NCBI GenBank assembly: GCA_018000835.1
Contig: JAGNJD010000001.1
Coordinates: 137,889 to 201,888, forward strand
Direction: 5' to 3'
Origin: Candidatus Goldiibacteriota bacterium
Lineage (GTDB): Bacteria > Oederibacteriota > PGYV01 > DSYL01
Length of the DNA stretch: 64,000 nucleotides
Shown: one piece after another, positions 1 to 64,000 of the stretch
How positions within the stretch are numbered: the stretch's first letter is position 1
Layout of the letters: every line of letters starts with the position of its first letter
The notes under the pieces: model-generated
Databases searched by the model: none
Told to the model about the DNA's origin: nothing
The model's input: the letters and a program-made list of their open reading frames with translations, nothing else
Program-made: the position numbers and the translations under genes

Positions 1-829
1 TAAAACTTGACTTGCCATGTTTAAAAATATTTTTTTCTTCCGGCAGCAAGCTGCCTTTTTCAAAAGCCACAATTGCAGCACCAAGGGCTTCAAAATAAGG
101 AGACTCGTCTAATATGACAATGCCCGGTACGTATCTTTTAAGATGCTTCATAACCGCCCTGTTTAACGACGTTCCGCCGATGACAAGAACGTTGTCATGT
201 GGAATTACTTTTGATACAAGTTCAACTATTTTCATTGCTATCATCTCACAGAGTCCCGCCGTTACGTTTTCAATCGGCTCACCCTTATTTAAGGCATGTG
301 TGCAATCAGATTTACAAAAAACAGAACATCTACCTGATACATGGTATGGCTCACCTTTTTCACCGAGTTCAACAGCTTTCTCGAGAGGTAAATTCATCCT
401 TTTTATTTGCTGAAGAAAAAATTCACCTGTTCCGGATGCGCATTTATTGCCTGTAAAAACCCGCGATATCCTGTTTTTACCGTCCATTGCATATACCATA
501 AAAGTTTCGCCGCCGGCAGTTACTACTGCATCAAAATGCCGGCCATTTTTTACGGTAAATTCGAGTGCATATTCAACGGCCTCTGGTTCAGTAATTGAAG
601 GTAAATTTACAAATTCCCTTAATTTCCTGCCTGTTATCAGAATTTTGTTATTCCCGGGATTTAGTTCTTTTAAAACCTCAATAAACGAATTTTTTGGATT
701 GCCTTCATGCGGTTTTCTTATTGTTTTTGTAATTTTTAAAGAATCCCCTTCTTTTGTAAGTTCAACGGCGCTTATTGTAGATGCCCCGAGACAAATGCCT
801 ATGCTTCTTGTATTTTCTGTATTTTGCAT
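1..829 (-). CDS. CoA-substrate-specific enzyme activase, BadF/BadG/BcrA/BcrD-type ATPase (2-hydroxyacyl-CoA dehydratase activator-like). Partial: the C-terminus runs off the window start.
   Basis: Manual translation of the minus strand from the ATG at 829-827 gives MQNTENTRSIGICLGASTISAVELTKEG...VTAGGETFMVYAMDG...GNKCASGTGEFF...VIGGTSLNRAVMKHL. The ASKHA fold and a Cys pair are typical of HgdC/BcrD activators. The frame stays open to position 1. The + strand ORFs listed at 114-851 are antisense artefacts. Confidence 0.6.
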   Translation of the reverse strand, partial: MQNTENTRSIGICLGASTISAVELTKEGDSLKITKTIRKPHEGNPKNSFIEVLKELNPGNNKILITGRKLREFVNLPSITEPEAVEYALEFTVKNGRHFDAVVTAGGETFMVYAMDGKNRISRVFTGNKCASGTGEFFLQQIKRMNLPLEKAVELGEKGEPYHVSGRCSVFCKSDCTHALNKGEPIENVTAGLCEMIAMKIVELVSKVIPHDNVLVIGGTSLNRAVMKHLKRYVPGIVILDESPYFEALGAAIVAFEKGSLLPEEKNIFKHGKSSF

Positions 830-953
830 TATTTTATCTCCTTTTAAATAATGGTATATTTTATAAAAACAAAAACAAATATGCAAATGTTATTTTATGT
901 ATGATTTTAAATTGAATTCCTGGTCTTTTATTCCGTTATGCAGAAAATTTATT

Positions 954-2678
954 TTAATTAATCTGTTTTCTTAATCCATCAATTATGTTCAGTACTTCAT
1001 CAATTGTTTTATCCAAATCAATTAATATCGTTTTTCCGTCTCTTCTCATTTTTATCTCTGTTTTTTTATTTTTAAAATTCTTCTCTCCTATTATTATCCG
1101 GATGGGAAAGCCTATCAAATCGGAATCCTTGAATTTAACTCCGGGGGAGCAGTCCCTGTCATCAAGAATGACGTCAACGCCTTTTTCCCGCAACTCATTA
1201 TAAATTTTTTCCGCATATTCAAAACCTTCCGTATATTTTACGTTAACAGGTATTACAGAGACCTCGTAAGGCGCAATTGCAATGGGCCAGATAATACCGT
1301 TTTCGTCGTAATTTTGTTCTATTGCAGCCGCAACCATCCTGGTTACCCCTATACCATAGCACCCCATTACAAAATATTGTGATTTACCATTTTCATCAAG
1401 AAAAGTTGCATTCATTGACGTTGAATATTTTGTTCCCAGAAAAAACACGTGGCCTACTTCTATGCCTTTTTGTTCCTGCAGTTTTTTCCCGCACTTCGGA
1501 CATCCATCGCCTGCTTTTATCTTTACGACGTCAACTATTTTATCCTCCTTAAAATCCCTGCCGCGCACGACGCCGGTATAATGATAATCTTTTTCATTAC
1601 CCCCGCAGACGAGAGATTTCATACTTTCAACGGTTTTGTCAATAAGAAGCATAATTCCCTTTTCCCTCAGATTTACAGGTCCGGCAAATCCAACAGGGGC
1701 ATTGGTTGCTTTTTCTATTTCTTCCGGCGTTGCGAGGCGGATTTCCTCAGCAGACAAAACGTTTTTTAATTTTATCTCGTTTATTTCCCTGTCCCCTCTC
1801 ATCATTACCCCATACATTTTTCCGTCTGCAACATAAAGAATTGTTTTCGCGGTGTCTTCCGGTTTCAATTTTAAAAAAGATGCAAGTTCTTCAACGGTTC
1901 TGATGTCCGGCGTGTGAATTTTTTCCAATTTCTCTCCTGCATTTCCGCCTATTGCATCCACTGTTCCTGTTGCTTTCTCCACGTTTGCAGCATAACTGCA
2001 ATCAGGACAGTAAACTATTGTTTCTTCACCCGTGTCTGCAAGCACCATAAATTCGGCAGACGACGTCCCGCCTATTGCTCCGGTATCTGCTTCAACTGCA
2101 CGGAATTTAAAACCAATCCTTTTACATATATTGTTATACGTCTCAAACATCTTTTTATAACTTTCCTGGGCGTCATTTTCGTTTCTGTCAAACGAATATG
2201 CGTCCTTCATAATGAATTCCCTTGCACGCATTACTCCAAAACGTGGTCTTATTTCGTCCCTGAATTTTACCTGTATCTGGTAAAGATTTACGGGCAATTG
2301 TTTATATGAACTTATCTGACGCCGGACAATATCGGTTATTATTTCTTCATGCGTAGGCCCCAGTGCAAACTCGCCGTCGTTTCTGTCTTTTACTCTCATC
2401 ATTTCCTTTCCATACAATGACCATCTGCCGGTTTCCTGCCACAGTTCAGCAGGTGATAAAATAGGCATGAGTATTTCCTGTGCTCCGGATTTGTTCATTT
2501 CTTCTCTGATGATGTTTGTAACCTTACTTACCGACTTCCAACCAAGCGGCAGAAAATCATAAATGCCGGACGATAATTTTAAAATAAGGCCTGCTTTTAA
2601 CATGAGTTTATGACTTGCTGTTTCTGCTTCTTTCGGTGTTTCCCTTATGGTATTTATCAGGGCTTTGGTCCATTTCAT
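954..2678 (-). CDS. proS: Proline--tRNA ligase (bacterial type with editing domain).
   Basis: MKWTKALINTIRETPKEAETASHKLMLKAGLI... aligns residue-by-residue with the bacterial ProS N-terminus. Class II motifs (FRDE, GGTSSAEF, GCYGIGVTR) are present. The start was chosen at the internal Met that matches ProS rather than the longer ORF (2699). Confidence 0.9.
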   Translation of the reverse strand: MKWTKALINTIRETPKEAETASHKLMLKAGLILKLSSGIYDFLPLGWKSVSKVTNIIREEMNKSGAQEILMPILSPAELWQETGRWSLYGKEMMRVKDRNDGEFALGPTHEEIITDIVRRQISSYKQLPVNLYQIQVKFRDEIRPRFGVMRAREFIMKDAYSFDRNENDAQESYKKMFETYNNICKRIGFKFRAVEADTGAIGGTSSAEFMVLADTGEETIVYCPDCSYAANVEKATGTVDAIGGNAGEKLEKIHTPDIRTVEELASFLKLKPEDTAKTILYVADGKMYGVMMRGDREINEIKLKNVLSAEEIRLATPEEIEKATNAPVGFAGPVNLREKGIMLLIDKTVESMKSLVCGGNEKDYHYTGVVRGRDFKEDKIVDVVKIKAGDGCPKCGKKLQEQKGIEVGHVFFLGTKYSTSMNATFLDENGKSQYFVMGCYGIGVTRMVAAAIEQNYDENGIIWPIAIAPYEVSVIPVNVKYTEGFEYAEKIYNELREKGVDVILDDRDCSPGVKFKDSDLIGFPIRIIIGEKNFKNKKTEIKMRRDGKTILIDLDKTIDEVLNIIDGLRKQIN

Positions 2679-2733
2679 TTCATAACTCCTTTTTACCAAA
2701 TTAATGAAATATTATATATTAATAAAATAATTA

Positions 2734-4056
2734 TTAGTATCTTTTTCTTACTTTATATAATATTTCTGTCTGTTTCTGCGGTTCAACATCTATGTCAATC
2801 TGTATTGTCTGTTTATCTGTTTTTTTATAATTAAAATTACATTCGTTAATTTCCCAGTATGGAGAATCAATTTTTTCCAGAACTTTTATTTTTATTCCGA
2901 TATCCTTGAAATTCTTAAACGTTATGCCGTATTTTTCCTCCCATATATTGTTTGCAATTTTTTCGGAAAAAAGATGCTTCCTTTCTGCTTTTACGTCAAA
3001 AACCCTGCCTGTTTTTAATTCTATTTTTTCTTTTTCCGGGGTATCTTTTACCATATCTTTCCCGATAAAATGCAGAACGCCGTTCTTTTCAATGAACAGG
3101 GATGCTTCACCACCGGGCAATGGAAGTCCAAGATTATTTTCCTTAATATTATCAATCGTAAATTTGGCATTAACGCCTTCGTTATCAACTGCAGAATCAT
3201 AAACGTATTCTTTTAAAAAATTCAAATTATTATTTTTTAAAATATAGGTAGTTATATTTTGTCTCGCACCGATGTCATAAATCCCTTTTATGTCGTACTC
3301 ATAAAAATCAGAAAGTTTTTGCTGCTGAACGTTTTCTGTTTCGTCCGACTGAGCCTTTGCGGCTTTTAACGAGTATCTGTTATAAATGGGCCGGACGACG
3401 TCGGTTTTAACGTCCCCTGCTACGACATAAATTTTACTGTTTTTATAACTTTTATTTCCGTTATTTTGTACGTTTATGTTCAAATCCATTTTTAACGTGT
3501 TTTTATCTTCATTAAAAATAAAATTATAATTGGAAAACCACGATAATGAATTTGTAAAATAATTTAAATTAATTATATTTTCCTTTCGTTCCTTTGATTC
3601 AAACTGGATAATCAGATTGCCGGGCGTTAATGAGATAAAATCATCCGAAGGATATTCAATGTATGAGATTTTTGTCCTGTTTATTTTATAAATCATATTG
3701 TTTGTTTTTAATACAAGGTCATCAAGACTGGATAAAACTTCGCCTTCTATGACTCTGGCTTCCATGTATACCCTGACTTTTTTCCCGGTTATTTCTTCAG
3801 AAACGTAATTTTCAACGAATTTATAGGATAGATTCTTAATGTCATTTTTTTCCGACGTTATAAAAATCGTATTTTTTAAAATACCACTATCGTTATTGAA
3901 AAAATAAAATATATTGTCTCCCTTTTTAGTTTCAACTTTTTTCTTCTCGGTAATGAACCCCTGGTTTTTATAAATAACGACAATATTTTCCGGTTCACCG
4001 GAATACAACATGGAAAAGAACAAAAACAGGACCAATATATAATTAAATTTTTTCAT
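2734..4056 (-). CDS. Secreted hypothetical protein, possibly DUF4139-like.
   Basis: N-terminal signal peptide (MKKFNYILVLFLFFSMLYSG); no catalytic motifs recognised. It overlaps the upstream anti-sigma gene by 4 bp, which suggests an operon. Confidence 0.45.
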   Translation of the reverse strand: MKKFNYILVLFLFFSMLYSGEPENIVVIYKNQGFITEKKKVETKKGDNIFYFFNNDSGILKNTIFITSEKNDIKNLSYKFVENYVSEEITGKKVRVYMEARVIEGEVLSSLDDLVLKTNNMIYKINRTKISYIEYPSDDFISLTPGNLIIQFESKERKENIINLNYFTNSLSWFSNYNFIFNEDKNTLKMDLNINVQNNGNKSYKNSKIYVVAGDVKTDVVRPIYNRYSLKAAKAQSDETENVQQQKLSDFYEYDIKGIYDIGARQNITTYILKNNNLNFLKEYVYDSAVDNEGVNAKFTIDNIKENNLGLPLPGGEASLFIEKNGVLHFIGKDMVKDTPEKEKIELKTGRVFDVKAERKHLFSEKIANNIWEEKYGITFKNFKDIGIKIKVLEKIDSPYWEINECNFNYKKTDKQTIQIDIDVEPQKQTEILYKVRKRY

Positions 4057-4517
4057 TTTTCCTTTCTCCCTTTTAGCATGATGGTAAATAAAACGATAAA
4101 ACCAAATAGAATCAAAAAAGGAACCAGTAAATTTTTTCCACCATGCATATATTTAAACAGGACCACAAGAGAAATCAAAACGATAAGAATCTCAACTATC
4201 AGGCGGGCCTTTGTGCTGGACCATATTTTTCCCATTGAATGTAATTTACGTGCAGCAGGGGGCAAAGACGCCTCCCTCTGTGATTGTTTTACCCTGTATT
4301 TTATTCTGTCCCTTAAATCCTGTGGTAAATTATCCTGCATGTCAGAAATTTCTTTTTGTTTATTAATTACTTCCTGCCATAAATAAAGTTCGCGCTTACA
4401 AACTGCACAGTTTTTTATGTGCTCCTCTAATTCTTTTTTCTCGTCCGGATTAATTATGTTTCCTTTTACGTAATCCTTTAATTTTTTCCTTGCAATCTGG
4501 CATTCCATTTTATTCAA
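4053..4517 (-). CDS. Membrane-anchored zinc-finger (zf-HC2-like) anti-sigma factor.
   Basis: Has an N-terminal H-x3-C-x2-C motif (HIKNCAVCKRELYLWQ). The C-terminal segment is strongly hydrophobic, a single TM (IVEILIVLISLVVLF...LILFGFIVLFTIML). Size is 154 aa. Confidence 0.5.
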   Translation of the reverse strand: MNKMECQIARKKLKDYVKGNIINPDEKKELEEHIKNCAVCKRELYLWQEVINKQKEISDMQDNLPQDLRDRIKYRVKQSQREASLPPAARKLHSMGKIWSSTKARLIVEILIVLISLVVLFKYMHGGKNLLVPFLILFGFIVLFTIMLKGRKEK

Positions 4518-4863
4518 GACCTTCCATCAGGATTATCATTTTTTTTACGGTTTTCTTGTTTACGTTGTATCGTCTTATATACGACCTGTCTTTTTCTATT
4601 CTATGCACAAAGTCCTTTATAAATTTTTTTGGAGGATTAAATCTGTTTATGTAATAAATAAATTCGGGCATATTTTTATAAACAAAATTTAAAGGTAACT
4701 GCCTGTTAAAATAATCGCCTTCTCCTTTTGCATTGCATGGGAAAGCATCGTGCACGATCTGAATATTTTCAATAATTTTATTTGATTTTTCAAAATGCCA
4801 TCTTACGATTGCATTCTGAGCCTGTATTTTACGGTTACAGACGTCACATTCAAAAGGTTTCAT
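4510..4863 (-). CDS. Small Cys-containing hypothetical protein.
   Basis: 117 aa with CDVC near the N-terminus. The C-terminal region (NVNKKTVKKMI) loosely resembles a sigma region-4 HTH but is far too short for an ECF sigma. Overlaps the anti-sigma gene start. Confidence 0.35.
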   Translation of the reverse strand: MKPFECDVCNRKIQAQNAIVRWHFEKSNKIIENIQIVHDAFPCNAKGEGDYFNRQLPLNFVYKNMPEFIYYINRFNPPKKFIKDFVHRIEKDRSYIRRYNVNKKTVKKMIILMEGLE

Positions 4864-4864
4864 T

Positions 4865-6115
4865 TTAAAGCATTTTTATTTTGCTTAAAATTTCCCTGAC
4901 TCTTATTGCCTCAACTGATTTGCCTGTTTTTTCGTAAATTTTATAAAGTTTTTCATATTCTTCTATAAGAAAGTTTTTCATGTTTTTCTTTGTATAAATC
5001 TCTATTAGATTTTCGTGTAAGATAACGTTTTCCGCATCGACGTTTAAAACTTTGTTTGACATGGCTATGGCTTCATCCAGCATATTCTGGGATTTAAGCA
5101 GCAAAAATGCCTTTAAATAATATTCTGCGGCTTTTTTGTATTCTGCCATTTTCAAAAAAACATCTCCTATTTGTTCCAGAAGTTCTTCGTTTTCATTTAT
5201 TACGTTTGCTTCCAGGGATAAAAGCATTGATTTTGATTTTTGATATTCCCCGGTTTTAAAATAAATTTTCCCAAGCAGTACTTTCTCTTCCTGCGTAAGT
5301 TCATTTTGTGATTCAAGAAGTTTTTTTGCTTCGTCAATCTTATTGTCTTTAAAAAGAAAATAAGCGTAAAATTGTTTCCCGTAGGAAATTGACAATTCCA
5401 TTGCTCTTTTTGCAATCTGTATGCCCGTCTGAATTGAGTTTTCCTCTGCAAGGGTAATAAAAATGTCTTTAAATGTTTCTTCTGCTTTTTCTTTTTCGCC
5501 GTTTTTTATCATCTCTTCTGCAAGCATTGCAAGTGCATCGGCGTTTGTTTTGTCAAGATTGATTATTTTTTTTGCTATATCAATTGCTTCGTTTATTCTG
5601 TTCATTTCCTTATATAGCCTTAACGCCTTTTCATACGCTTCTATTGCATCGCCAATAAGCATTTGTTTTTCACATGCCTCACCAAGGCAGAGTAAAACGT
5701 CAATGTTTTTACCGTCCAGTTTATCCGCCTCTTTAAGCGCTGGTATTGCCCTCGAAAAATCACCTTTATTGAATAAATCCTGGGCTTCAATAATTTTCGT
5801 AAATTTCTCGTGTAATGCTTTTCCTTCAAGGTCAAATTTTCTTGGATTTAATTTTGCTATCTTTTTATACAAAAAACCTATTTTTGAATAATTTTCTTTT
5901 TGCTGATAATCCTTTAATACGACAAGATAATGCTCAAAAGCTTTTCTATCCTGGTCAATTCTGGCATAAGCATCACCTATGGAATTATGGAGGGAAACGT
6001 CATCAGGGTCCATTTGCAGTAATTTTTCATATTCTGCTATTACTTTATCCCATTGCCCTGACTGGGCATATCTCGTTACTGTTTTTAATATGTCTTTCTT
6101 ATTTTCAATTGTCAT
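4865..6115 (-). CDS. Tetratricopeptide (TPR) repeat protein.
   Basis: Repeated 34-aa units with the W/LG/Y..A..Y..A pattern run throughout the 416-aa product. Confidence 0.7.
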   Translation of the reverse strand: MTIENKKDILKTVTRYAQSGQWDKVIAEYEKLLQMDPDDVSLHNSIGDAYARIDQDRKAFEHYLVVLKDYQQKENYSKIGFLYKKIAKLNPRKFDLEGKALHEKFTKIIEAQDLFNKGDFSRAIPALKEADKLDGKNIDVLLCLGEACEKQMLIGDAIEAYEKALRLYKEMNRINEAIDIAKKIINLDKTNADALAMLAEEMIKNGEKEKAEETFKDIFITLAEENSIQTGIQIAKRAMELSISYGKQFYAYFLFKDNKIDEAKKLLESQNELTQEEKVLLGKIYFKTGEYQKSKSMLLSLEANVINENEELLEQIGDVFLKMAEYKKAAEYYLKAFLLLKSQNMLDEAIAMSNKVLNVDAENVILHENLIEIYTKKNMKNFLIEEYEKLYKIYEKTGKSVEAIRVREILSKIKML

Positions 6116-6137
6116 AGTTTTTATATTTTACCATAAA

Positions 6138-7424
6138 TTATATATTTTTTTTATTTAAAATTTCAATAAAAAGTTCGGTAATTTCCGGGTCAAACTGTTT
6201 TCCTTTATTTGCCCGTAATTCATAAATCGCTTCTTCCATGGATAATGCGTCTTTAAATTCTCTTTTCGTCGTCATTGCATCAAAGGCATCAGTTATTGCC
6301 AGAATTTTTGCCTCAAGACTTATCTGATTTCCTCTTAACCCCTGTGGATAACCAAGTCCATCATATCTTTCGTGATGTTGCAAAATAATCGGGATAACAT
6401 CCTGAAGTTGTTTGATGTTTTTTAGAATTTTTATGCTGTTTTCCGGATGTTTCTGGATTTTTATGAGTTCGTCAGGCGTCAGGACATCCTTTTTTGACAA
6501 AATGTCTTTTTCTATCCCAACGTTACCCAGATCTTTTAAAATTGATGCGATTCTTAAATTTTCTATCTGCTGGGGTTTTAAATTTAATTTTTTCGCTATT
6601 TCAACGGAATACTGGGAGACCCTTTTGGCGTGGCCCGGTGCATATTTATCCGTCAAATCAAGCGTAATCATAAAGGCATTTAAAATACCTTCGTAATAAT
6701 CGTCCAGTTTATCGGTCATATCGTTAAAACTATTTGCAAGAATACGAAATTCATTTTTAACGTTTACTTTTATTTTATGTTTTAAGTTACCTGAGGATAT
6801 TATTTCCGTCCCTTTTATTAATTCAAATAACGGAGAAGTAATTTTGTTGGTAATAATAAATATTAATAAAGTAGCAAAAAATATCAAAACAATTGCAATT
6901 ATCCCGCTTTTTACGTAAATGCTTATTATTTCATTTTCAATTTTTGACTTATCAAACCCGAGATGAATGTGACCTAAAACAATTTTTTCATTTTTTAATT
7001 GAATTTCTATCGGAGTAACGATGTTTTTTACGTATGTTTCCGTCCCGTCTCTTTTGAAATAAACATTATCGTTATTATTTATAATTTCAGGAAACATTGT
7101 TTTCAGATTTTTACCAAGGTCTGCAGTGTTATTGCTTGAAAAAATTATATACTCTTTATCGGTAATAAATAAATATGCAATTTCCGGTGTCTCCATTACT
7201 TTTTTTATATATATGGAAAGGGAAATCTGGTCTTTACCGAGAATTGATTCCGCAGAAACGCCAAGAAGATATTTGTTTATCAGATTGGATTTTTCTTCTA
7301 AATTATTTAACAAAAGTTTTTTTGTATCGTTAACAATTAAAAACGTAGTAGAGGAAACGGTTACTATGACTATCAGTATTACGCTAATGATAAACTGGGT
7401 TTTTATCTTCAAAATCCCCTCCAA
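6138..7424 (-). CDS. HD-GYP domain protein (putative c-di-GMP phosphodiesterase) with N-terminal TM/periplasmic sensor and HAMP.
   Basis: Contains HHERYDGLGYPQGL (the HD-GYP signature) and an HD motif (HAKRVSQYSVEIA). Has two TM segments flanking a ~150-aa extracytoplasmic region and a HAMP-like linker. Confidence 0.8.
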   Translation of the reverse strand: MEGILKIKTQFIISVILIVIVTVSSTTFLIVNDTKKLLLNNLEEKSNLINKYLLGVSAESILGKDQISLSIYIKKVMETPEIAYLFITDKEYIIFSSNNTADLGKNLKTMFPEIINNNDNVYFKRDGTETYVKNIVTPIEIQLKNEKIVLGHIHLGFDKSKIENEIISIYVKSGIIAIVLIFFATLLIFIITNKITSPLFELIKGTEIISSGNLKHKIKVNVKNEFRILANSFNDMTDKLDDYYEGILNAFMITLDLTDKYAPGHAKRVSQYSVEIAKKLNLKPQQIENLRIASILKDLGNVGIEKDILSKKDVLTPDELIKIQKHPENSIKILKNIKQLQDVIPIILQHHERYDGLGYPQGLRGNQISLEAKILAITDAFDAMTTKREFKDALSMEEAIYELRANKGKQFDPEITELFIEILNKKNI

Positions 7425-7484
7425 CTATCTATAAAATTTTTCATAGTTTATCACAACCAATCCCTTTGTCAATACAATATGGGC

Positions 7485-7592
7485 GTGGAGTTTTCCCGTT
7501 TTTTTGTCTTTGTAGCCGCAGGCTTTATGCCTGCGTAAGCATCTGTTTTTTTTCTGATATTTATTATATTTTTAAAAACGGGAAAACTCCAC
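7485..7592. mobile_element. MITE-like 108-bp element with perfect 19-bp terminal inverted repeats (GTGGAGTTTTCCCGTTTTT / AAAAACGGGAAAACTCCAC).
   Basis: TIR copies lie at 7485-7503 and 7574-7592, with an internal GCAGGC/GCCTGC palindrome between them. This forms the left boundary of the larger TIR-bounded insertion. Confidence 0.5.
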
Positions 7593-7668
7593 TAAATATC
7601 ATATTGACATTTAATTTATATTGCGATTTGATAAAATTTGTCATACAAAGACATACTTGGGGTGACAA

Positions 7669-7857
7669 GTGAAAAACAGGGATAAAAGATTAAGCGTTAG
7701 AACAACAAAGAAAGTAGAAGAGTTGCTTAAAAGTACTTTAAAAAGAAAAGAATACAAATTCTACTCTAAATCCGATATAATCAACCTCGTTTTAGAAGAC
7801 ACCCTTCCAGGATATGCGGAAGGTAAGACAACCGCAGGTAAGAACAATGACAGATAA
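7669..7857 (+). CDS. Ribbon-helix-helix (Arc/MetJ/CopG-like) DNA-binding protein, candidate regulator of the adjacent R-M module.
   Basis: Has a beta-strand-like KRLSVRTTKK followed by two predicted helices (EELLKSTLKRKEY / KSDIINLVLED). Uses a GTG start with a GGGGTG SD-like sequence upstream. 62 aa. Confidence 0.45.
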   Translation: MKNRDKRLSVRTTKKVEELLKSTLKRKEYKFYSKSDIINLVLEDTLPGYAEGKTTAGKNNDR

Positions 7858-7881
7858 ATTTAATATGCTGGTTATTATACT

Positions 7882-9006
7882 ATGAAACCTTTAATTAAAT
7901 GGGCTGGTGGGAAATCAAGCGAAATTATACACGTAGAAGAAATGATACCTGAATTTAAGAAGTATATAGAACCATTTTTTGGTGGTGGTGCTCTATATTT
8001 TGATTTGGAACCTGACAACGCAGTAATTAACGATATCTCTGACGAACTAATTAGTTTTTATAAAATGATTAAGGACAGTTCTTTAAGGGAAGCGTTCAAA
8101 GAAGAATTGTATAAGTATGTTGAGGCGTGGGAAAAAATAGACGTGTATCTGGAAGAGTTTGGAGACGCAATACTTCAACAATATACAAAATACAAGAAAG
8201 ACGACATTGACATTGACGAACTTGAAAAAGCAATAGGTAAATTGTTTAAGAATAAAATCGTTCCTTTCAATGGACTGTTTAAGAAGGATTTTTGCATAGA
8301 CCAGTCCAGTTTACTTGAAAAAATGGAAACTAATTTAATTTCTAAATTGGAACGAACAAAGGAAAAAGTTAATAAGAAGAATAGTTTCTCGGACTCGGAA
8401 ATATCTAAAAATATTGAGTCGGCATTACGTAGTGGTTTATATATGCACTTCCGCAGTATCTTTAATGAAGCCAAAAAGAAAACAATTAGTATCATAAATG
8501 CAAAGAAAATTGCTAATTGGTATTTTATCAGAGAGTTCTGCTATGGCGGTATGTTCAGATTTAATAGTAAAGGCGAATTCAATGTCCCTTATGGTGGTAT
8601 AGCATATAACAAAAAGGATTTACGTTCAAAAGTTGATTATTTGTTCTCTGACGAAATTAAAAACCTTTTATCAAACTCTAAAATATATAGCAAAGATTTT
8701 GAAACGCTTTTTAAGGATATAAATCCTACAAAGAATGATTTTATATTCCTTGACCCACCTTACGACTCTGAATTCAGTGAATATGAAGAAAATGCTTTTA
8801 CAAAATATGACCAAGAACGTTTGGCGAAGTTATTATATACGTGTAAGGCACAGTGGATTCTTGTTATCAAGGAAACTCCATTTATCAAAGGTCTATATAC
8901 TGGACACAAAGGTATAAAAATAAAAAAGTTTAGTAAATCATATCTTTTTAATATCAAAGAAAGAAACGAAAGAAAAGTTCTACACTTGATAATTCATAAT
9001 CTATGA
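7882..9006 (+). CDS. Dam-family (D12 class, alpha-type) N6-adenine DNA methyltransferase.
   Basis: N-terminus KWAGGKSSEI...EPFFGGGALYF matches Dam motif X/I (KWAGGK, F-G-G). DPPY motif IV is present (FLDPPYDSEF). A ~120-aa insertion lies between them, probably the target-recognition domain. Confidence 0.85.
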   Translation: MKPLIKWAGGKSSEIIHVEEMIPEFKKYIEPFFGGGALYFDLEPDNAVINDISDELISFYKMIKDSSLREAFKEELYKYVEAWEKIDVYLEEFGDAILQQYTKYKKDDIDIDELEKAIGKLFKNKIVPFNGLFKKDFCIDQSSLLEKMETNLISKLERTKEKVNKKNSFSDSEISKNIESALRSGLYMHFRSIFNEAKKKTISIINAKKIANWYFIREFCYGGMFRFNSKGEFNVPYGGIAYNKKDLRSKVDYLFSDEIKNLLSNSKIYSKDFETLFKDINPTKNDFIFLDPPYDSEFSEYEENAFTKYDQERLAKLLYTCKAQWILVIKETPFIKGLYTGHKGIKIKKFSKSYLFNIKERNERKVLHLIIHNL

Positions 9007-9009
9007 GTA

Positions 9010-9741
9010 TCAGCGTCCTCTTTGATTTGCAATGATACTTTTTAATTGGTCAATCGTGAGCATAGGGTCTTTTTTATGAATAATACTATGGCAATTTGAA
9101 CATACTGGGACTACTTTTTTAAGTGCTTCATCTACCGATTGCTTCCTTCCAGTGCCATCAACAAGATGGATTGGTTCCGTGTGATGAATGACAATGAAAT
9201 CCTTACCCACGCCATCATATAAATCTTCAAAATTAAAACCACAAGCACAACATGCTATTGGGTTACCGCTTTGTTTTAATTGTCTAATTTTAAGTATGCG
9301 TAATTTCGTTGAACGTGCCCTTTGTTTTCTTGTTGTTTCCGTTACGTTGCCTTCTTCAATAACCAAATTTTTGTAATCGTTATCCATCTCGTCTTCTCTT
9401 TGTTTCGGAGAAAATCCTTGTGAGATTAAAGACATATATGTTCCATTGTTGTTTTGTAAAAACAATTGACCTTTTTTCGTTAACTTATATTTTTTAGTCC
9501 TATAACTATATGTTACAAGTCCGTTAGTAAAAATTCTTCTCCTCCGAAATTTCGTAAAGTTTCCAATACGCTGGTGAAGCATTATCTCGCCTTTGCGTTT
9601 TTTACTTCTTTGAGCAGAAGTGCCAGTAGGATTAAGACGTTGTAGAAGTGTAGTTTTAATAGAACTCATTGGTAGTCCAGAAGGATTTTCAGATAAAACC
9701 TTCATAAAAGGAATTTCCAAATCTTTTTCAAAATAATCCAT
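9010..9741 (-). CDS. HNH-family endonuclease, candidate restriction partner of the Dam-like methyltransferase.
   Basis: C-terminal C-x2-C...HH...C-x2-C-H arrangement (IACCACGF...VIHHTEPIHL...VPVCSNCHSIIHKK). It is convergent with the methyltransferase and only 3 bp away, tail-to-tail. Confidence 0.65.
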   Translation of the reverse strand: MDYFEKDLEIPFMKVLSENPSGLPMSSIKTTLLQRLNPTGTSAQRSKKRKGEIMLHQRIGNFTKFRRRRIFTNGLVTYSYRTKKYKLTKKGQLFLQNNNGTYMSLISQGFSPKQREDEMDNDYKNLVIEEGNVTETTRKQRARSTKLRILKIRQLKQSGNPIACCACGFNFEDLYDGVGKDFIVIHHTEPIHLVDGTGRKQSVDEALKKVVPVCSNCHSIIHKKDPMLTIDQLKSIIANQRGR

Positions 9742-9998
9742 TTTTGCCCTCCTATTAACCCAAGAATTATATTATCATTAAAACACACTTAATAATATAT
9801 ATAATACGGTGGCCCCGTTTGTCAAGACCGATTTTTCCAGAATTTAAGGTGGATACCAAGCTAACGGAAGCAACCTCCTTTCTCATCGGATTTTTGTAAC
9901 TTGACCGCCTGAAATTTCTCTCTAGGATGTCTTCTGTTGCGACTTCTTGAATCAGGTAAGGGGCCAGCACCCCGGACTTTTTCTCTAACTGCGGCATC

Positions 9999-10846
9999 TC
10001 AGGCAGCATTCTTTGCCTGCCTCTTGGCTTTGACTGCTGCGCCAAAATAAACTTCTGCCGGAGTACGATAATCAAGAGCCTGATGCAAGCGGATATTGTT
10101 ATGAATTTTGAAATACTTTTTAAGCCCGGACTCGTATTCAAACATTGTTTCGTACCCCTTTGGATAAACGTCATCATACTTTACACTCCGCCACAGCCTC
10201 TCTACAATGATGTTGTCGTGAGATCTGCCCTTACCATCCATGCTAATCTTTATCTTCTTGCCTTCAAGTATGTCAGTAAACGTTTTGTCCGTGAACTGAG
10301 AGCCCTGATCCGTGTTGAAATATTCCGGCTTGCCGTGTTTGTCAAGCGATTCCAGCAAAGCTGCCTTGCAGAAACTGCTGTCGAGGCTGTAAGACAAAAC
10401 ATACCTGCTGTGCCAGTCCACTATCGCCACAAGATACGCATATCCACGCCTAAGGCGTATGTACGTAATATCTGCTGCCCAAACCACGTTAGAACGCTTT
10501 ATTTTCAACCCTTTTAGCAGATACGGGTACTTCTTGTGCACCTTATTCGGAATACTTAGCCTTTTTTTCGGGCATATTGCCTCTATTCCCATGATTTTCA
10601 TCATACTGCAGGTTTTTTGCGTCCTATTTTTATCCCGTGCAGTTTATACAACGCCTTGGATATCTTTCTGGCTCCGTAGAACGGGCATTCTGTGTATATT
10701 TCGTCTATCCTGTCAAGGATCACTTTATCTAACTCTTTCATCGGCCGTTTTTCATAGTACAGCACCGATTTACATACTCCCAGCAGTTTGCATTGCCTGC
10801 TTATGCTGAAATTCTTGTCGTATGGGTCAACAAACATCCTCCTCAC
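9999..10846 (-). pseudogene. IS3-family transposase OrfB (integrase/rve core), split by a 1-nt frameshift in an A6/T6 run.
   Basis: Two ORFs are in different frames: 10601-10846 (MRRMFVDPYDKNFSISRQCKLLGV...HGIKIGRKKPAV*) and 9999-10604 (MMKIMGIEAICPKKR...DDE core). Inserting one A in the homopolymer (plus strand 10613-10618) restores ...GRKKTCSMMKIMGIEAI... Confidence 0.6.
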
Positions 10847-11130
10847 AACAGGTTCAACTTTTTTAAATTTTTTTTTAACCAGTTTATCTCCAGATCCTTC
10901 TCGCCGATCAGCCTCAGATACTCATCTTCTCGCGATTCCCGTTCTTTTTCTTCCTTGTTGTTCGGTTTCGCAAACAAACTCGCTGCGTTCAGAAGTAAAT
11001 GTTTCTTCCATTCCGTCACTTTATTCGGATGAACTCCGTATTTCGCCGCAACCTCGCTGATTCTTACGCCTTCCCGTGATGCTTCAAGTGCTACCTTTGC
11101 CTTAAAACTCTCCTCATAACGTTTTCACAT
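10843..11130 (-). pseudogene. IS3-family transposase OrfA; the initiator ATG is followed directly by an in-frame TGA.
   Basis: Minus-strand translation after the stop reads KRYEESFKAKVALEASREGVRISEVAAKYGVHPNKVTEWKKHL...LKKNLKKLNLL*, typical of IS3 OrfA. An AGGAGG RBS precedes ATG-TGA at 11130-11125, so codon 2 is a stop. Confidence 0.55.
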
Positions 11131-11191
11131 GATGAACCTCCTGGGTTTCTCTAATTTTACTACAGCAAATCCACCTTAAAAACCGAAAAAA

Positions 11192-11692
11192 TCAGTCCGA
11201 AAAACCTAGGCCATTATACCCATCGACCAGGGCATACTGCTTAAAAATTGAGACCTCAAAAAAACGCTTTGCCTTCTCCACAAACTTCTTAAACACAATA
11301 CTGAACCTCAAACGTATGCCAAGTTCTACGCTATTAACCGCCTTTAATATCTGTTTGTTCTCGCTTTCAGAATCTTCCGCACTTTGTGAATACGCCTTGC
11401 TGTACAACGGCGTCAACTCTTCGCCTTTTACTTCCGCCCCGATGACTTCGCATATCCAGTATCCATTCACAATCTCTTTTCTTGAACCATCATACACCCT
11501 GTCCATATTTTCCATTTTTTTCGCAAAATCTTTCCTTATATCGCTCAAATCTAACGCATGCACCGTATCTTTTTTTATCCTTCGGACTCCTTTTTCAAGC
11601 AACCGCATATTCAGTTTGTCTGTCAGATCTTCTCTTGCTAATTGATGCGTCAGCCGTATTTCCGTCTTTATCAGTTTTATTTTTTCACACAA
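11192..11692 (-). CDS. Hypothetical protein whose 3' end is truncated by the IS3 insertion.
   Basis: The 166-aa ORF terminates at a TGA located inside the IS3 terminal IR (11192-11194). No domain recognised. Confidence 0.3.
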   Translation of the reverse strand: MCEKIKLIKTEIRLTHQLAREDLTDKLNMRLLEKGVRRIKKDTVHALDLSDIRKDFAKKMENMDRVYDGSRKEIVNGYWICEVIGAEVKGEELTPLYSKAYSQSAEDSESENKQILKAVNSVELGIRLRFSIVFKKFVEKAKRFFEVSIFKQYALVDGYNGLGFSD

Positions 11693-11992
11693 ATTCCTGG
11701 ATACTTCTTATATCTTTATATCGCGCGTCGCCTGTATCCCATATATCATCTGCCTAAAAAATTTCTTCCTTGGCATTGTTAATACTTTGCTTATCTCTAT
11801 TATGAATTTTTCAATTCGCTCTTTTATTTCTTCCAAAATTTTGCTATTATTTTCATCGGGATTCCTCCTTTTGGGGAAAACTCTTTTCCCTCTTTTTTTC
11901 GTTAAAAACAGTATACAAAATTGGAATCCCTTTTTTAATCCTTATTTTTGTTTTCTTCTTATTTGATAAGCCTTTTCTGGATTTTGAATTAA

Positions 11993-12011
11993 AAAAACGG
12001 GAAAACTCCAC
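11993..12011. repeat. Solo copy of the 19-bp TIR (AAAAACGGGAAAACTCCAC), the right boundary of the 4.5-kb insertion.
   Basis: Exact match to the TIRs at 7485-7503 and 7574-7592. It is followed by G plus ATATGGGC (12013-12020), identical to the 8 bp at 7477-7484. Confidence 0.6.
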
Positions 12012-12279
12012 GATATGGGCTTACAATCTTTACTTAAAATCATTACCATCTGGTAAACTTACCATTTTATGTATGTCCAATCAATAAATTGCATAAAAGC
12101 ATATAATTTAAAAAGAGATTGTCTAAAATTTATATTTTTTTACCAAACAGTAGCATCTCGTCTTAGAATAGACAAAAATTCCAGTTTAGTATAAAAATAT
12201 TAATTCTTTTATTAAATTTAACAAAAATAATTGAAACCGTGTCCCCGATAATAAAACTCATATTCATTTAATAAAAAAA

Positions 12280-12342
12280 GGCGTAGGGATATAGAGGGGT
12301 TTTTACGAGCAAAGGTAGGCTCAACCCTACGCCAAAGTTATT
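12280..12342 (-). terminator. Possible Rho-independent terminator: 9-bp GC stem GGCGTAGGG/CCCTACGCC with a long loop, followed on the minus strand by T7.
   Basis: Stem halves are at 12280-12288 and 12325-12333; the minus-strand T-run corresponds to plus-strand A-run 12271-12279. The loop is unusually long (36 nt). Confidence 0.3.
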
Positions 12343-12515
12343 AATAGCAAAAAATAATTATTTTGTCAAGAATTTTAAATTTCAACGATGAGGCTTCTGC
12401 TTGATGCACTTCATTTTAAAATCTTTATTCAATAACCTGTCCTTTATAATAATATCAGAGATTTAAATTACATCAAAAATTTATAATTCGCCTATTGCAA
12501 GATAAAAATAAATTT

Positions 12516-12783
12516 TTAATCAGGGAGTGAATAAAACACATCATCTGCACCATTATTTGTAAAATCTTCCAGGTTTGAACCATCTGTGTTTATTAAGTAT
12601 ATCCCCCGGTTGCTGTCACAGTTGTCTGCAGCCGCTATCTTGCCCTTCACCGCCGCCAACAGGCGTATTTGTTATCGCCGGCTTTGCAGGCGTTTCGTCT
12701 TTTTTGCTGCATCCGATAATCATTATTCCCGTAAATACAAAACAAACCGTTAAAATCAATGCTAATCTTTTCATCGTTCCACC
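12516..12783 (-). pseudogene. Small lipoprotein gene with an internal frameshift.
   Basis: The minus strand reads MKRLALILTVCFVFTGIMIIGCSKKDETPAKPAITNTPVGGGEGQDSGCRQL*, with signal peptide and lipobox Cys. Translation continues in another frame as ...DSNRGIYLINTDGSNLEDFTNNGADDVFYSLPD*. Confidence 0.3.
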
Positions 12784-12822
12784 CTTTTATTTTTAATGAT
12801 ACAACAAACAGTTGGACCCCCT

Positions 12823-13008
12823 CGGGCTAAAACCCGAGGCTCCCACAAAAAATTCAATCAATTTGTCCCGTAGAAATTCTCTTTACGGGATTCGTTGATT
12901 GACCAGGGGACGAGGAATACCAGTGATATTCCGCATCGACCTTGGAACCCTCCTGGCAAAGTAGATAAAACATTTTTAATGTATGCATTCATAAAATATC
13001 TGCGTTTA
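12823..13008 (+). repeat. Intergenic repeat family A, copy 1 (~186 bp); candidate small RNA or MITE-like element.
   Basis: About 87% identical to 22251-22439. Contains local hairpins CCTCGGG-CTAAAA-CCCGAGG and CCCGTA...TACGGG, and GGAATA...TATTCC. Confidence 0.5.
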
Positions 13009-13166
13009 AAAACTTAATATGAATCCTGTTTCAATATTTTTTTTAAGTATTTTCTTGCTCTTCTTCTTCCTTTTTGTTTAAAAAATCTTTTTGACTTTGT
13101 ATGCGCCTCATCAGGATGGGCCGGCCTTTTTATGTTATAAAGTTTCTGTGACGATATTTTAATTTT

Positions 13167-13928
13167 TTACTCCTTTTTATTCAAGTCAAAAATTATTTTA
13201 AATCCCTTTAAAGTAAAATTTTTGTCCAGAATCTGGTATGGGTCAATTTCTATTTTTATCAGATCTGCTTCACCGCCGGTTAAAATAATTTTTATATCAC
13301 TGAATTTCATTTCCTTTTTTATCTCTTCAGTAATGTATTTTATTGCACCGGTTAATCCGTTTTTTATGCCGCTTAAAATACTCTTTTCAGTCGTATTGCC
13401 GATAATTTTGTTTATTTTTTTCATATTTACTTCCGGTAATCTGGCAGTATTTTCTGAAAGACAGCGTAAACAAAGATTAATCCCGGGCAATATCAGGCCG
13501 CCGAGATATTCTGCCTTTTGATTTATGACATCAAAAGTTATTGCTGTCCCGAAGTCAATGACAATGACGTTTTGATTTTTATAATAATGAGCCGCTGCTG
13601 CTGCATTTGCAATCCTGTCGTCACCAACTTCTTTTTTATTCTTATATTTATTTTTGATGTTTAACTTCGTGTTTTTATTAATAAATTCCGGCCGGATATT
13701 AAAATGTTTTTTTAACGTTTCATTTAAAATTATAGTTGCCTTAGGCACAACGCTTCCGACAAAAGCATCAGTAACGTTATATTTTCTTAAAATGGATTTT
13801 AATTCGGCAATAAATCTGACTTTATTTTGAATTAGATTAGTTTTTATACGATAGACATGAAATATTTTATCATTGTTAAAAATCCCTGTTGTAATATTTG
13901 TGTTGCCTGCATCAAAAATTGCGATCAT
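13167..13928 (-). CDS. coaX: Type III pantothenate kinase.
   Basis: MIAIFDAGNTNITTGIF... gives the N-terminal DxGNT phosphate-1 motif. Also has DFGTAITFD (phosphate-2) and GGLILPG; length 253 aa is typical. Confidence 0.8.
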   Translation of the reverse strand: MIAIFDAGNTNITTGIFNNDKIFHVYRIKTNLIQNKVRFIAELKSILRKYNVTDAFVGSVVPKATIILNETLKKHFNIRPEFINKNTKLNIKNKYKNKKEVGDDRIANAAAAAHYYKNQNVIVIDFGTAITFDVINQKAEYLGGLILPGINLCLRCLSENTARLPEVNMKKINKIIGNTTEKSILSGIKNGLTGAIKYITEEIKKEMKFSDIKIILTGGEADLIKIEIDPYQILDKNFTLKGFKIIFDLNKKE

Positions 13929-13931
13929 TTT

Positions 13932-14219
13932 TTAACCGTATCTGAAAGTTACACCAAAACCGCCCTGTGGATATTCCCATTCTATCTCATCTGGAGCCGC
14001 AACCCTGCACGTTCCGCATTCAAGGCAATTTTCAAAGGAAACAATTGCTTCACCCTTTTCGTTTAATTCATAAACCTTTGCGGGGCAGATAAATAATTTT
14101 CCTTCTATAAGTTCTTTTGCATTTACCCCCTGCTTTATTTTTAAATGCGTTTTTTCAAACGGCTTGAATTTATCAAGTCCTAATTTGTCTTCCATTGTTT
14201 TATAAATTCTTGTGCTCAT
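13932..14219 (-). CDS. Ferredoxin-like protein (FixX-type).
   Basis: 95 aa with CLECGTCRVAAP, and a Cys further upstream (FICPA); 4-bp overlap with the upstream oxidoreductase. Confidence 0.6.
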   Translation of the reverse strand: MSTRIYKTMEDKLGLDKFKPFEKTHLKIKQGVNAKELIEGKLFICPAKVYELNEKGEAIVSFENCLECGTCRVAAPDEIEWEYPQGGFGVTFRYG

Positions 14220-15523
14220 AATATGACTCTCCTTGCATCAAGCGCAGTTTTAATAAGACTAAAAATTGATTCCTTTTTAAGAAGCCTTTTGATAAGTCTT
14301 TTCTGCTTTTTATCTTTAGGTTCTCCATCAACTGTAAATAAATCAATGACAAATTCCTCCATAATTGCAGGATATTTGTCAAAAAGCCGGGTGTTTTTTT
14401 CAAGTACTTTTGAAAGTTTTCTGAATTTTTTTAAATCTTTTATTACAAAACTTTCGTTTAACCTTTTTTCATATAATGAAGTAATTTTTTCCGAATAATC
14501 GTTTTTTTTCTTTGCTTCAATTGCCGTTTCCCCTGCTATGCGTCCGGATTCCATTGCAAGGTTTGTTCCTTCATGAAAAAGTGAAGCATTAACGAAACCG
14601 GCGGCATCACCAACAACCATGACGTTATCTTTAAACAATTTTGATATACCGTTGTATCCCATATCCGGAATGAGATGGGCAGAGTATTCTTTTTGTTCCC
14701 CGTCTCTTATTAATGGTGCTATTGCCGAATGTTCCTTAAAATATTCGAGCAGGTCATTTGGATTGTATTTATGATCAAGCATTGATTTTATAGTCGCGCC
14801 TACGCCTATTGATATGGAATCCTTATTTGTATAAATAAATCCGGAACCTGTCGCCCCTTTTACGGAATACCCAAAGTATTCATACGCCACTCCTTCATCC
14901 CCCGTCAGATTAAATCTGTCTTTTATTTTTTCTTCAGGTAACGCGATTACCTCTTTAACTCCCGTTATCGTTGCTTCTTTTGGCAATTCTTTGTGCATCC
15001 CAAGTTTTTTTGCAAGGAGAGAATTAACTCCATCGGCTAATATTATGATATCACCATATATGTTACCATCTTCCATTCTCACCTTTACGCCTTTTATTTT
15101 ATTATTTTCAATTATAAAATCGTCGACTACGGCACCGGTTAATATCATTGCTCCTGCTTCTTCTGCTTTTTCGGACATCCATTTATCAAATTTTGCCCTG
15201 ATTACGGTATAACTGTTGTTACGCGGTTCATGGGAAAATCCTGAAAATTTAAAACCACCGGACATTTCCCCATCCGGAGTAAGAAATGACCATCTCCTTT
15301 TTGTTACAATACGTTCATAAGGCATTTCAGAAATTTTATCAGGCATTATCTGTTTTAAAACGTTTGTAAAAAAAATCCCGCCAAATACGTTTTTTGACCC
15401 GCAAAAATCGCCGCGTTCCAGAACGACAACCTGCAACCCGGCTTTTGCAGCAACATAAGCAGAAGAAAGTCCTGCAGGCCCGCCGCCAACTATTATTACG
15501 TCAAATTTTTCATTATCAGCCAT
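14216..15523 (-). CDS. FAD-dependent oxidoreductase (FixC / ETF-quinone oxidoreductase / geranylgeranyl reductase superfamily).
   Basis: N-terminal FDVIIVGGGPAGLSSAYVAAKAGLQVVVLERG is a Rossmann GxGxxG FAD-binding motif. 435 aa, translationally coupled to the ferredoxin gene. Confidence 0.7.
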   Translation of the reverse strand: MADNEKFDVIIVGGGPAGLSSAYVAAKAGLQVVVLERGDFCGSKNVFGGIFFTNVLKQIMPDKISEMPYERIVTKRRWSFLTPDGEMSGGFKFSGFSHEPRNNSYTVIRAKFDKWMSEKAEEAGAMILTGAVVDDFIIENNKIKGVKVRMEDGNIYGDIIILADGVNSLLAKKLGMHKELPKEATITGVKEVIALPEEKIKDRFNLTGDEGVAYEYFGYSVKGATGSGFIYTNKDSISIGVGATIKSMLDHKYNPNDLLEYFKEHSAIAPLIRDGEQKEYSAHLIPDMGYNGISKLFKDNVMVVGDAAGFVNASLFHEGTNLAMESGRIAGETAIEAKKKNDYSEKITSLYEKRLNESFVIKDLKKFRKLSKVLEKNTRLFDKYPAIMEEFVIDLFTVDGEPKDKKQKRLIKRLLKKESIFSLIKTALDARRVIL

Positions 15524-15526
15524 AAT

Positions 15527-16651
15527 TTATTTTTCTACCTTTAATTTTTTCATAACTTTTTTTGACTCGGGATAATTATCCTCTTTTTCAAAACTTTTTA
15601 CATTTTTAAACGCCTCCCTTAATCTGGAATCTACGTTTTTCGGCATTTCAACCTGCAAATGTATCTTTAAATCACCTCTATGTCCTGAATTAACGTCGGG
15701 AAATCCTTTGCCTTTTACTGTTATTATGTCGTTATTTTGCGTTCCTGACTTTATTTCAATTTCATAATTTCCGTATAACGTTGGAATTTCTATTTTATCG
15801 CCTAAAACCGCCTGCGAAACAGTTATTGGTAAAAATAATATACAATCATTATCTTCCCTTTTAAAAAATTCATGAGGTCTGACGTGCATCACGACGTATA
15901 AATCGCCGTTCATTCCACCACCAAGGCCACAATGCCCTAACCCGGTTAATTTTATATATGCTTCGTCATAAATGCCTGCCGGTATTTTTACGTCAATTTT
16001 TCTTTTCTGTGTAACAAATTTTTTTCCATTACAATTTCTGCATAACTCTTCTGCAATTCTGCCCTCACCGTGGCAGTCAGGACACGTAGTAACAACGGAA
16101 AAAAAGCCCTGACTCGTTCTGATTTTTCCATTGCCATTGCATGTTCTACATGTTTTTTTGGTAGTTCCCGGTTTAATTCCTTCCCCTTTGCAGACCTCAC
16201 ATGTTTCCCTGCGTGTAATTTCAATCTGATGCTGTGTTTCTCTTACTGTCTCTTCAAAATCAATTGTCAAATCAACTTTTATGTCTTCACCGTTCATTCT
16301 ACTCCTGGTTTGTCTTTTCCGTCCAAACCCAAAATCAAAAATGTCGTCAAAAATATCTGAAAAACCGGAAAATATATCTTCAAATCCGAACCCCTCAAAA
16401 CCGCCGGGGCCGGAATAACCACGATTTTTCATTCCTTCATATCCAAAAGTATCGTATGTATTTCTTTTTTCTGGGTCGCTTAAAATTTCATACGCTTCTG
16501 CAATTTTTTTAAACTTTTCTTCTGCTTCTTTTTTATTTCCCTGATAAATGTCGGGATGATATTGTTTTGCGAGTTTTCTAAATGCAGATTTTATTTCATC
16601 CTGACCGGCATTCTTTGAGACCCCAAGCGTTTTATATAAATCATCATCCAT
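15527..16651 (-). CDS. dnaJ: Chaperone DnaJ.
   Basis: J-domain with HPD (YHPDIYQG), a G/F-rich region and four CxxCxGxG zinc-finger repeats. Confidence 0.9.
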   Translation of the reverse strand: MDDDLYKTLGVSKNAGQDEIKSAFRKLAKQYHPDIYQGNKKEAEEKFKKIAEAYEILSDPEKRNTYDTFGYEGMKNRGYSGPGGFEGFGFEDIFSGFSDIFDDIFDFGFGRKRQTRSRMNGEDIKVDLTIDFEETVRETQHQIEITRRETCEVCKGEGIKPGTTKKTCRTCNGNGKIRTSQGFFSVVTTCPDCHGEGRIAEELCRNCNGKKFVTQKRKIDVKIPAGIYDEAYIKLTGLGHCGLGGGMNGDLYVVMHVRPHEFFKREDNDCILFLPITVSQAVLGDKIEIPTLYGNYEIEIKSGTQNNDIITVKGKGFPDVNSGHRGDLKIHLQVEMPKNVDSRLREAFKNVKSFEKEDNYPESKKVMKKLKVEK

Positions 16652-16687
16652 ATAAATTACCTCATTTAAAAATAGATTATTTATGTC

Positions 16688-17299
16688 TTAATTTTTTTCA
16701 GTATCCGAATCTTTTTTTTCTTCTTTTTCACAGGCGACTTTTACCATAGCCGGCCTTATTATTCTATTATCCAGTAAATATCCTTTTTGATATACTTCAA
16801 GTATCTCCCCTTCTGATTTGCCTTCAACGTATTCTTTATGCAGTGCATGGTGAAAGTCTGGATTAAAAATTCCTTTCGTTTCTATTTCCTTTACTCCCAT
16901 TTCTTTTAAAGTATCTTTAAATTGCTTAATAATCATTTCAATCCCTGCTTTTAACGAATTTACGTCTGTTGCGGTTTCTAACGATGCAAATGCTCTTTCA
17001 AGATTGTCAAAAATTGGAAGAAAAATACTTATTACTTCATTCTTTGTATTTTTTTCAAATTCCTGTTTTTCCTTTGCAACTCTTTTTCGGTAATTATCTA
17101 ATTCGGCTAATGCACGTAAATATTTGTCGGTTAATTCATAAATCTTTTTATCTTTTTCGGCAATAATTTCATCATATTTTTTCTGTTCTTGTACAATTTT
17201 TTCGTCAATCTTTTCCCCTGCTTCATTTTTTTCTTTACTTTTATCTGTGGTACCATTTTCCTGCTCTTTCTTTTGTTCATTTTTCATTTCTTTTTCCAT
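16688..17299 (-). CDS. grpE: Nucleotide exchange factor GrpE.
   Basis: Coiled-coil N-terminus; DNYRKRVAKEKQE; the C-terminal GrpE beta-domain motifs match. Confidence 0.85.
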   Translation of the reverse strand: MEKEMKNEQKKEQENGTTDKSKEKNEAGEKIDEKIVQEQKKYDEIIAEKDKKIYELTDKYLRALAELDNYRKRVAKEKQEFEKNTKNEVISIFLPIFDNLERAFASLETATDVNSLKAGIEMIIKQFKDTLKEMGVKEIETKGIFNPDFHHALHKEYVEGKSEGEILEVYQKGYLLDNRIIRPAMVKVACEKEEKKDSDTEKN

Positions 17300-17917
17300 G
17301 ATGTACTCCTTATAAATTTTTATATTATTTATTATAACAGAAAAATCAATAGTATGATTATTATTTTTAAGCCTACAAATGACTATAAGATTATTTTTTC
17401 ATATAATTTAGTTTTAATAATAATTAAATGTTATCTAAAATTTTTATTATTATAACATATTAAAATAAAAATTTAAATATTTTTTTAAAAATTTTATGAT
17501 TGGGGCAAATTGCAGGTTTTATTGCACCACACCCAAAATTTCACATGTTTTTTGTAAGAAAACAACTTGTTATATTATTGGATGTTTTATAGTTTAATAT
17601 TACTCTGGGATAACTATTTATCCAATTTTGTATTGCCTATTGCCCTCACTGTCTTTCTCGTTATTTTCCCTATATCTGTTATAAACCTTCTTATCATCCG
17701 GTTCTGGTTCTCGTTCATTCCTTTTTCATATGTTTTTGCAGATTAAACGCCTTCAACAAGATAAATGGAAAAATCCTATGCCTATACTCAATGGCAAATA
17801 TACGATATGAATCAATTGTTCAATGTTAAATTCTTTGGTTCGGAAACACAACATTGTTGACAGGTGTCGACGACGACATAAATTAACGTTTTATTTTTCA
17901 TTAAATTCCATTTATTA

Positions 17918-20200
17918 TTATTTGGTAAGCAATTCAACCTCTACCCGCTTTCCTGCTTTTTGAATTGTTTCCCTGCTTACCCCTTCAATTAAATTGCCGT
18001 CACCATAACTGGTCAAATAAATATTTTCAGGATTTATTTTTCTTACAGTGGTCAAATAATCATAAACTGCCTTGACTCTTTTTATAGATAATTCAAGATT
18101 TTTTTCCGGTTCTTCAAAATCACTTGCATAACCTTTTAATATTAAAAAATAATTTTTTGCGTATTTTGATACTGCTTCTGCTGCTTGATTTAAATACGCA
18201 TATTCATCAACAGGTATTTCAAATGATTTTTCTTCAAAATCAATTGCAGCAAGAATTAATTGAATGCCTATACCTTCAAAATCCGGGGCTTTTGTCTGTA
18301 TTATATAATCAGTTTCTATTTCTATTCCGTTTATTTGTTCAATGTTTATTTTTATGAAATATAAACTTCCTTTTCTTACGTATTCATTTTTTTCATTTGT
18401 CCCATCCCAGGATACAATGTAATTTATTGAACTCAAATTTTTCAATGTCTTTATTAAATTTTTATTATCATCAAAAATAATAATGTCAAATTTTTTAATT
18501 TTATTGGCATCTTTTTTATTGGATAAAAAATTAACTTTTTCTTTTCCTACATTCAGCATTCTTTTATCCGGAGTCAGATTAAAATTCGAGACAAATGTAT
18601 CAATAGTGACGTTTTCAATTTGTTCAAATACGTTTCCGGCAAAATCATTAGCCGAAAGTTTAATTTGATAGTTACCGTCAGCCACTACGTTTCCAAGTGC
18701 ATCATCACCATTCCAATATGTTTTATCCGTAATTCCTTCTCCCGAAATTTTTCTGATTACGTTATTTTTATTGTTAAATATGCTTATATTCCACGTATTT
18801 ATGTCTTTGTCTTTAAAATCCATATTTATTTGTAATTTATTGAATTTACTATTTTTTACGGGTGCGAATATCTTTGGATAAATACTTAATTTAAATAACG
18901 GTGGCGTTGTATCGACGGTTATGACTCTTTTTTTCTCCCAGATTGTTTTCTCATTAACAAAAAAACTGTACTTTATAGTATAATCACCATCCTTAACATT
19001 TTTCCCGTCATTGTCTTTTCCGTCCCATATTATCTTTGGTTGGATTACTTCAATGCCTTTAATTTCTTTCACTACTTTTTCATCCTTATCAGTTATTATT
19101 ATTTCCCATTTGCATCCGGGTATTTTTAACGGGCTGTTTCGTAAAATTAATTCTGTAGTATCGTATATATCGTCGTTATTTGGTGAAATATATTTATATG
19201 AAAGGCTGAATTCCATACTTTTTAGCGTTTGATTTAACAATTCAATGTCGGTCGTTTTAATTTCCTGAATTATTTCTTTTTTATGTTCTTTCCTCGTTTC
19301 TTCTCCTATAAAATACGTAAAATCCAATTTATGGGTTTGTCCCTGATTGTTAAATCCTGGAATAAAAACATAATTCAATGTAAATTCTTTTCTTTTGTAT
19401 GAAAGACCAAATGAAAGATTAAAATTTTCCATATATAACAATCCGGTTCTAAATCCAACGTCACCAAATTTATTGTTTAAAAAATATTTTTCTCCGCCAA
19501 GAGAAAATCCTGTTCTAAAAATTTTATTTTCATAATCTACGTTCGTAATTACAAGGTCAAATGCAGCAATGCCTGTATTATCAAATAAAAAACTTGCACC
19601 GGCTTTATAACTTACGGGTATTTTTTCAATAATGCCATTTGTCCATTTAATTCTTGCGTCAAGATCCGTGGCAACTAATGAAAATCTCATTTTTTTATCA
19701 AGAAAATCCGGATAAAAGATAAAACCCGCGTCAAATGCAGTTGTAAAACCATTGAATTCATAGTTTGCCATTGTAAAATTTAGTAATTTTAAATTAATTC
19801 CAAACGACGTGTATCTTTGTTCATGTAAAAATGTGGCAAATGACAAGTATACGAAATCATTAATAAAATTTGAATCAGTATATAATGTTTTAAGATATGA
19901 AACAGAAACCGTCATATCTGAAAATAGCGGTTGTATGTAATTTATTCCATATAAATTTTGTTTTCCTGAAAAGGCACTATCAAAAAAAATACTTGCATTT
20001 ATCTGATTTATATTAACAAGACCTGCGGGATTCCAGAAAAAAGATGAATAATCATCTGCAACCGAAGTAAATGCGCCACCCATTCCGGATGCTCTTGCTC
20101 CAATCGATTTAAAAATGTCGTCTTTTATTTCATTTGATATCAAATTTCTTTCTATGATTAAAAAAATAAAAACAAGAATAATTTTATAAATTTTTTTCAT
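17918..20200 (-). CDS. Large outer-membrane protein with Ig/FlgD-like repeats and a C-terminal OmpA-like domain.
   Basis: Signal peptide present. The N-terminal half is rich in beta-strand-forming aromatic and alternating residues. Repeats of the W(D/N)GxDxxGNxVxDGxY type occur. The C-terminus has the OmpA-like pattern (ILKGYASD...ELSIKRVKAVYDYL). Confidence 0.55.
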   Translation of the reverse strand: MKKIYKIILVFIFLIIERNLISNEIKDDIFKSIGARASGMGGAFTSVADDYSSFFWNPAGLVNINQINASIFFDSAFSGKQNLYGINYIQPLFSDMTVSVSYLKTLYTDSNFINDFVYLSFATFLHEQRYTSFGINLKLLNFTMANYEFNGFTTAFDAGFIFYPDFLDKKMRFSLVATDLDARIKWTNGIIEKIPVSYKAGASFLFDNTGIAAFDLVITNVDYENKIFRTGFSLGGEKYFLNNKFGDVGFRTGLLYMENFNLSFGLSYKRKEFTLNYVFIPGFNNQGQTHKLDFTYFIGEETRKEHKKEIIQEIKTTDIELLNQTLKSMEFSLSYKYISPNNDDIYDTTELILRNSPLKIPGCKWEIIITDKDEKVVKEIKGIEVIQPKIIWDGKDNDGKNVKDGDYTIKYSFFVNEKTIWEKKRVITVDTTPPLFKLSIYPKIFAPVKNSKFNKLQINMDFKDKDINTWNISIFNNKNNVIRKISGEGITDKTYWNGDDALGNVVADGNYQIKLSANDFAGNVFEQIENVTIDTFVSNFNLTPDKRMLNVGKEKVNFLSNKKDANKIKKFDIIIFDDNKNLIKTLKNLSSINYIVSWDGTNEKNEYVRKGSLYFIKINIEQINGIEIETDYIIQTKAPDFEGIGIQLILAAIDFEEKSFEIPVDEYAYLNQAAEAVSKYAKNYFLILKGYASDFEEPEKNLELSIKRVKAVYDYLTTVRKINPENIYLTSYGDGNLIEGVSRETIQKAGKRVEVELLTK

Positions 20201-20264
20201 ATTGCCCTCGTTTAAAACCTTTTTTACATTTTAAAACAAACTTAAAATTATTTCAATTTTTTTG

Positions 20265-21365
20265 TTAAATATCTTTAACTTTTCCTTTATCAACAAGAAA
20301 ATATTTGTCAATCTTTATATTTTTTACGTTCTCTTTATTTGTGGTTGTTATTATTATCTGTTTAAAAATATTGAACATTTCACTTATAAAATATTTGTTT
20401 GCTTCATCCAGTTCAGAAGTAAAGTCATCAAGTAATACAATAGGATATACATTTATTTTTTCTTTAATATAAATACCCTCTGCGAGTTTCAATATTATAC
20501 ACGATAATCTTTGTTGTCCTTCTGATCCAAAATATTTTAAAGATTTATTATTTAATAAAATCTCAATATCATCCCTATGAGGACCAATTAATGTTGATGT
20601 TCTATAAACTTCTTCATTAAAATATTTTTCAAAAAATGCTTCAAAATATCTATTTATTTCTATTTGTTCAATATTATCAAAGTTTTTTTGTTTATATTTT
20701 AATTTAATTACTATGTTTTTCTTAGTAAAATTATTATTTATTATTTCATTAATCCTTTCTATTGCATTTATTCTTTTATTAATTATTATTTCAGAATAAT
20801 TCTTTAATTGTAGGTTCCATATATCTATATCTTTTTTATTTGATCTATGTTCTTTTATTGATTTTAGTACATAATTTCTTTGGCAAACTATTTTATTATA
20901 TTTAGTTATTAGCATATAATATTCTTTATCAGTACTAATTAATATATTATCTATAAATTTTCTTCTTAGCAATGGTTCTCCGCTGATCATATAAATATGT
21001 TCTGGAGAAAAAAGGACTAATGGTATTTTTCCTATTAAATCAGATAATTTTCTTATATGTTTATTATTTTCAGTAATAATCCTTCTATTTGTTACATTAT
21101 TATATTCAATTTTAAAATTTTTGTTTATACCGTTTGTGTATTCCTGAACAACTTCTATCCTAAAATAATTGTTATTTTCATTTACTAAATATTTATCATT
21201 ACTACACCTAAATGATTTTCCTGTTGAGATATAGTAAATTGCTTCAATAATATTTGTTTTGCCAGAACTATTTTCCCCATGAAATAGATTAGTATCTTTA
21301 TTTAAGTCAATTGATAAATAATTATAGTTCCTAAAATTTTCTAATTTTATCTTTGAAATATACAA
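20265..21365 (-). CDS. recF: DNA replication and repair protein RecF.
   Basis: MYISKIKLENFRNY...FHGENSSGKTNIIEAIYY (Walker A). Also carries the ABC signature SEGQQR and Walker B LLDDFTSELD. Confidence 0.85.
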   Translation of the reverse strand: MYISKIKLENFRNYNYLSIDLNKDTNLFHGENSSGKTNIIEAIYYISTGKSFRCSNDKYLVNENNNYFRIEVVQEYTNGINKNFKIEYNNVTNRRIITENNKHIRKLSDLIGKIPLVLFSPEHIYMISGEPLLRRKFIDNILISTDKEYYMLITKYNKIVCQRNYVLKSIKEHRSNKKDIDIWNLQLKNYSEIIINKRINAIERINEIINNNFTKKNIVIKLKYKQKNFDNIEQIEINRYFEAFFEKYFNEEVYRTSTLIGPHRDDIEILLNNKSLKYFGSEGQQRLSCIILKLAEGIYIKEKINVYPIVLLDDFTSELDEANKYFISEMFNIFKQIIITTTNKENVKNIKIDKYFLVDKGKVKDI

Positions 21366-21465
21366 ACCTATCTCCTTTTATTTGTTCCACGTAGAACAAT
21401 CATTATTAGTATTTCACAATTTGTTCTATGTAGAACATTTTACTTTTCCACAATTATAATAAAAC

Positions 21466-22176
21466 TCACGAATGTGTTTTTCCTAATTTTTTATAGTTTC
21501 TTGGGTATTCATCCGGTGTTTTCCACATCTTTCTAACATAAAAAATGTAAAATAAAATATCATTTATTCTGTAATCAAAGATATTATAATCATTGCAACC
21601 AAATATTTTTATATTATTAAAATTTCTTTTTATCATTTTTAATGTGTTTTTTGACGCAAAATAAAAAATATATCCATCTATCTTTGTAAATGGAAAGGAT
21701 ACTTCCATTGCAATCTCAAAATTTGCAAGTGCTCTGGTTATTACACAATCAAATTTTTCTCTATATTCTGAATTATGAGCTAAGTTCTCACATCTATTAT
21801 TAATAACAGATATATTATCTAATTTTAAGTTATTTTTAATAATATTTAAAAAAAATGACTTTTTTTCATTTGATTCAATTAGTAATACTTTCTTTTTAGA
21901 AATTATTGCCAGTGGTATTCCAGGGAAACCAGCACCAGAACCAATATCCAATATTGTTTCGCATTGTGAAATTGTGTCTATTTTTAATAAATGTAATGAA
22001 TCAATAATATGTCTTTCAATTAATTTATCAACATTTATATCAGATGTTAATTTAAGTAATGAATTATATTTAAGTATTAACGTTATGTAATCGGATATTT
22101 GATTAACTTTTTTTTTATCAATATTTTTAAAATCATATTTATTTAGCATTGAAATTATTCTTTCACATATATTCAT
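21466..22176 (-). CDS. rsmG: 16S rRNA (guanine527-N7)-methyltransferase RsmG (GidB).
   Basis: LLKLTSDINVDKLIERHIIDSLHLL and ILDIGSGAGFPGIPLAI are characteristic GidB motifs; 236 aa. Confidence 0.85.
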   Translation of the reverse strand: MNICERIISMLNKYDFKNIDKKKVNQISDYITLILKYNSLLKLTSDINVDKLIERHIIDSLHLLKIDTISQCETILDIGSGAGFPGIPLAIISKKKVLLIESNEKKSFFLNIIKNNLKLDNISVINNRCENLAHNSEYREKFDCVITRALANFEIAMEVSFPFTKIDGYIFYFASKNTLKMIKRNFNNIKIFGCNDYNIFDYRINDILFYIFYVRKMWKTPDEYPRNYKKLGKTHS

Positions 22177-22250
22177 ATTTACATTATTACAGGAAATTTA
22201 TTATAAAACAATAATAATTTTATATATCAAACAATTTTATTTTATAATAG

Positions 22251-22439
22251 TGGGCCCCCCTCGGGCTAAAGCCAGAGGCTCCCCACAAAAAATTCAATCA
22301 ATTTGTTCCGTAGAAATTTTCTTTACTGGATTTGTTGATTGACCAGGGGACGAGGAATACCGGTTATATTCCCCAGCGAATTTGGAACTATCCTGGCAAA
22401 GTAGATAAAATATTTTTAATGTGTGTGTTCATAAAATAT
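22251..22439 (+). repeat. Intergenic repeat family A, copy 2 (~189 bp); candidate small RNA gene.
   Basis: Near-identical to 12823-13008. A TATAAT -10 hexamer at 22243-22248 sits ~7 nt upstream of the conserved block. A CCCCAAA...TTTGGGG hairpin plus TTTTCT at 22459-22484 sits just downstream. Confidence 0.5.
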
Positions 22440-22458
22440 TTCACTGAGATATTTTATT

Positions 22459-22484
22459 CCCCAAACTGAAATTTGGGGTTTTCT
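22459..22484 (+). terminator. Hairpin CCCCAAACTGAAATTTGGGG followed by TTTTCT; putative intrinsic terminator for a + strand transcript from repeat A copy 2.
   Basis: 7-bp perfect stem, 6-nt loop, U-rich tail. Confidence 0.45.
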
Positions 22485-22490
22485 GAATGA

Positions 22491-22605
22491 TGTTACAATA
22501 AGTAAAAAGAAATATGAGAAAGATATGCATTACTTTGAGGTATGGAAATAACGGAAAATAAAGGGTGTTTGCGACAGCCATACAAAACAGGTAAATAAAA
22601 ACTTG
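22491..22605. repeat. Intergenic repeat family B, copy 1 (~115 bp).
   Basis: Shares the blocks CAATAAGT...GATATGCATTAC...GGAAATAA..GGTGTTTGCG...GCCA.ACA...CAGGTAAA..AAAACTTG with 53945-54058. Confidence 0.45.
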
Positions 22606-22802
22606 TCTTTATTTTGCTTTCAACTGCCATCCGGCACAAGCCATTTGCTGTTTGTTATCAAATCTTTTTATTAAAATAATCTGGTTGTAATGTTTTTCAT
22701 AGGTTTTTAAATGTTATTATAATAAAATATTAAAATTATATTATATTTAAATTTTTGTATATAAAAGATTTTCTTAATTGATTTATTTTAAATGGTAAAT
22801 TA

Positions 22803-24455
22803 TTACCATGAAGTTACTTTTGATTTTTTAGGACCTTTTTTAATCAGTTTTTCAAAAATATTTTTGGGTTTTGGTGTAGGTGATGGAGTTGGTTCCGGCG
22901 TTGGAGTATCTATTGCTTCTGTTTCCGGTGTATTTAAATCATTAATTATTTTGTTTTCTTCTGCTTTTATTAATTTAATTAATATTTCCGCGCGTCTGTT
23001 TGTATACATGTTTTCCGGTGTATCGTTTGGCATAAGAGGTTGCTTGTCAGCATAACCTTCAATTGAAACTCTTTGTTCATTAATACCACTTTTTATTAAA
23101 TATTTACGAACTTCATTTGCTCTATCCAATGATAATTCATAATTAGATGGATATTTTATTGTATGAATTGGTACATTATCGGTATGTCCTTTTATGACAA
23201 TAGGGGATTCATATTTTTTTAAAATTATCAACATTTCATCTAAAATTGGATAAAATTCCTGTTTTATGCTTGCAGCACCAGAGTCAAAATGAATTACAGG
23301 ATAAAATAGTAAATTATCGCCTTGTTTGACTAATTTTACCGATAACTCATTCACGTCATACCGGGAAGGAATTGTTGAAATAACAGGTTCTTGAATTTCT
23401 TCTGTTATTTCCTGAGTTTCAAATATTAAAGGTTCTTCTATTTTTTCCGTTTTTACTTCTTTATTCAATATTATTGGAGTAATTTGTGGTTCAGCCAGAA
23501 TTCTGTAAAGCCAGCTTGGTGAATAACCGCCATCACTTGTAACTTTATTTTTACCTGAACCATCTGCATTCATAATCCATATTTCCGGTTGATATTTATC
23601 AAGAACAAAGTTTGTATATACTATTTTATCATTGCTATGTGAAAACTTTGGGGAGAAACTTTTACCATCATAAGTAATCTGGTCTATTTTCTTACTATCT
23701 AAATTCATAATTAAAATATCAATGTTTTCACCATAATTTAATGCAAATGTTATTTTTTTACCATCATTTGAAAAATCAGGTGAGATTACTTTTTTATCTT
23801 TGTAATTAGTTAATTTTTCTTCATTTGCCATATTTATGTCTTTAATGTATAAATTATATGCATCCATTGATTCAATTTTAACATATACGATTTTATTATC
23901 TTTTGATAAAGATGGTGAAATACAATTATTTGAAAATGTCAATGATTCCTGATTAAAACCATCCTTTGTTATCCTCCATATGTTTTTGTTTCTTGAATAA
24001 ATTATATATGATTCATCGTAACTCCATGCAGGAGTATTGTTTATTTTGAAATTCTGTATGTCGCCTTCAATTTTATCTTCGTCAAAAGTTAATTGTATTG
24101 ATTTATTATTATGTAAATCAGCCAACCATAAATTATAATATTCGTTTTTCTGCACCCAATAAGTTATATACCACCCGGATGGCGATACAGAAGGAAACCA
24201 TTTTGAATTATTATCCTGAAATAATAATTCCTTTCCACTTCCATCTGTATTAATCCAGTAAAGATTTCCATTATAGGTATAAACTATTTTTTCCATGCTT
24301 GGAACAGGAGTATTTGTAGGGGTAGGGGTAGGAGGTGGTGTTTCCTTTTTATTTTTACAATTAGTCAGACTAATCAACGACAAACATAACAAAAAAATAA
24401 TAACTATGGTATGAAATGATTTGTCTTTATTATTCATTATTATTTCTGCTTTCAT
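22803..24455 (-). CDS. Lipoprotein with TolB-like beta-propeller (PD40 repeats) fused to a C-terminal OmpA/Pal-like peptidoglycan-binding domain.
   Basis: Signal peptide with lipobox (LISLTNC), then Pro/Thr-rich linkers. Has repeated ...DG..I.F.S.R.GN..I..... motifs. The C-terminus reads NEVRKYLIKSGINEQRVSIEGYADKQP...NRRAEILI (OmpA_C-like). Confidence 0.6.
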   Translation of the reverse strand: MKAEIIMNNKDKSFHTIVIIFLLCLSLISLTNCKNKKETPPPTPTPTNTPVPSMEKIVYTYNGNLYWINTDGSGKELLFQDNNSKWFPSVSPSGWYITYWVQKNEYYNLWLADLHNNKSIQLTFDEDKIEGDIQNFKINNTPAWSYDESYIIYSRNKNIWRITKDGFNQESLTFSNNCISPSLSKDNKIVYVKIESMDAYNLYIKDINMANEEKLTNYKDKKVISPDFSNDGKKITFALNYGENIDILIMNLDSKKIDQITYDGKSFSPKFSHSNDKIVYTNFVLDKYQPEIWIMNADGSGKNKVTSDGGYSPSWLYRILAEPQITPIILNKEVKTEKIEEPLIFETQEITEEIQEPVISTIPSRYDVNELSVKLVKQGDNLLFYPVIHFDSGAASIKQEFYPILDEMLIILKKYESPIVIKGHTDNVPIHTIKYPSNYELSLDRANEVRKYLIKSGINEQRVSIEGYADKQPLMPNDTPENMYTNRRAEILIKLIKAEENKIINDLNTPETEAIDTPTPEPTPSPTPKPKNIFEKLIKKGPKKSKVTSW

Positions 24456-25479
24456 TTAATTCATTAATATTTGTAATTTCTGCTATGATTGGATAATATG
24501 CATTAAAATAATATGTTAAACGATGCTTTTTTAAATTATTTATATTAATAACAAAAATATCGTTATTTTCAACGAATAACAATGTCTGACTATCTAACCA
24601 GAAAGGGAATTCACCGAAATTTTTTGTTATTTGTTTTATGTTTTTACCGTTTTCATTCATTATATAAATGTTATAATCATTGTAAATATATGCAATTAGA
24701 TTGTTTTCTGCCCTATTATTGTCAAATTTTGACCATGTAATTTCATTATTTAAATTATTAATGTTTAAAATTATTTGATAGTTTGTGCCGTCATAATTAA
24801 TTCTGGATATACCTCTGTTTTCCAGAAAAACTATTTTATTATTAAGTCCCCAGTCAAAAACAGGATTAAAAATATTACTTTCGGTTAACTGAATTAAACC
24901 AGACGTATCATAATTCATTGTCCATAAACTGTTATGAAATTTTGTTTTTTCCCTTGAAAACAGCCATTTTTTTCCATCGGGTGACAGCTTAAAAGATGTT
25001 ACGTCATTAGTTTTTGTTATATATGACTGCGAATTGCCGTTTTTGTCAATTTTGCAAATATTGTTATTTCTTAAAAAGTATATTTCTTCAGCATCAGAAT
25101 TCCATGAAATCTGCCCTCTGTTTTTCAGATCAATTTTATTAATGTTCTCTTTATCAAAAGTAATCTGGGTTTGTTGAGAACCATTGGTATTCATTATAAA
25201 TAAATTTACATAATTACTTCTGTCAGAATAGAAAGTTACTTTATTTCCATCCGGTGAAACAGCAGGACACCAATTATTGCCTTTATTTGTCAAAATCTTT
25301 TTATTTTCACCATTTATATCCATCATTCCAATCTGATACAAACCATTTTTATCTTCCAAAATAAAATATATCTTTTTATAAGTTTCTTTTACCGTCTTTT
25401 CCGGTTCCTGGGAATAAATTAAAGAAAAATTAAACATTAAAATTAATAATGTAAGAATTTTAAGTGATGTTTTTTTCAT
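24430..25479 (-). CDS. TolB-like periplasmic beta-propeller protein.
   Basis: Signal peptide, then PD40-type repeats (SPDGNKVTFYSDRS, LSPDGKKWLFSRE...). Confidence 0.55.
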   Translation of the reverse strand: MKKTSLKILTLLILMFNFSLIYSQEPEKTVKETYKKIYFILEDKNGLYQIGMMDINGENKKILTNKGNNWCPAVSPDGNKVTFYSDRSNYVNLFIMNTNGSQQTQITFDKENINKIDLKNRGQISWNSDAEEIYFLRNNNICKIDKNGNSQSYITKTNDVTSFKLSPDGKKWLFSREKTKFHNSLWTMNYDTSGLIQLTESNIFNPVFDWGLNNKIVFLENRGISRINYDGTNYQIILNINNLNNEITWSKFDNNRAENNLIAYIYNDYNIYIMNENGKNIKQITKNFGEFPFWLDSQTLLFVENNDIFVININNLKKHRLTYYFNAYYPIIAEITNINELNESRNNNE

Positions 25480-25575
25480 CTAAACCTCAATTATCTATTT
25501 TTTATATATTATATAGTTTTAGGTATGGTGTCAAGGATTTTTTGGTATAATATATAATAAAATTGCCAAATTTAA

Positions 25576-26613
25576 TTATTTAATCAGCATAACGTCACCA
25601 TACGAATAAAATTTGTAACGTTTTTTTATTGCTTCATCATAACATCTTTTTATGTTTTGAATGCCGCCAAATGCACAAACAAGAATATATAGTGAACTTT
25701 TCGGTAAATGAAAATTAGTAATTAAATAATCTGAAACACTGAATTTAAAACCAGGATATATGTATAAAGATGTAGATTCCATGGTTGACGAAACCATACC
25801 ATTTTTATTGGCACTTTCAATGGCACGTAAAGAAGTTGTTCCGCATGCAATTATTTTATTATTTGCTTTCTTTGCTTTATTTATTATTTTACCAGTAACT
25901 GGTGGTATGTAGTATTGTTCAGTATGTATTTTATAATTTCTTATATCAACCGTGTCAACAGGATTAAAAGTTCCTAAACCGATGTGTAACGTTATTTCAG
26001 TTATTTTAATGCCATTATTTTGTAATTTTTCCAATAATTCTTTCGTGAAATGTAAACCAGCGGTTGGAGCAGCCTTTGAACCCGGAATTTTTGCATAAAT
26101 TGTCTGATATCTTAACCTGTGAATCGGATCCAGATTATTTTTTTTTATATAGGGTGGGATTGGCATTACCCCAATTTTCCATAAAATATTAATTAAATCG
26201 TTATATGATAAGTTAAACTCAACAATTACTTCTTTCCCGATTTTCCCGATTATTTTTAAATTTACATCATTATTTATTATTATCACGTCATTTTCTTTTA
26301 CCCGGCGCGAATTTTTTACCAATACATTCCATCTTTTTTCATCAATATTTTTAAGCAATAAAATTTCAATTTTTGCATTTGTATCTGCTTTTTTACCAAA
26401 AATTCTTGCAGGGATTACCTGAGTATTGTTTAAAACCAGAACATCATCTTTATTAAAATATTTATAAACATTATAAAAAAAATCATGGGATATTTTACCG
26501 GAACTTCTGTCAAATACGAGAAGTCGTGAATTATCTCTTTTTTTTATTGGTTCCAGTGCAATTAATTCTTTTGGTAAATAATAATCATAATTTTCAATGT
26601 CATAAATATTCAT
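25576..26613 (-). CDS. queA: S-adenosylmethionine:tRNA ribosyltransferase-isomerase.
   Basis: MNIYDIENYDYYLPKELIALEPIKKRDNSRLLVF...VIPARIFGKK matches the QueA N-terminus, and ...TAGLHFT...CGTTSLRAIESA... are conserved QueA blocks. Confidence 0.85.
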   Translation of the reverse strand: MNIYDIENYDYYLPKELIALEPIKKRDNSRLLVFDRSSGKISHDFFYNVYKYFNKDDVLVLNNTQVIPARIFGKKADTNAKIEILLLKNIDEKRWNVLVKNSRRVKENDVIIINNDVNLKIIGKIGKEVIVEFNLSYNDLINILWKIGVMPIPPYIKKNNLDPIHRLRYQTIYAKIPGSKAAPTAGLHFTKELLEKLQNNGIKITEITLHIGLGTFNPVDTVDIRNYKIHTEQYYIPPVTGKIINKAKKANNKIIACGTTSLRAIESANKNGMVSSTMESTSLYIYPGFKFSVSDYLITNFHLPKSSLYILVCAFGGIQNIKRCYDEAIKKRYKFYSYGDVMLIK

Positions 26614-26930
26614 TTAAATCTGCCTTTTTGTTAAATTATATATAAAATAATCGTTTACTGCAAATTAAAATTATGATTATATTATAAACGGGCATAATGA
26701 AAATCAAAAAGTATTACCATTGGAAAATCCGGAATAATTATACCGGAACAAAAAGTATTTTTTAAAAACGGGAAAATAAAGAAGGAAATAATAAGAAAAA
26801 TTTACAAAAAATACATTAAATTTTAATTGACATATTTTTTTATTTTGATAATATTATATGTGCATAGAAAATATTATGCAATTTGTAGATTTTGTTCTAC
26901 AAGTAATTTTTTTCAGGAGGTAGTAGATTT

Positions 26931-27134
26931 ATGGCAACAGGAAAGGTGAAATGGTTCAATGAAAAGAAAGGTTATGGTTTCATTGAACAAGAAGGCGGTA
27001 AGGATGTTTTCGTTCATTACGAGGCTATTCAGATGGACGGTTTCAAGACGTTAAAAGAAGGCGAAACGGTTACATTTGACATAGTTGATGGAGCAAAAGG
27101 TCCTCAGGCATCAAATGTCCAGCGGCCGAAATAA
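26931..27134 (+). CDS. cspA: Cold-shock protein (CspA family).
   Basis: [30 protein letters not shown] carries the RNP1/RNP2 motifs; 67 aa; long 5' UTR after a TTGACA promoter near 26827. Confidence 0.9.
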
Positions 27135-27156
27135 ATAGCCGTTAAATAATAACAAA

Positions 27157-27191
27157 CCCGATAAGAAGAAATTCTTATCGGGTTTTTTTTT
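27157..27191 (+). terminator. Textbook intrinsic terminator downstream of cspA.
   Basis: Perfect 11-bp stem CCCGATAAGAA/TTCTTATCGGG, GAAA tetraloop, then T9. Confidence 0.8.
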
Positions 27192-27345
27192 ATTAATAAA
27201 TTAAGCAATTTTAAAATTACACTCCAAAATTATCTCATAAATATTTATCATAATTTAACCATAAACATAAAGTCATTTGACTTTAAATATTCTTAATGAT
27301 ATATTATTTTAAAGAAAAGTAACGATACGTAATGGAGGTATAAAG

Positions 27346-27753
27346 ATGAGTTTTAAAAAAATTGCTTTTGTTTTAGTTTTGCTCATTTTTATTGCCCTTT
27401 ACGTAGTAGGTAAATCTGATAAAATAGCCACAAAATTACAGGAATTTGCAGATAAAAATTATATTGAAAAAAATATACCAAGGCATGAAAAAATATCATT
27501 TTTTAACATAGAATATTGCTATTGGACGGCAAAATACGAATTTGGTCTTACACTAATTGAAAAATATATGGAAAGATATAATCTGGAAGAAAACAGGGAA
27601 AAAGCACAATACATGAAGGCAAAATACTACGATGCAAATCTAAATCATAGACAGGCAAGTGAAGAATATAAAAAATTTTTTGAGGAATTTCCTTTTTCAA
27701 AAAAAGCAGAAAAAGCAAAACAAAGGTATATGGAAATAAAATCATATTTATAA
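27346..27753 (+). CDS. Small membrane-anchored hypothetical protein.
   Basis: N-terminal TM segment (IAFVLVLLIFIALYVV), then a helical, Lys/Glu/Tyr-rich region; RBS GGAGG upstream. Confidence 0.4.
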   Translation: MSFKKIAFVLVLLIFIALYVVGKSDKIATKLQEFADKNYIEKNIPRHEKISFFNIEYCYWTAKYEFGLTLIEKYMERYNLEENREKAQYMKAKYYDANLNHRQASEEYKKFFEEFPFSKKAEKAKQRYMEIKSYL

Positions 27754-27757
27754 AGAG

Positions 27758-29461
27758 GTGAAAATGAAAAAAACGTTTCTTTTTACTTTTATTTTTATAA
27801 TAATAGCACAAATAAGTTTTTCATCTTCCATACATCTTATAGGCGGGCAATTCGGCATTTCCTTTCCAGGCGGAAAAGAAATAACAGATATTTATCCTGC
27901 AATCGCTACAGACACAAATATATATTCTTATAATACAGGCATAGAATATAATTTTAAATTTTTCCCTTATTTATCCATAGGTGCCGGATGTAATTATTTA
28001 TTTAAAAGTTATCTAATTGATTTTTTAACTAAGCAGATTACTTATAATTACAATGCGGTTGAGCCATACGGAATAGTCCGCGGATATTTACAGGTTATGA
28101 ACGGGATTGACATATTTGCAGGCGCAGGTGCAGGATATAGTTTCCTCATAGGAAGCACGATATCCGACAGTTTAACTGCAACAAAGACAGACGTAAATGG
28201 TTCCGGAGTTTCATTAAAATTCTGTGGTGGTCTTGCTTATGAAGGTTCTGGTTTTACGACAATGCTTGAAGGTGGTTATAAAATAATGACAATTTCACCT
28301 TTAAAAACCAACAGTGGTGAAATTAAAAATAGTGATGATTCTTCTGCTGTTGCAAATTTTGGAGGTCCTTTTATCAATGTTCTAATTTTCCTTTCTTTTG
28401 GAAACAACCAGGAACAAAAAACAAATGGTGAAATAAAAGCAGAAAAACAAACCAGCCGGAACGCACAGGAGCAGACAGGCGAAGTATCAGAAAAAACGGA
28501 AAATATAAATCCAGTTGAAACCCAGGAACAAAGACAGGAAGCAGAAGGAAGCGTCCAACCAGATAAAACCGGTTATGCAACAATGCAGGAAGACGATACC
28601 GAAGGAATAATTATATTATCCCCGGGTGAATCAGAAATAAACGAACTTGAAAAATACATAGCTTCCAAACGCAGACAAATAATTCCGGAAGAAGAAACAA
28701 AAGAAGGCGAAGAAATTGAATTTGAATACGATGCCGAACAGGCCGGGGTGCTTCTCTTAGAAGCAGATGCAAAAAGTAAAGTAGAAAAAGCAGGCTATGT
28801 CCTTGTTGAAAAGGCCGGTTTTATCACAAATAATTTTACTGAAGATGGTTTTATTTTTACGAAAAAAAAAGAAAAAATGTTTTTGTATCCTGCTGATTTT
28901 GCATATATAAGATTAACCGTTGGAAAAAGTGCAAATAAAGGAAAAGAATTCATAATTTACGACGATAGTGAAGACGTTATGGACAATATATCCGGACAGC
29001 CAATGGGAAAAATGATAAATATACTCGGCGTTGCAAAAATAGTTGAACCCGTGGAAAATAATATTTTTAAAGTTCAGATAACAAAGGCTTATGCTCCGAT
29101 AAAAGAAGAAATGAAAATAAAAGAAAGAAATAATATAAGGGATTACCATAGAACATTATCAAAAAAAATCAAAAATAAAAATCTTAACGTGGAAGGTTAT
29201 ATAGTAAAGGTTCAAAAAGACGTCCTAAATATAAAAAACAAAGACATAGTTTATTTAAACGTTGGTGTTTCAAAAGGAATTTTGCCTGGGGAAAAATTAA
29301 ATATTTATCGTAGGACGTATAATAAAGATGAAGATAAAGAAGAAAATTTTCATAAAATCGGCTCGCTTTTGATTATCAATTCCGTCCAGAACTCTTCGGT
29401 TGGTCTGGTAACTGAACAAAATGAATTGATAAATATCGGCGACATAGTAAAAACAAAATAA
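27758..29461 (+). CDS. Secreted hypothetical protein, possibly an outer-membrane beta-barrel with an acidic linker and a C-terminal globular domain.
   Basis: Signal peptide present. The N-terminal ~200 aa has Gly/aromatic alternation typical of OMP barrels. A Glu/Gln-rich low-complexity linker follows. Confidence 0.4.
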   Translation: MKMKKTFLFTFIFIIIAQISFSSSIHLIGGQFGISFPGGKEITDIYPAIATDTNIYSYNTGIEYNFKFFPYLSIGAGCNYLFKSYLIDFLTKQITYNYNAVEPYGIVRGYLQVMNGIDIFAGAGAGYSFLIGSTISDSLTATKTDVNGSGVSLKFCGGLAYEGSGFTTMLEGGYKIMTISPLKTNSGEIKNSDDSSAVANFGGPFINVLIFLSFGNNQEQKTNGEIKAEKQTSRNAQEQTGEVSEKTENINPVETQEQRQEAEGSVQPDKTGYATMQEDDTEGIIILSPGESEINELEKYIASKRRQIIPEEETKEGEEIEFEYDAEQAGVLLLEADAKSKVEKAGYVLVEKAGFITNNFTEDGFIFTKKKEKMFLYPADFAYIRLTVGKSANKGKEFIIYDDSEDVMDNISGQPMGKMINILGVAKIVEPVENNIFKVQITKAYAPIKEEMKIKERNNIRDYHRTLSKKIKNKNLNVEGYIVKVQKDVLNIKNKDIVYLNVGVSKGILPGEKLNIYRRTYNKDEDKEENFHKIGSLLIINSVQNSSVGLVTEQNELINIGDIVKTK

Positions 29462-29621
29462 AATGTATGATTTACTTTCCGTAAGATGCTACGGGTTATG
29501 TTTTCGTTTTTATTCAGTTTTTTACGTGGGGTCAGGGTTAATATGAATGAAGGTGAATATGACATATTTCAAGTGTCAAAACAAATTTTTTTATAAATCT
29601 ATCATAAAACTATAATATTTT

Positions 29622-30425
29622 ATGGATGAAAAAACAGCATTTGAAAAATTAAAAGATGCCATATTGAATAAATCAGGGCTTGATTTAAATCAATATAAGG
29701 AAAATTATCTTAAAAGACGTATTGCAGTAAGAATGAGGTCTTTACAGATGATTTCCTATGAGGAATATTTAAAATATATTCTTATCAGGGATGAGGAATG
29801 TGATTTATTACTTGATAAACTTACTATAAACGTTACGCAATTTTTCAGGGACATGGAAGCATTTGAAGAGATAGACAAAAACGTTCTCCCTGATTTAATA
29901 CGAAACAATTTTAGAATAAAAATATGGAGCGCTGGATGTTCAACCGGCGAAGAAGCGTATTCAATTGCAATATTGATGGAAGAAATAGCAGAAAATCTTG
30001 GCATATTAAATTATAGATACAACGTTATAGGAACAGACATAGACGAAAAAGCATTATACAGGGCAAATCTGGGATGCTATGAGGGAAGAACCCTTGATAA
30101 TGTTTCGGCCGAGAGAAAAAAAAAGTATTTTGATTTTGATGGTAAAAATTATATAATAAAAGAAAACATAAAGAAAAAAGTGGAATTTTTAAAATTTAAT
30201 CTAATGGAACCATTTAAAACGGACTATTTTAACGTGATTTTTTGCAGAAACGTCATAATTTATTTTACGAGAGAATTGCAAAATAAGGTTATCGGCTATT
30301 TTTATGATTCATTAAAAGATAACGGCATTTTTGTGATGGGAAAGACAGAAACAATGCTCATTAATTTCAGAAATAAATTTGAATGCTTAAACATAAGGGA
30401 AAGGATATTCATAAAAAGGAAATAA
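29622..30425 (+). CDS. cheR: Chemotaxis protein methyltransferase CheR.
   Basis: N-terminal all-helical domain; SAM-binding IWSAGCSTGEEAYSIAI; ...FCRNVIIYF... Confidence 0.85.
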   Translation: MDEKTAFEKLKDAILNKSGLDLNQYKENYLKRRIAVRMRSLQMISYEEYLKYILIRDEECDLLLDKLTINVTQFFRDMEAFEEIDKNVLPDLIRNNFRIKIWSAGCSTGEEAYSIAILMEEIAENLGILNYRYNVIGTDIDEKALYRANLGCYEGRTLDNVSAERKKKYFDFDGKNYIIKENIKKKVEFLKFNLMEPFKTDYFNVIFCRNVIIYFTRELQNKVIGYFYDSLKDNGIFVMGKTETMLINFRNKFECLNIRERIFIKRK

Positions 30426-30426
30426 A

Positions 30427-31608
30427 ATGGAAACTGCGCAGGACCACATCAATTTAGGACTTGCCTTTACAATATCAAAAAATTACGTAATGGCAATAAA
30501 AGAATTTGAAAAAGCTCTAACGTTAAATCCGGATGATGCAGAAGTCCACGCTCATCTTGCAGACGTTTATGTTTACAAAGGCGATTATAACGGCGCAATA
30601 CAGGAGTATGAAAAAGCATTAAGGATAAATCCCGTTAACGTAAACATAATAATTAAACTTGGTAAGTTGTATGCAAATCTTGGTAAAACAGATAAGGCAA
30701 TTGAACAATACAAACGAGCGATTGAAATTAATCCCGATGACTTAAACATCAGACACGCAATGGGCGATGTTTACGTAAAAATGGAAAAACTTGCTGAAGC
30801 AGAAAAAGAATATAAATACATCCTTGAAAAAGACAGCGATAACATAGAAATAAGGTTTAAAATAGGTTATATTTATGAACTGACGAAAAAATATAAAGAA
30901 GCAGCAATTGAATACGAAAGTGTTTTAAAAAAAAATCCAAAAAGCCATGGTCTGTATTCGATACTTGGTAATATATATAAAAACATGAAAAATTATGATA
31001 AAGCAGTTGAATATTATGAAAAAGCATTACAGATAAATCCCAGGGAAGCAGGCGCTGCATATAATCTTGGAGTAATATATTATGAAAAGGGAGAATATGA
31101 AAAAGCACTTAACGAATTTGAGCGTGCCAAAGAAAATAAATATAAAAGCAGTGAAATACACATAAAAATAGGAGAAATTTACAATAAACTGGGGAAAAAA
31201 GAACAGGCCATTGAAGAATACAAAAAAGTTTCTGAAAAGGGAATTAAAACTGATTTTGAAACTCATAAAGCAATGGGTATTGTTTACTTTGAAGAAGGAC
31301 AACTGGATGAAGCAATCAAAGAATTTGAAATGGCTCTTGAACAAAAAAAAGACGATCCGTTCATATATGAAAATCTCGGACACATCTATTATAAAAAAGT
31401 CGTGTATAATGAATCCAAAACAAATTTTTTAAAAGCCATTGAACTCGGCAGGGAAGACGCTGAAATTTTTTACAAACTCGGCAACATTGCAATGAAAGAA
31501 AACGACCCCAAAAAAGCAAAAGAATACTGGGAAAAATCGTTAAAAATAAATCCCGACAACCAGATAATAATAAAAAATCTTAAATTACTTTCAAGCAGCA
31601 ACATTTAA
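30427..31608 (+). CDS. TPR repeat protein.
   Basis: About ten tandem 34-aa TPR units (AxxxLGxxYxxxGxYxxAIxxYxKALxxxP). Confidence 0.7.
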   Translation: METAQDHINLGLAFTISKNYVMAIKEFEKALTLNPDDAEVHAHLADVYVYKGDYNGAIQEYEKALRINPVNVNIIIKLGKLYANLGKTDKAIEQYKRAIEINPDDLNIRHAMGDVYVKMEKLAEAEKEYKYILEKDSDNIEIRFKIGYIYELTKKYKEAAIEYESVLKKNPKSHGLYSILGNIYKNMKNYDKAVEYYEKALQINPREAGAAYNLGVIYYEKGEYEKALNEFERAKENKYKSSEIHIKIGEIYNKLGKKEQAIEEYKKVSEKGIKTDFETHKAMGIVYFEEGQLDEAIKEFEMALEQKKDDPFIYENLGHIYYKKVVYNESKTNFLKAIELGREDAEIFYKLGNIAMKENDPKKAKEYWEKSLKINPDNQIIIKNLKLLSSSNI

Positions 31609-31619
31609 AGGGAAAATTT

Positions 31620-32228
31620 ATGAACATTCTGAAACAGCAGCAGAAAACCCTGGGGGAATTGCTTATTAATTCAGGCATAATAAACAAAGAACAACTCGAA
31701 ATCGCATTAAATGAACAAAAAAATACGGATGAGCCACTCGGAAAAATTTTAGTCCGTATGGGCTTTGCACGCGAAGAAGATATCATAAACGTTTTAAAAG
31801 GCATGCTTGTCGTAATTTTTGAGATAAACAACGAAAGTTTTGGGGTTGAAATAATATTTGCGAAAGAAATAATAAAATATAAAAAAATAATCCCTTTGCC
31901 CACGGTTTCAAAATACATTAAAGGTCTGATAAGCATCAGGGATATTGTCGTACCCGTTATCAGTTTAAACCAGATTATATACAATAAAGAAGACGTCGTT
32001 ACGGAAGATACCAGAATCATCGTTATAGAAAATAAGGACGACGTTGCGGGCATCCTCGTTGACAAAGTCGTTGCCGTAAAAAATTTTCATACGGGTGATT
32101 TTGAAAAGTTAAGCAATAATTCGGTTAATGCTGAAAAAAAATACATCGCAGGAATCATAAAAGATAAAAACGGAATTATTACCCTTATAAAACCTGAATT
32201 TATATTCTCGGGGAAAATATATGTCTGA
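31620..32228 (+). CDS. CheW-like coupling protein with an N-terminal MshEN/T2SSE_N-like (putative c-di-GMP-binding) domain.
   Basis: The N-terminus has two ~24-aa MshEN-type motifs, LGELLINSGIINKEQLEIALNEQ and LGKILVRMGFAREEDIINVL. The C-terminal 140 aa is CheW-like (FGVEIIFAKEII...GLISIRDIVVPVISL...AGILVDKVVAV). Confidence 0.6.
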   Translation: MNILKQQQKTLGELLINSGIINKEQLEIALNEQKNTDEPLGKILVRMGFAREEDIINVLKGMLVVIFEINNESFGVEIIFAKEIIKYKKIIPLPTVSKYIKGLISIRDIVVPVISLNQIIYNKEDVVTEDTRIIVIENKDDVAGILVDKVVAVKNFHTGDFEKLSNNSVNAEKKYIAGIIKDKNGIITLIKPEFIFSGKIYV

Positions 32229-34413
32229 TAATACCGTTGCCCCGGTCAGAAAACAAAACGATGATAACAGTGCAATTGAACATAACAACGCAGGTGTTTA
32301 TTATTATTCAAAAGGAATGTATCAGGAAGCAATTGAAGAATTCAAAAAAGCGTTAAGCATAAATCCATCCTACGTTCAGGCTCAGGCAAACCTGAAAGCT
32401 GTAAATAAACAAACGGGAATATACGACAGAGCCATACTTGCATATAAAAAAGTCCTGCAAATGAGGTCGGATGACCCCGATGCTTTTTTTAATCTGGGAC
32501 ATGCACTAACCTATACCGGTGAATATAAAGAAGCCATAAAATATCTCACAAAAACACTTGAGTTGAATCCAGAGCACATAATTGCACAGAATCTGCTTGG
32601 AATAATTTATAAAAATACGGGAGAAATTGACAGGGCAGAGCAGGTTTTCAGGGAAGCCTTAAAAAAATACCCTAATTTTGTAGAACTAAATAATAACCTG
32701 GGGGAAACTCTTTATAAAAAAGGTTTGTATGAAGAAGCAGAAAGTTACCTGAAACAGGCAATAAAATTAAACAAAGAATATGCCATTGCTTATTACAACC
32801 TTGGTTTTGTATACGGAGAACTAGGCAGGAATGAAGAAGCAAATGCATGCTACAACAGGGCAATTGAATTAAATCCTTCTTTTATAAAATCAAATAAAAG
32901 TTTAATAATTGACTATCATGAAACAGCCGGCGTAAAACGTGAAGCAGAAATTGAAAACCTGAGCGATGACAGAAAAGCAGAGGCATTTTATCATCTTGCC
33001 AGCGTTTACAAAATGAAAGGATATATTGACGACGCAATTACGCAGATAAAAAGAGCAATAACTTTAAATACGAAAAATCCAAATTATTACAATTTTTTTG
33101 GCGAGTTATTGATAAAAAAAGGCATGGTAAAAGATGCCGTTGAAATCTTCAAACAAACCATAAAAATTGAACCATCTTTCTTTGAAGCAAAATTAAACAT
33201 AGCGGTTGCATACAGGGAAATGAAAGAATTTGACAGGGCAAGAGAAGTCATTAAAACAATCAAAGAAGAAAATCCGGAATTCACAAGGGATGACCTGCAT
33301 CTTGGAATAATAGATTATAAGGAAGAAAAAATAGAAGAAGCCATTGAAAAGTTTATGTCACAATTAAAAAAAGAACCTTATGACGACGAATCTCATTATT
33401 ACCTGGGGCTCTGTTTTTACAAAAAAAAGGGGTATGACATGGCTATTACGGCGCTTCGCAGGGCAATTGAGCTTACTCCGGCTTACATTAAAAAACCGGA
33501 AGTAAACCTTTATCTCGGGCTCGTTCTTACGGACAAAAACAGATATGACGAAGCAATCGTTGAGTACCAAAAGGTTCTATCCGTGCAGCCGGATAATGCA
33601 GTTGCACACAACAGCATGGGGGTTGCTTATAAAAATCTCGGCAATCTTGACAGAGCAATAGATGAATACAAAAAAGCAGTTTTAATAGACAAAAATTATT
33701 ATAAGGCCTATAACAACCTTGGAGTTGCTTATTACAAAAAAAATTTTTTTGATGAAGCAGAAAAATATTTCAAAAAAGCACTGGAAATCGAGCCCGGCTA
33801 CGAAGTTGCCAGAAAAAACCTTGAATCCGCACAAAAAAAAGACGTAATTTTTAAAGAAACCATTGACAGATTGCAGGAAAAAATAAAGGAAAAACCGGAT
33901 GAACCTTCATTTTATTATGACCTTGCAAACGCATACAGAAACACTGGACATTTAAAAGACGCTATTGTAAAATATAAAAAAGTAATTGAATTGCAACCCG
34001 AAAACGTTGATGCCTGTAATAATCTGGGTATGGTTTACATGGAAGACGGGAATTATGACGAAGCAATAAAGGTCTTTATAAATGTCCTTTCAAAGGATTC
34101 AAAAAATTCCAGAGCACATTTATTGCTCGCAGATGCTTATTGCAAAAAAGAATGGTGGGATGAAGCAGACATAGAATACCATAAAGCCCTTGAATTAAAC
34201 AACGACCTTGAAGAAGTATTTTTCAAACTTGGAGAAGTATACAGACAAAAATCATGGTGGGATGAGGCAATTGAAATGTGGACAAAATATCTGGATAGAA
34301 ACGATGGCTCTGAAATGGCAAGACAGGCACAGGAAAACATAAGAATGATTGAACTGTGGAAAAGGGAATTTCTGATTTCGCCTTCCCAGAGCAATCGCAA
34401 AATTATTAAGTAA
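32221..34413 (+). CDS. Large TPR repeat protein (730 aa).
   Basis: More than 15 TPR units; start overlaps the upstream gene stop. Confidence 0.7.
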   Translation: MSDNTVAPVRKQNDDNSAIEHNNAGVYYYSKGMYQEAIEEFKKALSINPSYVQAQANLKAVNKQTGIYDRAILAYKKVLQMRSDDPDAFFNLGHALTYTGEYKEAIKYLTKTLELNPEHIIAQNLLGIIYKNTGEIDRAEQVFREALKKYPNFVELNNNLGETLYKKGLYEEAESYLKQAIKLNKEYAIAYYNLGFVYGELGRNEEANACYNRAIELNPSFIKSNKSLIIDYHETAGVKREAEIENLSDDRKAEAFYHLASVYKMKGYIDDAITQIKRAITLNTKNPNYYNFFGELLIKKGMVKDAVEIFKQTIKIEPSFFEAKLNIAVAYREMKEFDRAREVIKTIKEENPEFTRDDLHLGIIDYKEEKIEEAIEKFMSQLKKEPYDDESHYYLGLCFYKKKGYDMAITALRRAIELTPAYIKKPEVNLYLGLVLTDKNRYDEAIVEYQKVLSVQPDNAVAHNSMGVAYKNLGNLDRAIDEYKKAVLIDKNYYKAYNNLGVAYYKKNFFDEAEKYFKKALEIEPGYEVARKNLESAQKKDVIFKETIDRLQEKIKEKPDEPSFYYDLANAYRNTGHLKDAIVKYKKVIELQPENVDACNNLGMVYMEDGNYDEAIKVFINVLSKDSKNSRAHLLLADAYCKKEWWDEADIEYHKALELNNDLEEVFFKLGEVYRQKSWWDEAIEMWTKYLDRNDGSEMARQAQENIRMIELWKREFLISPSQSNRKIIK

Positions 34414-34420
34414 AAATTTC

Positions 34421-34759
34421 ATGAAAAAAATTACGGTAATAATACCACCAAACAAATTTGATAATTTAAAGAAAAAACTGATAGAAGACGGAGTAAAAGG
34501 CATTACAATAACCAGAGTTGATGGTTTTGGATACGAAAAAAAACAGATGGACGTTTTGAAAAACAAGGAAATACTAATTGAATCGCTGCCAAAAATAAAA
34601 CTGGAAATCGTATTAAAAGATAACGAAGTTGACGACGTTATAAACAGCATAATAGCCGTAACAAGAACAGGCAGATTGGGCGATGGTAAGATATTTGTAT
34701 CGGAAATAACCGACGTCATAAGAATTAGAACCGGCGAGAGAAAAGAAGATGCGTTATAA
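34421..34759 (+). CDS. P-II (GlnB/GlnK family) signal-transduction protein homolog.
   Basis: The 112-aa product aligns with GlnB along its whole length: MKKI.VIIPP.KFD.L...L...GV.G.T.T.V.GFG...; ...RTGRLGDGKIFVSEITDVIRIRTGE. The T-loop lacks the Tyr51 uridylylation site. Confidence 0.75.
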   Translation: MKKITVIIPPNKFDNLKKKLIEDGVKGITITRVDGFGYEKKQMDVLKNKEILIESLPKIKLEIVLKDNEVDDVINSIIAVTRTGRLGDGKIFVSEITDVIRIRTGERKEDAL

Positions 34760-34779
34760 AAAACTTTCGGAGGTATTAT

Positions 34780-35145
34780 ATGTCAAAAAAAGTATTACTT
34801 GCTGATGACGCTTCTTTTATGCGCATGATGCTCAGGAACATACTTGAACCAGCAGGTTTTACAATAGTTGGCGAAGCATCAAACGGAAGAGAAGCCATAG
34901 AGTTATATAAAAAATTAAAACCTGACGTTTTTATTACGGACATGATAATGCCGGAAATTGGCGGTATTGACGTCGTCCGTGAGTTAATAAAGGAATTTCC
35001 TGACGCCAACATAATTATATGTAGTGCCATCGGGCAGCAGACCCTTGTGATAGAAGCCATCCAGGCAGGTGCAAAGGATTACATAGTAAAACCTTTTGAA
35101 CAGGCAAACGTCCTGGAAACAATAAATAAAATAATAGAAAAATAA
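34780..35145 (+). CDS. cheY: Chemotaxis response regulator CheY.
   Basis: Single REC domain with the DD pair (LLADDASFMR), the phospho-acceptor Asp (FITDMIMP) and the conserved Lys (YIVKPF). Confidence 0.85.
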   Translation: MSKKVLLADDASFMRMMLRNILEPAGFTIVGEASNGREAIELYKKLKPDVFITDMIMPEIGGIDVVRELIKEFPDANIIICSAIGQQTLVIEAIQAGAKDYIVKPFEQANVLETINKIIEK

Positions 35146-35146
35146 C

Positions 35147-35770
35147 ATGCAAAACGAAAAACTTACCGACATGCAAAGAGATGCATTAAAAGAACTTGGA
35201 AATATTGGTGCAGGAAGCGCGGCAACCGCACTTTCCCAGCTTCTTGGCAAAGACATTAAATTAAACGTTCCTGACGTAACGATCATTCCAATTGAAAAAG
35301 TAAACGAAAAAATAGCAAAACACCAGCAGATAATAGCAGCCGTTTATTTGCGTATCTATGGTGAAATACAGGCAAGAGCACTCCTTATTCTTCCACAGGA
35401 TAAAATATTTTATATAATTGATCTTCTTATGAAAAAAAAACTGGGCACCACGAGAGAATTCGGTGAAAATGAACAATCGGCAATAAAAGAAATCGGTAAC
35501 ATAATTATCTCTTCGTATCTGAATGCTCTTGCAAAATTCATCGGCTTAAATTCAGTTCCTTCCGTACCTGCCCTTGCCGTTGACATGGCAGATGCCATTA
35601 TACAAACCATTTCTGCAGAACTTGCAGAAGTAGGCCCCGATGCTTTTCTTATAGAAAACGAAATGGTAGAAAAAGAAATAGATCTTTCTACCACTCTTTT
35701 AATATTGCCTGAAATGACTTCTATGAAAAAAATATTAAAAGCATTAAATGATACCATAAAAGGTTCATAA
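35147..35770 (+). CDS. cheC: CheC-family CheY-P phosphatase.
   Basis: Two internal repeats carry the E-x2-N motif (ALKELGNIGAGSAATALS and AIKEIGNIIISSYLNALA). Confidence 0.8.
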   Translation: MQNEKLTDMQRDALKELGNIGAGSAATALSQLLGKDIKLNVPDVTIIPIEKVNEKIAKHQQIIAAVYLRIYGEIQARALLILPQDKIFYIIDLLMKKKLGTTREFGENEQSAIKEIGNIIISSYLNALAKFIGLNSVPSVPALAVDMADAIIQTISAELAEVGPDAFLIENEMVEKEIDLSTTLLILPEMTSMKKILKALNDTIKGS

Positions 35771-35778
35771 TGAAATAG

Positions 35779-36249
35779 ATGGCTCACATAAACGTAGAAA
35801 TGGGACAACTAAAAATCGGGAAGTATAACGACGTACTGACTGCTTATGGCATAGGTTCCTGCGTCGTCGTTATTTGTTATGACAGGATAAATCCGGTTGC
35901 AGGAATGCTCCATGGAATATTACCGGAAAAACCTGCAAAAAAATCCGGTGAAAACAGATACATAAACAGCGGAATAGAAAATTTGATAAAAACTTTGCTT
36001 GACATGGGCGTAAGCATAAAAAACATTGATGCAAAGATTCTTGGCGGAGCGAGCATGTTTGACGTAAAATTGAGCAGCGATACCATAGGAGAAAGAAACA
36101 TTAAAATGGCAAAGGAAGTGCTTACAAAAAAACAGATAAAAATAACCGGCGAAGATACCGGCTTAAATTACGGCAGAAATGTTGAATTTTTCGTTGAAAC
36201 GAAAAAAACAGTGATAAAAAGTTTTACGCATGGCTTAAAATACATTTAA
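35779..36249 (+). CDS. cheD: Chemoreceptor glutamine deamidase CheD.
   Basis: The conserved active-site Cys is present (GIGSCVVVICYD) with the HGILP context. Confidence 0.8.
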   Translation: MAHINVEMGQLKIGKYNDVLTAYGIGSCVVVICYDRINPVAGMLHGILPEKPAKKSGENRYINSGIENLIKTLLDMGVSIKNIDAKILGGASMFDVKLSSDTIGERNIKMAKEVLTKKQIKITGEDTGLNYGRNVEFFVETKKTVIKSFTHGLKYI

Positions 36250-36262
36250 AAGGTAAAAATTT

Positions 36263-37531
36263 ATGAACAAAACAAAACAGCGTTTAACTATATTTACGCA
36301 ACTTATAATTATAAATGTCATAATCGGAATTCTTGTCGTTGCATCAATAGTGATTATGTCTATTTTAAACAAAATAGAGGTAAAGAGTTTAAGTTTCTTT
36401 CTGCTATGTGCAGGTGCATTTACGCTCATGATAATTGCAAACGCTTTTATATCAATGAATATAATTTTTTCCCAGACCGACGTCATCTCAAAAGAAAGCA
36501 AAAAAATAGCAAATGGTGATTTAACCATCCGGTTGATTAAAGAGGAAGGCCCGTTTGGCCAGATTACCGAATCCATAAATCAGATAACTGATGGAATAAA
36601 ATCTATCGTCAAAAAAGTAAACGAGTCCATAGAATCCATAATGACAATGGTTGAAAACCTGTCTGCATCGACGCAGGAGATAAACGCAAGCAGTGAGGAA
36701 ATTGCCTCCACGGTCCAGCAGATAGCGCGGGGAGTTGAGCAGCAGGCAAACAGGACGTCCGAAACCTCAAGAATTATGGAAAAAATGTCCGATTCAATAC
36801 AAAACGTCGCAAAAAAATCAGAAGACGTTTTAGAGGTCTCAACTAACGCAAGACAGGCAACGGACAAAGGGATTTCGGCAATGAATGAAATAACAAAAAA
36901 AATGGAAGGAATAGTAGAAGCAACGAACAATGCAAAAAATTCCATATCTGAATTACGCATTTATTCAGATAAAATAGAAGAGATAGTTAACATAATAACA
37001 GAAATTGCGGATGAAACCAACCTTCTCGCTTTAAACGCTGCAATTGAAGCGGCGAGAGCCGGAGAAGCAGGACGTGGATTTGCAGTAGTGGCAGACGAGG
37101 TCAGAAAACTTGCAGAAGGTTCAGCCGGTGCAGCAAAGGAAATTTCAAAATTGGTTGAGGAAATACATGAAAAAACAAAAACAGTTGAAAAAGCGGTTTT
37201 AAAAAGCGTTGAAGAAAACGAAAAAGGTAAAAAAGCCGTATATACGAGTGAAGATGCATTAAAAGAAATTGACATGATTGTCGGAAAAGTGGTCGACATT
37301 GCAAAAGAAATTTTTAATCTTACGCGACAACAGGCAGAAGATACGGATAAAGTCGTAAAAGCAGTGGAAGAGATTTCAGCAGTTGCGGAACAAACAGCGG
37401 CGGGCACACAGCAGGCATCTGCTTCAACGCAGGAACAAACTGCGTCAATGCAGGAAATAGCTGCACAGGCACAGGAACTGGCACAAACGGCCGAAGCCCT
37501 TAAAAATTCAATCAAAAAATTTAATTTTTAA
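36263..37531 (+). CDS. Methyl-accepting chemotaxis protein (two TM segments, HAMP, MCP signalling domain).
   Basis: Has the highly conserved hairpin-tip [39 protein letters not shown] and methylation heptads. Confidence 0.85.
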
Positions 37532-37541
37532 AGGAAATTTT

Positions 37542-38033
37542 ATGGAAAAAAAAGTCGTGGGTTTTAAATTAAAAGAAGAAGAGTTTGCGTTTGACATTAT
37601 GAAAGTCATTGAAATAATAAAACTAAAAGAAATAACTGAGGTTCCGACCGCCCCTGATTTTATAGAAGGCGTAATTAATTTAAGAGGCAAAATAATCCCT
37701 ATAATTGATTTAAGAAAAAGATTTAACGTGGACATTGAAGAAAGGGACAAAAACTACAGAATAATAATAGTTGAAATTTCCCAATCCCAGAACGTGGGAA
37801 TAATAGTCGACGAAGTCACAAAGGTCTTTTCGGTTACCGATGAGCAGACAATGCCTGTGCCGCAGACGGTGAGTCAGGCAGGCGGTAAATATATTGAATC
37901 AATAATTAAAATTGACGACAGAATTATTATCCTTCTGGATGTGGAAAAAATTTTTACGGAATCAGAAAAAATAGAATTAAACGACATCATTAACGTAGAC
38001 GGAGGTCAAATTGAAAAAAGTCCTGGTAGTTGA
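37542..38033 (+). CDS. cheW: Chemotaxis coupling protein CheW.
   Basis: FAFDIMKVIEII...VPTAPDFIEGVINLRGKIIPIIDLR...VGIIVDEV. Confidence 0.85.
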   Translation: MEKKVVGFKLKEEEFAFDIMKVIEIIKLKEITEVPTAPDFIEGVINLRGKIIPIIDLRKRFNVDIEERDKNYRIIIVEISQSQNVGIIVDEVTKVFSVTDEQTMPVPQTVSQAGGKYIESIIKIDDRIIILLDVEKIFTESEKIELNDIINVDGGQIEKSPGS

Positions 38034-38376
38034 TGATACAAAATTTATGAGGGATATTTTAAAAAACATATTGAAAAAAAAAGAACTTGAAATAATCGGG
38101 GAAGCCTCAAACGGCAAAGAAGCCGTATTAAAGTATCAGGAACTAAAACCAGATCTGGTTACCATGGACATTATAATGCCCGAGATGGACGGCATAGAAG
38201 CAGTAAAAAAAATAATGCAGATAGACCCGTCTGCTCGCATCCTGATGTGCAGTGCGATGGGGCAGCAGGCACTCGTTATTGAGGCAATTCAATCAGGAGC
38301 CAGGGATTTCGTAATAAAGCCGTTTCAGCCGGCAAGAGTACTTGAGGCGGTTGACAGGGCACTACAGGGAGAATAA
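38011..38376 (+). CDS. cheY: Chemotaxis response regulator CheY (second copy).
   Basis: VLVVDDTKFMR...VTMDIIMPEMDG...FVIKPF. Confidence 0.85.
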   Translation: MKKVLVVDDTKFMRDILKNILKKKELEIIGEASNGKEAVLKYQELKPDLVTMDIIMPEMDGIEAVKKIMQIDPSARILMCSAMGQQALVIEAIQSGARDFVIKPFQPARVLEAVDRALQGE

Positions 38377-38378
38377 TT

Positions 38379-39443
38379 TTGGAACCCATAAAAGTTCTTG
38401 TGGTTGACGATTCTTCGTTTATGCGTAAAATCATTCCACAACTGCTTGAAGAAGACAGCGAAATAAAAGTGATAGACTCGGCCAGGGACGGCATGGAAGC
38501 GCTGAAAAAAATACAACGGTTAAGGCCGGACGTCGTAACTCTGGACATTGAAATGCCGGGTATGAACGGTCTGGAGACGCTATGCAAAATAATGAAAGAT
38601 TATCCAATGCCGGTCATAATGCTTTCGGCCTATACGCCGGAAGGTGCTGAAATAACGTTAAAAGCTCTCGAATATGGTGCAATTGATTTTATAAGAAAAC
38701 CTTCCGGAGAAATATCCCTTGACATCAAAAAAGTCCAGAAAGAACTCATAGAAAAAATTAAAATTGCAAAAACTATAGACCTCTCAAAACTCAAATGCAT
38801 AACAAAAAAAGAATTCACGATTGATAAGTCTTCCGGATTAAATGCCGAAATGGTAAAAACTCTGGTTATAATCGCTGCTTCAACCGGCGGTCCCAGAGCA
38901 CTCTATGAAATACTGCCAAAACTTGAAAAGAAAAATTTTCCGGTTTCTTTTCTTGTCATCCAGCACATGTCTTCCGGTTTTACAAGCACGCTTGCATCGC
39001 GTCTTAATTCAATTTCCATGCTAAACGTAAAAGAAGCCGAAGATGGTGAGGAAATACTGCCTGAAACAATTTACATAGCCCCTGGGAATTTTCATATGGG
39101 AATTAAAAACATCAATGACAAAATTTACGTTTTGTTAAACCAGGAACCGGCAATGCATGGAGTAAGGCCGGCTGCCGACATGACAATGGTATCGGTTGCA
39201 AAAAATTTTAACGGCAGCATAATTTCCGTAATACTTACGGGCATGGGAAAAGACGGAACAGCCGGTGCAGAAAAAATAAAAGAAAAAGGCGGCAGGGTAA
39301 TAGCCCAGGATAAGGAAACCAGCGTAATTTTTGGAATGCCGAGGATTGCAATTGAAAAAGGCGTAGTCGACGTCGTAGCACCGCTCCAGAAAATTTCTGA
39401 AATCATTAATGTGGAAATTGAAAAAATGCTGGAGAAAAAATGA
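38379..39443 (+). CDS. cheB: Protein-glutamate methylesterase CheB (REC plus methylesterase).
   Basis: N-terminal REC domain (VLVVDDSSFMR...VTLDIEMPGMNG). The C-terminal domain has the catalytic Ser (IAASTGGP), His (IQHMSSGF) and Asp (GMGKDG). Confidence 0.9.
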   Translation: MEPIKVLVVDDSSFMRKIIPQLLEEDSEIKVIDSARDGMEALKKIQRLRPDVVTLDIEMPGMNGLETLCKIMKDYPMPVIMLSAYTPEGAEITLKALEYGAIDFIRKPSGEISLDIKKVQKELIEKIKIAKTIDLSKLKCITKKEFTIDKSSGLNAEMVKTLVIIAASTGGPRALYEILPKLEKKNFPVSFLVIQHMSSGFTSTLASRLNSISMLNVKEAEDGEEILPETIYIAPGNFHMGIKNINDKIYVLLNQEPAMHGVRPAADMTMVSVAKNFNGSIISVILTGMGKDGTAGAEKIKEKGGRVIAQDKETSVIFGMPRIAIEKGVVDVVAPLQKISEIINVEIEKMLEKK

Positions 39444-41425
39444 ACATAGAAAATTACAAAGACGTTTTTCTGGAAGAGGCGGAAGAAAATATTAAAAATT
39501 TTAACATATCTCTCGTAATTTTTGAAAAAAACACCGATGATTTAACACCGTTAAACGAACTTTTCAGAATTGCGCATACAATAAAAGGCATGGCTGCAAC
39601 AATGGGTTATGACAGACTTACTGAATTTACGCATAACCTCGAAGAAATCCTTGATAACATCAGAAACGGGTCGTTACCTGTGTCCAGAAATATAATAAAC
39701 ATTCTCTATAAAAGCATTGATGCCATCCAGGAATTTATCGAAAATATAAAAGAAAAAAACTCTGATTTTGCCGGTAACACAAAGGAAATAATGGCAGCAA
39801 TCAGGGACGTATTGAAATATTCCGGTAAAAAAGAAATAAAAGAAGAAACGAAAGCAGAACAGGAATCACCGGAAGAAAAAATCGTTATTCCCGAAAACGT
39901 CATTGAAGAAGCACATTCACGCGGACTTAAGGTTTACATAGTAAAAGTTTACGTATCCCATTCATGCACCTTTAAAAACGTCAGAGCATTTATGATTGTC
40001 CGGAACCTTTCTGAAAAAGGTGAAATTATTAATTCCATACCTTCATCAAAAAACATAGAAGACGGAAATTTTGAGAAAATGATACAATTTGGTTTTGTTT
40101 CAAAGTTAGAAATTGCAGACATAGAAAAAGCAGTCATGAAAATATCCGAGATTGAAAAAGTTGAGGTTTTTCCAGTGGAAAAGCCGGTGCAGATGGAAAA
40201 AAACACAGAAGAAATTTCGGAAGAAGAAACATCAAGGGAGAAAAAAATTTCTGCCATTCCGCAGAATGTGCGCATAAACGTTGAAAAAATAGATGCTTTG
40301 ATGAACCTGGTCGGCGAACTCGTCATAACCAAAATTCGTCTGGACCAGATAACAAAAGAGAAAAAATTTCAATTGCTCAGAGAAGCAGTGGACGAGTTTG
40401 ACAGAATAATAAACCAGTTGCAAACAGAGGTAACGGACGTACGTATGCTCCCGGTTTCTCATATTTTTGAAAAATATCCGCGCATCATAAGAGACCTGGC
40501 CGTTGAATCCGAAAAGGAAATTGATTGTGAAATAGTCGGCGGCGACATAGAACTGGACAGAACCGTCCTGGAAGAAATAAACGAACCACTTCTTCACCTG
40601 GTGCGTAACGCGGTTTCGCACGGCATAGAAACCCCTGAGCAGCGCGAAATAGCAGGTAAACCCAAAAAAGGTCTCATAAAAATCGAAGCGAAAAGGGAAA
40701 AAAATTCCGTTCTGATAGAGGTTTCTGACGACGGCAGGGGAATATCGCTGGAAAAAGTAAGAAAAAAAGCAATAGAAAAAAACATCATCACGGAAGAACG
40801 TGCAAAATATATGAACGACGACGAGATAATAAATCTGATTGCAATACCAGGATTTTCAACGTCAGAAAAAGTTGATAAAATATCAGGAAGAGGCGTAGGC
40901 GTAGACGTCGTAAAAACAAAGGTTGAAAGGTTTGGAGGGCTTTTAAAAATAGAGAGTTACGAAGGTGAAGGGTCAAAATTCATAATGAAACTTCCTTTGA
41001 CGCTCGCGATTATCCAGTCGTTGCTCATAAAATCCGGAAAATCAACTTTTGCTCTGCCGGTTACGCACGTCGCGGAAATACTCGAAATAAACCGTGCAGA
41101 ACTTAAAAAAATACAAAAAAAAGACGTTATAATATTAAGAGGTGAAATCATTCAGGTCGTTCCTCTTTGTGAATTATTACACAGAAAAAAAACGGAAGAA
41201 AAAGAAATTATGAACCTTGTTGTGGTTGAATCAAGGGACAAACGCATAGCAATAGAAGTTGACGAGGTTTTATGTCAGCAGGAAATAGCAATTAAAAGTC
41301 TGGGAGATTTTTCAAAATATGCAAAAGGTTTTTCCGGGGTTACGATTCTTGGAGACGGCAGCATAAGCCTGATTCTAGACATACAGGCCCTGCTTGAAGG
41401 GATGGCCGTAAGCACAAACGCTTAA
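39440..41425 (+). CDS. cheA: Chemotaxis histidine kinase CheA.
   Basis: P1/Hpt domain with the phosphorylatable His (IAHTIKGMAATMGY). P4 HATPase (NAVSHGIE...DDGRGI...GRGVGVDVV). C-terminal P5 CheW-like domain. Confidence 0.9.
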   Translation: MNIENYKDVFLEEAEENIKNFNISLVIFEKNTDDLTPLNELFRIAHTIKGMAATMGYDRLTEFTHNLEEILDNIRNGSLPVSRNIINILYKSIDAIQEFIENIKEKNSDFAGNTKEIMAAIRDVLKYSGKKEIKEETKAEQESPEEKIVIPENVIEEAHSRGLKVYIVKVYVSHSCTFKNVRAFMIVRNLSEKGEIINSIPSSKNIEDGNFEKMIQFGFVSKLEIADIEKAVMKISEIEKVEVFPVEKPVQMEKNTEEISEEETSREKKISAIPQNVRINVEKIDALMNLVGELVITKIRLDQITKEKKFQLLREAVDEFDRIINQLQTEVTDVRMLPVSHIFEKYPRIIRDLAVESEKEIDCEIVGGDIELDRTVLEEINEPLLHLVRNAVSHGIETPEQREIAGKPKKGLIKIEAKREKNSVLIEVSDDGRGISLEKVRKKAIEKNIITEERAKYMNDDEIINLIAIPGFSTSEKVDKISGRGVGVDVVKTKVERFGGLLKIESYEGEGSKFIMKLPLTLAIIQSLLIKSGKSTFALPVTHVAEILEINRAELKKIQKKDVIILRGEIIQVVPLCELLHRKKTEEKEIMNLVVVESRDKRIAIEVDEVLCQQEIAIKSLGDFSKYAKGFSGVTILGDGSISLILDIQALLEGMAVSTNA

Positions 41426-41437
41426 TCAGGAGAAAAA

Positions 41438-42061
41438 ATGGAAAATAAACAGGAACTAAATCTTACGGAAGCGCAGATTGATGCATTAAAAGAGGTTGGA
41501 AACGTTGGTGCAGGTCACGCTGCAACCGCTCTATCCCAGCTTATAAAGAAAAAAATAATGATAACTGTCCCGGAAGTAAAAATAATAGGGTTGCAGGAAG
41601 TTCCGGGCTTAATAGGCGATTCCCAATCCCTTGTTGCAGGCGTCATTATGAACGTCCTGGGAGACATAACAGCTAAAATACTTTTGCTGCTTACCAGGGA
41701 AAGTGCACTATCCCTTGCCGACATGCTTTTACAAAAAAAGCCCGGCACGACAAAAGTTTTATCCGAGATAGGAAACTCTGCAATAAAGGAAACCGGAAAC
41801 ATTTTATCCGGTGCATACATGAATGCGTTAAACGAATTTCTGGGATTAATACTTCTGCCATCGGTACCGACGCTTGTTTTTGACATCGCAGGCGCGGTTC
41901 TTTCTGCCGTATCCGACGGTTTCGAAGGTGTATCGTCAAAAATATTGTCAATTGAAACGCAATTTTCAGAGACAAACGATAAAATAATAAAAGGCTATTT
42001 GTTGCTCATTCCTGACGTTTTGTCTGTAAGCGTCATTTTAGATGCAATAAAAGTAAAATAA
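41438..42061 (+). CDS. CheC-family phosphatase, paralog 2 (CheC/CheX/FliY-type).
   Basis: IDALKEVGNVGAGHAATALS...AIKETGNILSGAYMNAL. It is ~75% identical to the product of 45747-46373. Confidence 0.75.
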   Translation: MENKQELNLTEAQIDALKEVGNVGAGHAATALSQLIKKKIMITVPEVKIIGLQEVPGLIGDSQSLVAGVIMNVLGDITAKILLLLTRESALSLADMLLQKKPGTTKVLSEIGNSAIKETGNILSGAYMNALNEFLGLILLPSVPTLVFDIAGAVLSAVSDGFEGVSSKILSIETQFSETNDKIIKGYLLLIPDVLSVSVILDAIKVK

Positions 42062-42106
42062 AAAAGCAGCGGGTTTAAACGCAAAAAATAAATAATGGGA
42101 GCATAA

Positions 42107-44221
42107 ATGTTGACTTTTGCACTTGACATAGGAACCAGAAAAGTAGCAGGTATTTTAGGTCTGCAACAGGGAGAAAAAATAAAAATCGTTGATGCCGTGG
42201 TAAAAGAACATAATAAAAGATCCATGTATGACGGCCAGATACATAACATAGAAGAAGTTACTGCAATTGTTCGTTCAATAAAATCAGAACTTGAGGAAAA
42301 AAACAAAATAAAACTTTCAACGGTGTCTTCGGCACTTGCAGGCAGGGACCTTTATATCCAGACGTCATTTTCTGAAATAAACAAAAAGGGCGAAATAACA
42401 AAGGAAGACGTTTCTTTTGCCGAAATGGAAAGCGTAAGAAAGGCATGTGAGCAGTTAACCGAAAAACAAAAGAGGGAATATTACTGCGTTGGTTATTCTA
42501 CGGTTGCGTATCAGATAGACGGAGTCCCGATAAAAAATCCTTTATACCAGTTTGTCAGGAATAGTTTCAGTGTTGAAACCATTGCAACGTTTTTACCAAG
42601 GATGACTCTCGAATCAATGCTTGCCGTTTTGAAAAACAGTGGACTTGAAATAGAAACGATAACGCTGGAACCGATAGCAGCATTAAACGTAACAATTCCC
42701 GACGACATGCGGCTTTTAAACCTTGCGCTCGTTGACGTCGGAGCAGGCACGTCAGACGTTGCCATAACCGACAAAGGTAAAATAATTTCCTATGGCATGA
42801 TTCCTAAGGCAGGCGACGAAATAACAGAAGAAATATGTTCAAAATTTCTCGTTGACTTTAACGAAGCAGAAAAAATAAAAAGAACCATATCAGAAAAAAC
42901 AATTGTTGAATCGTCCAACATATTTAACAAAAAAATATCGGTCACGTCTGACGACTTCACGGCAGCGGTGGAAGAAAAAGTCAATGAAATTGCAAAGGAG
43001 ATTGCAGATACCATACTACAGTTAAACAAAAAACAACCTGCTGCAGTCGTAATGGTTGGCGGCGGAAGCGGGCTGAATTTGTTAAAAGAAAAAATTGCAG
43101 ATAATCTTGGTCTGCCTCATAGCAGGGTTGGCAGCAGGACCCCGCTTAACATATTAAATCTTGAAAACCTGCCTGAGAGGTTACTTGGCACGGAAGCCAT
43201 AACGCCGCTTGGCATTCTCGACGCCGCGGTGTTCAAACGCGGACTCGGGTTCATAGACGTTTATTTGAACGAAGAAAAAGAACACATAATAAACCTTGAA
43301 CAGGAAATAAAAGTCATTGACGTTCTTACAAACCGTGGAATTGACATGAAAAAACTTTACGGCAGGCCGGGCAATGCCATCACTTTTACCTTAAACGGGG
43401 AATTAAAAATAATAAGAGGCGAAAAAGCAGAACATGCAAAAATATTCATAAACAACGACGAAAAAGACATCTATTCAACCGTAAAGCAGGGTGACAAAAT
43501 ATTCATAACAAACGCAAAAGACGGTATGGACGCATCGGTTACCGTAAAACAGGTTATTTCACAAAACGACGTTCTGACCGTCTCAATAAACGGCGAAAAT
43601 CACACAATTTATCCCGACGTTTACGTTGACGAAAAACAGGTGACAGACATAAACGAAACGATAAACGACAGGGCAGACGTTTACGTCAGAAAAACAGATG
43701 CGTTAAAAGACGTCCTGCTAAAAGCAGGTCTTTCAATCGGGAAAACCGAAGAGAGGGACATCATAATCACGGTTAACAACGAACCGCTCACGCTAAAGCA
43801 GAGAAACTTCCGGCTTAAAGTAAATGGCATGGACGTTTCGCCGGATTACAAAGTAAAAAACATGGACAAAATAGAATATAAGGAAACTCCGTCGTATTAT
43901 AAAATAAAAGACATAATAAAAAACAGAAAAACTACGATTACGGTCAAAATAAACGGGAAGCCGTTTGAAATAGAACATACGGGCAGGGACATATACATGA
44001 ACGGAAAAAAGGCAGATGAAAACGAGTTCATAATAAACGGTGCAAACATAGAAGTAAAAATGAGCGAAGTAAGACCAATGCTTTCGTCAATTTTCCGGGT
44101 ATACCCCATTGACAGGGAACAGATGAGAGGCAGGATGCTCGAAATAAAATTAAACGGTGAAAAAGCAGGTTATACGACTGAAATCCGCGACGGTGACGAA
44201 ATAGAAATTCTGTTTGTATGA
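42107..44221 (+). CDS. FtsA/PilM-like actin-fold (ASKHA) ATPase with a ~330-aa C-terminal array of ThiS/MoaD-like beta-grasp-type repeats.
   Basis: N-terminus FALDIGTRKVAGILGL (phosphate-1), LALVDVGAGTSDVAI (phosphate-2) and VVMVGGGSGL (adenosine motif). The domain order resembles FtsA, including an SHS2-like insert. The C-terminal half holds ~9 repeats of a hydrophobic-x-hydrophobic-NGE motif and ends ...LNGEKAGYTTEIRDGDEIEILFV, which resembles the ThiS C-terminus but lacks the terminal GG. Confidence 0.5.
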   Translation: MLTFALDIGTRKVAGILGLQQGEKIKIVDAVVKEHNKRSMYDGQIHNIEEVTAIVRSIKSELEEKNKIKLSTVSSALAGRDLYIQTSFSEINKKGEITKEDVSFAEMESVRKACEQLTEKQKREYYCVGYSTVAYQIDGVPIKNPLYQFVRNSFSVETIATFLPRMTLESMLAVLKNSGLEIETITLEPIAALNVTIPDDMRLLNLALVDVGAGTSDVAITDKGKIISYGMIPKAGDEITEEICSKFLVDFNEAEKIKRTISEKTIVESSNIFNKKISVTSDDFTAAVEEKVNEIAKEIADTILQLNKKQPAAVVMVGGGSGLNLLKEKIADNLGLPHSRVGSRTPLNILNLENLPERLLGTEAITPLGILDAAVFKRGLGFIDVYLNEEKEHIINLEQEIKVIDVLTNRGIDMKKLYGRPGNAITFTLNGELKIIRGEKAEHAKIFINNDEKDIYSTVKQGDKIFITNAKDGMDASVTVKQVISQNDVLTVSINGENHTIYPDVYVDEKQVTDINETINDRADVYVRKTDALKDVLLKAGLSIGKTEERDIIITVNNEPLTLKQRNFRLKVNGMDVSPDYKVKNMDKIEYKETPSYYKIKDIIKNRKTTITVKINGKPFEIEHTGRDIYMNGKKADENEFIINGANIEVKMSEVRPMLSSIFRVYPIDREQMRGRMLEIKLNGEKAGYTTEIRDGDEIEILFV

Positions 44222-44240
44222 ATGAAGGGGAATAGGGTTT

Positions 44241-45566
44241 ATGCGGGCTTTGCTTATAAATCCATGGATATACGATTTTAAATGCCATGATTTCTGGATA
44301 AAACCACACGGTTTTCTGCGGATTGCTTCCATGTTAAAAAATAACGGCTTTGCCATAGATTTTATTGATTGCATGGACAGGTTTGACCCTGACATGAAGG
44401 ACTACAAAATAAAAGACGATGAATATGGCAAAGGAAAATTTTTTTACGAAGAAATTGAAAAACCAGACGTTTATTCAAAAATACCCAGAAAATATAAAAG
44501 ATACGGAACCCTGGTTTCGATTTTTAAAAATAAACTGGAGAAATTACAAAAGCCGGACGTTATTTTAATTACGTCTTCAATGACGTATAATTATGAAGGC
44601 GTTTTTTACGCAATTGATTTGTTAAAAGAAAAATTTGAAAACGTAAAAATAGTTCTGGGCGGTATTTATGCAACGCTTTGCAATGACCATGCAAAAAAAC
44701 GTTCAAAAGCAGATTTTGTGTGGAAAGGCCGGGTTAACGATACTTTTTTCAAACTGCTGAAACATTATACCGGCAAGGACATAATCTGTGATGAAAACAT
44801 AAACGAAGTTCTTCCGGATTATTCTTTTTATAAAAACGTGCCTTATGCTGCCGTGCGTTTTACTTTTGGATGTCCATTTAACTGCACATACTGTGCCGTA
44901 AAAAGTTTTAACGATGATTATTATCAGAGAGACGTGCAAAATATTATTTATGAACTAAAAAAATATTACGAGTCGGGCATTTCAGACGTTGCGTTTTATG
45001 ACGATGCATTGCTTTATAAAAATTTTTACGTAAAATCGATATTAAGAAAAATCATAAAAGAAAAACTGAAATTCCATTTCCACACTCCAAACGGATTACA
45101 CGCTTCATACGTTGACGCTGATATGGCAGAACTTCTAAAAGAGTCCGGTTTTGTTGACCTGCGCATCTCCCTTGAGACGTCTGATTATGAACTACAGAAA
45201 AAAACCGGAGGCAAAGTAACCGACGAAAATTTCATGCAATCCGTTAAAAATCTGAAAAACGCAGGTTTTAAGGGCTCTGACATAGGTGTCTATATACTCG
45301 CAGGACTGCCACATCAGAAATACGATTCTGTTTTAAAAGACGTTCATTATCTTATGGATAAAAAAGTAAAAATAAAAATTGCAAATTATTCTCCAATTCC
45401 AGGCACCGTTGACTTTTTGGAATTAAGGGAAGATATCAGGGCACAGATTGCAGCAGAACCGCTGAAACAAAACGAACTTTATTTTCTTACGATAAATAAT
45501 GATTTTACCTGGGAAGACAACGAAAAAATAAAAAAAATGGTGAATGACCACAATCATTCGTTGTAA
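44241..45566 (+). CDS. Radical SAM protein with an N-terminal B12-binding-like (Rossmann) domain.
   Basis: CPFNCTYC (CxxxCxxC) lies at ~aa 212. The N-terminus LLINPWIYDF...PHGFLRIASMLKNNGFAIDFIDC is typical of class-B / B12-rSAM enzymes. 441 aa. Confidence 0.7.
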   Translation: MRALLINPWIYDFKCHDFWIKPHGFLRIASMLKNNGFAIDFIDCMDRFDPDMKDYKIKDDEYGKGKFFYEEIEKPDVYSKIPRKYKRYGTLVSIFKNKLEKLQKPDVILITSSMTYNYEGVFYAIDLLKEKFENVKIVLGGIYATLCNDHAKKRSKADFVWKGRVNDTFFKLLKHYTGKDIICDENINEVLPDYSFYKNVPYAAVRFTFGCPFNCTYCAVKSFNDDYYQRDVQNIIYELKKYYESGISDVAFYDDALLYKNFYVKSILRKIIKEKLKFHFHTPNGLHASYVDADMAELLKESGFVDLRISLETSDYELQKKTGGKVTDENFMQSVKNLKNAGFKGSDIGVYILAGLPHQKYDSVLKDVHYLMDKKVKIKIANYSPIPGTVDFLELREDIRAQIAAEPLKQNELYFLTINNDFTWEDNEKIKKMVNDHNHSL

Positions 45567-45746
45567 CGTTGTAAAAAAATACTTTAATAATTCCCTTCTG
45601 ACAGGGACCGCCTGAATGGACGGGATGTTATTATATAGTAACGAATGCCATGTGTTAGATGAAAAAATTTCTGTATAAATCCCTTTCTGCCCATCTCTGC
45701 TTTTAACATATTTACTTTATGAATGATTAGATATATAATATAAAAC

Positions 45747-46373
45747 ATGGATGAACGGCAGGAACTTACACTCACAGAAGCACAAATAGATGCGTTAAAA
45801 GAAGTAGGCAACATAGGTGCAGGACATGCCGCAACTGCACTCTCACAGATGGTAAACAAAAAAAAGATAATGATAACCGTACCTGAAGTAAAAGTAGTTG
45901 AAAAAGATAAAATTTTTAATTACACTGATGAACCCGATGCCCTGTCAACCGGAGTGATTATGAACGTGCTTGGTGACGTCGTATCAAAAATTATAATGCT
46001 TATAAAAAAAGAAAGTGCGTTATACCTTGCCGACCTGTTACTTAAAAAAAAGCCGGGCACGTCAAAATTACTTACAGAGATGGAAAATTCGGCAGTAAAA
46101 GAGATAGGCAACATTTTATCCGGTGCATACATGAATGCTTTAAATGAATTCCTCGGCCTGATGCTTCTGCCTTCTGTTCCAAACCTTGTTTTTGATACTT
46201 CTGCTGCAATACTTACTGCGGTTTTGGACAGTTTTGAAGACGTATCTTCAAAAATACTTTCCATTGAAACCCAGTTTATTGAGACAAACGAAAAAATTTT
46301 AAAAGGATACCTGCTTTTAATGCCAGACACTTCATCGGTAAAAATAATTCTTGATGCAATAAAGGTAAAATAA
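45747..46373 (+). CDS. CheC-family phosphatase, paralog 3 (near-duplicate of 41438-42061).
   Basis: IDALKEVGNIGAGHAATALS...AVKEIGNILSGAYMNALNEFLGL...ILDAIKVK. Own TATAAT at 45733-45738; no obvious RBS. Confidence 0.75.
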   Translation: MDERQELTLTEAQIDALKEVGNIGAGHAATALSQMVNKKKIMITVPEVKVVEKDKIFNYTDEPDALSTGVIMNVLGDVVSKIIMLIKKESALYLADLLLKKKPGTSKLLTEMENSAVKEIGNILSGAYMNALNEFLGLMLLPSVPNLVFDTSAAILTAVLDSFEDVSSKILSIETQFIETNEKILKGYLLLMPDTSSVKIILDAIKVK

Positions 46374-46446
46374 ATTTTTTGTATATCAAAAAAACAGGGA
46401 AATTTCATAAATTGTCCCTGCATATAAAATATATGATATAGGTATA

Positions 46447-47874
46447 GTGATGAAAAAAATTTCTGATTATAAATTTGAAATAGAAAAAAAACATGATATG
46501 AACGTCCCCGGTATAATTTATGCCAGTGAAAAACTTTTAAAGGACATAGGAAACGAACCGCTTATGCAGGTTGAAAACGTTGCATGTCTGCCCGGCATTC
46601 AGAAATATTCAATTGCCATGCCTGACATACACTGGGGATATGGATTTCCGATAGGCGGAGTAGCAGCATTTGATTACGACGATGGAATAATCTCGCCTGG
46701 CGGGGTTGGTTATGACATAAATTGCGGAGTAAGAATGATAAAAACAAACCTTGATTATGACGAAATCAGGGATAAAATTGACGACCTTGCAAATGGTTTG
46801 TTTAATGCAGTGCCGTCGGGCGTCGGCAGCAGTGGTGCCATAGTGCTTACAAAAAAGGAATTATTTAAAGTCCTGAAAAAAGGTCTGCTCTGGGCAGTAA
46901 GCAACGGTTACGGCAGTTCAACAGACGTTAACAGGGCAGAGGAAGGCGGCGTCCTAAATTTTGATTCTGATACGGATGACGTAAGCAGCAGGGCAATTGA
47001 ACGCGGACTTGACCAGTTGGGAACCCTCGGCGCCGGTAACCATTTTCTTGAAATACAAAAAGTAGATACTGTTTTCCTGCCTTCCATTGCAGATAAACTG
47101 GGTATATTTAAAAATCAGATTATTATCATGTTTCACACCGGTTCGCGCGGTCTTGGATACCAGATTTGTGACGATTATCTGCATTTGTTCAGGTCTGTCT
47201 TCCAGAAATACGGCATAAAATTAAAAGACCAGCAGTTGATAAGCGTTCCTATAACGTCAAAAGAAGGAAAAAAATATTTTAATGCAATGAGCGGTGCGGC
47301 AAATTATGCATGGGCAAACAGACAGGTAATAACAGGACTCATTGAAAATACTTTTGAAAATTTTTTTAAAAAAAGTGCCTCGTCTCTCGGTATAAGCGTT
47401 ATCTACGACGTTTCACATAACATTGCAAGGATGGAGGAACATGAAGTTGACGGAAAAATGAAAAAATTGTGCGTTCACAGAAAAGGCGCTACCCGTGCAC
47501 TTCCAAAAGGGCATGAAATGCTGCCAGAGGAGTTAAGAGACATCGGCCAGCCGGTTCTTGTGCCCGGAGATATGGGAAGGGCTTCTTTTATTTTAAAGGG
47601 AGAAGAAAATTCAAAGGAGGCATTTTATTCCTGCGCCCATGGTGCGGGAAGGATGCTGTCCCGCAGTCAGGCATTAAAGCAGGGAAGAAACAGAAATCTG
47701 TTTGATGAGATTGCAGGCCAGGGCGTTGTTGTAAAAGTCCGCAGTAAAAAACTTCTCGCAGAAGAAGCTCCGTTTGCATACAAAGATGCAGAAGATATAA
47801 CCGGAGTCGTGCAAAAAGCAGGCCTTGCTTCCCGTGTCGCAAAATTAAAACCAGTTGCAGTCATAAAAGGATAG
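46447..47874 (+). CDS. rtcB: RNA-splicing/repair ligase RtcB.
   Basis: The RtcB metal-binding blocks are present: DIHWGYGFPIGG, GYDINCGVRM, GAGNHFLEIQ, HTGSRGLG, CHRKGATRA. Confidence 0.85.
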   Translation: MMKKISDYKFEIEKKHDMNVPGIIYASEKLLKDIGNEPLMQVENVACLPGIQKYSIAMPDIHWGYGFPIGGVAAFDYDDGIISPGGVGYDINCGVRMIKTNLDYDEIRDKIDDLANGLFNAVPSGVGSSGAIVLTKKELFKVLKKGLLWAVSNGYGSSTDVNRAEEGGVLNFDSDTDDVSSRAIERGLDQLGTLGAGNHFLEIQKVDTVFLPSIADKLGIFKNQIIIMFHTGSRGLGYQICDDYLHLFRSVFQKYGIKLKDQQLISVPITSKEGKKYFNAMSGAANYAWANRQVITGLIENTFENFFKKSASSLGISVIYDVSHNIARMEEHEVDGKMKKLCVHRKGATRALPKGHEMLPEELRDIGQPVLVPGDMGRASFILKGEENSKEAFYSCAHGAGRMLSRSQALKQGRNRNLFDEIAGQGVVVKVRSKKLLAEEAPFAYKDAEDITGVVQKAGLASRVAKLKPVAVIKG

Positions 47875-47997
47875 CGTTTCGCATAAGACACACTACTTTA
47901 ATGAACTTTCAAAATATTGAAAAATTATTTTCGTCTGCTATAATAATTATGAATAAATTTTTATGGCTCAGTAAAAATCGTAAAGGAGGCGTTTGAT

Positions 47998-48666
47998 ATG
48001 AATCCAAAATACAAAAAATTTCTTTTCTGGATTTTTATATTCGGCGTTGCCTTTGGTTTCATTGAAGCATCGGTCGTGGTTTATCTGAGGCAGCTTTATT
48101 ATCCCGGTAATTTTTCCTTTCCCATAAAATTAATTTCGGACAAAACCATGCTTGTTGAATTTTTTCGTGAACTTGCCACTCTGATTCTCATATTTTCTGC
48201 CTCTTACGTTGCAGGCAGAACAAAAATGGAGAGATTTGGTTTTTTTATGTATATATTCGGAATCTGGGACATATTTTATTACGTATTTTTAAAAATCATT
48301 TTAAACTGGCCAGCCTCCATACTTGATTACGACCTTTTATTTTTCATACCGGTTGCATGGGTAGGTCCTGTGCTTGCACCTGTCATTATTTCCATATTAT
48401 TAATAACAGCAGGAATAACCATAATTTATTTTGAAAACAACGATTATAAAATATACAATACAAAATTAACGTGGATGCTTGAAATTACAGGCGGCCTTGT
48501 CGTAATTGTTTCTTTTATTTTGTCAGTCGGCGACGTTTTAAATCAGACGTATCCAAAACACTTTTACTGGTGGTTTTTTTTCCTGGGCGTTTTGATTGCG
48601 CTTGTCCCTTTCATTTATTCCGTTTATAAAACACTCAAAAACCGGAAAAACAAAATCTCACAATAA
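47998..48666 (+). CDS. Polytopic membrane protein, function unknown.
   Basis: About six predicted TM helices; good RBS (AGGAGG) upstream. Confidence 0.4.
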   Translation: MNPKYKKFLFWIFIFGVAFGFIEASVVVYLRQLYYPGNFSFPIKLISDKTMLVEFFRELATLILIFSASYVAGRTKMERFGFFMYIFGIWDIFYYVFLKIILNWPASILDYDLLFFIPVAWVGPVLAPVIISILLITAGITIIYFENNDYKIYNTKLTWMLEITGGLVVIVSFILSVGDVLNQTYPKHFYWWFFFLGVLIALVPFIYSVYKTLKNRKNKISQ

Positions 48667-48972
48667 TTAGCAGTTCAACTTTACAAAACCGTGATTATTA
48701 TCCATATTATATACCTATTTAACGTCGTAGTTTTCAATATTCAATAAGCAATCAACAACCCGCAATTTTTACATCTGAAACTTGCCACTGTCTTTATCTG
48801 CCATTTGACATCCGACACTTTGCATTTTTCAATATCAATCTTTCCATTCTAATTGTCTAATTGATGTCTACCTAATTGAAAACCTCATAAAAACATATAA
48901 ATTGAAAGGAAATATATAAGGCATATATTTCTCCGGACAGTGTTAATTAAATATATTAATTTTAAAAAACAC

Positions 48973-49001
48973 TTGACAAATTATGACAAATCTTGTATAA
49001 T
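48973..49001 (+). promoter_or_regulatory. Consensus sigma70-type promoter TTGACA-N17-TATAAT, embedded in an array of (A/T)TGACA direct repeats.
   Basis: TTGACA 48973-48978, 17-nt spacer, TATAAT 48996-49001. TGACA repeats sit at 48974, 48985, 49005, 49014 and 49025, roughly at helical-turn spacing. Confidence 0.6.
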
Positions 49002-49038
49002 TATGACAGAAATTGACAATATATGACAATTTATGAAA

Positions 49039-49059
49039 TTGTTCCTTTAGAAAGAACAA
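49039..49059 (+). promoter_or_regulatory. Inverted repeat TTGTTCC-N8-GAACAA immediately upstream of the RBS of the lexA-like gene; candidate operator.
   Basis: Perfect 6-bp arms TTGTTC/GAACAA lie between the predicted TSS and the GGAGG at 49070. The half-sites are GTTC/GAAC but in the reverse arrangement to a Cheo box. Confidence 0.4.
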
Positions 49060-49082
49060 AATAACATTCAGGAGGTAAGAAA

Positions 49083-49691
49083 ATGAATGAAGAAATAATG
49101 ACCGTAGAAGATGTTGCTTCTTATCTCAAGTTAGATGTGAGAACTATATATAGGAGGTTAAAGGCAAATGAAATACCGGCGTTTAAAATAGGCGGGCAAT
49201 GGCGTTTTAAAAAGCAGGACATTGACCTGTGGATAAAAAAACGTTATCCGGAAAATAAGCAGGACGTCGTTTCTGTTACAGAGGACGGAATAACGGGCAG
49301 TGAGCAGACAATAAACGTTCCTGTCGTGGGTAAGGTTTCGTGTGGCAGCCCGATGTTCGCAGTTGAAAACATTGAAACCACCATTTCTGTATCAACAAAG
49401 ATTGCAAAGCCGCCTTATAAATATTTTTTATTAAAAGCAAAAGGCGACTCTATGAATCTGGCAGGAATAAATGACGGTAATCTGGTTCTCGTCCGTCAGC
49501 AGCAGACCGCCAGGAATAAAGACATAGTAGTTGCACTTATTGACGACGAAGCAACAATAAAGGAATATAACGTTGCCCGGGATAAAATTATTTTAAAACC
49601 GCTATCTTCAAATCCGGCACACAAGCCGATAATTTTAACAAATGATTTTATTGTCCAGGGTGTTGTCGTATCAACAATCCCTGAAATTTAA
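49083..49691 (+). CDS. LexA-like repressor: HTH_17 (excisionase/MerR-type) DNA-binding domain fused to an S24 (LexA/UmuD) peptidase domain.
   Basis: N-terminus [37 protein letters not shown] (HTH_17). C-terminus [13 protein letters not shown]...[19 protein letters not shown]...IKEYN carries the Ser/Lys dyad context. It sits directly upstream of recA. Confidence 0.65.
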
Positions 49692-49702
49692 GGAGGTATA
49701 AA

Positions 49703-50791
49703 ATGAGTGGTGAAAAGAAAAAGGCATTGGAACTTGCAATCTCACAGATTGAAAAGGAGTTTGGAAAAGGCGCTATCATGAAACTCGGAAAAGCACCGAC
49801 GGCAAGAATTGAGTCAATTACAACAGGGGCACTATCGCTTGACCTTGCATTGGGCGGAGGCGGCGTGCCGCGCGGAAGAGTCATTGAAATTTATGGGCCT
49901 GAGTCATCAGGCAAATCCACACTTGCACTTAACATCATTGCCCAGTGTCAGAAAGCAGGCGGCTCTGCTGCATACGTTGACGCAGAAAACGCTCTTGATG
50001 CCGAGTATGCAAAAAAAATCGGAGTGAATACCGACGAGTTGCTCGTTTCCCAGCCGGATACCGGTGAGCAGGGGCTTGAAATCGTTGAAACCCTTGTGAG
50101 AAGCGGAGCAGTTGATATCATTGTCATTGACTCCGTTGCAGCGCTCGTGCCCAAAGCAGAAATAGAAGGCGATATGGGCGACCAGCATATGGGTTTGCAG
50201 GCACGGTTAATGTCACAGGCACTTAGAAAACTTACAAGCATCATCAGTAAATCAAGAACCGTGGTTATATTTATTAATCAGATAAGGGAAAAAATAGGCG
50301 TGATGTTTGGAAATCCTGAGACGACTCCCGGCGGCAGGGCATTAAAATTTTATGCATCCGTCAGAATAGACATAAGAAGAGTAGAAACAATAAAAGAAGG
50401 AGAAATGATAGTCGGTAACAGGGTAAAGGCAAAAATAGTAAAAAATAAAGTTGCTCCTCCTTTCAGGGAAGCATTGTTTGACATAATTTTTGGCAAAGGT
50501 ATTTTGCGGGAAACAGCAGCACTTGATGCAGCGGTTGATTACGGCATCGTTGAAAAAAGCGGCACCTGGTTTACGTATGGCAGCGGCAAACTCGGTCAGG
50601 GCAGGGATTCGGCAACCAAATTTCTTTCCGATAATCCAAAGATACTGGAAGAAATAGAACAAAAAACGAGAGATAAATTCTTCGGAAAAGAAAAAGAAGA
50701 AGAGAAAAAGGAAGAAAAGGAAATCAACGAAGATAAAAAATCAAATGTCATAAATGCAAAGGATATAAAAGCAAAGGTAATAAATCCGTAA
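49703..50791 (+). CDS. recA: Recombinase RecA.
   Basis: Begins [25 protein letters not shown] and carries Walker [10 protein letters not shown]. Loops L1/L2 are conserved; acidic, low-complexity C-terminal tail. Confidence 0.95.
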
Positions 50792-50974
50792 AGGTTATAA
50801 CACGGGGGCAGAATGCAGGACCGTTCTGCTCCCGTATTAATATGCTAAATTTCAGAATAACCGGTAATAAACAATGGTCAATAATTAAGATAATTAAAAA
50901 TTTAATAAGTTAATTCTTATTAAAACATAATTTTCTTGACAAATATTTCCATTTTTGTTAATTTATCTTTATAA

Positions 50975-50990
50975 GTTAACAATTGTTAAT
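50975..50990 (+). promoter_or_regulatory. Near-perfect palindrome GTTAACAATTGTTAAT upstream of the HTH antitoxin gene; candidate autoregulatory operator.
   Basis: 16-bp dyad downstream of a TTGACA (50936-50941) and ~30 bp upstream of the ATG at 51022. Confidence 0.45.
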
Positions 50991-51021
50991 TTTAATAAAT
51001 AAATTAACACAAAGGATAAAA

Positions 51022-51279
51022 ATGCAAATTAAAAATTATTATTCATTACAAGAAATTGCAAAATTGCTTGGCATAAGCAGGATATCGGTATACAAAAAAG
51101 TAAAAAAGGGGGAAATTGCGGCAGAGAGGATTGGAAGATCTTATGCTGTACCAAAAAAAGAAATTTCGTATATAACCGGTGAAAAACTTCGTAAGGAGGA
51201 TATGAAACAGATTGATAATGCCGTAAAAAAAATAATTGATAACTATGCAGAAGTTTTAATAAAACTTGGTAAAGAATGA
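51022..51279 (+). CDS. HTH_17-type DNA-binding protein, putative antitoxin of the downstream Doc toxin.
   Basis: MQIKNYYSLQEIAKLLGISRISVYKKVKKGEIAAERIGRSYAV; its stop overlaps the start of the doc-like gene (ATGA). Confidence 0.6.
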   Translation: MQIKNYYSLQEIAKLLGISRISVYKKVKKGEIAAERIGRSYAVPKKEISYITGEKLRKEDMKQIDNAVKKIIDNYAEVLIKLGKE

Positions 51280-51689
51280 AAATAAAAATTCTTACCATAA
51301 AAGAAGTTGAGCATATTGCTTTTAGACTGGCAAAAGAATTAATGAAATATAACGAATCCATTCCTGATTATACTACAAGATATCCCAACATACTTGAAAG
51401 TTGTATTGCAACTCCTTTTTCAGGATATTATAACGGGTTAATACAAGAATCGGCTATATTATTTTATCTCATTATAAAAAATCATCCTTTTCAGAATGGT
51501 AATAAAAGAATTGCAATTACAATCCTGTTTACGTTTCTTTATAAAAATAAAAAATGGTTAAAAGTCGGCTTAGATGAATTGTACGATTTTACAATGTGGA
51601 TTGCAAACAGTCCTGCAAAATCAAAAAATGAAGTTGTTAAAGCAATAGAAGAATTTGTAAAAAATAAAATAGTGAATTTGAACCTGTAA
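51276..51689 (+). CDS. doc: Doc (death-on-curing)/Fic-family toxin.
   Basis: Fic/Doc motif HPFQNGNKRIAITIL (HxFx(D/N)GNKR); 137 aa; translationally coupled to the upstream HTH gene. Confidence 0.75.
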   Translation: MKIKILTIKEVEHIAFRLAKELMKYNESIPDYTTRYPNILESCIATPFSGYYNGLIQESAILFYLIIKNHPFQNGNKRIAITILFTFLYKNKKWLKVGLDELYDFTMWIANSPAKSKNEVVKAIEEFVKNKIVNLNL

Positions 51690-51983
51690 ATTTAATTAAA
51701 GCATTAGATAACAAATGGCAAATGTAATGTGCCGGATTGCAGATGAAAATAAAGGCGGGATTTCGTTTACCTGCTTTGCGTAACTTACGCCTTTCCACCC
51801 TCTTTTAATTATATCCGATCTTTTTCCTGCTTTATTTTATTTATCGTAATAAATTATTCAAAAAATACAATCAATCCTTTTATTCTGATTTATGTTTAAC
51901 TCATCAAAAACTTCATAAAATGCTTTGCTGCCATAAATCAGCGTCATTATTCCTTGCAAATTAAAAAATAAATACGTATAATA

Positions 51984-52003
51984 TTTTGACTTTAACGTCA
52001 AAA
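51984..52003 (+). promoter_or_regulatory. Inverted repeat TTTTGAC-N6-GTCAAAA between a TATAAT (51977-51982) and the thiC RBS; candidate repressor operator.
   Basis: Perfect 7-bp arms; lies at the predicted +1 to RBS region of thiC. Confidence 0.4.
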
Positions 52004-52012
52004 GGAGTATTT

Positions 52013-53299
52013 ATGACGCAGTTGGAAGCAGCAAAAAAGGGAATTATAACAGAGGAAATGAAACAGGTGGCACAGCAGGAAAACATAAACGTAAAAGAAC
52101 TCTGCGGACTTGTTGCAAAAGGTGAAGTGGTAATAACTAAAAACAAAAACCGCTCTTTTAAAAAATTAATTGGTATAGGCAGTAGAATGCGCGTTAAGGT
52201 AAACGCAAACATAGGTTCGTCGCAGGACGTGTCGGACGTTACAAACGAACTTATAAAATTAAAAGCATCTATTGACGTCGGGGCAGATACCGTTATGGAT
52301 TTATCAACCGGCGGGGACATAAAAGCAATTAGAAAGGCAATAATAGAAAAATCATCTGTGCCTATTGGAACCGTGCCCATATATGAAACGGCAGTAAATG
52401 CATTAAATAATAAGAAATCAATAGATAAAATTACGGCAGACGAGTTTTTTGCAACCATTGAAGAACATGCAAAAGAAGGCGTTGATTTTATTACTGTGCA
52501 TTGTGGATTAAACCAAAAATCGCTATCGGCACTAATATCCCAGGGCAGATTGCTTGATATAGTAAGCAGGGGCGGTTCAATGCTCGCAGTATGGATAGTG
52601 AAAAATAACATGGAAAACCCGCTTTATGCTGATTTTGACCGGCTGCTTCAGATTGCATATGAATATGATTTAACGTTGTCATTGGGAGATGGCATGAGGC
52701 CCGGTTGTCTTGCCGATGCAACCGATAGGGCGCAGATACAGGAATTAATAACGCTGGGCGAACTTGCAAAAAGGGCCTATGAAAAAAACGTTCAGGTAAT
52801 GATAGAGGGACCCGGCCACGTTCCCCTAAACGAAATTGAGGCAAACATAAAATTACAAAAAAGTTTATGTAAAAATGCACCTTTTTACGTGCTTGGGCCT
52901 ATTGTTACGGACATTGCTCCTGGTTATGACCACATAACGTCTGCAATAGGAGGTGCTCTTGCTGCATATTTTGGAGCCGATTTTTTATGTTATGTAACTT
53001 CAGCAGAACATCTGAAACTTCCGGACATAGAAGAGGTTAAGGAAGGGGTAATAGTAAGCAGGATTGCAGCACACGCAGCAGACATTGCAAGAGGTTATCC
53101 GGGTGCCAGAGACATTGATGACCAGATGGCTCTTGCAAGAAAAAATCTTGACTGGGAAAAACAAATTTCACTTGCTATAAATCCGGACCTTGCAAAAAAA
53201 TTAAGGGAAAAGTGTCCACCTGAAAATAAAGACGTATGTTCCATGTGCGGGGAATTCTGTGCCATAAAAGAACTAAAAAACGTTATAAATAAAATCTAA
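52013..53299 (+). CDS. thiC: Phosphomethylpyrimidine synthase ThiC.
   Basis: MTQLEAAKKGIITEEMK...MRVKVNANIGSS...DTVMDLSTGG... and the C-terminal CSMCGEFCA Fe-S motif. Start placed at ATG 52013 with a GGAG RBS, not the longer ORF. Confidence 0.9.
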   Translation: MTQLEAAKKGIITEEMKQVAQQENINVKELCGLVAKGEVVITKNKNRSFKKLIGIGSRMRVKVNANIGSSQDVSDVTNELIKLKASIDVGADTVMDLSTGGDIKAIRKAIIEKSSVPIGTVPIYETAVNALNNKKSIDKITADEFFATIEEHAKEGVDFITVHCGLNQKSLSALISQGRLLDIVSRGGSMLAVWIVKNNMENPLYADFDRLLQIAYEYDLTLSLGDGMRPGCLADATDRAQIQELITLGELAKRAYEKNVQVMIEGPGHVPLNEIEANIKLQKSLCKNAPFYVLGPIVTDIAPGYDHITSAIGGALAAYFGADFLCYVTSAEHLKLPDIEEVKEGVIVSRIAAHAADIARGYPGARDIDDQMALARKNLDWEKQISLAINPDLAKKLREKCPPENKDVCSMCGEFCAIKELKNVINKI

Positions 53300-53709
53300 T
53301 TTTTATAAATAAGTGATATTGAAATTCCAGCGGCGACATAACTTACAAGCCCCTGTATAATCCACGATACAAGTAAATCCATCGTAAATTTTCCAATGAC
53401 TATCATTGTAATAAGTGGCTGGTGGACTATTATCAGCCATACGATAAATCCCCAGAAAATGCCTTTAAAAATATTTCCGCCAGGTAGTCCGGTATAAATG
53501 ATTGAATAAAAAATAGACATTATTATTCCGGTTCCAGCCGTAATTATCAAAAGTTTATAAAACCATTTCATTGAAATTTTTTCCCTAAAAATGTGACTTA
53601 ATGATGGGTCAGAAATATGTCCGGTATAATTATAAACAATGCTTGAAACGATAAAAAGAATCATTCCTGCTACAATTCCTGAAATTATTATTTTAAATAA
53701 TTTTTCCAT
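53296..53709 (-). CDS. Small integral membrane protein (4 TM), function unknown.
   Basis: Hydropathy only. Confidence 0.35.
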   Translation of the reverse strand: MEKLFKIIISGIVAGMILFIVSSIVYNYTGHISDPSLSHIFREKISMKWFYKLLIITAGTGIIMSIFYSIIYTGLPGGNIFKGIFWGFIVWLIIVHQPLITMIVIGKFTMDLLVSWIIQGLVSYVAAGISISLIYKN

Positions 53710-53944
53710 AAATACCTCCTTTGTTTTTATATTATTATATCAAAATCTTTTATAAAGTAAATAAAAATGATTCCATTACGTAAATTACGATTAAACCGGG
53801 ATGGGGCATATACTGCACTCCTGTCCGAAAAAAATATAGATTTCATATAATTACTTTCAAATTATATGCTTTTATGAAATTTTTAATTGTGCAGGCATTA
53901 ATTATTAATTAAAATGGAAGGTTGATTGTATTTTTTGAGTAATT

Positions 53945-54058
53945 CATTGCAATAAGTTACAGGAAAAAGCAGAAGGATATGCATTACGGCAAGGCACGGG
54001 AATAATGGAAATAAGAGGTGTTTGCGTAAGCCACACAGACCAGGTAAACGAAAACTTG
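53945..54058. repeat. Intergenic repeat family B, copy 2.
   Basis: Blockwise similarity to 22491-22605 (GATATGCATTAC, GGAAATAA, GGTGTTTGCG, CAGGTAAA, AAAACTTG). The flank at 53800-53940 may hold a degenerate remnant of the family-A 3' half. Confidence 0.45.
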
Positions 54059-54197
54059 ATTAATGCAAGTAAACAATTTATAACGAAAAAAATGTAACAA
54101 TCTTTCCATTAAATTAACTGGACAGTAATAATTATACTGCCATGGGTTTTTATGCCATGGCAGTATAACGACAATTTGGATTTAACTCAATTTACTG

Positions 54198-54626
54198 CTA
54201 TTTAATCTTTATTTCTTTTGTCTTTTTGCTTTCCGTTTTTGGAATCTTTATTTCCAAAACCCCATTTTCATATTTAGCATCAATTTTGTCTTCATCAACA
54301 TTGGGAGGAAGCACAAATCTGCGTTCGAAAGAACCAAAGCTTCTTTCATAATAATGATATTTCTTTTCCTTGTCTTCTTCTGTTTTTTCTGATTTTCTCT
54401 CTCCGGAAATTTTTAGAATTCCATCATCAACTTCAATTTTTATCTGGTCCTGCTTCATTCCTGGGATGTCTGCTTTTACCACGTATTTTTCCTTGTCTTC
54501 TTCAATGTCAACTGCCGGAGATAGAATGTCAGTGGATGGAAGAAGGTCTGTGTTAAAAAACGAATCAAAAAAATCAGCAAATACATCTCTTTTTGTCGGG
54601 ACTCCTTCTCTTTTCATGAGTTTCAT
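54198..54626 (-). CDS. Small heat-shock protein (Hsp20/alpha-crystallin family).
   Basis: Alpha-crystallin domain: KEKYVVKADIPGMKQDQIKIEVDDGILKISGER...FERRFVLPPNVDEDKIDAKYENGVLEIKIPK. Start placed at the ATG at 54626, which follows GGAGGTG. Confidence 0.85.
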   Translation of the reverse strand: MKLMKREGVPTKRDVFADFFDSFFNTDLLPSTDILSPAVDIEEDKEKYVVKADIPGMKQDQIKIEVDDGILKISGERKSEKTEEDKEKKYHYYERSFGSFERRFVLPPNVDEDKIDAKYENGVLEIKIPKTESKKTKEIKIK

Positions 54627-55090
54627 ATCAACCACCTCCTTTTTTAATATTGTTGTTTTTTTATTAAGCATAAGGCGTGCCAGGAAAAACAAAAATAAGA
54701 TATGCATTTTTATTTCTTTTGTTAAAATTTGAAACAAGCAGAAGTAAAAAAATGAAACAACATTCATTTATGCGTTTCATAATTATATACAGATATATCA
54801 TTAAAATGCTTAATAAACTTAATGGGAGGATTGTTTCATTTTTTGCAACAAATTTTTTGCTCACTTCAATCAGGTCTTCGTTTACCTGTACTTATCTAAT
54901 AAAATTTAATTTTTAATATTGCAATTTTATTTTTTTATAGTATAATGTGTATAATTAAATATTGGATTTATTAACAATTATGTTAATAATATGTTGATAA
55001 GTTTGTAGATAATATGTTAATAAATAAAAAACTCTTTTATTTATTATATTTTATTGCATATTTAAAATTTTTTATTGTTTATATTGTTTT

Positions 55091-56476
55091 GTGGATAAAG
55101 TAAACATATGGAGAAATTTAAAATTGAAAAATAATGAATTACTGGCAAATGAAATTTCAGATATTTTAAGAAAAGAAGGGGCAGGACTTTCGCTATGGCT
55201 TGATAATTCCATAATCTTATTTGATGAAGAAAAAAAAACGTTGACAATAAGGGTATCTGATTCTTTGCATAAGAAAACTTTAAACGTCAAATATAATAAT
55301 GACATTGTAAAAATAGTAAAAAAACATCTTGGATATCCGGTTTCCTTAAATGTAGAAATCAGAAAAGATGCAGAAGCAATAAAAAACGCTTCACCAAAAA
55401 TTACAATCAAAGAGCAACAGATACAGTTGCCCCTCGAACCAAAGATTAATTATATTCCATCTATTAACAACAGGTTCAGATTTGAAAATTTTATAGTAGG
55501 AGATTCAAATAAATTTGCTCATGCTGCATGCAGGTCTGTTGCAGAAGCACCGGGCCAGACGTATAATCCTCTTTTCATTTATGGCGGCGTAGGACTTGGT
55601 AAAACTCATCTTTTACACGCAATAGGAAACTACGTGTATGACCATTATCCTTCCTTTAAAATAATAATAACTACCGCTGAAAAATTTCTTTATGAAGTCG
55701 TACAAAAGATAAGGGAAAGCAGAATGGATGAATTTAAGGAAAAATATCGCAGTGCTGATTTGTTGCTTGTTGACGATATTGAATTTTTGCAAAAAGGCGA
55801 GGCAGCAAAAGAAGAATTTTTTCATACGTTTAACGAACTATACAATCTTAACAAACAAATTGTTGCTACGTCCGATTCACCACCGCAGGAATTAAAACTT
55901 GAAGAAAGATTAAAATCAAGATTTGGTGCAGGTATTATAGTTGACATACTGCCGCCGAATTTTGAAATGCGCGTTGCAATTCTTAAGCAAAAAGCAAAAG
56001 AATTAAATAAATTTGTTCCTGACAACGTAATAGGCTACATAGCAGAACATGTTGAAAATAACATACGTTATCTCGGCTCTACGCTTTTAACGATGTTTGC
56101 CATTGCATCACAAAACAACGATGAAATAACCATAGAAACTGCAAGGCAGGCAATCAAGACATCAAATCCATCTTTTGATGCAATAAAAAAAATAGGCATT
56201 GATCAGATACAACAAAACGTATCAGAATATTTTGGAATAAAAATACAGGATCTTACTTCCAAAAAAAGACCTGATAATATTTCAAAAGCAAGACAAATAG
56301 CCATGTATATTACAAGGCAATTAACCAATTATTCGCTCGTTCAGATTGGACAGTATTTTGGCGGAAAAGATCATACAACAGTGATGCATGCTATTAATAA
56401 AGTTGAAAAAATATTAAGCACTGACGAAAAATTCAAAAAAACGATTGATGAATTAATTACAAGGATAAAAAAGTAA
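55091..56476 (+). CDS. dnaA: Chromosomal replication initiator DnaA.
   Basis: AAA+ Walker A GGVGLGKTHLL; Walker B LLLVDDIEF; sensor/box VII; the C-terminal DnaA-box-binding HTH (...ISKARQIAMYITRQLTNYSLVQIGQYFGGKDHTTVMHA). The exact start is uncertain: GTG 55091 overlaps a DnaA box, and TTG 55122 is an alternative. Confidence 0.9.
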   Translation: MDKVNIWRNLKLKNNELLANEISDILRKEGAGLSLWLDNSIILFDEEKKTLTIRVSDSLHKKTLNVKYNNDIVKIVKKHLGYPVSLNVEIRKDAEAIKNASPKITIKEQQIQLPLEPKINYIPSINNRFRFENFIVGDSNKFAHAACRSVAEAPGQTYNPLFIYGGVGLGKTHLLHAIGNYVYDHYPSFKIIITTAEKFLYEVVQKIRESRMDEFKEKYRSADLLLVDDIEFLQKGEAAKEEFFHTFNELYNLNKQIVATSDSPPQELKLEERLKSRFGAGIIVDILPPNFEMRVAILKQKAKELNKFVPDNVIGYIAEHVENNIRYLGSTLLTMFAIASQNNDEITIETARQAIKTSNPSFDAIKKIGIDQIQQNVSEYFGIKIQDLTSKKRPDNISKARQIAMYITRQLTNYSLVQIGQYFGGKDHTTVMHAINKVEKILSTDEKFKKTIDELITRIKK

Positions 56477-56893
56477 AATTATGCATTTATTGATGTTTAT
56501 TTTATAGGAAGTGACCTTAAATTTTGAATTGAAAATTGTATTTTAATTATATAAAAATATAATGGAACAATTGATGTATTTAAGGTTTCCTGATATGAAA
56601 CGAACATATGTTCTTTGAAAATTGTTAATAATTATATGAATATTATGCAATTTTAATGTGGATAATTATTTTTCCGATTTTAAATGTGGATAATTGCTGA
56701 TTATTATATTAAAATAATATAATTATTAACATTAAAAAAAATTTTTTTATATTTTATTTTATTATATTTTTTTACTTTTAAACATATTAACAATACAACA
56801 ACAATAACAACAGTTTTATAAATTATTAAATATGTATTTATTGTTATGTGTATAAATTAAAATTAATTAAAAATTTTAATAGGAGGTATTTTT
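56477..56893. promoter_or_regulatory. Putative oriC: dnaA-dnaN intergenic region with DnaA boxes and a very AT-rich unwinding element.
   Basis: TGTGGATAA at 56657-56665 and 56685-56693; nearly pure A/T DNA from ~56700 to 56880. A further box, TGTGGATAA at 55090-55098, lies just upstream of dnaA. Confidence 0.6.
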
Positions 56894-58000
56894 ATGAAAA
56901 TTAAAACGAAGAGGAATGAAATTTTAAATCCGCTTTTGGTAGCACAGTATTTTATTTCACCAACGTCAACTTTACCACTTTTATCAAACATATTGTTTGA
57001 CGTTAAAGAAGATGGAATTTACATTTCTGCAACGGATATGGACATGAGCGTTTGCATTAAATCTAACGTTGATAAAATAGAAGAAACGGGCAAAACTACC
57101 ATTCCCAAAAAGATTATTTCACTTTTAAAAGAAGCCCCAGATTCAGAAATAAAAATAGAATCGGATAAAAATGACAGCATAAAAATTCAATGGAAGGGTG
57201 GATATTGTAAAATTCCAGGTTTGCCAGCAGAGGATTTCCCTTTATTAAAAATTGAAAACAATAAATTATCAAAAGTAAAATTACCACAAAAAATATTAAA
57301 GGAAATAATAAAATATACTTCATTTGCAGCATTAAAAGATTCAACAAAAAGAAATTTGAACGGCGTTTTCATTAAATTTGAAGGCGATAAAATTGAAGCA
57401 GTATCTACGGATGCCCATCGTCTATCATATTACAAAATAACGACAAAAATAGACATAAAAACGCCCTATGAATACATTATTCCTTTAAAGACCATTAATG
57501 AAATTGCAAAAATAATAGAGGATAAAGAAGGCAAAGATATAGAAATAAATTTGTATGAAAAATTGGTTGAATTTAAAATGGATAACATAAACATAATAAC
57601 AAGGGTAATAGATGAAAATTTTCCAAACTATGACCAGGTAATTCCAAAAGATTTCAATACAAAAGGAGTAGTAAAAAAAGCCGACTTTGAGAGTGCTTTA
57701 AAAAGAACGTCAATGATATTAAGCGACAGGACAAGAATAATAACGTTAAAGTTTGATAAAGATAAAATGTTTGTTACTGCTTCCGCACAGGATGAGGGGG
57801 AAGCTTACGAAGAAATAGACATAAAATATGATGCTACTCCCATAGATATTACTTTTAATTCCAATTATCTACTGGATGTTTTAAAAAGCATTGAAACGGA
57901 TGAAATTGAAATTAAGTTAAATAGTTCCACCGATCCAGGCGTTATTTCGTTTGTTGGAAACAATGATTTTGTTTACGTTGTAATGCCAATCAGAAAATAA
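56894..58000 (+). CDS. dnaN: DNA polymerase III beta sliding clamp.
   Basis: 368 aa with three-domain organisation and conserved N-terminal blocks ([25 protein letters not shown]); it sits between dnaA and gyrA. Confidence 0.9.
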
Positions 58001-58013
58001 ATTTCTAAAAGGG

Positions 58014-60497
58014 ATGGATATGACTGAAAATAATAACGAAAAAATAAAAACAGGAAAGTTATTACAAACTCCCATAGAAGAGGAGATGAAAACTTCTTAT
58101 CTTGATTACTCCATGAGTGTCATTGTAGGAAGAGCTTTGCCGGATGTTCGCGATGGATTAAAACCGGTTCAGAGAAGGATAATATATTCCATGAATATCA
58201 TGGGTTTACATTATACAAAGCCATATAGAAAATCAGCAAAAATAGTCGGTGAAGTTATGGGTAATTTTCATCCCCACGGAGATACGGCTATATATGATAC
58301 CATGGTGAGAATGGCCCAGAATTTTACTTTTAGGATGCCTCTTGTTCAGGGACAGGGTAACTTTGGATCAATTGACGGTGACCCGCCTGCCGCAATGCGT
58401 TATACGGAAGCAAGATTAAGCAAAATAGCTGAGGAATTAACAACTGATATTGAAAAAGATACAGTGGATTTTGTTCCAAATTATGATGAGACAACGAAAG
58501 AGCCGGTTGTTTTTCCAGTTTCTTTTCCTCATCTGCTGGTAAACGGTTCTTCCGGCATTGCCGTAGGAATGGCAACAAACATACCGCCACACAATCTTGG
58601 TGAAATTATAGATGCGGTTATATATAGAATAGATAATATGGATGATAAAATATCTGTTGATGATTTAATGAAAATTGTAAAAGGCCCGGATTTCCCGACT
58701 GGTGCATATATCATTGGAAAAACAGGCATTAAACAGGCATATTCAACCGGCAGAGGGTCGATAACGTTGCAGGCAAAAGTAAAAATAGAAGAAACCCCAA
58801 AAGGCAAGAAGCAGATTATCATAACGGAATTACCATACATGGTTAATAAAGCACAATTACTTGAAAACATTGCAGATCTTGTCCGTAATAAAAAAATTGA
58901 CGGAATTACGGATATAAGGGATGAATCAGACAAAGACGGCATACGGGCGGTAATTGAAATCGGCAGAAATGAAAATCCGGATATCATTTTAAATCAATTA
59001 TATAAACATACTTCTTTAAGAAGCAGTTTTGGAATAATTCTGCTGGCATTAGTTGATGGAAAACCACGGATATTGAGTTTGCTTGATATCATCGATGATT
59101 TTATTAATTACAGAAAAGAAATCATAATAAGAAGAACGAAGTTTGACCTTGATAAGGCCGAGAAAAGGGCGCATATTCTTGAAGGTCTTAAAATTGCCTT
59201 AAAATATCTTGACAGGATTATAAAATTAATAAGAAATTCAAAATCAGTTGAAGATGCAAAGACTGGTTTAATGGAAAGTTTTAAACTTACCGACGTTCAG
59301 GCTCAGGCTATCCTTGACATGAAATTACAGCAGTTAACTGCCCTTGAAATTGAAAGAATAGAAAAAGAATACAAAGATTTAATAAAACTTATAGAAGAAC
59401 TAAAATTTCTCCTTGCCAGCGAGAAAAAAATTTATAATCTTATGAAAGATGAATTACAGGAGATAAAAAACAAATATGCAGACCCAAGGAGGACGGAAAT
59501 AATCAACAGGGAAAAAGAAATTTCCATTGAGGATCTTATAAAGGAAGAAGATATGGTTGTTACGATAACCCATACCGGTTATATTAAAAGGACGCCGGTC
59601 TCCGTATATAAGGCACAACGCAGGGGCGGCAGAGGCATAATTGCAGTAACGACCAATGAGGAAGATTTTGTTCAGGACCTTTTTGTATCAAACACACATG
59701 ATTATCTGATGTTTTTTACAAACAAGGGAAGATGTTACTGGTTGAAGGTATATGAAATACCAGAAGCGGGCAGGCAGAACAGAGGCAAGGCAATAGTTAA
59801 CCTTATAAAACTTGAAGAAGGCGAAAGTATTTCTTCTTATGTTTCCGTGAAGGACTTTGTGGAAGATAAATTTATTATTATGGTAACTGAAAACGGAACG
59901 GTAAAAAGAAGTAATCTGTCACTTTTTTCAAAACCAAGGGCAGGAGGCATTATTGCCATAAATTTAAGCAAAGGGGATAATCTTATTGAAACGAAAATTG
60001 CGGAAGAAAAGGCAGAAATTTTTATAGCAACGTCAGAAGGCATGGCGATACGTTCAATGGTTAAAAATTTCCGTGAAATTGGAAGAACCGGAATGGGAGT
60101 AAGGGGAATAAAATTAGGCAAAAATGATAAAGTTGTAAGCATGACAATTTTACATTCCGGCGACAAAGATAAAACGCTTCTTTCCGTTACTGAAAAAGGT
60201 TTTGGAAAAAGGACAAAAGTATCTGAATACAGATTGCAGGCAAGAGGCGGTAAAGGAATTATAAATATTAAAGTTACTGAAAAAACAGGGAACGTTGTAG
60301 CAATTAAACTTGTTTCAGACGAAGATGAACTAATGATAATAACTACAAAAGGCACTCTTATAAGAACAAAGATAAAAGATATTAAAACGACAGGCAGGAA
60401 TACTCAGGGTGTCAGATTGATAAAATTAAAAGAAGGCGAAAAAGTAAGCGCGGTTGCAAGAATTGCAGAAGAAGACGAAGATGAAAAGGAAAAATAG
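58014..60497 (+). CDS. gyrA: DNA gyrase subunit A.
   Basis: Begins [28 protein letters not shown]; active-site Tyr context AMRYTEARL; C-terminal beta-pinwheel repeats and an acidic tail. Confidence 0.9.
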
Positions 60498-60506
60498 GAG
60501 GACATA

Positions 60507-62996
60507 ATGAAAAAGTCAACGTTTTTTCAGATTATATTAATATTGCTTCTTTTAACCGCCGTTCCTACGGGATTATTTTATTATTATGATAATTTAAAAA
60601 CAACACAGTTAAATAATTTAAGATCCGAATTAATGAGGACGGAAAATCAGAAAGAAATTGAAATTATCAAAGAACAAATATCAAAAAAGCTTGACGAAAT
60701 GTATGCCGACATTAATAATTTATCCCTTTCCAGCATTGCAAAAAAATACGCTTCATTTTTAAACGATAGAATTATTAAAAATTACAGTTATTCAAAAAAA
60801 GAATCATTAGATGCCATTAAAACACAGTTTATGAAATTAAGCCAAAACAGAAGTGAAAACATAATTCTTTTATTAAGAAATGGGAACGTTTTAATTTCAA
60901 ACAGCGAAGAATTACAGAATTTGTCACTTAAAAATAATTCAAATTTTCTTCAGACAATATCATCTGAAAAAATTTCTGGTAATATTAATTTTTCAACGGG
61001 TGTTGCAGAATTTTTTATGCCAATTTTTGACGTAAAAAACAGACTTGTATCTGTTCTTTATGTAAAAGAGAACATATCAAACATGGTTCAAAAAATAAGG
61101 ACACAGAAACAGTCAGCCCACGGGTATAATTTTATTATTAACTCAACCGGGAAAATGCTTTTAAATACAGACATTGCAAAAGAAAATACTGAAAACGTTC
61201 TTTCATATCCCGATATCAAGTCAATATTATATGACGAAACCGATTACGGCATTAAAGAAGTTGAATACAATAATTTAAAAGGTTTGCTGGGTTATAAAAA
61301 AATAAACGAAATGGAATACATCATTTGTATTTTTACCCCATATGCTGATTATCCATTTATGAAAAAGAAGGTTGAACAATATAAGTTAAGTTTTTTTGAT
61401 ACGACGTTTGTTTTACCATCGTATGCATATATAATCATAATTTTTATCATATCCCTTCTATTAATTAATATGATTTTAAATCAAACAAATCTACCTTTAA
61501 GAAAAATTGTAAAAGCAATGACAAAAATAGACGATGAAAATTTCCAGGAAATTTTACCAAAAGTAAAAACGGGAGATTATAAAAAATTAATTGATTCAAT
61601 TCTGATTTTAAAAGGCAGAATTGCAGCAGCGGAAGAAAAAACGCAAAAACTTTCGCTGATGTCCAAAGAACTGGAAGAGGAATTATCAAAAGAAGCATCA
61701 AGATACGATGCGGAACTTTCGCAATTGCGTGATGCCGTAAAAATTGCCGAAAATGAAAAAATGTCCAATGAAGAAAAACTATTAAAATTAAAAGAGGAAT
61801 ATGAAAAAGAGAAATCATCATTGAAAAAGAAATTAGAAGAAGAAAAAGACGAAATTTTCAGAAAATATACCGATTTGCAGATAGAATTTGATAAATTAAA
61901 AAAAGAAATCAGAAATACACAAACTTCAAAAATACCGGCAGAAAAAGAAGACATGAGAATTCAGTCAATACTTGCAATGAATAACGAATTAAAGGGAGTT
62001 TTGTCGGTCATAAAAACGTATATATCAACGGTTCTTGGCGGGGAAGGCAAAATAACGGACACACAGCAGCAATTTCTGGGAGTTGTCATTAACAAATCGG
62101 CAAGACTGGAAAGGCTGATAAATGATTTAACTGAATTATCATTGCTTGAAAAAGGGGAGATTAAATTATCACAACAACCAGTAGACATTAATAACATTGT
62201 TCAGGATATTTTATTTACAATTCAGCCGCAGGCAGATGTAAAAAAAATAGATATAAAGATTAATTTTGCACCAACGCTTCCTACGGTAATAAGTGATAAA
62301 ACAAGAATATCAAACGTAATCAGTCAGCTTTTAAATCAGGCGATAAAAGTTTCTCCAAGAGGCTCAAAAATTATAATAGAAACAAAAGATACGCCAAAGG
62401 ACGTAGTCCTGCGAATAACGGACTTTGGAATGAGCATGCCACAATCAAAATCAAATTTATTATTTATTAATTTTCATGGACCTGAGTCACCGGCAGGTCC
62501 TGAATTTATAAATACCGGCTTACGTTTTCCGATTATGAAAGCGGTTTTAAATAATTTAAACGGCGATATCTGGATTGAATCAGAAATTGGAAAAGGTAAA
62601 ACTTTTATAGTTTCTCTTCCAAAACAGAACATAGAAAGTACTGGCACGGCAAAAAATGAAATAAAATCTGATAATATTATTCAAGCAGTGGATTTTGGTT
62701 CAAAAGAAGAAACAACCGTTAAACCTGTAATTATACAAAAAAATGTAACACCAATGAAGGAAGAACCACTCCAACAGGATTCTAACATACCTACCGTATC
62801 TGAACTTTTGTCTTTTGACGTGCCTTTTAAGACAAAAGAACCTGAAATTCCCGGAAAGGACATAAACGTCCCCAAGGATTTACTTAATAAAAAAGAAACA
62901 ACGGATAAAAACAAAGATTCTTCACAATCATTGCCGGAAGAACTCCCCCCATTACCCGAACTGGAAGATGACAAAGGCACGGACATTTTTAAATAA
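60507..62996 (+). CDS. Sensor histidine kinase with a periplasmic sensor domain, coiled coil, HisKA and HATPase domains, plus a C-terminal low-complexity extension.
   Basis: Two TM segments flank a ~270-aa extracytoplasmic region. The H-box reads LAMNNELKGVLSVIKTYIS (His not obvious; Lys/Glu-rich coiled coil upstream). The N/G-box context is SQLLNQAIKVS...DFGMSMP...GLRFPIMKAV. The C-terminal ~130 aa is Pro/Glu/Thr-rich. Confidence 0.6.
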   Translation: MKKSTFFQIILILLLLTAVPTGLFYYYDNLKTTQLNNLRSELMRTENQKEIEIIKEQISKKLDEMYADINNLSLSSIAKKYASFLNDRIIKNYSYSKKESLDAIKTQFMKLSQNRSENIILLLRNGNVLISNSEELQNLSLKNNSNFLQTISSEKISGNINFSTGVAEFFMPIFDVKNRLVSVLYVKENISNMVQKIRTQKQSAHGYNFIINSTGKMLLNTDIAKENTENVLSYPDIKSILYDETDYGIKEVEYNNLKGLLGYKKINEMEYIICIFTPYADYPFMKKKVEQYKLSFFDTTFVLPSYAYIIIIFIISLLLINMILNQTNLPLRKIVKAMTKIDDENFQEILPKVKTGDYKKLIDSILILKGRIAAAEEKTQKLSLMSKELEEELSKEASRYDAELSQLRDAVKIAENEKMSNEEKLLKLKEEYEKEKSSLKKKLEEEKDEIFRKYTDLQIEFDKLKKEIRNTQTSKIPAEKEDMRIQSILAMNNELKGVLSVIKTYISTVLGGEGKITDTQQQFLGVVINKSARLERLINDLTELSLLEKGEIKLSQQPVDINNIVQDILFTIQPQADVKKIDIKINFAPTLPTVISDKTRISNVISQLLNQAIKVSPRGSKIIIETKDTPKDVVLRITDFGMSMPQSKSNLLFINFHGPESPAGPEFINTGLRFPIMKAVLNNLNGDIWIESEIGKGKTFIVSLPKQNIESTGTAKNEIKSDNIIQAVDFGSKEETTVKPVIIQKNVTPMKEEPLQQDSNIPTVSELLSFDVPFKTKEPEIPGKDINVPKDLLNKKETTDKNKDSSQSLPEELPPLPELEDDKGTDIFK

Positions 62997-63097
62997 GATT
63001 AACTTATGGTTAAATAAAGTTCTTGTTCAATTCTACACAGGTATCTAATTAAAAATAATATTACGGGTAATGTTTTACGTAAAGCAGGGTGATTTAA

Positions 63098-64000
63098 TTG
63101 AAAAAAATAATTTTATTATCTTTATTAATTTTCGTTTTCAGATTGAATATTTTTTCTGGAACGAACGTTTCAGGACTAATTGAAAAAACTGAAAACTGGA
63201 TTCCACAATCATCGCCTTATGTCATTGATGAAATGGCAATTATAGGAAAAAAAGGTTTTGTTACCATATATCCAGGAACGGAAGTTAAATTCAAGAAAGG
63301 TGCAAAATTACTTGTTTGCGGGACTCTTTATGTAAAAGGAGATGCAAATAATCCGGTCAGGTTCGTTCCTTTTGATAACGAAAGCTTTTATGAAGGCATA
63401 TATTTTAGTTCCGGAACAAAATCAATAATAGAATTTTCAATAATGATGCGTGGTTCAATTACCGTGGAAGCAACAAGAGTTGAATTAAATAATAATTACA
63501 TTTTAAATTCTACAGGCGTAATTCTTAAAAATTTTTCAGACGTTGTAATAAAAAACAATTATTTTTATAATAATACTTATGGTGTTCACATAGAAGGAAG
63601 CAACGTTAATTTAAACATTTTTGAAAATACATTTTTTAACAACAGATACGGCATTTATATTATGCAATATTACGGAAAAGGCGAAACGATAAAAAGGAAT
63701 AATTTCATTAACAATAAAAATAACATAACTAATTATTCAATAGGACAAATTAATTGCAAAGAAAATTACTGGGGCACGGATGATGAAAAAAAGATTGTCG
63801 GGACAATAATGGATAAAAGAATCAATCCGAAAGTCGGCGAAGTAATATTTAAACCGTATGCAAAAGAAAAATTCAAATTATATTTACCGTCACCATCGTA
63901 TATTTCTCTCGTTAAGACTTATTTAAGCAAGAAAAAACCGGAAGAAGATATCTACAGATTTTCGTTTGGCGGTGGCATGAGCGGATTTTTCCCCTTAACT
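63098..64000 (+). CDS. Secreted right-handed parallel beta-helix (pectin-lyase-fold) repeat protein. Partial: continues past the window end.
   Basis: TTG start with signal peptide (KKIILLSLLIFVF), then repeated ...N..I.N..GV.I..S..V.I.NN.F.NN.YGI.I... units typical of PbH1 repeats. The frame is open to position 64000. Confidence 0.5.
   Translation, partial: MKKIILLSLLIFVFRLNIFSGTNVSGLIEKTENWIPQSSPYVIDEMAIIGKKGFVTIYPGTEVKFKKGAKLLVCGTLYVKGDANNPVRFVPFDNESFYEGIYFSSGTKSIIEFSIMMRGSITVEATRVELNNNYILNSTGVILKNFSDVVIKNNYFYNNTYGVHIEGSNVNLNIFENTFFNNRYGIYIMQYYGKGETIKRNNFINNKNNITNYSIGQINCKENYWGTDDEKKIVGTIMDKRINPKVGEVIFKPYAKEKFKLYLPSPSYISLVKTYLSKKKPEEDIYRFSFGGGMSGFFPLT

Follow-up and report, generated by a model that had tools for sequence, protein, structure and literature searches.

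The main chemotaxis (che) operon of the Goldbacteria contains, as an integral and conserved gene across the phylum, a gene for a P-II protein. In the window, by which we mean the whole 64,000-nucleotide (64-kb) stretch of DNA analysed here, this gene encodes a genuine GlnB/GlnK-type P-II and forms a tight, genetically coupled unit with the preceding gene, whose product is an all-TPR protein of 730 residues (TPR-730). The best explanation, to which we assign a probability of roughly 55%, is that Goldbacteria recruited a dedicated GlnB/GlnK-type P-II paralogue into this operon, where it would pass the energy or carbon state of the cell to the histidine kinase CheA. P-II proteins belong to the most widely distributed metabolic sensors, and the targets known so far are, to our knowledge, transporters, enzymes of metabolism, and regulators (transcriptional or two-component) that govern nitrogen and carbon metabolism. 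If true, this reading would make the chemosensory machinery a new class of P-II target, and it would provide a concrete molecular route from the internal energy or carbon state to motility bias, an input that is usually explained by Aer energy-taxis receptors, PTS crosstalk and indirect c-di-GMP effects.

The gene, its operon and its protein family

The P-II gene lies inside a che operon of 15-17 genes, which form one long gene string on the + strand of the window:

27346-29461, + strand: two conserved ORFs (135 aa and 567 aa) with no assigned function; by tblastn, found ahead of CheR or HD-GYP in all relatives
29622-30425, + strand: CheR methyltransferase (Pfam CheR, CheR_N)
30427-31608, + strand: TPR-393, the second all-TPR protein (Pfam TPR families), present in all loci including L023, the one operon without P-II
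31620-32228, + strand: CheW-like adaptor, 202 aa (Pfam CheW on residues 64-196), present in all loci
32221-34413, + strand: TPR-730, all-TPR protein, 730 aa (12 TPR_2 stretches, Pfam)
34421-34759, + strand: che-type P-II gene, ATG to TAA, product of 112 aa
34780-35145, + strand: CheY, first copy, 121 aa (Pfam Response_reg)
35147-35770, + strand: CheC-type phosphatase, first copy (Pfam CheC)
35779-36249, + strand: CheD (Pfam CheD)
36263-37531, + strand: MCP of the operon (Pfam MCPsignal, weak HAMP match)
37542-38033, + strand: CheW (Pfam CheW)
38011-38376, + strand: CheY, second copy (Pfam Response_reg)
38379-39443, + strand: CheB methylesterase (Pfam CheB_methylest, Response_reg)
39440-41425, + strand: CheA histidine kinase (Pfam Hpt, P2, H-kinase_dim, HATPase_c, CheW)
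41438-42061, + strand: CheC-type phosphatase, second copy (Pfam CheC)
42107-44221, + strand: FtsA/PilM-like protein, 704 aa, at the operon end (Pfam FtsA, PilM_2, MreB_Mbl)

The gene string is preceded by a strong bidirectional terminator (27154-27185), and no terminator-like site was found on the + strand between TPR-730 and cheY. The P-II gene begins 7 nt after the TPR-730 stop and ends 20 nt before cheY, with a GGAGG site ahead of the cheY ATG; these gaps agree with an earlier note on this DNA, which had placed the gene after a 730-aa TPR gene and directly upstream of cheY. Its statement that there was no glnA, amtB or nif context was likewise borne out, and neither these genes nor ntr, other nitrogen genes or a second P-II were found within the 64-kb window. 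According to the hydropathy profile, the operon MCP has two TM helices only ~6 residues apart and therefore no periplasmic ligand-binding domain. The FtsA/PilM-like gene lies downstream of the second CheC gene in relatives too.

The CheW-like adaptor carries an extra N-terminal domain of ~60 aa. An identity of this N-terminus as a c-di-GMP-binding MshEN/T2SSE_N domain was considered and could not be confirmed, with no T2SSE_N match and a DUF4388 match that stayed below threshold (best E=2.6e-4, 8 orthologues). The rest of the 64-kb window holds housekeeping genes, including proS, coaX, dnaJ, queA, rtcB, recA, thiC, dnaA, gyrA and others. The strand switch near 26-27 kb, which coincides with a GC-skew minimum, was considered as a replication origin but found no support; the DnaA boxes cluster round dnaA at 54.9-56.9 kb instead.

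The match of the window protein to the P-II family is far beyond chance. Pfam PF00543 (P-II) is aligned over the entire model (positions 1-102 of 102) with E=9.2e-26; the score of 90.6 bits compares with a cut-off of 25, and the best solved structure, Aquifex GlnB (2eg1), is matched without gaps over residues 1-111 (E=7.8e-31). Altogether, 41 solved P-II chains align to the protein without gaps, with E values from 8e-31 to 3e-10. These alignments uphold the initial reading of a 112-aa P-II-like product that is collinear over its full length, including the C-terminal block TGRLGDGKIFV...VIRIRTGE.

An AF2 model of the protein, built as a monomer from a 46-sequence alignment, reached a mean pLDDT of 91, with the elements E2-8, H10-22, E29-35, E56-65, H67-81 and E90-95. 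AF2 and Foldseek together identify the double beta-alpha-beta ferredoxin-like fold with its T-, B- and C-loops. The top Foldseek matches in the PDB were S. elongatus PII with 2-oxoglutarate (2-OG), E. coli GlnK and other GlnB/GlnK proteins (TM 0.83-0.88), and all of the 50 PDB matches listed were P-II proteins, mostly GlnB/GlnK (TM 0.79-0.88), with no SbtB, PstA/DarA, CutA or CPII among these best 50. A profile of the clade described below scored 89-146 bits against GlnB/GlnK and ~14 bits against SbtB and other PII-like chains (SbtB E~0.5). On the strength of the profile scores and the Foldseek matches, a PII-like identity (SbtB, CutA, PstA) was rejected; membership of a P-II-like clade with a known non-signalling function, which the earlier note had named as an outcome that would refute its reading, is thus not borne out. 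By analogy with the family, we predict a homotrimer that binds ATP or ADP.

The protein is thus a member of the P-II family, yet it is neither a GlnB nor a GlnK equivalog, from which it departs in score, T-loop and genomic context. It stays below the cut-offs of the NCBIfam equivalog models, with 106.2 bits for GlnB (NF008111, cut-off 202) and 100.5 bits for GlnK (NF007946, cut-off 181). NCBIfam holds no dedicated model for the che-type P-II clade.

Nucleotide pocket and T-loop of the che-type clade

A protein identical to that of the window is annotated in Candidatus Goldbacteria MAGs, and the homologues fall into three groups, at 83-86% identity, at 52-65% identity, and canonical P-II at ~45-56%, the first two of which have a common T-loop. 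In a search with the clade profile, ~65 clusters (made at 90% identity) scored 166-188 bits, the window protein itself reaching 178 bits; below this group lies a score gap, followed by canonical P-II at <=150 bits together with a few divergent che-type sequences. Four sequences with high profile scores (P0121, P0034, P0139 and P0140) were not accepted as clade members, as they consist of duplicated or out-of-order canonical segments and are likely misassemblies. In a neighbour-joining tree the che-type group is monophyletic, with a bootstrap of 437/500, and of 235/500 when the T-loop is masked. The identity is 0.59 within the che-type clade, which spans one phylum, compared with 0.72 for canonical P-II across phyla.

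The MAG labels of the carriers vary and include Goldiibacteriota, candidate division FCPU426, 'uncultured Spirochaetia' and 'Firmicutes'. Since FCPU426 is the same lineage as Goldbacteria (PMC7031533), and the carrier loci have flanking synteny in common, for example proS and a cold-shock gene, we treated the carriers as one phylum (Goldbacteria) and one more distant unclassified lineage, L026. The sequences behind the clade and the loci all come from MAGs or metagenomes; the phylum is uncultured.

When compared with canonical GlnB/GlnK proteins (E. coli GlnB and GlnK, S. elongatus PII and Aquifex 2eg1), the window protein has the same 112-aa length, aligns without gaps at 45-50% identity, and shares the predicted fold (TM 0.83-0.88), the B-loop GDGKIF, the C-loop RxR, K58, and a Q or E at position 39. 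A column comparison of 29 che-type with 17 canonical P-II sequences extends this likeness to the clade: G35, G37, K40, T83, G84, R85, G87, D88, G89, K90, F92, R101, R103 and T104-G105 are invariant in both sets, and K60, E62 and E106 are nearly so, position 106 being Glu in 28 of the 29 che-type proteins; position 58 is K or R in every sequence of both sets. The B-loop motif T83-G-x-x-G87-D-G-K90-I-F, the PROSITE C-terminal P-II signature, is present in the window protein as TGRLGDGKIFV. The Mg-ATP and 2-OG site is made up of Q39, K58 and the backbone of residues 37-41. Ligand-site roles have been described for the B-loop, the C-loop arginines, Q39 and K58: two basic C-loop residues hold the nucleotide phosphates, and the Mg ion bridging ATP and 2-OG has residue 39 as its single ligand from the protein (PMC3198391). 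Of the 29 che-type sequences, 16 have Q at position 39, 11 have E (among them the window protein and its close clade) and 2 have R; at position 58, K occurs in 21, including the window protein, and R in 8.

The T-loop and the neighbouring beta1 face form the contact surface of P-II for AmtB, NAGK and PipX, and Y51, within the T-loop motif Y-[KR]-G-[AS]-[AE]-Y, is the site of uridylylation or adenylylation. In the window protein the T-loop reads GFGYEKKQMDVLKNKEILIE, in contrast to the canonical GFGRQKGHTELYRGAEYxVD, so that R38, G41, H42, Y46, R47 and Y51 are missing. The individual changes include R38->Y, Q39->E, Y46->L, R47->K and Y51->Ile, with residues 46-51 reading L-K-N-K-E-I; the lack of Tyr51, pointed out previously, is therefore correct. 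R47 is the residue that plugs Amt (PMC3198391). The beta1 surface residues K9, F11 and L13 of canonical GlnB/GlnK are changed in the window protein as well.

These replacements extend through the clade. The columns that separate che-type from canonical sequences are 5, 6, 9, 11, 13, 15, 32, 34, 38, 41-47, 49, 51 and 54, of which 5, 6, 9, 11, 13 and 15 belong to beta1 and the start of helix 1, and 38, 41-47, 49, 51 and 54 to the T-loop. In all 29 che-type sequences, R38 gives way to a hydrophobic or aromatic residue and G41 to K, R or S. Position 47 varies among K, E, D and V. At position 51, 27 of the sequences have V, I, M or T, and the divergent L026-type pair keeps Tyr. The resulting T-loop signature, G-[FY]-G-[YFVI]-[QE]-K-[KRS] without R38, Y46 and R47, is present in the window protein, and it is wholly unlike the near-invariant canonical T-loop GFGRQKGHTELYRGAEY.

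Judged by these residues, che-type P-II has kept its nucleotide pocket, while the T-loop and the adjacent beta1/beta2 surface have been rewritten and the modification and Amt-plugging residues are gone. This pattern suggests a paralogue that keeps its sensor and changes its client, and the clade may be viewed as a natural experiment in which a T-loop was redesigned for a new partner around a retained ligand pocket. Binding of ATP or ADP is likely, and the conservation of the nucleotide-binding residues makes ATP/ADP sensing plausible. Sensing of 2-OG is uncertain on the same sequence grounds, because Q39 is Glu in the window protein, G41 is replaced clade-wide and K58 is Arg in 8 of the 29. 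Together with the loss of R38, these effector-site changes could also alter the affinity for ATP/ADP and, in particular, could have abolished the binding of 2-OG.

The retained pocket bears on the possibility that the protein has lost the sensing of metabolites and contributes to a TPR-chemoreceptor complex purely as a structural subunit with three-fold symmetry or as an assembly factor. We regard such a role as improbable. It would fit the faster evolution of the che-type clade relative to canonical P-II, and many paralogues recruited into complexes do turn ligand-blind; however, the B-loop GDGK and both C-loop arginines are invariant among sequences at 41-86% identity, which is hard to explain without a bound nucleotide, and the dN/dS values of 0.015-0.115 (pairs with unsaturated dS) place che-type P-II under strong purifying selection.

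Conservation of the slot and coupling to TPR-730

The position of the P-II gene was followed in relatives with two probes, and their loci were read as ~20 kb (10 kb on each side). In the first, ten clade members (52-85% identity) were located by their own P-II sequence, and the order TPR~730, P-II, CheY was found in 10/10 loci. The second probe was blind to P-II, as species-representative genomes were scanned with the neighbouring CheW-like protein; this recovered the operon in 17 genomes, with 15 contigs reaching the P-II slot, and P-II was kept in 14 of these 15, including L026, whose operon proteins are ~40% identical to those of the window. By both probes, P-II carriers span down to 41% identity and comprise 21 distinct P-II sequences and loci, all in the same position. 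No amtB, glnA, nif or ntr gene was present in the gene content of the 21 loci; in the loci examined, che-type P-II, unlike canonical GlnB/GlnK, never stands beside amtB, glnA or nif and always lies in the che operon.

In its rate of divergence, P-II is comparable to CheR and the CheW-like protein. That the gene is a random or recent insertion, the outcome that would have undermined the association reported in the earlier note, was rejected on the basis of this synteny, maintained down to ~40% operon identity, and of the dN/dS values given above; the orthologous operons retain P-II by either probe.

The P-II gene is most closely tied to the gene before it. In most relatives the TPR-730 stop and the P-II start overlap in ATGA, and the gap ranges overall from -1 to +7 nt, whereas the spacer from P-II to cheY measures 20-79 nt among loci and carries its own Shine-Dalgarno site. 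The sole operon without P-II, L023 (contig CAZMGF010000036.1), is missing exactly TPR-730 and P-II: between the CheW-like stop and cheY there are 147 nt, whose last ~40 nt show homology to the spacer that separates P-II and cheY in the close relative L022. All other operon genes, including TPR-393 and HD-GYP, are kept in L023. The joint loss is a single event on one MAG contig. In a mirror-tree comparison with P-II divergence, TPR-730 ranked first (r=0.85), followed by the CheW-like protein (0.82) and CheD (0.79), with CheY1 worst; the measure is rough and the top three are nearly equal, so that this ranking of TPR-730 as the P-II partner gives a hint. Considering the stop/start overlap and the joint loss, TPR-730 is presumed to be the partner or scaffold of P-II. 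This unit with the upstream gene, and the existence of a distinct, phylum-wide subfamily with a rewritten T-loop, go beyond what had been noticed before.

These features also weigh on the view that the protein is an ordinary nitrogen or carbon regulator, with AmtB, GS or transcription targets, which is merely co-transcribed with the che genes. The canonical length, fold and nucleotide pocket, an identity of ~50% to GlnB proteins, and the annotation of the protein in sources as 'P-II family nitrogen regulator' are all compatible with it. We nevertheless hold it to be quite unlikely, since the scores of 106 and 100.5 bits fall below the GlnB and GlnK cut-offs (202 and 181), the T-loop has been exchanged as a whole, with the Amt-plugging R47 and the modification site Y51 among the residues lost, and the slot between TPR-730 and cheY is fixed phylum-wide with translational coupling. 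Moreover, the gene was lost jointly with the TPR gene and not with any nitrogen gene, no nitrogen genes were found in the 64-kb window or in any ~20-kb locus, and the clade shows an identity of 0.59 in one phylum compared with the canonical 0.72 across phyla. A dual role of che-type P-II, in the che system and in general regulation, may exist.

In the 52-65% identity tier, most operons have a further gene, encoding an HD-GYP (HD_5) protein, directly before cheR. The operons of the window, L001, L015 and L032 have P-II and no HD-GYP gene; L023 has the HD-GYP gene and no P-II. HD-GYP was therefore rejected as an obligate partner of P-II, the presence or absence of the two genes being uncoupled in both directions. 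That P-II might act on c-di-GMP signalling, for example on this HD-GYP phosphodiesterase upstream of cheR, and influence motility only indirectly, could draw on the position of the HD-GYP gene and on a parallel with Azospirillum GlnZ, which combines binding of c-di-GMP enzymes with an effect on aerotaxis (PMC7646526), yet we hold it to be quite unlikely, since the two genes come and go separately and four genes lie between HD-GYP and P-II, whereas P-II overlaps TPR-730.

Proposed function and relation to known systems

We propose that the recruited P-II paralogue works as a metabolic sensor of the chemosensory array. The P-II trimer would bind ATP or ADP, possibly Mg-ATP with 2-OG, and the ligand occupancy would set the conformation of the new T-loop, which in turn would bind TPR-730 in an effector-dependent manner. 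An accessory module composed of TPR-393, the CheW-like adaptor, TPR-730 and P-II would dock on the array that the sensor-less MCP makes with CheW and CheA, and the kinase output of CheA, and hence CheY phosphorylation, would be biased by the energy or carbon state of the cell. The result would be a form of metabolism-dependent taxis. Goldbacteria have been described as cellulolytic fermenters with flagellar genes, unlike their sister phyla (PMC7031533 and other Goldbacteria/FCPU426 literature), a lifestyle that makes such an input plausible. The output of the Goldbacteria che system may be flagellar or of another kind.

A more specific and tentative proposal is that the P-II trimer is a stoichiometric part of the array itself. 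Its T-loops might dock TPR-730 and/or the CheW paralogue at the three-fold axes and gate CheA by ATP/ADP, possibly with 2-OG, in a manner that can be likened to the capping of the AmtB trimer by GlnK. We consider this possible, though clearly less probable than the general reading. If true, it would represent the first P-II-controlled chemosensory array, and it would provide a direct, receptor-independent form of metabolic-state taxis in a cellulose-degrading phylum.

The placement of the gene follows a principle known from other P-II systems. P-II-family genes can be co-transcribed with their direct targets, often with translational coupling, as in glnK-amtB, nifI1I2-nifHDK and sbtA-sbtB. The same principle is seen here, where P-II is coupled with TPR-730 and the che genes; the presumed target, however, is a TPR scaffold or chemosensory array, whereas those systems act on a transporter or on an enzyme of metabolism. 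Our literature search turned up no P-II target of the TPR-scaffold or chemosensory-array class. That search covered full-text literature, with few subscription journals in its scope, and within it we found no report that places a P-II gene inside a che operon or cluster or has a P-II protein contacting Che proteins. The Goldbacteria/FCPU426 papers covered do not discuss the che-operon P-II, nor do they say whether the phylum has canonical P-II genes. The novelty lies in the combination: a familiar sensor module, placed in a signalling context that is both new and conserved, and given a new target surface.

The nearest published link between P-II and chemotaxis is the effect of GlnZ on aerotaxis, which is indirect. 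The A. brasilense protein shows 2-OG-dependent binding to a diguanylate cyclase and a phosphodiesterase, and aerotaxis is altered when glnZ is mutated (PMC7646526). There a P-II influences taxis behaviour according to 2-OG and energy status (PMC7646526), as is proposed for our system. It differs in that GlnZ is a canonical nitrogen P-II encoded elsewhere, which acts indirectly via c-di-GMP enzymes, with no che-operon linkage and no dedicated paralogue.

A second comparison concerns small sensors that report to the array. ODP is encoded in che operons of Treponema and Thermotoga, where it is paired with a receptor without a sensor domain of its own. The pairing in Goldbacteria is alike, with a predicted sensor in the che operon and an MCP that lacks a periplasmic domain. 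Among the metabolic inputs to chemotaxis are PTS signalling onto CheA in E. coli and accessory sensors, one of them the di-iron protein ODP (PMC6978683). As in these systems, a small cytoplasmic sensor would report an internal or diffusible signal to the receptor-CheW-CheA array; unlike them, the sensor here has the P-II trimer fold, with adenylate as the predicted and 2-OG as a possible ligand, and it is accompanied by two large TPR proteins and a CheW paralogue.

Loss and variation of the P-II gene in related che operons

Among the che loci of relatives (L-numbers) recovered by genome scan with the CheW-like protein, L023 (CAZMGF010000036.1, a Goldbacteria-type MAG) was compared at positions 6718-6866 with positions 10600-13196 of its close relative L022. 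This comparison revealed a clean natural deletion of exactly two genes, those encoding the 730-aa all-TPR protein (TPR-730) and P-II, while all remaining operon genes are retained despite the loss. The spacer left behind in L023 shares homology with the one that separates P-II from cheY in L022.

Where the P-II gene is kept, its T-loop varies. The P-II of L016 (CAWJRG010000005.1, 12803-13153), a member of the che-type clade, carries a 4-residue T-loop insertion, KNVK, and T-loop length in this clade is thus not strictly fixed. In L026 (CBDUZI010000059.1, 4243-4581; proteins P0152 and P0181), an unclassified MAG of a far more divergent lineage whose operon is ~40% identical, the order TPR-730, P-II, CheY is kept, and P-II displays yet another T-loop, GFGIRRSQIKNKVNRNYMVE, with R39, Y51 and R58.

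Four further high-scoring 'P-II' proteins of 133-182 aa (P0121, P0034, P0139 and P0140), encoded on metagenome contigs of 0.6-4.4 kb, contain canonical P-II segments that are duplicated or out of order; they look like misassemblies or tandem-repeat collapses rather than real fusions.

Other components and limits of the operon

The following features of the window are considered here:

6138-7424, minus strand: membrane sCache-HAMP-HD-GYP protein
27346-29461, plus strand: two ORFs with no assigned function (135 aa and 567 aa), 5' of the che genes in every relative
31620-32228, plus strand: CheW-like adaptor with an additional ~60-aa N-terminal domain, orthologues in L001-L027
36263-37531, plus strand: MCP, the sole one encoded in the operon
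42107-44221, plus strand: FtsA/PilM/MreB-like protein (704 aa), terminal operon gene in all relatives
44241-45566, plus strand: B12-binding radical-SAM gene, following the preceding gene
45747-46373, plus strand: third CheC-type gene, following the radical-SAM gene

The 135-aa and 567-aa ORFs probably share the che transcription unit, and the latter has a weakly FlgT_C-like C-terminus. At the other end, the FtsA/PilM/MreB-like protein shows a weak ThiS-like match at its C-terminus. This che system may act on something other than flagella, or on something else besides them.

The N-terminal domain of the CheW-like adaptor follows the motif xLGELLxxxGxIxxEQLxxALxEQ...EPLGKILV, with many positions invariant phylum-wide. 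The domain resembles MshEN/T2SSE_N-type motifs, but Pfam returned only DUF4388, below threshold in 8/8 orthologues (best E=2.6e-4). Distant matches to this domain by itself occur in other phyla (L028-L031).

The MCP, of conserved length among relatives (421-429 aa), has no periplasmic sensor domain and contains two TM helices ~6 residues apart; the divergent L026 operon is without this MCP. Most relatives encode an HD-GYP (HD_5) phosphodiesterase directly 5' of cheR (e.g. L003, 3833-5215), a position at which the window's clade has no HD-GYP gene. The sCache-HAMP-HD-GYP protein of the window is encoded 22 kb from that position, on the opposite strand.

Probable position of the chromosomal origin

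A search of the window for the DnaA box TTATCCACA, allowing ≤1 mismatch, gave 27 matches in total, with no cluster near 26-27 kb, the site of the gene-strand switch and the cumulative GC-skew minimum. Seven of the matches cluster on either side of dnaA (55091-56476), at 54946-55098 and 56657-56855, and from these flanking boxes the chromosomal origin is probably located around dnaA.

What the first reader, a model, noticed from the sequence alone, without database searches (positions are those of the whole stretch)
42107..44221. FtsA-like actin-fold ATPase with a C-terminal array of ThiS-like repeats, inserted between duplicated cheC genes
Residues 1-~370 have all ASKHA/FtsA signature motifs. 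The next ~330 residues contain about nine reiterations of a short hydrophobic-x-hydrophobic-NGE motif, spaced 20-35 aa apart. The final unit (LNGEKAGYTTEIRDGDEIEILFV) looks like the C-terminal strand of ThiS/MoaD beta-grasp proteins but has no terminal Gly-Gly. I do not recognise this architecture. It lies inside a chemotaxis operon, flanked by two ~75%-identical cheC paralogs, and is followed by a B12-type radical SAM enzyme. This suggests a 3.7-kb two-gene module acquired by insertion or duplication at cheC. ASKHA ATPases such as the HgdC/BcrD activase at 1-829 also act as ATP-dependent activators of radical enzymes, so a functional pairing with the adjacent rSAM protein is an alternative to a cytoskeletal role.
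Basis: inference. Interest (0 to 1): 0.7.

Follow-up and report, generated by a model that had tools for sequence, protein, structure and literature searches.

The report
Actin-like ATPase built into chemotaxis operons
This gene encodes an uncharacterised 704-residue protein, an FtsA/PilM-type actin-fold ATPase followed by five small repeated modules, whose relatives sit inside chemotaxis gene clusters in several bacterial phyla and one archaeal genus, so it may be an overlooked accessory part of chemosensory systems.

Summary

The motifs belong to five mutually homologous units (hhalign 88-99%). Their likeness to ThiS/MoaD/SAMP/TGS is weak and covers only a helix and the last two strands. There is no Gly-Gly terminus.

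The gene was not inserted between duplicated cheC genes. The order cheA-cheC-X, or cheA-X-cheC, recurs in Goldbacteria, Omnitrophota, Elusimicrobia, PVC and Planctomycetales MAGs and in Methanolobus, often with che genes on both sides. The radical SAM gene follows X only in the window and three close relatives (79-82% identity). The third cheC occurs in only two of these four loci.

X belongs to a large family of constant architecture, also found in Bacillota and Thermotogota outside che clusters. Databases name it only "cell division FtsA domain-containing protein", and I found no paper on it.

My best reading is an ATP-dependent scaffold or polymer serving the chemosensory apparatus. That mechanism is inferred, not shown.

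The parts
42107..44221 (+). Gene X: 704-aa FtsA/PilM-like ATPase with five C-terminal repeat units
   Evidence: ORF. Full-length homologs of 700-735 aa. AlphaFold2 model with mean pLDDT 86.4.
42107..43231 (+). Residues 1-375: actin-fold ATPase of the FtsA/PilM class, including the 1C-type subdomain
43238..43522 (+). Unit D1 (residues 378-472), the longest unit. Strand/helix order is bb-a(a)-bb-bb-b, compatible with a complete beta-grasp.
   Evidence: DSSP of the model. hhalign to D2-D5 gives 95-98% probability.
43523..43699 (+). Unit D2 (residues 473-531)
   Evidence: hhalign: D2 vs D4 98.9%. DSSP.
43700..43894 (+). Unit D3 (residues 532-596): helix, inserted hairpin, then a 'VNG...D-x-I-E' strand pair
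   Evidence: The D3 profile best matches SAMP2 (E 0.0048), PF1061, MoaD, RelA-TGS, RnfH and ThiS among PDB sequences. hhalign.
43895..44074 (+). Unit D4 (residues 597-656)
   Evidence: hhalign. DSSP.
44075..44218 (+). Unit D5 (residues 657-704). It ends ...DGDEIEILFV, with no Gly-Gly.
   Evidence: Pfam ThiS and TGS partial hits at 675-702. hhalign.
39440..41425 (+). cheA, the conserved upstream partner of the cheC-X pair
   Evidence: ORF. Synteny maps.
41438..42061 (+). cheC2, directly upstream of X. The gap is 45 bp and a GGGAG lies 8 nt before the X start codon.
   Evidence: Pfam CheC. Sequence. Conserved adjacency.
29622..41425 (+). Rest of the chemosensory cluster: cheR, TPR, cheW, TPR, P-II, response regulator, cheC1, cheD, MCP, cheW, cheY, cheB, cheA
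   Evidence: The same order is seen in L004, L006, L007 and L009.
44241..45566 (+). B12-binding radical SAM gene, a clade-specific neighbour and not part of the conserved unit
   Evidence: Pfam Radical_SAM plus B12-binding. Every NCBIfam hit is far below its cut-off. It follows X only in the window, L006, L089 and L090.
45747..46373 (+). cheC3, an older duplicate of cheC2 (70% identical), present only in the window and L089
   Evidence: Absent from L006 and L090.

Best explanation
**Shown.** Gene X belongs to a large, uncharacterised protein family of constant architecture. It has an FtsA/PilM-class actin-fold ATPase with intact nucleotide-binding motifs. This is followed by five tandem, mutually homologous small alpha/beta units that most resemble truncated ThiS/MoaD/SAMP-type beta-grasp domains. 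It is not the division FtsA, not PilM, not a sulfur carrier and not a radical-enzyme activase. In the branch that contains this window, X is a conserved member of the chemosensory gene cluster, placed right after cheA-cheC or between cheA and cheC.

**Inferred.** Known members of this fold class use the ATPase core to polymerise or dock onto partner peptides. FtsA binds the FtsZ and FtsN tails, and PilM binds the PilN tail. I propose that X works the same way. The fast-evolving acidic repeat tail would then be the binding platform for chemosensory partners (CheC, CheA or receptors). X would thereby organise or position the signalling array, or couple CheC/CheY-P activity to it. cheA-cheC2-X-rSAM are probably co-transcribed. 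The rSAM gene and the third cheC are later, clade-specific additions downstream.

For: **Repeats.** The five units are homologous. The motif is strongly enriched. Sequence affinity is to beta-grasp families.

**Constant architecture.** 617 cluster representatives match the tail at E <= 0.001. In almost all full-length proteins among the best 150 listed (about 690-800 aa) the match lies at roughly residues 375-720; the shorter entries, with the match elsewhere, look like fragments.

**Che linkage.**
- cheA-cheC-X in PVC L001, Goldbacteria L004, L006, L007, L009, L089 and L090, and L091 with a 2.6-kb gap before X.
- Also in Omnitrophota-type L008, L010, L014 and L096, unnamed MAGs L159 and L113, and L109 (cheC only; contig ends), and Methanolobus L013 and L016.
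- cheA-X-cheC in L011 and in Elusimicrobia L171.
- X has che genes on both sides in L008, L010, L011, L013, L014, L016 and L171. L012 has che genes downstream, but its upstream side is cut off.
- The che-linked proteins group together in a neighbour-joining tree.
- Gene overlaps or gaps are short: 4-bp overlap in L008, 45 bp with an RBS in the window.

**Other.** No transmembrane segment and an acidic tail (pI 5.8) argue against RNA binding. The tail evolves faster than the ATPase: 25% vs 44% identity to the non-che branch.
Against: - No experiment or structure shows any contact with Che proteins.
- Most family members sampled (Bacillota, Thermotogota) are not in che clusters. One is from Bhargavaea; from my own recollection, unchecked here, that genus is described as non-motile. 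The family's core function may therefore be more general.
- A second recurrent context, mutS2-X, exists in Thermotogota, Synergistetes-like MAGs and L173.
- In Goldbacteria and PVC, X lies at the 3' edge of the che cluster, next to dprA-topA-xerC. Old synteny could explain part of the linkage there.
- Promoter and terminator scans were uninformative.
- The fold of the repeat units was never compared in 3-D, and the direct ThiS profile test was negative or underpowered.
Confidence: 0.45

Rival explanations
1. X has a general housekeeping role unrelated to chemotaxis, as a cytoskeletal, polarity or Hsp70/EutJ-like remodelling ATPase. Its place in che clusters would be inherited gene order rather than function.
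For: - The Bacillota branch is in lineage-specific housekeeping contexts: ccpA-aroA / X / brxC in Bacilli, and tagA-X-ctsR-mcsAB in Syntrophomonas.
- mutS2-X recurs in Thermotogota and Synergistetes-like MAGs.
- dprA-topA-xerC follows X in L001, L004 and L007.
- The ATPase core is very strongly conserved across all branches.
Against: - X is flanked on both sides by che genes in at least seven loci from several phyla.
- X sits inside the che clusters of two Methanolobus genomes, and these proteins branch beside the bacterial che-linked ones. This suggests co-transfer and retention with the che genes.
- cheR lies just upstream of X even in three Clostridia-type loci.
Confidence: 0.3
2. X is an ATP-dependent activator or partner of the adjacent B12-radical SAM enzyme.
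For: Only 19 bp separate X from the rSAM gene in the window. Some ASKHA ATPases do activate radical enzymes (established knowledge of HgdC/BcrAD).
Against: - The rSAM gene is next to X in 4 of about 170 loci, all with X at least 79% identical.
- In L089 an 840-bp gap separates them.
- There is no BcrAD_BadFG Pfam hit, and only one invariant Cys, C127.
Confidence: 0.03
3. X is simply the organism's FtsA or PilM, a division or pilus protein with an unusual tail.
For: The closest structures and profiles are FtsA and PilM. Databases call it FtsA.
Against: - TIGR01174 FtsA scores 112.9 bits against a cut-off of 175.85. TIGR01175 PilM scores 55.2 against 133.
- No locus examined shows a dcw or pilNOPQ context.
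- X occurs in Methanolobus; from my own recollection, unchecked here, archaea lack FtsA.
- There is no C-terminal amphipathic helix; the end is a beta-strand.
Confidence: 0.03
4. The tail units act as ThiS/MoaD-type sulfur carriers or as ubiquitin-like modifiers.
For: Weak ThiS, TGS and Ub-family profile hits.
Against: - There is no C-terminal Gly-Gly in the window protein or in the family consensus.
- The units are internal, tandem and truncated.
- The hits cover only ~25-30 residues.
- None of the neighbours checked against Pfam is an E1-like (ThiF/MoeB) protein.
Confidence: 0.01

Closest known systems
FtsA (cell-division actin homologue; PDB 7q6d, 3wqt, 1e4f)
   Different: 15-22% identity. 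Below the NCBIfam FtsA cut-off. No C-terminal membrane-targeting helix; five extra domains take its place. Never found in a dcw context. Present in an archaeon.
PilM (type IV pilus alignment ATPase; PDB 2ych, 5eou)
   Different: Below the PilM NCBIfam cut-off. No pilNOPQ neighbours. About 330 extra C-terminal residues.
ThiS / MoaD / SAMP / TGS ubiquitin-like beta-grasp domains
   Same: These are the only families with recurrent sequence affinity to the repeat units: a helix plus the 'VNG...dGD-x-I-E' strand pair. Unit D1 has a beta-grasp-compatible order of strands and helix.
   Different: Units D2-D5 lack the N-terminal hairpin and carry an extra hairpin after the helix. There is no Gly-Gly. 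The units are tandem and internal. The similarity is below threshold for each unit taken alone.
ParA-type ATPases encoded in che clusters (PpfA of Rhodobacter sphaeroides, ParC of Vibrio), cited from my own knowledge
   Same: The analogy is functional only: an ATPase gene embedded in a chemotaxis cluster that positions or segregates chemoreceptor arrays.
   Different: A completely different fold (a ParA/MinD-type ATPase, not an actin fold). No homology. This role for X is untested.

Membership tests
FtsA (division) | Actin fold with a 1C subdomain in place of 1B | tested here: met
FtsA (division) | Score above the curated equivalog cut-off (TIGR01174) | tested here: not met
   112.9 bits against a cut-off of 175.85.
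FtsA (division) | C-terminal amphipathic membrane-targeting helix | tested here: not met
   The C-terminus is the last beta-strand of unit D5 (E698-703). No hydrophobic segment is present.
FtsA (division) | Location in the dcw cluster next to ftsQ/ftsZ | tested here: not met
   No locus whose neighbours were annotated or clustered shows it.
PilM | Score above the TIGR01175 cut-off, and a pilMNOPQ operon | tested here: not met
   55.2 bits against a cut-off of 133. No pilN/O/P neighbours. A secretin gene lies nearby only in L171.
ThiS/MoaD sulfur carriers | C-terminal Gly-Gly | tested here: not met
   The protein ends ...EILFV, and the family consensus has no GG.
ThiS/MoaD sulfur carriers | Full-length match to the beta-grasp profile | tested here: not met
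   Per-unit hits cover only profile positions ~38-70 of 76, at E 1e-4 to 0.02. hhalign against an enterobacterial ThiS profile gives 1.5-5.6% probability, but that profile is shallow (Neff 1.8).
Beta-grasp (ubiquitin-like) fold in general | A b-b-a-b-b(-b) topology with a mixed sheet grasping the helix | tested here: inconclusive
   The secondary-structure order of D1 fits, while D2-D5 are a-bb-b-b. The best PDB sequence matches of the D3 profile are beta-grasp proteins at E 0.005-1. No 3-D comparison of single units was possible: fold searches were dominated by the ATPase domain and afdb50 was unavailable.
S4 (alpha-L) domain | Match to the S4 profile and a basic RNA-binding surface | tested here: not met
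   S4 hits 1 of 45 members at E 0.006 and gives only sub-threshold partial hits. The tail is acidic, pI 5.8.
HgdC/BcrAD-type radical-enzyme activase | BcrAD_BadFG profile match | tested here: not met
Chemosensory accessory component (proposed) | Conserved co-location with che genes across distant lineages | tested here: met
   About 20 loci from at least five bacterial lineages plus Methanolobus.
Chemosensory accessory component (proposed) | Physical or genetic interaction with Che proteins or arrays | not testable with these tools
   Needs pull-downs, localisation studies or deletion phenotypes.

The most novel reading that the evidence does not exclude
X defines a previously unrecognised accessory component of a widespread class of CheC/CheD-containing chemosensory systems. 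It would be an actin-fold ATPase, not a ParA-type one, that polymerises or docks at the receptor array through a tail of degenerate ubiquitin-like modules. It would position the array or gate CheC phosphatase output. It appears to have moved together with the che genes into an archaeon.
Probability: 0.3. Interest if true: 0.8.

Novelty: new variant of a known kind. Interest (0 to 1): 0.6.

Why it matters
As far as I recall, the chemoreceptor-array positioning factors described so far are ParA-like ATPases. An actin-fold ATPase conserved inside che clusters of Goldbacteria, Omnitrophota, Elusimicrobia, PVC and Planctomycetales bacteria and of Methanolobus would be a new type of accessory component. 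It would also be a new functional branch of the FtsA/PilM family.

The family is large: 617 cluster representatives at 50% identity match the tail. It is present in cultivable Bacillota such as Brevibacillus, Oceanobacillus, Syntrophomonas, Selenomonas and Heliobacterium, so its function can be tested directly. At present it is mis-annotated as 'cell division protein FtsA'.

The tail may also be an example of beta-grasp modules that have been reduced and multiplied into a scaffold.

Tried and rejected
- **Single-sequence structure prediction.** The AlphaFold2 run without an alignment was useless (pLDDT 33).
- **Sequence and profile searches of the tail against PDB.** The whole tail, the D1 profile and the D5 profile gave nothing significant. 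Only the D3 profile gave a coherent, sub-threshold list of beta-grasp proteins.
- **Profile-profile test against ThiS.** The ThiS alignment retrieved was shallow (65-100% identity), so the comparison was underpowered and aligned only 9-11 columns.
- **Literature.** Nine full-text searches, combining FtsA with beta-grasp, chemotaxis, che operon, FtsA-like, paralog or Goldbacteria, found no description of this family.
- **Promoter and terminator scan.** Results were no better than shuffled sequence.
- **Rejected readings.** A mobile two-gene insertion between cheC copies, rSAM activase, sulfur carrier, true FtsA/PilM, and S4-type RNA binding.

Full report
**1. What is in the sequence.**
The ORF 42107-44221 (+) encodes 704 aa. 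Pfam places FtsA, PilM_2 and MreB models on residues 175-343. It also gives a weak whole-protein ThiS score of 25.6 bits, whose best stretch is residues 675-702. NCBIfam's FtsA equivalog scores 112.9 bits against a cut-off of 175.85, and PilM scores 55.2 against 133. By curated criteria the protein is therefore neither. The phosphate-1 (DIGTR), phosphate-2 (LVDVGAGTSD) and adenosine (GGGS) motifs are invariant in 115 homologs. Shuffles give a mean of 0.22 and a maximum of 3 in 5000.

**2. Structure.**
A single-sequence AlphaFold2 run failed (pLDDT 33). With a 115-sequence alignment the model reached pLDDT 86.4 and pTM 0.61.

The remaining residues form five units: D1 378-472, D2 473-531, D3 532-596, D4 597-656 and D5 657-704. 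D1 has the order bb-a(a)-bb-bb-b. D2-D5 have (a)-bb-b-b. Sub-alignments of the units recognise one another in hhalign at 88-99% probability. Each unit carries two 'NG' hairpins, which explains the ten motifs and their alternating spacing.

The protein has no hydrophobic segment (maximum KD19 of 1.27), and its C-terminus is a beta-strand rather than an amphipathic helix. The tail is acidic, with pI 5.8.

**3. What fold are the units?**
The evidence is sequence-based only.
- Among 45 family members, Pfam ThiS matches 34 (best 3e-10), TGS 18, Ub-Mut7C 15, Ub-RnfH 4 and S4 just 1.
- Those scores are sums of partial matches to the last ~25-30 positions of the models.
- A profile of unit D3 searched against PDB sequences returns SAMP2 (E 0.0048), PF1061, MoaD, RelA-TGS, RnfH, Ta0895 and ThiS. 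Two S4 proteins rank lower. The SAMP2 alignment pairs the unit's helix with the beta-grasp helix and the 'VNG...DGD-x-I-E' segment with the last strands. A 23-residue hairpin is inserted between them, and nothing corresponds to strands 1-2.
- Profiles of D1 and D5 found nothing significant.
- hhalign against a shallow enterobacterial ThiS alignment aligned only 9-11 columns.

I conclude that the units are probably beta-grasp-derived. D1 may be complete and D2-D5 rearranged or truncated. This has not been verified in 3-D. There is no Gly-Gly terminus, so a carrier or modifier role is excluded.

**4. The family.**
Full-length homologs of 700-735 aa and 37-82% identity occur in Goldbacteria, Omnitrophota, Elusimicrobia, PVC-group and Synergistetes-like MAGs. 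Homologs at 32-37% identity occur in many Bacillota (Brevibacillus, Oceanobacillus, Sutcliffiella, Syntrophomonas wolfei, Heliobacterium, Selenomonas, Pectinatus), in Thermotogota and in Methanolobus.

An exhaustive phmmer search with the tail alone found 617 cluster representatives at E <= 0.001. In almost all full-length proteins among the best 150 listed, the match lies at roughly residues 375-720, so the architecture is fixed. The shorter listed entries look like fragments. Source names are generic, such as 'cell division FtsA domain-containing protein', 'rod shape-determining protein' or 'ATPase'. The ATPase half is much better conserved than the tail: identity to the non-che branch is 44% against 25%.

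**5. Gene context.**
The window carries one long chemosensory cluster: cheR, TPR, cheW, TPR, P-II, response regulator, cheC1, cheD, MCP, cheW, cheY, cheB, cheA, cheC2, X.

The order cheA-cheC-X recurs widely:
- other Goldbacteria at 56-82% identity: L004, L006, L007, L009, L089, L090 and L091 (L091 has a 2.6-kb gap between cheC and X);
- a PVC-group MAG (L001);
- Omnitrophota-type loci (L008, L010, L014, L096);
- unnamed MAGs (L113, L159; in L109 only cheC lies upstream before the contig ends);
- two Methanolobus genomes (L013, L016).

L011 and an Elusimicrobia MAG (L171) have cheA-X-cheC instead. In L008, L010, L011, L013, L014, L016 and L171, X is flanked by che genes on both sides. L012 has che genes downstream, but its upstream side is cut off. 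These proteins group together in a neighbour-joining tree.

The Bacillota and Thermotogota branch is not che-linked. Bacilli have ccpA-aroA / X / brxC, and Syntrophomonas has tagA-X-ctsR-mcsAB. Thermotogota, Synergistetes-like MAGs and L173 have mutS2-X. cheR lies just upstream of X in three Clostridia-type loci.

**6. The 'inserted module' idea.**
The rSAM gene follows X only in the window, L006, L089 and L090, whose X proteins are 79-82% identical to the window's. The third cheC is present only in the window and L089. More distant Goldbacteria have dprA-topA-xerC or an unknown gene after X. cheC2 and cheC3 are 70% identical at both protein and DNA level, so the duplication is not recent.

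X was therefore not inserted between cheC duplicates. The rSAM gene, and in some lineages cheC3, were added between X and rtcB. The rSAM protein matches no curated NCBIfam subfamily. Its non-conserved pairing with X, together with X's FtsA-class fold, argues against an activase relationship.

**7. Mechanism (inferred).**
Known members of this fold class either polymerise on a surface and bind partner tails (FtsA with FtsZ and FtsN) or dock statically onto a partner peptide (PilM with PilN). X keeps a fully conserved ATPase site and adds a variable, acidic, five-module tail with no membrane anchor. It is embedded in che clusters across phyla, and its presence inside the Methanolobus che clusters suggests co-transfer with them.

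The most economical reading is an ATP-dependent scaffold or polymer that binds chemosensory components through its tail. It would organise or position the array, or modulate the neighbouring CheC phosphatase. ParA-type ATPases encoded in che clusters (PpfA, ParC; my own knowledge) are functional precedents with an unrelated fold.

The main rival is a general housekeeping role, suggested by the non-che contexts. The mutS2 linkage is unexplained. I give the che-accessory reading a confidence of about 0.45 and the housekeeping rival about 0.3.

**8. Novelty.**
The gene family is already present in databases, but no curated model covers its architecture. Nine full-text literature searches found no description of it. 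I class it as a new variant of a known kind: a distinct, uncharacterised branch of the FtsA/PilM family, with a new tail and a new chemosensory genomic association.

Noticed in passing
L008:10158-10421; also L010, L012, L014, L094: A small ComFB-domain gene (87 aa, Pfam E 1e-26) lies directly after X and before cheR in five Omnitrophota- and Planctomycetales-type che clusters. It is absent from the window.
   Followed up: partly
L013 and L016 (Methanolobus), positions 3800-14650: Two archaeal genomes carry X inside a che cluster (cheY-cheB-cheA-cheC-X-cheR-cheC-cheC-cheD). This suggests transfer of X between domains together with the che genes.
   Followed up: partly
L002/L003, L172, L173, L024, L101, L118, L041: A second recurrent context. 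mutS2 (Smr domain) lies directly upstream of X in Thermotogota, Synergistetes-like MAGs and L173. In L002 and L172, X is followed by a protein-kinase/UvrD-helicase fusion, cheW and an HD-GYP gene. UvrD-like genes also follow the che-X clusters of L011 and L171.
   Followed up: partly
window ~34420-35140: A P-II nitrogen-regulator homolog (112 aa) and a response regulator (121 aa) sit inside the che cluster, just before cheC1-cheD. The same arrangement is seen in L004, L006 and L007.
   Followed up: partly
window 30427-31608 and 32221-34413: Two large TPR-repeat proteins (393 and 730 aa) are interleaved with cheR and cheW at the head of the che cluster.
   Followed up: no
window 27758-29461: A 567-aa ORF at the start of the plus-strand gene block has no Pfam hit.
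   Followed up: no
window 829-1 (minus strand): A BcrAD/BadFG-family ATPase ORF (Pfam E 2e-19) runs off the window's left end.
   Followed up: yes
window 20265-22176 and 55091-60497: Replication-origin-type genes are present: recF and gidB on the minus strand; dnaA, dnaN and gyrA on the plus strand. Gene orientation and GC skew switch near 27-28 kb.
   Followed up: no
window 9999-10604: An rve-family integrase/transposase ORF lies in a locally GC-richer stretch (GC 0.41 against about 0.33).
   Followed up: no
L089:9116-9953: In this close relative, an 840-bp gap with two tiny called ORFs (54 and 38 aa) separates X from the B12-radical SAM gene. The window has only 19 bp there. These could be precursor peptides, but this was not examined.
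   Followed up: no
window 6138-7424: An HD-GYP-type phosphodiesterase with sCache and HAMP sensor domains.
   Followed up: no
window 42485-42487 (Cys127 of X): A single cysteine in the motif YYCVGYS is invariant in 115 homologs and at least 90% conserved across the whole family. Its role is unknown.
   Followed up: no

Follow-up and report, generated by a model that had tools for sequence, protein, structure and literature searches.

Why should a radical SAM enzyme be encoded at the end of a chemotaxis operon, between an FtsA-like ATPase and a third CheC protein? The question arises from 64,000 nucleotides of a Candidatus Goldiibacteriota genome (this whole stretch is referred to here as the window). 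A preliminary description had placed the radical SAM gene (rSAM) within the che locus, as part of a two-gene insert bracketed by a recent cheC duplication, and had likened its setting to the ThiH/ThiS and MoaA/MoaD systems. In the window, the genes run on the forward strand in the order CheR, TPR, CheW, TPR, P-II, CheY, CheC1, CheD, MCP, CheW, CheY, CheB, CheA, CheC2, the 704-residue FtsA-like protein (FtsAL), rSAM, CheC3 and RtcB. The features on which the argument turns are the following.

35147–35770, + strand: cheC1, a distant paralogue inside the operon, followed by cheD (Pfam CheC, E 3.1e-24)
39440–41425, + strand: cheA (Pfam Hpt, P2, H-kinase_dim, HATPase_c and CheW), which precedes CheC2 and the FtsA-like gene in relatives, too
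41438–42061, + strand: cheC2, which represents the ancestral post-cheA copy (Pfam CheC, E 7.6e-23; Shine-Dalgarno sequence AGGAG)
42107–44221, + strand: FtsA-like ASKHA ATPase, 704 aa (Pfam FtsA, PilM and ThiS), terminal gene of the ancestral che operon
44241–45566, + strand: rSAM, 441 aa, ATG start, with a B12-binding-type N-terminal domain; unclassified, widespread family
45711–45739, + strand: promoter-like TTTACT-17-TATAAT (scan match 10/12), ending 7 nt before the cheC3 ATG
45747–46373, + strand: cheC3, 208 aa, an old, clade-specific cheC2 duplicate (Pfam CheC, E 9.3e-25, 86.7 bits against a cutoff of 22)
46447–47874, + strand: rtcB, encoding an RNA ligase (Pfam RtcB, E 1.3e-163), kept downstream of rSAM in the clade

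rSAM thus lies where it had been placed, between the gene with the ThiS-like tail and cheC3. Further upstream, a P-II (GlnB-like) gene (34421–34759) is embedded in the che operon between genes for a TPR protein and CheY, a position kept in many Goldbacteria loci (e.g., L011-L013, L018-L020, L023, L024, L026 and L035; also L048).

The rSAM reading frame is a genuine gene, with relatives at 72–75% identity in several metagenomes and a confident AlphaFold model built on 51 homologues (pLDDT 93.8). A partial rSAM and a CheC3 with 100% identity to those of the window bear the label Goldiibacteriota/Goldbacteria. Its assignment to the Radical SAM superfamily, made earlier from a CxxxCxxC motif, is borne out by the motif itself (C211-x3-C215-x2-C218, invariant in 51 family members), by a Radical_SAM match above the gathering score (PF04055, residues 206–370, E 3.9e-26, 92.6 bits) and by a partial TIM-barrel core fold. 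The Rossmann-like, B12-binding-type N-terminal domain is likewise present (Pfam B12-binding, residues 104–169, E 3.9e-10, 40.1 bits against a cutoff of 32.1), which is the domain hallmark of class B enzymes. The folds closest to the rSAM model are those of AprD4, TsrM, RimO and MgmA, with AprD4 as the top structural match; a sequence search of the PDB gave weak matches to the core only (RimO, E 7.6e-6). AprD4 (6fd2), TsrM (6wte), MgmA (9ccb) and CysS (9n1b) are class B-like radical SAM enzymes of solved structure with a B12-binding domain, to which rSAM is 14–17% identical in sequence. AprD4, however, operates without cobalamin and, as it is the best match and carries the same domain, the fold of rSAM does not establish B12 dependence. 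Sequence and model therefore confirm a B12-binding-type architecture and do not thereby confirm cobalamin use. An Rfam scan of the entire 64,000-nt window returned no match, and hence no cobalamin riboswitch.

None of the NCBIfam/TIGRFAM subfamily models reached its curated cutoff with rSAM (the best 25 of 28 matches all fall far below), the top match being TIGR04479 (PhpK family) with 70.3 bits against a cutoff of 600. The expectation that rSAM does not belong to a named housekeeping family thus held. Assignment to the MiaB/RimO/MtaB methylthiotransferases was considered and rejected, as TIGR00089 scored 41.7 bits against a cutoff of 251, and as rSAM has only two near-invariant N-terminal cysteines (C44 and C147) in place of the three that bind the auxiliary cluster in MiaB/RimO, and a C-terminus (residues 390–441) that is helical in the model, unlike the C-terminal TRAM (β-barrel) domain of these enzymes. 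The family itself is large: at least 120 matches were found, the 120th still at E 1e-102 and about 40% identity, with members in Omnitrophota, Planctomycetota, Nitrospirota, Poribacteria, Armatimonadota and other phyla.

The FtsA-like gene upstream had been counted as the other member of the two-gene insert. In an AF2 model (pLDDT 86), residues 1–375 of the FtsA-like protein form an FtsA-like ATPase, whose best PDB match is Escherichia coli FtsA (E 2.4e-29, TM 0.83), and the remainder folds into several small β-rich, β-grasp-like modules. An alignment of the protein was scanned against one genome per species, yielding 80 loci. In 41 of these 80, the gene is an immediate neighbor of cheA/cheC, arranged either as CheA-CheC-FtsAL or as CheA-FtsAL-CheC-CheC-CheD-CheY. 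These 41 loci come from Goldbacteria/FCPU426, Elusimicrobia, Omnitrophota and unclassified lineages, and in all Goldbacteria loci recovered the gene comes after cheA-cheC. In the non-che loci, which come from Thermotogota and from Bacillota (mostly Lachnospiraceae), che genes are absent from the surrounding 10 kb, and the gene stands behind PolA-CoaE in 21 of these 38 loci. The FtsA-like gene is thus an ancestral, widely conserved member of the che operon and was not inserted. Searches of the literature yielded no relevant work on either Goldbacteria chemotaxis or che operons that encode FtsA-like proteins.

The part of the insertion hypothesis that concerns rSAM fared better. A synteny comparison had been proposed to distinguish an ancestral gene order from an insertion, and the order proved not to be universal. 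The close relatives L001, L009, L010, L093, L171, L172 and L173, whose proteins are 72–93% identical, share the order CheA-CheC2-FtsAL-rSAM-(CheC3)-RtcB with the window, its rSAM-(CheC3)-RtcB portion being seen in L001, L010, L092, L093, L172 and L173. In more distant Goldbacteria/FCPU426 loci (proteins approximately 52–61% identical, FtsAL 52–60%), the operon is intact from P-II to CheA-CheC2-FtsAL and is then followed by unrelated genes; rSAM, CheC3, RtcB or other non-che genes of the window were absent after FtsAL in all 14 distant loci whose sequence extends 3.4 kb or more beyond that gene. rSAM, CheC3 and RtcB are accordingly the sole new genes after the che operon, and they occur there only in one clade approximately 80% identical to the window. 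rSAM is therefore a lineage-specific arrival at this site.

The same comparisons place rSAM at the variable right-hand edge of the operon rather than within the che locus. Although the FtsAL-rSAM adjacency is kept in all 8 clade loci that span the junction, the spacing varies from 19 nt in the window and 26–65 nt in L009, L010, L171, L172 and L173 to 500 nt in L093 and 840 nt in L001. The gap in L001 (9163–10000) holds a degenerate RAYT-like ORF (REP-associated tyrosine transposase) flanked by several GC-rich, REP-like hairpins, and that in L093 a gene for a 94-residue nucleotidyltransferase. On the other side of rSAM, L092 and L093 have rSAM and RtcB proteins that are 99–100% identical, yet a gene of about 1.6 kb separates the two in L093 only (9326–11000, compared to 1093–1179 in L092); it encodes 482 residues on the minus strand. 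The rSAM-RtcB junction in this pair gives the impression of an indel hot spot that was active very recently. At the opposite end, L173 (1–2030) carries a BatA/VWA gene and an 86-residue CheW-domain fragment upstream of CheC2 in place of a full cheA, which suggests operon decay or a chimeric assembly.

Where did rSAM come from? On the 1.2 Mb contig_12779, approximately 100 kb separate the che operon from an rSAM orthologue (54% identical), whose surroundings read DinB-rSAM-732 aa-DUF4921-rotamase-LppC; the same context recurs in L002 and L004. rSAM is 48–60% identical to its distant orthologues, and FtsAL and CheA are 52–64% identical to theirs. As the divergence of rSAM thus parallels that of FtsAL and CheA, vertical descent with relocation is favored over import. 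Import would entail that rSAM, CheC3 and RtcB arrived together from another organism as a horizontally acquired island that inserted after the che operon. The GC content at 44.0–46.5 kb (0.33–0.36), slightly lower than over the FtsA-like gene (0.38–0.41), and the susceptibility of the junctions in relatives to small mobile insertions would fit such an event. However, these GC values lie inside the normal range of the window (0.28–0.43), and neither an integrase nor a tRNA gene nor a flanking repeat could be detected nearby. The nearest rSAM matches outside the clade, moreover, include proteins on contigs (1,235,064 bp and 402,803 bp) that bear Goldbacteria-type che/FtsAL genes, and CheC3 is most closely related to the CheC2 proteins of Goldbacteria. 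We consider import as an island quite improbable.

As to the third CheC, the preliminary description had correctly singled out CheC2 and CheC3 as the closest pair. They are 70.5% identical in amino acid sequence (75% in nucleotide sequence), as compared to 42% between CheC1 and CheC2 and 40% between CheC1 and CheC3. Orthologues of cheC1 occupy the same position in all Goldbacteria loci, and distant Goldbacteria have one CheC after cheA, which shares 74–80% identity with CheC2. CheC3, in turn, is a lineage-specific duplicate of CheC2, as had been supposed, but the duplication is not recent. The two genes have diverged to a dN of 0.20 and a dS of about 1.9, and CheC3 orthologues of sister species are 79–83% identical, i.e., as diverged as other genes. 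When cheC2 and cheC3 were compared by blastn with 500 nt on either side, only the coding sequences matched (41450–42062 with 45759–46374; 71% over 621 nt), and no similarity was detected between the flanks. A recent tandem duplication with common flanks was thus rejected; the duplication is old, with both copies under purifying selection. Nor does the cheC pair mark the boundaries of an insert, given that four clade members have rSAM-RtcB without CheC3. ORFs antisense to cheC3 (45920–46423, − strand) and to cheC2 (41515–41886, − strand) are seemingly conserved in relatives as well; they are shadow ORFs, not genes.

All three CheC proteins of the window match Pfam CheC and in this respect resemble the paralogous CheC/CheX/FliY CheY-P phosphatases of Thermotoga and Bacillus; with the Thermotogales CheC model they score 168–170 bits, below its cutoff of 250. 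Unlike in that paralogy, CheC3 is encoded outside the operon behind an unrelated gene, is preceded by a conserved promoter-like element of its own and is variably present in close relatives. It is found in the window, L001, L091 and L171 and is missing from L010, L092/L093, L172 and L173, where rSAM is followed by RtcB or by the unrelated 482-residue gene. In the window, L001 and L091, both D/S-x3-E-x2-N phosphatase motifs, the active-site motifs of the CheC family, are intact in CheC3, and these three aligned orthologues have a one-residue insertion in common.

The timing of the duplication bears on what CheC3 can tell about the arrival of rSAM. If CheC3 were an ancient paralogue that predates the Goldbacteria radiation and was lost outside the clade, it would be uninformative in this regard. 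A neighbor-joining (NJ) tree of CheC proteins, in which CheC3, on a long branch, is placed as the sister group of all Goldbacteria CheC2 proteins and not inside the clade, could be read in this way, and dS is saturated. Long-branch attraction of a fast-evolving duplicate would, however, give the same basal placement. Furthermore, in a search of 5.8 billion proteins, CheC3-type proteins (208 aa) appeared only at 79–100% identity, followed by a gap down to CheC2 types at 71% or less; by this measure CheC3 is restricted to the window's clade. The common one-residue insertion and about 17 other Goldbacteria che loci without a third CheC within reach also speak against an origin before the Goldbacteria radiation. 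We therefore regard an ancient paralogue as unlikely and read the basal placement as probably reflecting accelerated evolution after duplication within the clade, although an older duplication followed by losses could produce it.

Within the clade, the best NJ tree obtained with FtsAL and rSAM concatenated nests the taxa that lack CheC3, as one group, in a CheC3-bearing grade, which argues for an ancestral CheC3 that was later lost. Bootstrap support was only 59% (NJ; FtsAL, rSAM and CheC2), the deep branches of the clade being poorly resolved, and the bootstrapped NJ trees gave no firm resolution between one and two losses.

The previously noted TATAAT in front of cheC3, and the lack of a clear Shine-Dalgarno sequence there, were both recovered: the element TTTACT-17-TATAAT at 45711–45739 immediately precedes the gene, and no Shine-Dalgarno sequence was found upstream of it. 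Promoter-like matches in the region do not exceed chance overall (27 found, 20.3 ± 4.0 expected). An element of the form TTTAC(T/A)-17-TATAAT nevertheless precedes CheC3 in three species, i.e., in the window, in L001 (~11390–11450) and in L091 (~1570–1633). It was not evident upstream of RtcB in CheC3-less relatives. In L001 and L091, the element is followed by a leader of approximately 39–45 nt. As this leader is missing in the window, a leaderless CheC3 transcript is plausible there, with the ATG of cheC3 as a candidate start of leaderless translation.

Could rSAM nonetheless serve the chemotaxis-like system next to which it now resides? One proposal had been that it acts together with the ThiS-like modules of its neighbor in the manner of ThiH/ThiS or MoaA/MoaD, in which a radical SAM enzyme is likewise coupled to a β-grasp sulfur carrier. 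We rejected this proposal. The FtsA-like protein ends in ...EIEILFV, with F703 invariant in 24 Goldbacteria homologues and nearly invariant in a 40-sequence alignment, and a C-terminal Gly-Gly is absent from it and from all homologues aligned in the two sets, so that it is not a ThiS/MoaD-type carrier. The two genes also do not co-occur: rSAM is adjacent in 2 of the 80 FtsA-like loci (L009 and L010, both in the window's clade), and the FtsA-like gene is missing from about 80 rSAM loci outside the clade. Finally, rSAM is neither MoaA- nor ThiH-like, the MoaA model scoring 22 bits against a cutoff of 231.

A broader form of functional recruitment would make rSAM, perhaps together with CheC3, an accessory of the Che/FtsA-like module in this clade, for instance by modifying the β-grasp tail, CheC3 or a receptor. 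In the window, rSAM starts 19 nt past the stop codon of the FtsA-like gene and is preceded by an SD-like AAGGGG, and no terminator-like site was found between the two genes. Judging from this layout, rSAM is probably co-transcribed with the FtsA-like gene and thus with the che operon. The similarly short gaps in five relatives, the FtsAL-rSAM adjacency in every clade member and the position of CheC3 directly after rSAM in four lineages would also suit recruitment. Among approximately 90 rSAM and 80 FtsA-like loci, however, the two genes are linked in a single shallow clade only; this linkage is loosened by the insertions in L001 and L093, and CheC3 has proved dispensable in four lineages. In addition, the divergence of rSAM from its distant orthologues, being similar to that of FtsAL and CheA, gives no sign of a functional change. 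On balance, recruitment appears very doubtful.

The wider family offers no alternative partner. When the genes within 5 kb were clustered across about 90 family loci, the commonest neighbors encoded an MBL-fold hydrolase (12/90), MnmE (9/90), an ABC ATPase (7/90) and XerC/D (6/90), those besides the MBL hydrolase representing housekeeping synteny (MnmE, YidC, Jag, XerC/D). No dominant functional partner emerged from this survey, and che genes stand beside rSAM only in the window's clade. A 734-residue protein encoded downstream of rSAM in L002 was considered as a cryptic FtsA-like partner and rejected, as BLASTP revealed no similarity. Two loci can be mentioned for their contents. In the Omnitrophota locus L089 (6079–9714), the rSAM orthologue is flanked by rsmA (ksgA) on one side and by genes for OsmC and an RsmB/F-like methyltransferase on the other, just after surA-pdxA, and on the Goldbacteria-like contig L002 (15151–21359), genes for rotamase, pdxA and rsmA lie 4–10 kb downstream of rSAM. 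These contexts give a weak hint of an RNA-modification neighborhood. As the family is widespread and its members lie near a che operon in one small Goldbacteria group only, nothing suggests that radical SAM chemistry and chemotaxis are connected here; apart from the probable read-through in the window, no observation ties the enzyme to this process.

Based on these results, we suggest the following course of events. The che operon would ancestrally have ended in cheA-cheC and the FtsA-like/β-grasp gene. On the branch leading to one Goldbacteria clade of genus or family rank, a chromosomal rearrangement would then have placed the lineage's own rSAM and rtcB directly downstream of the operon end. 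A copy of cheC2, the present CheC3, would have landed between rSAM and rtcB with its own promoter, diverged quickly and later been lost in part of the clade. rSAM would be a stand-alone, SAM-cleaving radical enzyme that acts on a general cellular substrate, with methylation, dehydration or another radical reaction being possible. We consider it likely that rSAM and rtcB were relocated in this manner, with the cheC duplicate between them, and that rSAM does not act on chemotaxis proteins. The gene orders, the distribution of the family, the fold, the age of the duplication and the missing flank homology are shown by the data, whereas the direction and mechanism of the rearrangement, the housekeeping role of rSAM and its co-transcription with the FtsA-like gene in the window are what we infer.

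A more far-reaching possibility is that the relocated rSAM, co-transcribed with the FtsA-like/β-grasp gene, was co-opted to modify post-translationally a component of a chemotaxis-like pathway with an actin-like ATPase output. We deem this a long shot; if true, it would for the first time connect Che signaling with radical SAM chemistry.

The position of rSAM beside the che operon is an ordinary, lineage-specific change in gene order. In itself the finding matters little, amounting to the juxtaposition, in one lineage, of a widespread, uncharacterized radical SAM gene with a che operon and an old, dispensable cheC duplicate. The rSAM family, which is maintained at 40–45% identity across many uncultured phyla and falls outside all curated subfamilies, is nevertheless a reasonable target for enzyme discovery. 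The more interesting lead is the FtsA-like ATPase with its β-grasp repeats, a conserved part of the che operon in several phyla.

Follow-up and report, generated by a model that had tools for sequence, protein, structure and literature searches.

Which DNA sites does a LexA repressor read when its DNA-binding head is not that of LexA? LexA and the SOS response are a textbook system for the co-evolution of a regulator and its motif, and the question is raised by a gene in a 64-kb stretch of a Candidatus Goldbacteria genome (the window, that is, the whole of the DNA analyzed here). The gene lies directly before recA, with which it is predicted to be co-transcribed. A preliminary description of the locus had proposed that its product is an S24 LexA-type repressor carrying an HTH_17 domain in place of the LexA winged helix, that a classical SOS/Cheo box is unlikely as its operator, and that either a dyad or a set of TGACA repeats upstream of the gene could be the operator.

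Pfam bears out the first of these proposals, since the protein matches HTH_17 and Peptidase_S24 (Table 1) and none of its 202 residues are matched by LexA_DNA_bind (PF01726). A database entry from a Candidatus Goldbacteria MAG, under the name 'repressor LexA', has the identical sequence (100%). The NCBI lexA model TIGR00498 matches residues 72-199 only, scoring 115.2 bits (cutoff 110.95); annotation pipelines therefore name the protein 'LexA' from a C-terminal match that barely exceeds the cutoff. Residues 62-199 align to residues 58-196 of E. coli LexA, and LexA chains in the PDB align only from residue 62. The catalytic Ser/Lys pair, which the preliminary description had left to a proper alignment, is in place: S123 and K160 align to S119 and K156 of the E. 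coli protein, and C87-G88 aligns to A84-G85. Both the Cys-Gly of the cleavage site and the Ser/Lys pair are invariant across 33 aligned sequences, including the canonical LexAs of Goldbacteria. From these alignments we judge the repressor to be a true LexA by its C-terminal domain, the predicted autocleaving and dimerising half of the protein.

Table 1. Position of the features of the lexA-recA locus within the 64-kb window.
Feature	Position	Strand	Remarks
Three CTAATTG direct repeats	48849-48878 (48849, 48857, 48872)	+	non-conserved
-35 hexamer TTGACA	48973-48978	+	invariant across 12 orthologous promoters
Candidate operator unit 2, ATGACA in promoter spacer	48983-48988	+	10 bp past unit 1
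Degenerate unit cTTGTATAa	48991-49000	+	third 10-bp slot, around -10
-10 hexamer TATAAT	48996-49001	+	17-bp spacer to -35
Candidate operator units 4-6 (ttATGACAga, aaTTGACAat, atATGACAat)	49001-49030	+	
Dyad TTGTTCC-N8-GAACAA, better TTGTTCCTT-N3-AAAGAACAA	49039-49059	+	8/9 pairs, 5' leader
Ribosome-binding site AGGAGG	49070-49075	+	7 nt upstream of ATG
lexA gene (putatively domain-swapped), 202 aa	49083-49691	+	HTH_17 + Peptidase_S24
HTH_17 winged helix	residues 6-54, nt 49098-49244	+	PF12728, E=1.5e-16
Peptidase_S24 domain	residues 80-196	+	PF00717, E=9e-30
Cleavage site C87-G88	nt 49341-49346	+	
Catalytic Ser123	nt 49449-49451	+	
Catalytic Lys160	nt 49560-49562	+	
recA	49703-50791	+	11-nt gap after repressor stop codon, no own array or promoter

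The N-terminal domain scores 52.6 bits against TIGR01764 ('excise'). In the AlphaFold model, residues 1-61 (pLDDT 84.5) fold in the order beta-alpha-alpha-beta-beta-alpha, with strands at residues 5-7, 33-36 and 39-43 and helices at 8-15, 19-28 and 44-54. The head is hence a winged helix with beta strands, and it has no HTH_3 match. Its helix RT(I/V)YR(R/M)LK is shared by every protein whose promoter carries the array described below. The best Foldseek matches of the N-terminal model were the BldC-DNA complexes 6AMA and 6AMK (rmsd 1.9 Å, TM 0.65-0.75), and RacA, the RdfS excisionase and phage Xis came next; LexA chains were absent from the 50 fold matches listed. BldC is also the only sequence relative of the domain in the PDB, by a weak match (E=0.09). 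As modelled, the N-terminal domain resembles a MerR-like winged-helix fold of the BldC/Xis type.

Upstream of the gene, the perfect sigma70 consensus that the preliminary description had placed at 48973-49001 was confirmed: TTGACA-17-TATAAT is the sole 12/12 promoter match within 48600-49150. Its -35 hexamer is at the same time unit 1 of a candidate operator (acTTGACAAa, 48971-48980). The five (A/T)TGACA direct repeats reported around this promoter are present, on the plus strand at 48973, 48983, 49003, 49013 and 49023, and their register is exactly 10 bp, not ~10-11 bp as had been given. The lone 20-bp gap in the series corresponds to the -10 region and is filled by a degenerate unit, while a weak seventh unit, ATGAAA, is found at 49033. 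Units 4-6 span the predicted transcription start (inferred at ~49008) and reach to ~+22. An array that overlaps a consensus promoter is a classic arrangement for repression.

We found GACA in five of six consecutive 10-bp slots of the lexA promoter, while the maximum in the remainder of the 64-kb window is two. When the window was simulated 300 times with a first-order Markov model, the highest number of phased GACA was two in 288 cases, three in 4 and one in 8; four or more phased slots were reached in none of the 300. With a position-weight matrix of three units, units 4-6 gave the best score in the window (30.4; shuffle maximum 16.6), and the best score off the locus (16.5, at 33218-33247 within a TPR gene) is about that of the shuffle maximum. 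Within the window the array is found at the lexA promoter only, and the recF-like gene does not carry it. When the flanks of orthologous loci were scanned with the position-weight matrix, no second array was found there either.

To gather orthologous loci, proteins were looked up by exact match and species-representative genomes were scanned. This yielded 12 distinct HTH_17-lexA promoters with one common layout, whose proteins are 56-85% identical to that of the window. Ten of the 12 align without gaps from the -35 hexamer, L171 and L172 being the two promoters beyond this set, and the consensus of the ten is CTTGACAAAt.AtGACAAaT.ttgTATA.TTATGaCAaaa.atGACAa.a...GACAa. The GACA columns are invariant or nearly so and have full or almost full information content, whereas the intervening spacers vary; the ttgTATA core around the -10 hexamer is conserved as well. 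GACA of unit 2 is kept in 11 of the 12 promoters (nine of the ten aligned, L171 and L172) and is missing in L091. In three loci, unit 4 has GTCA in place of GACA. Good units number from 1+3 in L091 to 2+4 in L087, and their count is sometimes odd; odd counts fit poorly with a simple picture of one dimer per pair of units. In this alignment the pattern is the classic phylogenetic footprint of a putative protein-binding array. The conserved sites are direct repeats, which agrees with the earlier expectation of an operator unlike the classical SOS box.

The specificity of the array was assessed on both strands of 1.65 Mb of fetched DNA from 175 sources. GACA in at least four of six phased slots was confined to the coding strand upstream of HTH_17-S24 lexA genes, with the single exception of an unrelated GC-rich TGTCGCGACA repeat at a Hyphomicrobium locus (L155). 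At least three consecutive phased GACA were found only in HTH_17-S24 lexA promoters and at the distant fusion L016. As a negative control, ~78 loci of standalone HTH_17 genes of 60-70 aa were inspected, and no array was found beside any of them. The fusion itself is rare. Among 1.84 billion cluster representatives, both domains are covered by ~8 of the top 150 matches, and relatives of the S24 domain total 18,405. A scan of metagenome contigs with the N-terminal alignment, which missed close relatives, gave two S24 fusions among the 80 loci listed; one of the two is L016, and the run of at least three phased GACA upstream of it is the sole such run in this set. Among the GTDB species representatives, only six genomes (JAOAIN01, JAOAAI01, CALHNI01, DSBP01, CAYGHG01 and CAZHOD01) have the full-length HTH_17-S24 type.

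In other Goldbacteria, among them JAKQNO01, CAYTNY01 and HGW-Goldbacteria-1, LexA is of the canonical kind with its own winged helix, and its C-terminal domain is 67-72% identical to that of the window's protein. The four canonical loci (L095, L096, L169 and L170) share the gene order lexA-orfX-recA-AsmA/DUF748, and a lexA-(orfX)-recA-AsmA/DUF748 locus is found with both types of head; orfX is 41-57% identical between the two LexA types. The promoters of the two types have a common scaffold, TTGACA...TTGTATAmT. On this scaffold the canonical promoters carry GTATA-N8-TTGACA-N5-GTATAC-N5-GTATACT, and the GACA array is absent. Since one locus and one core promoter are thus combined with a different head and different boxes, the DNA-binding domain and the operator appear to have been exchanged together and in place. 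In a neighbor-joining tree of the C-terminal domain (not bootstrapped), the HTH_17-type LexAs of Goldbacteria fall together with the canonical ones in a single clade of 46 tips, with P0032 and P0036/P0039 outside it; the branching inside the clade gives neither the number nor the direction of swaps.

The comparison with the canonical promoters bears directly on the possibility that the array is bound by a different factor (a second regulator, for instance, or a protein with a nucleoid or architectural role), or that it is a feature of promoter strength, while the HTH_17-LexA reads something else. Unit 1 is simply the -35 hexamer, and A/T-rich phased repeats can serve as bending or UP-like elements, both of which speak for such a reading. 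However, the arrays track the HTH_17 head alone: they are found in every HTH_17-lexA promoter of the main clade and at the distant L016, and the syntenic promoters of canonical LexAs, which have the same core promoter, lack them. Moreover, units past the -10 hexamer cannot act as -35 or UP elements, and the HTH_17-lexA promoters contain no conserved motif besides the array. We therefore consider it unlikely that the array belongs to another factor. Of the candidate operators named in the preliminary description, the TGACA repeats are the only one to survive comparative testing.

It could also be that the repressor does act on the array of its own promoter but is not an SOS repressor, for example because it was co-opted from a mobile element or a defence island, has a private target and does not undergo RecA-dependent cleavage. 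Self-regulation is indeed all that was seen in the 64-kb window and in the flanks of the orthologous loci. In addition, the N-terminal domain scores 70.6 bits against the antiphage MADS HTH model, which is under the model cutoff of 80, and distant HTH_17-S24 fusions elsewhere lie beside a reverse transcriptase (L173) or, after mnmE, away from recA (L016). Toxin-antitoxin or restriction-modification cassettes follow recA. On the other hand, the gene fills the orthologous lexA slot before recA, and its setting is chromosomal: the neighbors at the locus are RtcB, a membrane protein, lexA, recA and thiC, and dnaA, dnaN and gyrA lie 6-11 kb downstream. The synteny of RtcB, membrane protein, lexA and recA is also found in the closest relative, L171 (85% protein identity). 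The C-terminal domain is ~70% identical to those of canonical LexAs, and, as noted above, its cleavage site and Ser/Lys pair do not vary across the 33 sequences. A search of the window by tblastn, with the C-terminal domain and the canonical N-terminal domain as queries, found no second LexA/S24 gene, and none was found in the six representative genomes of this type, which is weak evidence; similarly, no assembly among the species representatives contained both LexA types, a scan that is weakened by the incompleteness of MAGs. Taken together, a role outside the SOS response seems improbable to us.

The 5' leader of lexA holds the dyad, which exists as described upstream of the ribosome-binding site but ends 10 nt before AGGAGG, so that it does not abut it. 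The dyad could be the operator of a symmetric dimer, as in classical LexA, with the TGACA repeats being incidental. It is a good palindrome (Table 1), it occurs once in the 64-kb window, it sits between the promoter and the ribosome-binding site, and its GAAC/GTTC half-sites recall the LexA boxes of Firmicutes and Verrucomicrobia (PMC4951493). Nevertheless, it is missing from all 11 other orthologous promoters (its absence was seen in L001, L004, L086-L094 and L172), and in L171 its right arm is removed by a 10-bp gap, while the repeats there are nearly identical. The length of the leader segment that holds it varies among relatives from ~0 to ~80 bp. From this comparison the dyad is private to the source genome and appears to stand outside the conserved system; the suggestion that it might be the operator was not borne out, and we regard this reading as very improbable.

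The three CTAATTG repeats further upstream are also real, at 48849-48878, slightly to the left of the interval 48851-48885 in which they had been placed. The motif has 14 copies in the window, as expected by chance, and three copies within 30 bp form a local cluster. The region does not align at all in L171, and the repeats are possibly a local duplication. Being non-conserved and at chance frequency in the window, they were rejected as a regulatory site. Because neither the dyad nor the CTAATTG repeats are present even in the closest relative, neither was retained as an operator candidate. A leader RNA element was rejected as well: folding of the leader gave no significant structure (z = -1.2), Rfam yielded no match, and terminator-like sites were not found. 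The ribosome-binding-site motif ttCAGGAGGtaag is kept in close relatives.

A replication origin of plasmid or phage type, with the repeats as its iterons, is hardly credible: tandem phased direct repeats with dnaA 6 kb away give a superficial resemblance, for which the label 'iteron' was a descriptive fit only, but the locus is chromosomal with neither a replication-initiator (rep) gene nor an origin context, the units are of 10 bp rather than 17-22 bp and are not DnaA boxes, and they lie inside a consensus promoter before lexA in every ortholog, whatever the neighbors.

We thus favor, as probable, a self-repressed lexA-recA promoter in which the LexA head is replaced by HTH_17, the phased (A/T)TGACA(A/G) array is the operator, and RecA induces cleavage of the repressor. 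The operator would comprise two units over the -35 hexamer and the spacer, one degenerate unit at the -10 hexamer, and three units over the start site to ~+22. On it, HTH_17 heads would line up head-to-tail on one face of the DNA, from ~-37 to ~+23, and they would be held cooperatively because the C-terminal domains pair them, with perhaps two to three dimers per promoter. Since the number of units is variable and sometimes odd, and since unit 4 can be GTCA, a flexible BldC-like assembly seems more fitting than a strict arrangement of one dimer per pair. Bound heads would block RNA polymerase at the -35 hexamer and at the start site. Upon DNA damage, RecA filaments would trigger self-cleavage at Cys87-Gly88 by Ser123 and Lys160, as the conserved residues suggest. 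This would part the heads from the dimer, abolish cooperativity and derepress lexA-recA. Neither the dyad nor the CTAATTG repeats would have a part in this mechanism.

As to how the arrangement arose, we give an even chance to an exchange in which the LexA head was swapped in place for an unrelated fold, a BldC/Xis-type winged helix, probably from one of the ubiquitous HTH_17 genes of 60-70 aa. The GTATAC palindromes would at the same time have given way to the phased array, with the -35 and -10 hexamers kept, and the product would be a head-to-tail filament that can be cleaved upon DNA damage.

When compared with canonical LexA (TIGR00498; PF01726 and PF00717), the window's protein shares the S24 domain, the cleavage site and the Ser/Lys dyad, a gene directly before recA with the putative operator over its own promoter, and an orthologous locus in sister Goldbacteria. 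It differs in that the winged helix is replaced by HTH_17 and in that its candidate operator consists of five to seven direct repeats instead of one or two palindromes. Motif searches for palindromic SOS boxes would consequently miss the operators in genomes with the swapped LexA. A precedent for a dimer that reads direct half-sites about one turn apart is the LexA of Alphaproteobacteria, which binds the direct repeat GTTC-N7-GTTC (PMC4951493), with a distance of 11 bp compared to 10 bp here. However, that protein has the canonical winged helix and two half-sites, whereas the Goldbacteria protein combines another fold with arrays of variable length.

The best structural match, BldC of Streptomyces, occupies direct repeats, whose number varies, in head-to-tail fashion along one face of the DNA (PMC5859096), and this mode of binding matches the anatomy of the array. 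BldC is a standalone protein of 68 residues without a dimerisation or signal-sensing domain, whereas the head studied here is fused to S24 in a protein of 202 aa, and the sequence identity between the two is ~24%. Since the BldC repeat is AATT-N4-C at ~9 bp and GACA recurs here at 10 bp, the analogy is one of binding mode and not of the sequence recognised.

SOS repressors with non-LexA heads have been described in Bacteroidetes ('non-canonical LexA'; PMC8565304) and Francisella (FddR; PMC13148647), both with CI-like heads. These proteins, as well as UmuDAb and HdiR, resemble the window's repressor as autocleaving S24 repressors with non-LexA heads and SOS-type regulation. They differ from it in their all-helical CI/XRE-type heads and palindromic sites, and they are thought to have come, as whole proteins, from phage repressors. 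In contrast, the Goldbacteria protein has a bona fide LexA C-terminal domain, only its head is exchanged, and it appears to read direct repeats. Our literature search found no publication that links an HTH_17, excisionase or BldC-type head with LexA, or Goldbacteria with LexA.

What would be new here is that the sensor and dimerisation half of LexA is kept while the DNA-reading head alone is exchanged for a different fold. The known routes by which SOS repressors and their sites have changed are the drift of the motif within one winged helix and the substitution of CI-like repressors of phage type for LexA as a whole. To our knowledge, no SOS repressor has been described that binds as a BldC-like head-to-tail filament. 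The combination suggests a modular design, in which a head that reads direct repeats is joined to a RecA-cleavable dimeriser and which may be usable for synthetic damage-inducible switches. The states before and after the exchange survive in sister lineages at one locus and with one core promoter, which makes the case tractable. If our reading is correct, the canonical and the swapped lineages of Goldbacteria would constitute a natural experiment in which a master regulator and its sites were exchanged while the network was kept, and it would become possible to test how operators are rewritten after a domain swap and whether the old regulon is recaptured.

The lexA promoters of Goldbacteria that encode the canonical LexA, with its usual winged helix, share the arrangement GTATA-N8-TTGACA-N5-GTATAC-N5-GTATACT (loci L095, L096, L169 and L170), and in these promoters the lexA ATG lies only ~7–9 nt past the -10 element. 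The GTATAC-type motif probably represents this phylum's canonical LexA box, and the lexA mRNA made from these promoters is probably leaderless. The TTGTATA of their -10 region is retained in the promoters of the swapped type, in which LexA carries an HTH_17 head. The lexA loci L093, L094 and L096 group with Goldbacteria and their GTDB records are titled 'uncultured Spirochaetia bacterium'; the taxonomic labels of these bins look unreliable.

In the window, the units of the GACA array (48972–49031) group in pairs, giving three super-repeats of 20 bp: CTTGACAAATTATGACAAAT and two further copies that are 75–80% identical to it. The units alternate TTG and ATG prefixes, an alternation that was not seen in the arrays of the other orthologs. 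When all fetched sequences were scanned for GACA in at least four of six slots at 10-bp spacing, the sole off-target was a GC-rich series of TGTCGCGACA-type repeats (L155, 8557–8610, minus strand), which lies ~1.4 kb from a Hyphomicrobium lexA and bears no relation to the A/T-rich array under study. Within the window, no GACA array was found upstream of the gene for a RecF-like SMC_N protein.

An ORF of 91–95 aa, for which no Pfam family was found, is conserved between lexA and recA in relatives of both LexA types (41–57% identity). The window and its closest relatives lack this ORF, and their lexA adjoins recA. One sub-lineage carries insertions of genes with an ORF6N domain, which occurs in KilA/antirepressor-type proteins, both in the lexA–recA interval and downstream of recA; a radical-SAM gene comes next.

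Coordinates of promoters and genes at the lexA-recA loci and in the window
Feature	Sequence	Positions	Remark
Canonical-LexA promoter	L095	5470-5690	
Canonical-LexA promoter	L096	1960-2030	
Canonical-LexA promoter	L169	3840-4003	
Canonical-LexA promoter	L170	3840-4003	
91-95-aa ORF	L087	4629-4916	
91-95-aa ORF	L088	3497-3784	
91-95-aa ORF	L086	5161-5445	
91-95-aa ORF	L169	4637-4912	
91-95-aa ORF	L170	4658-4942	
ORF6N-domain insertions	L086	4620-7334	
ORF6N-domain insertions	L005	627-4106	
RecF-like SMC_N protein gene	window	20265-21365	minus strand
HTH_17 protein (98 aa) and Fic/DOC protein (137 aa)	window	50983-51689	directly after recA
dnaA	window	55091-56476	downstream of lexA-recA
dnaN	window	56894-58000	downstream of lexA-recA
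gyrA	window	58014-60497	downstream of lexA-recA

Since dnaA, dnaN and gyrA are located just downstream, the lexA-recA operon lies ~6 kb from the likely chromosomal origin. The genes for the small HTH_17 protein and the Fic/DOC protein overlap by 4 nt and resemble a toxin-antitoxin pair. Because the relatives L001 and L172 carry a restriction enzyme (RE_R_Pab1) and an N6 methyltransferase there instead, the slot between recA and thiC is a variable island. A gene for a D12-class N6-adenine DNA methyltransferase is also present in the window (7882–9006).

The locus L173 (940–3107), and likewise L174, encodes a distantly related HTH_17-S24 protein, P0036 (51% identity). The promoter of its gene keeps TATAATTAAGACAA, and the phased array is absent from it. 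Downstream of the gene come ~340 nt without coding sequence, then an ORF of 94 aa and a reverse transcriptase gene (RVT_1). The locus resembles a retron- or defence-type module controlled by an S24 repressor.
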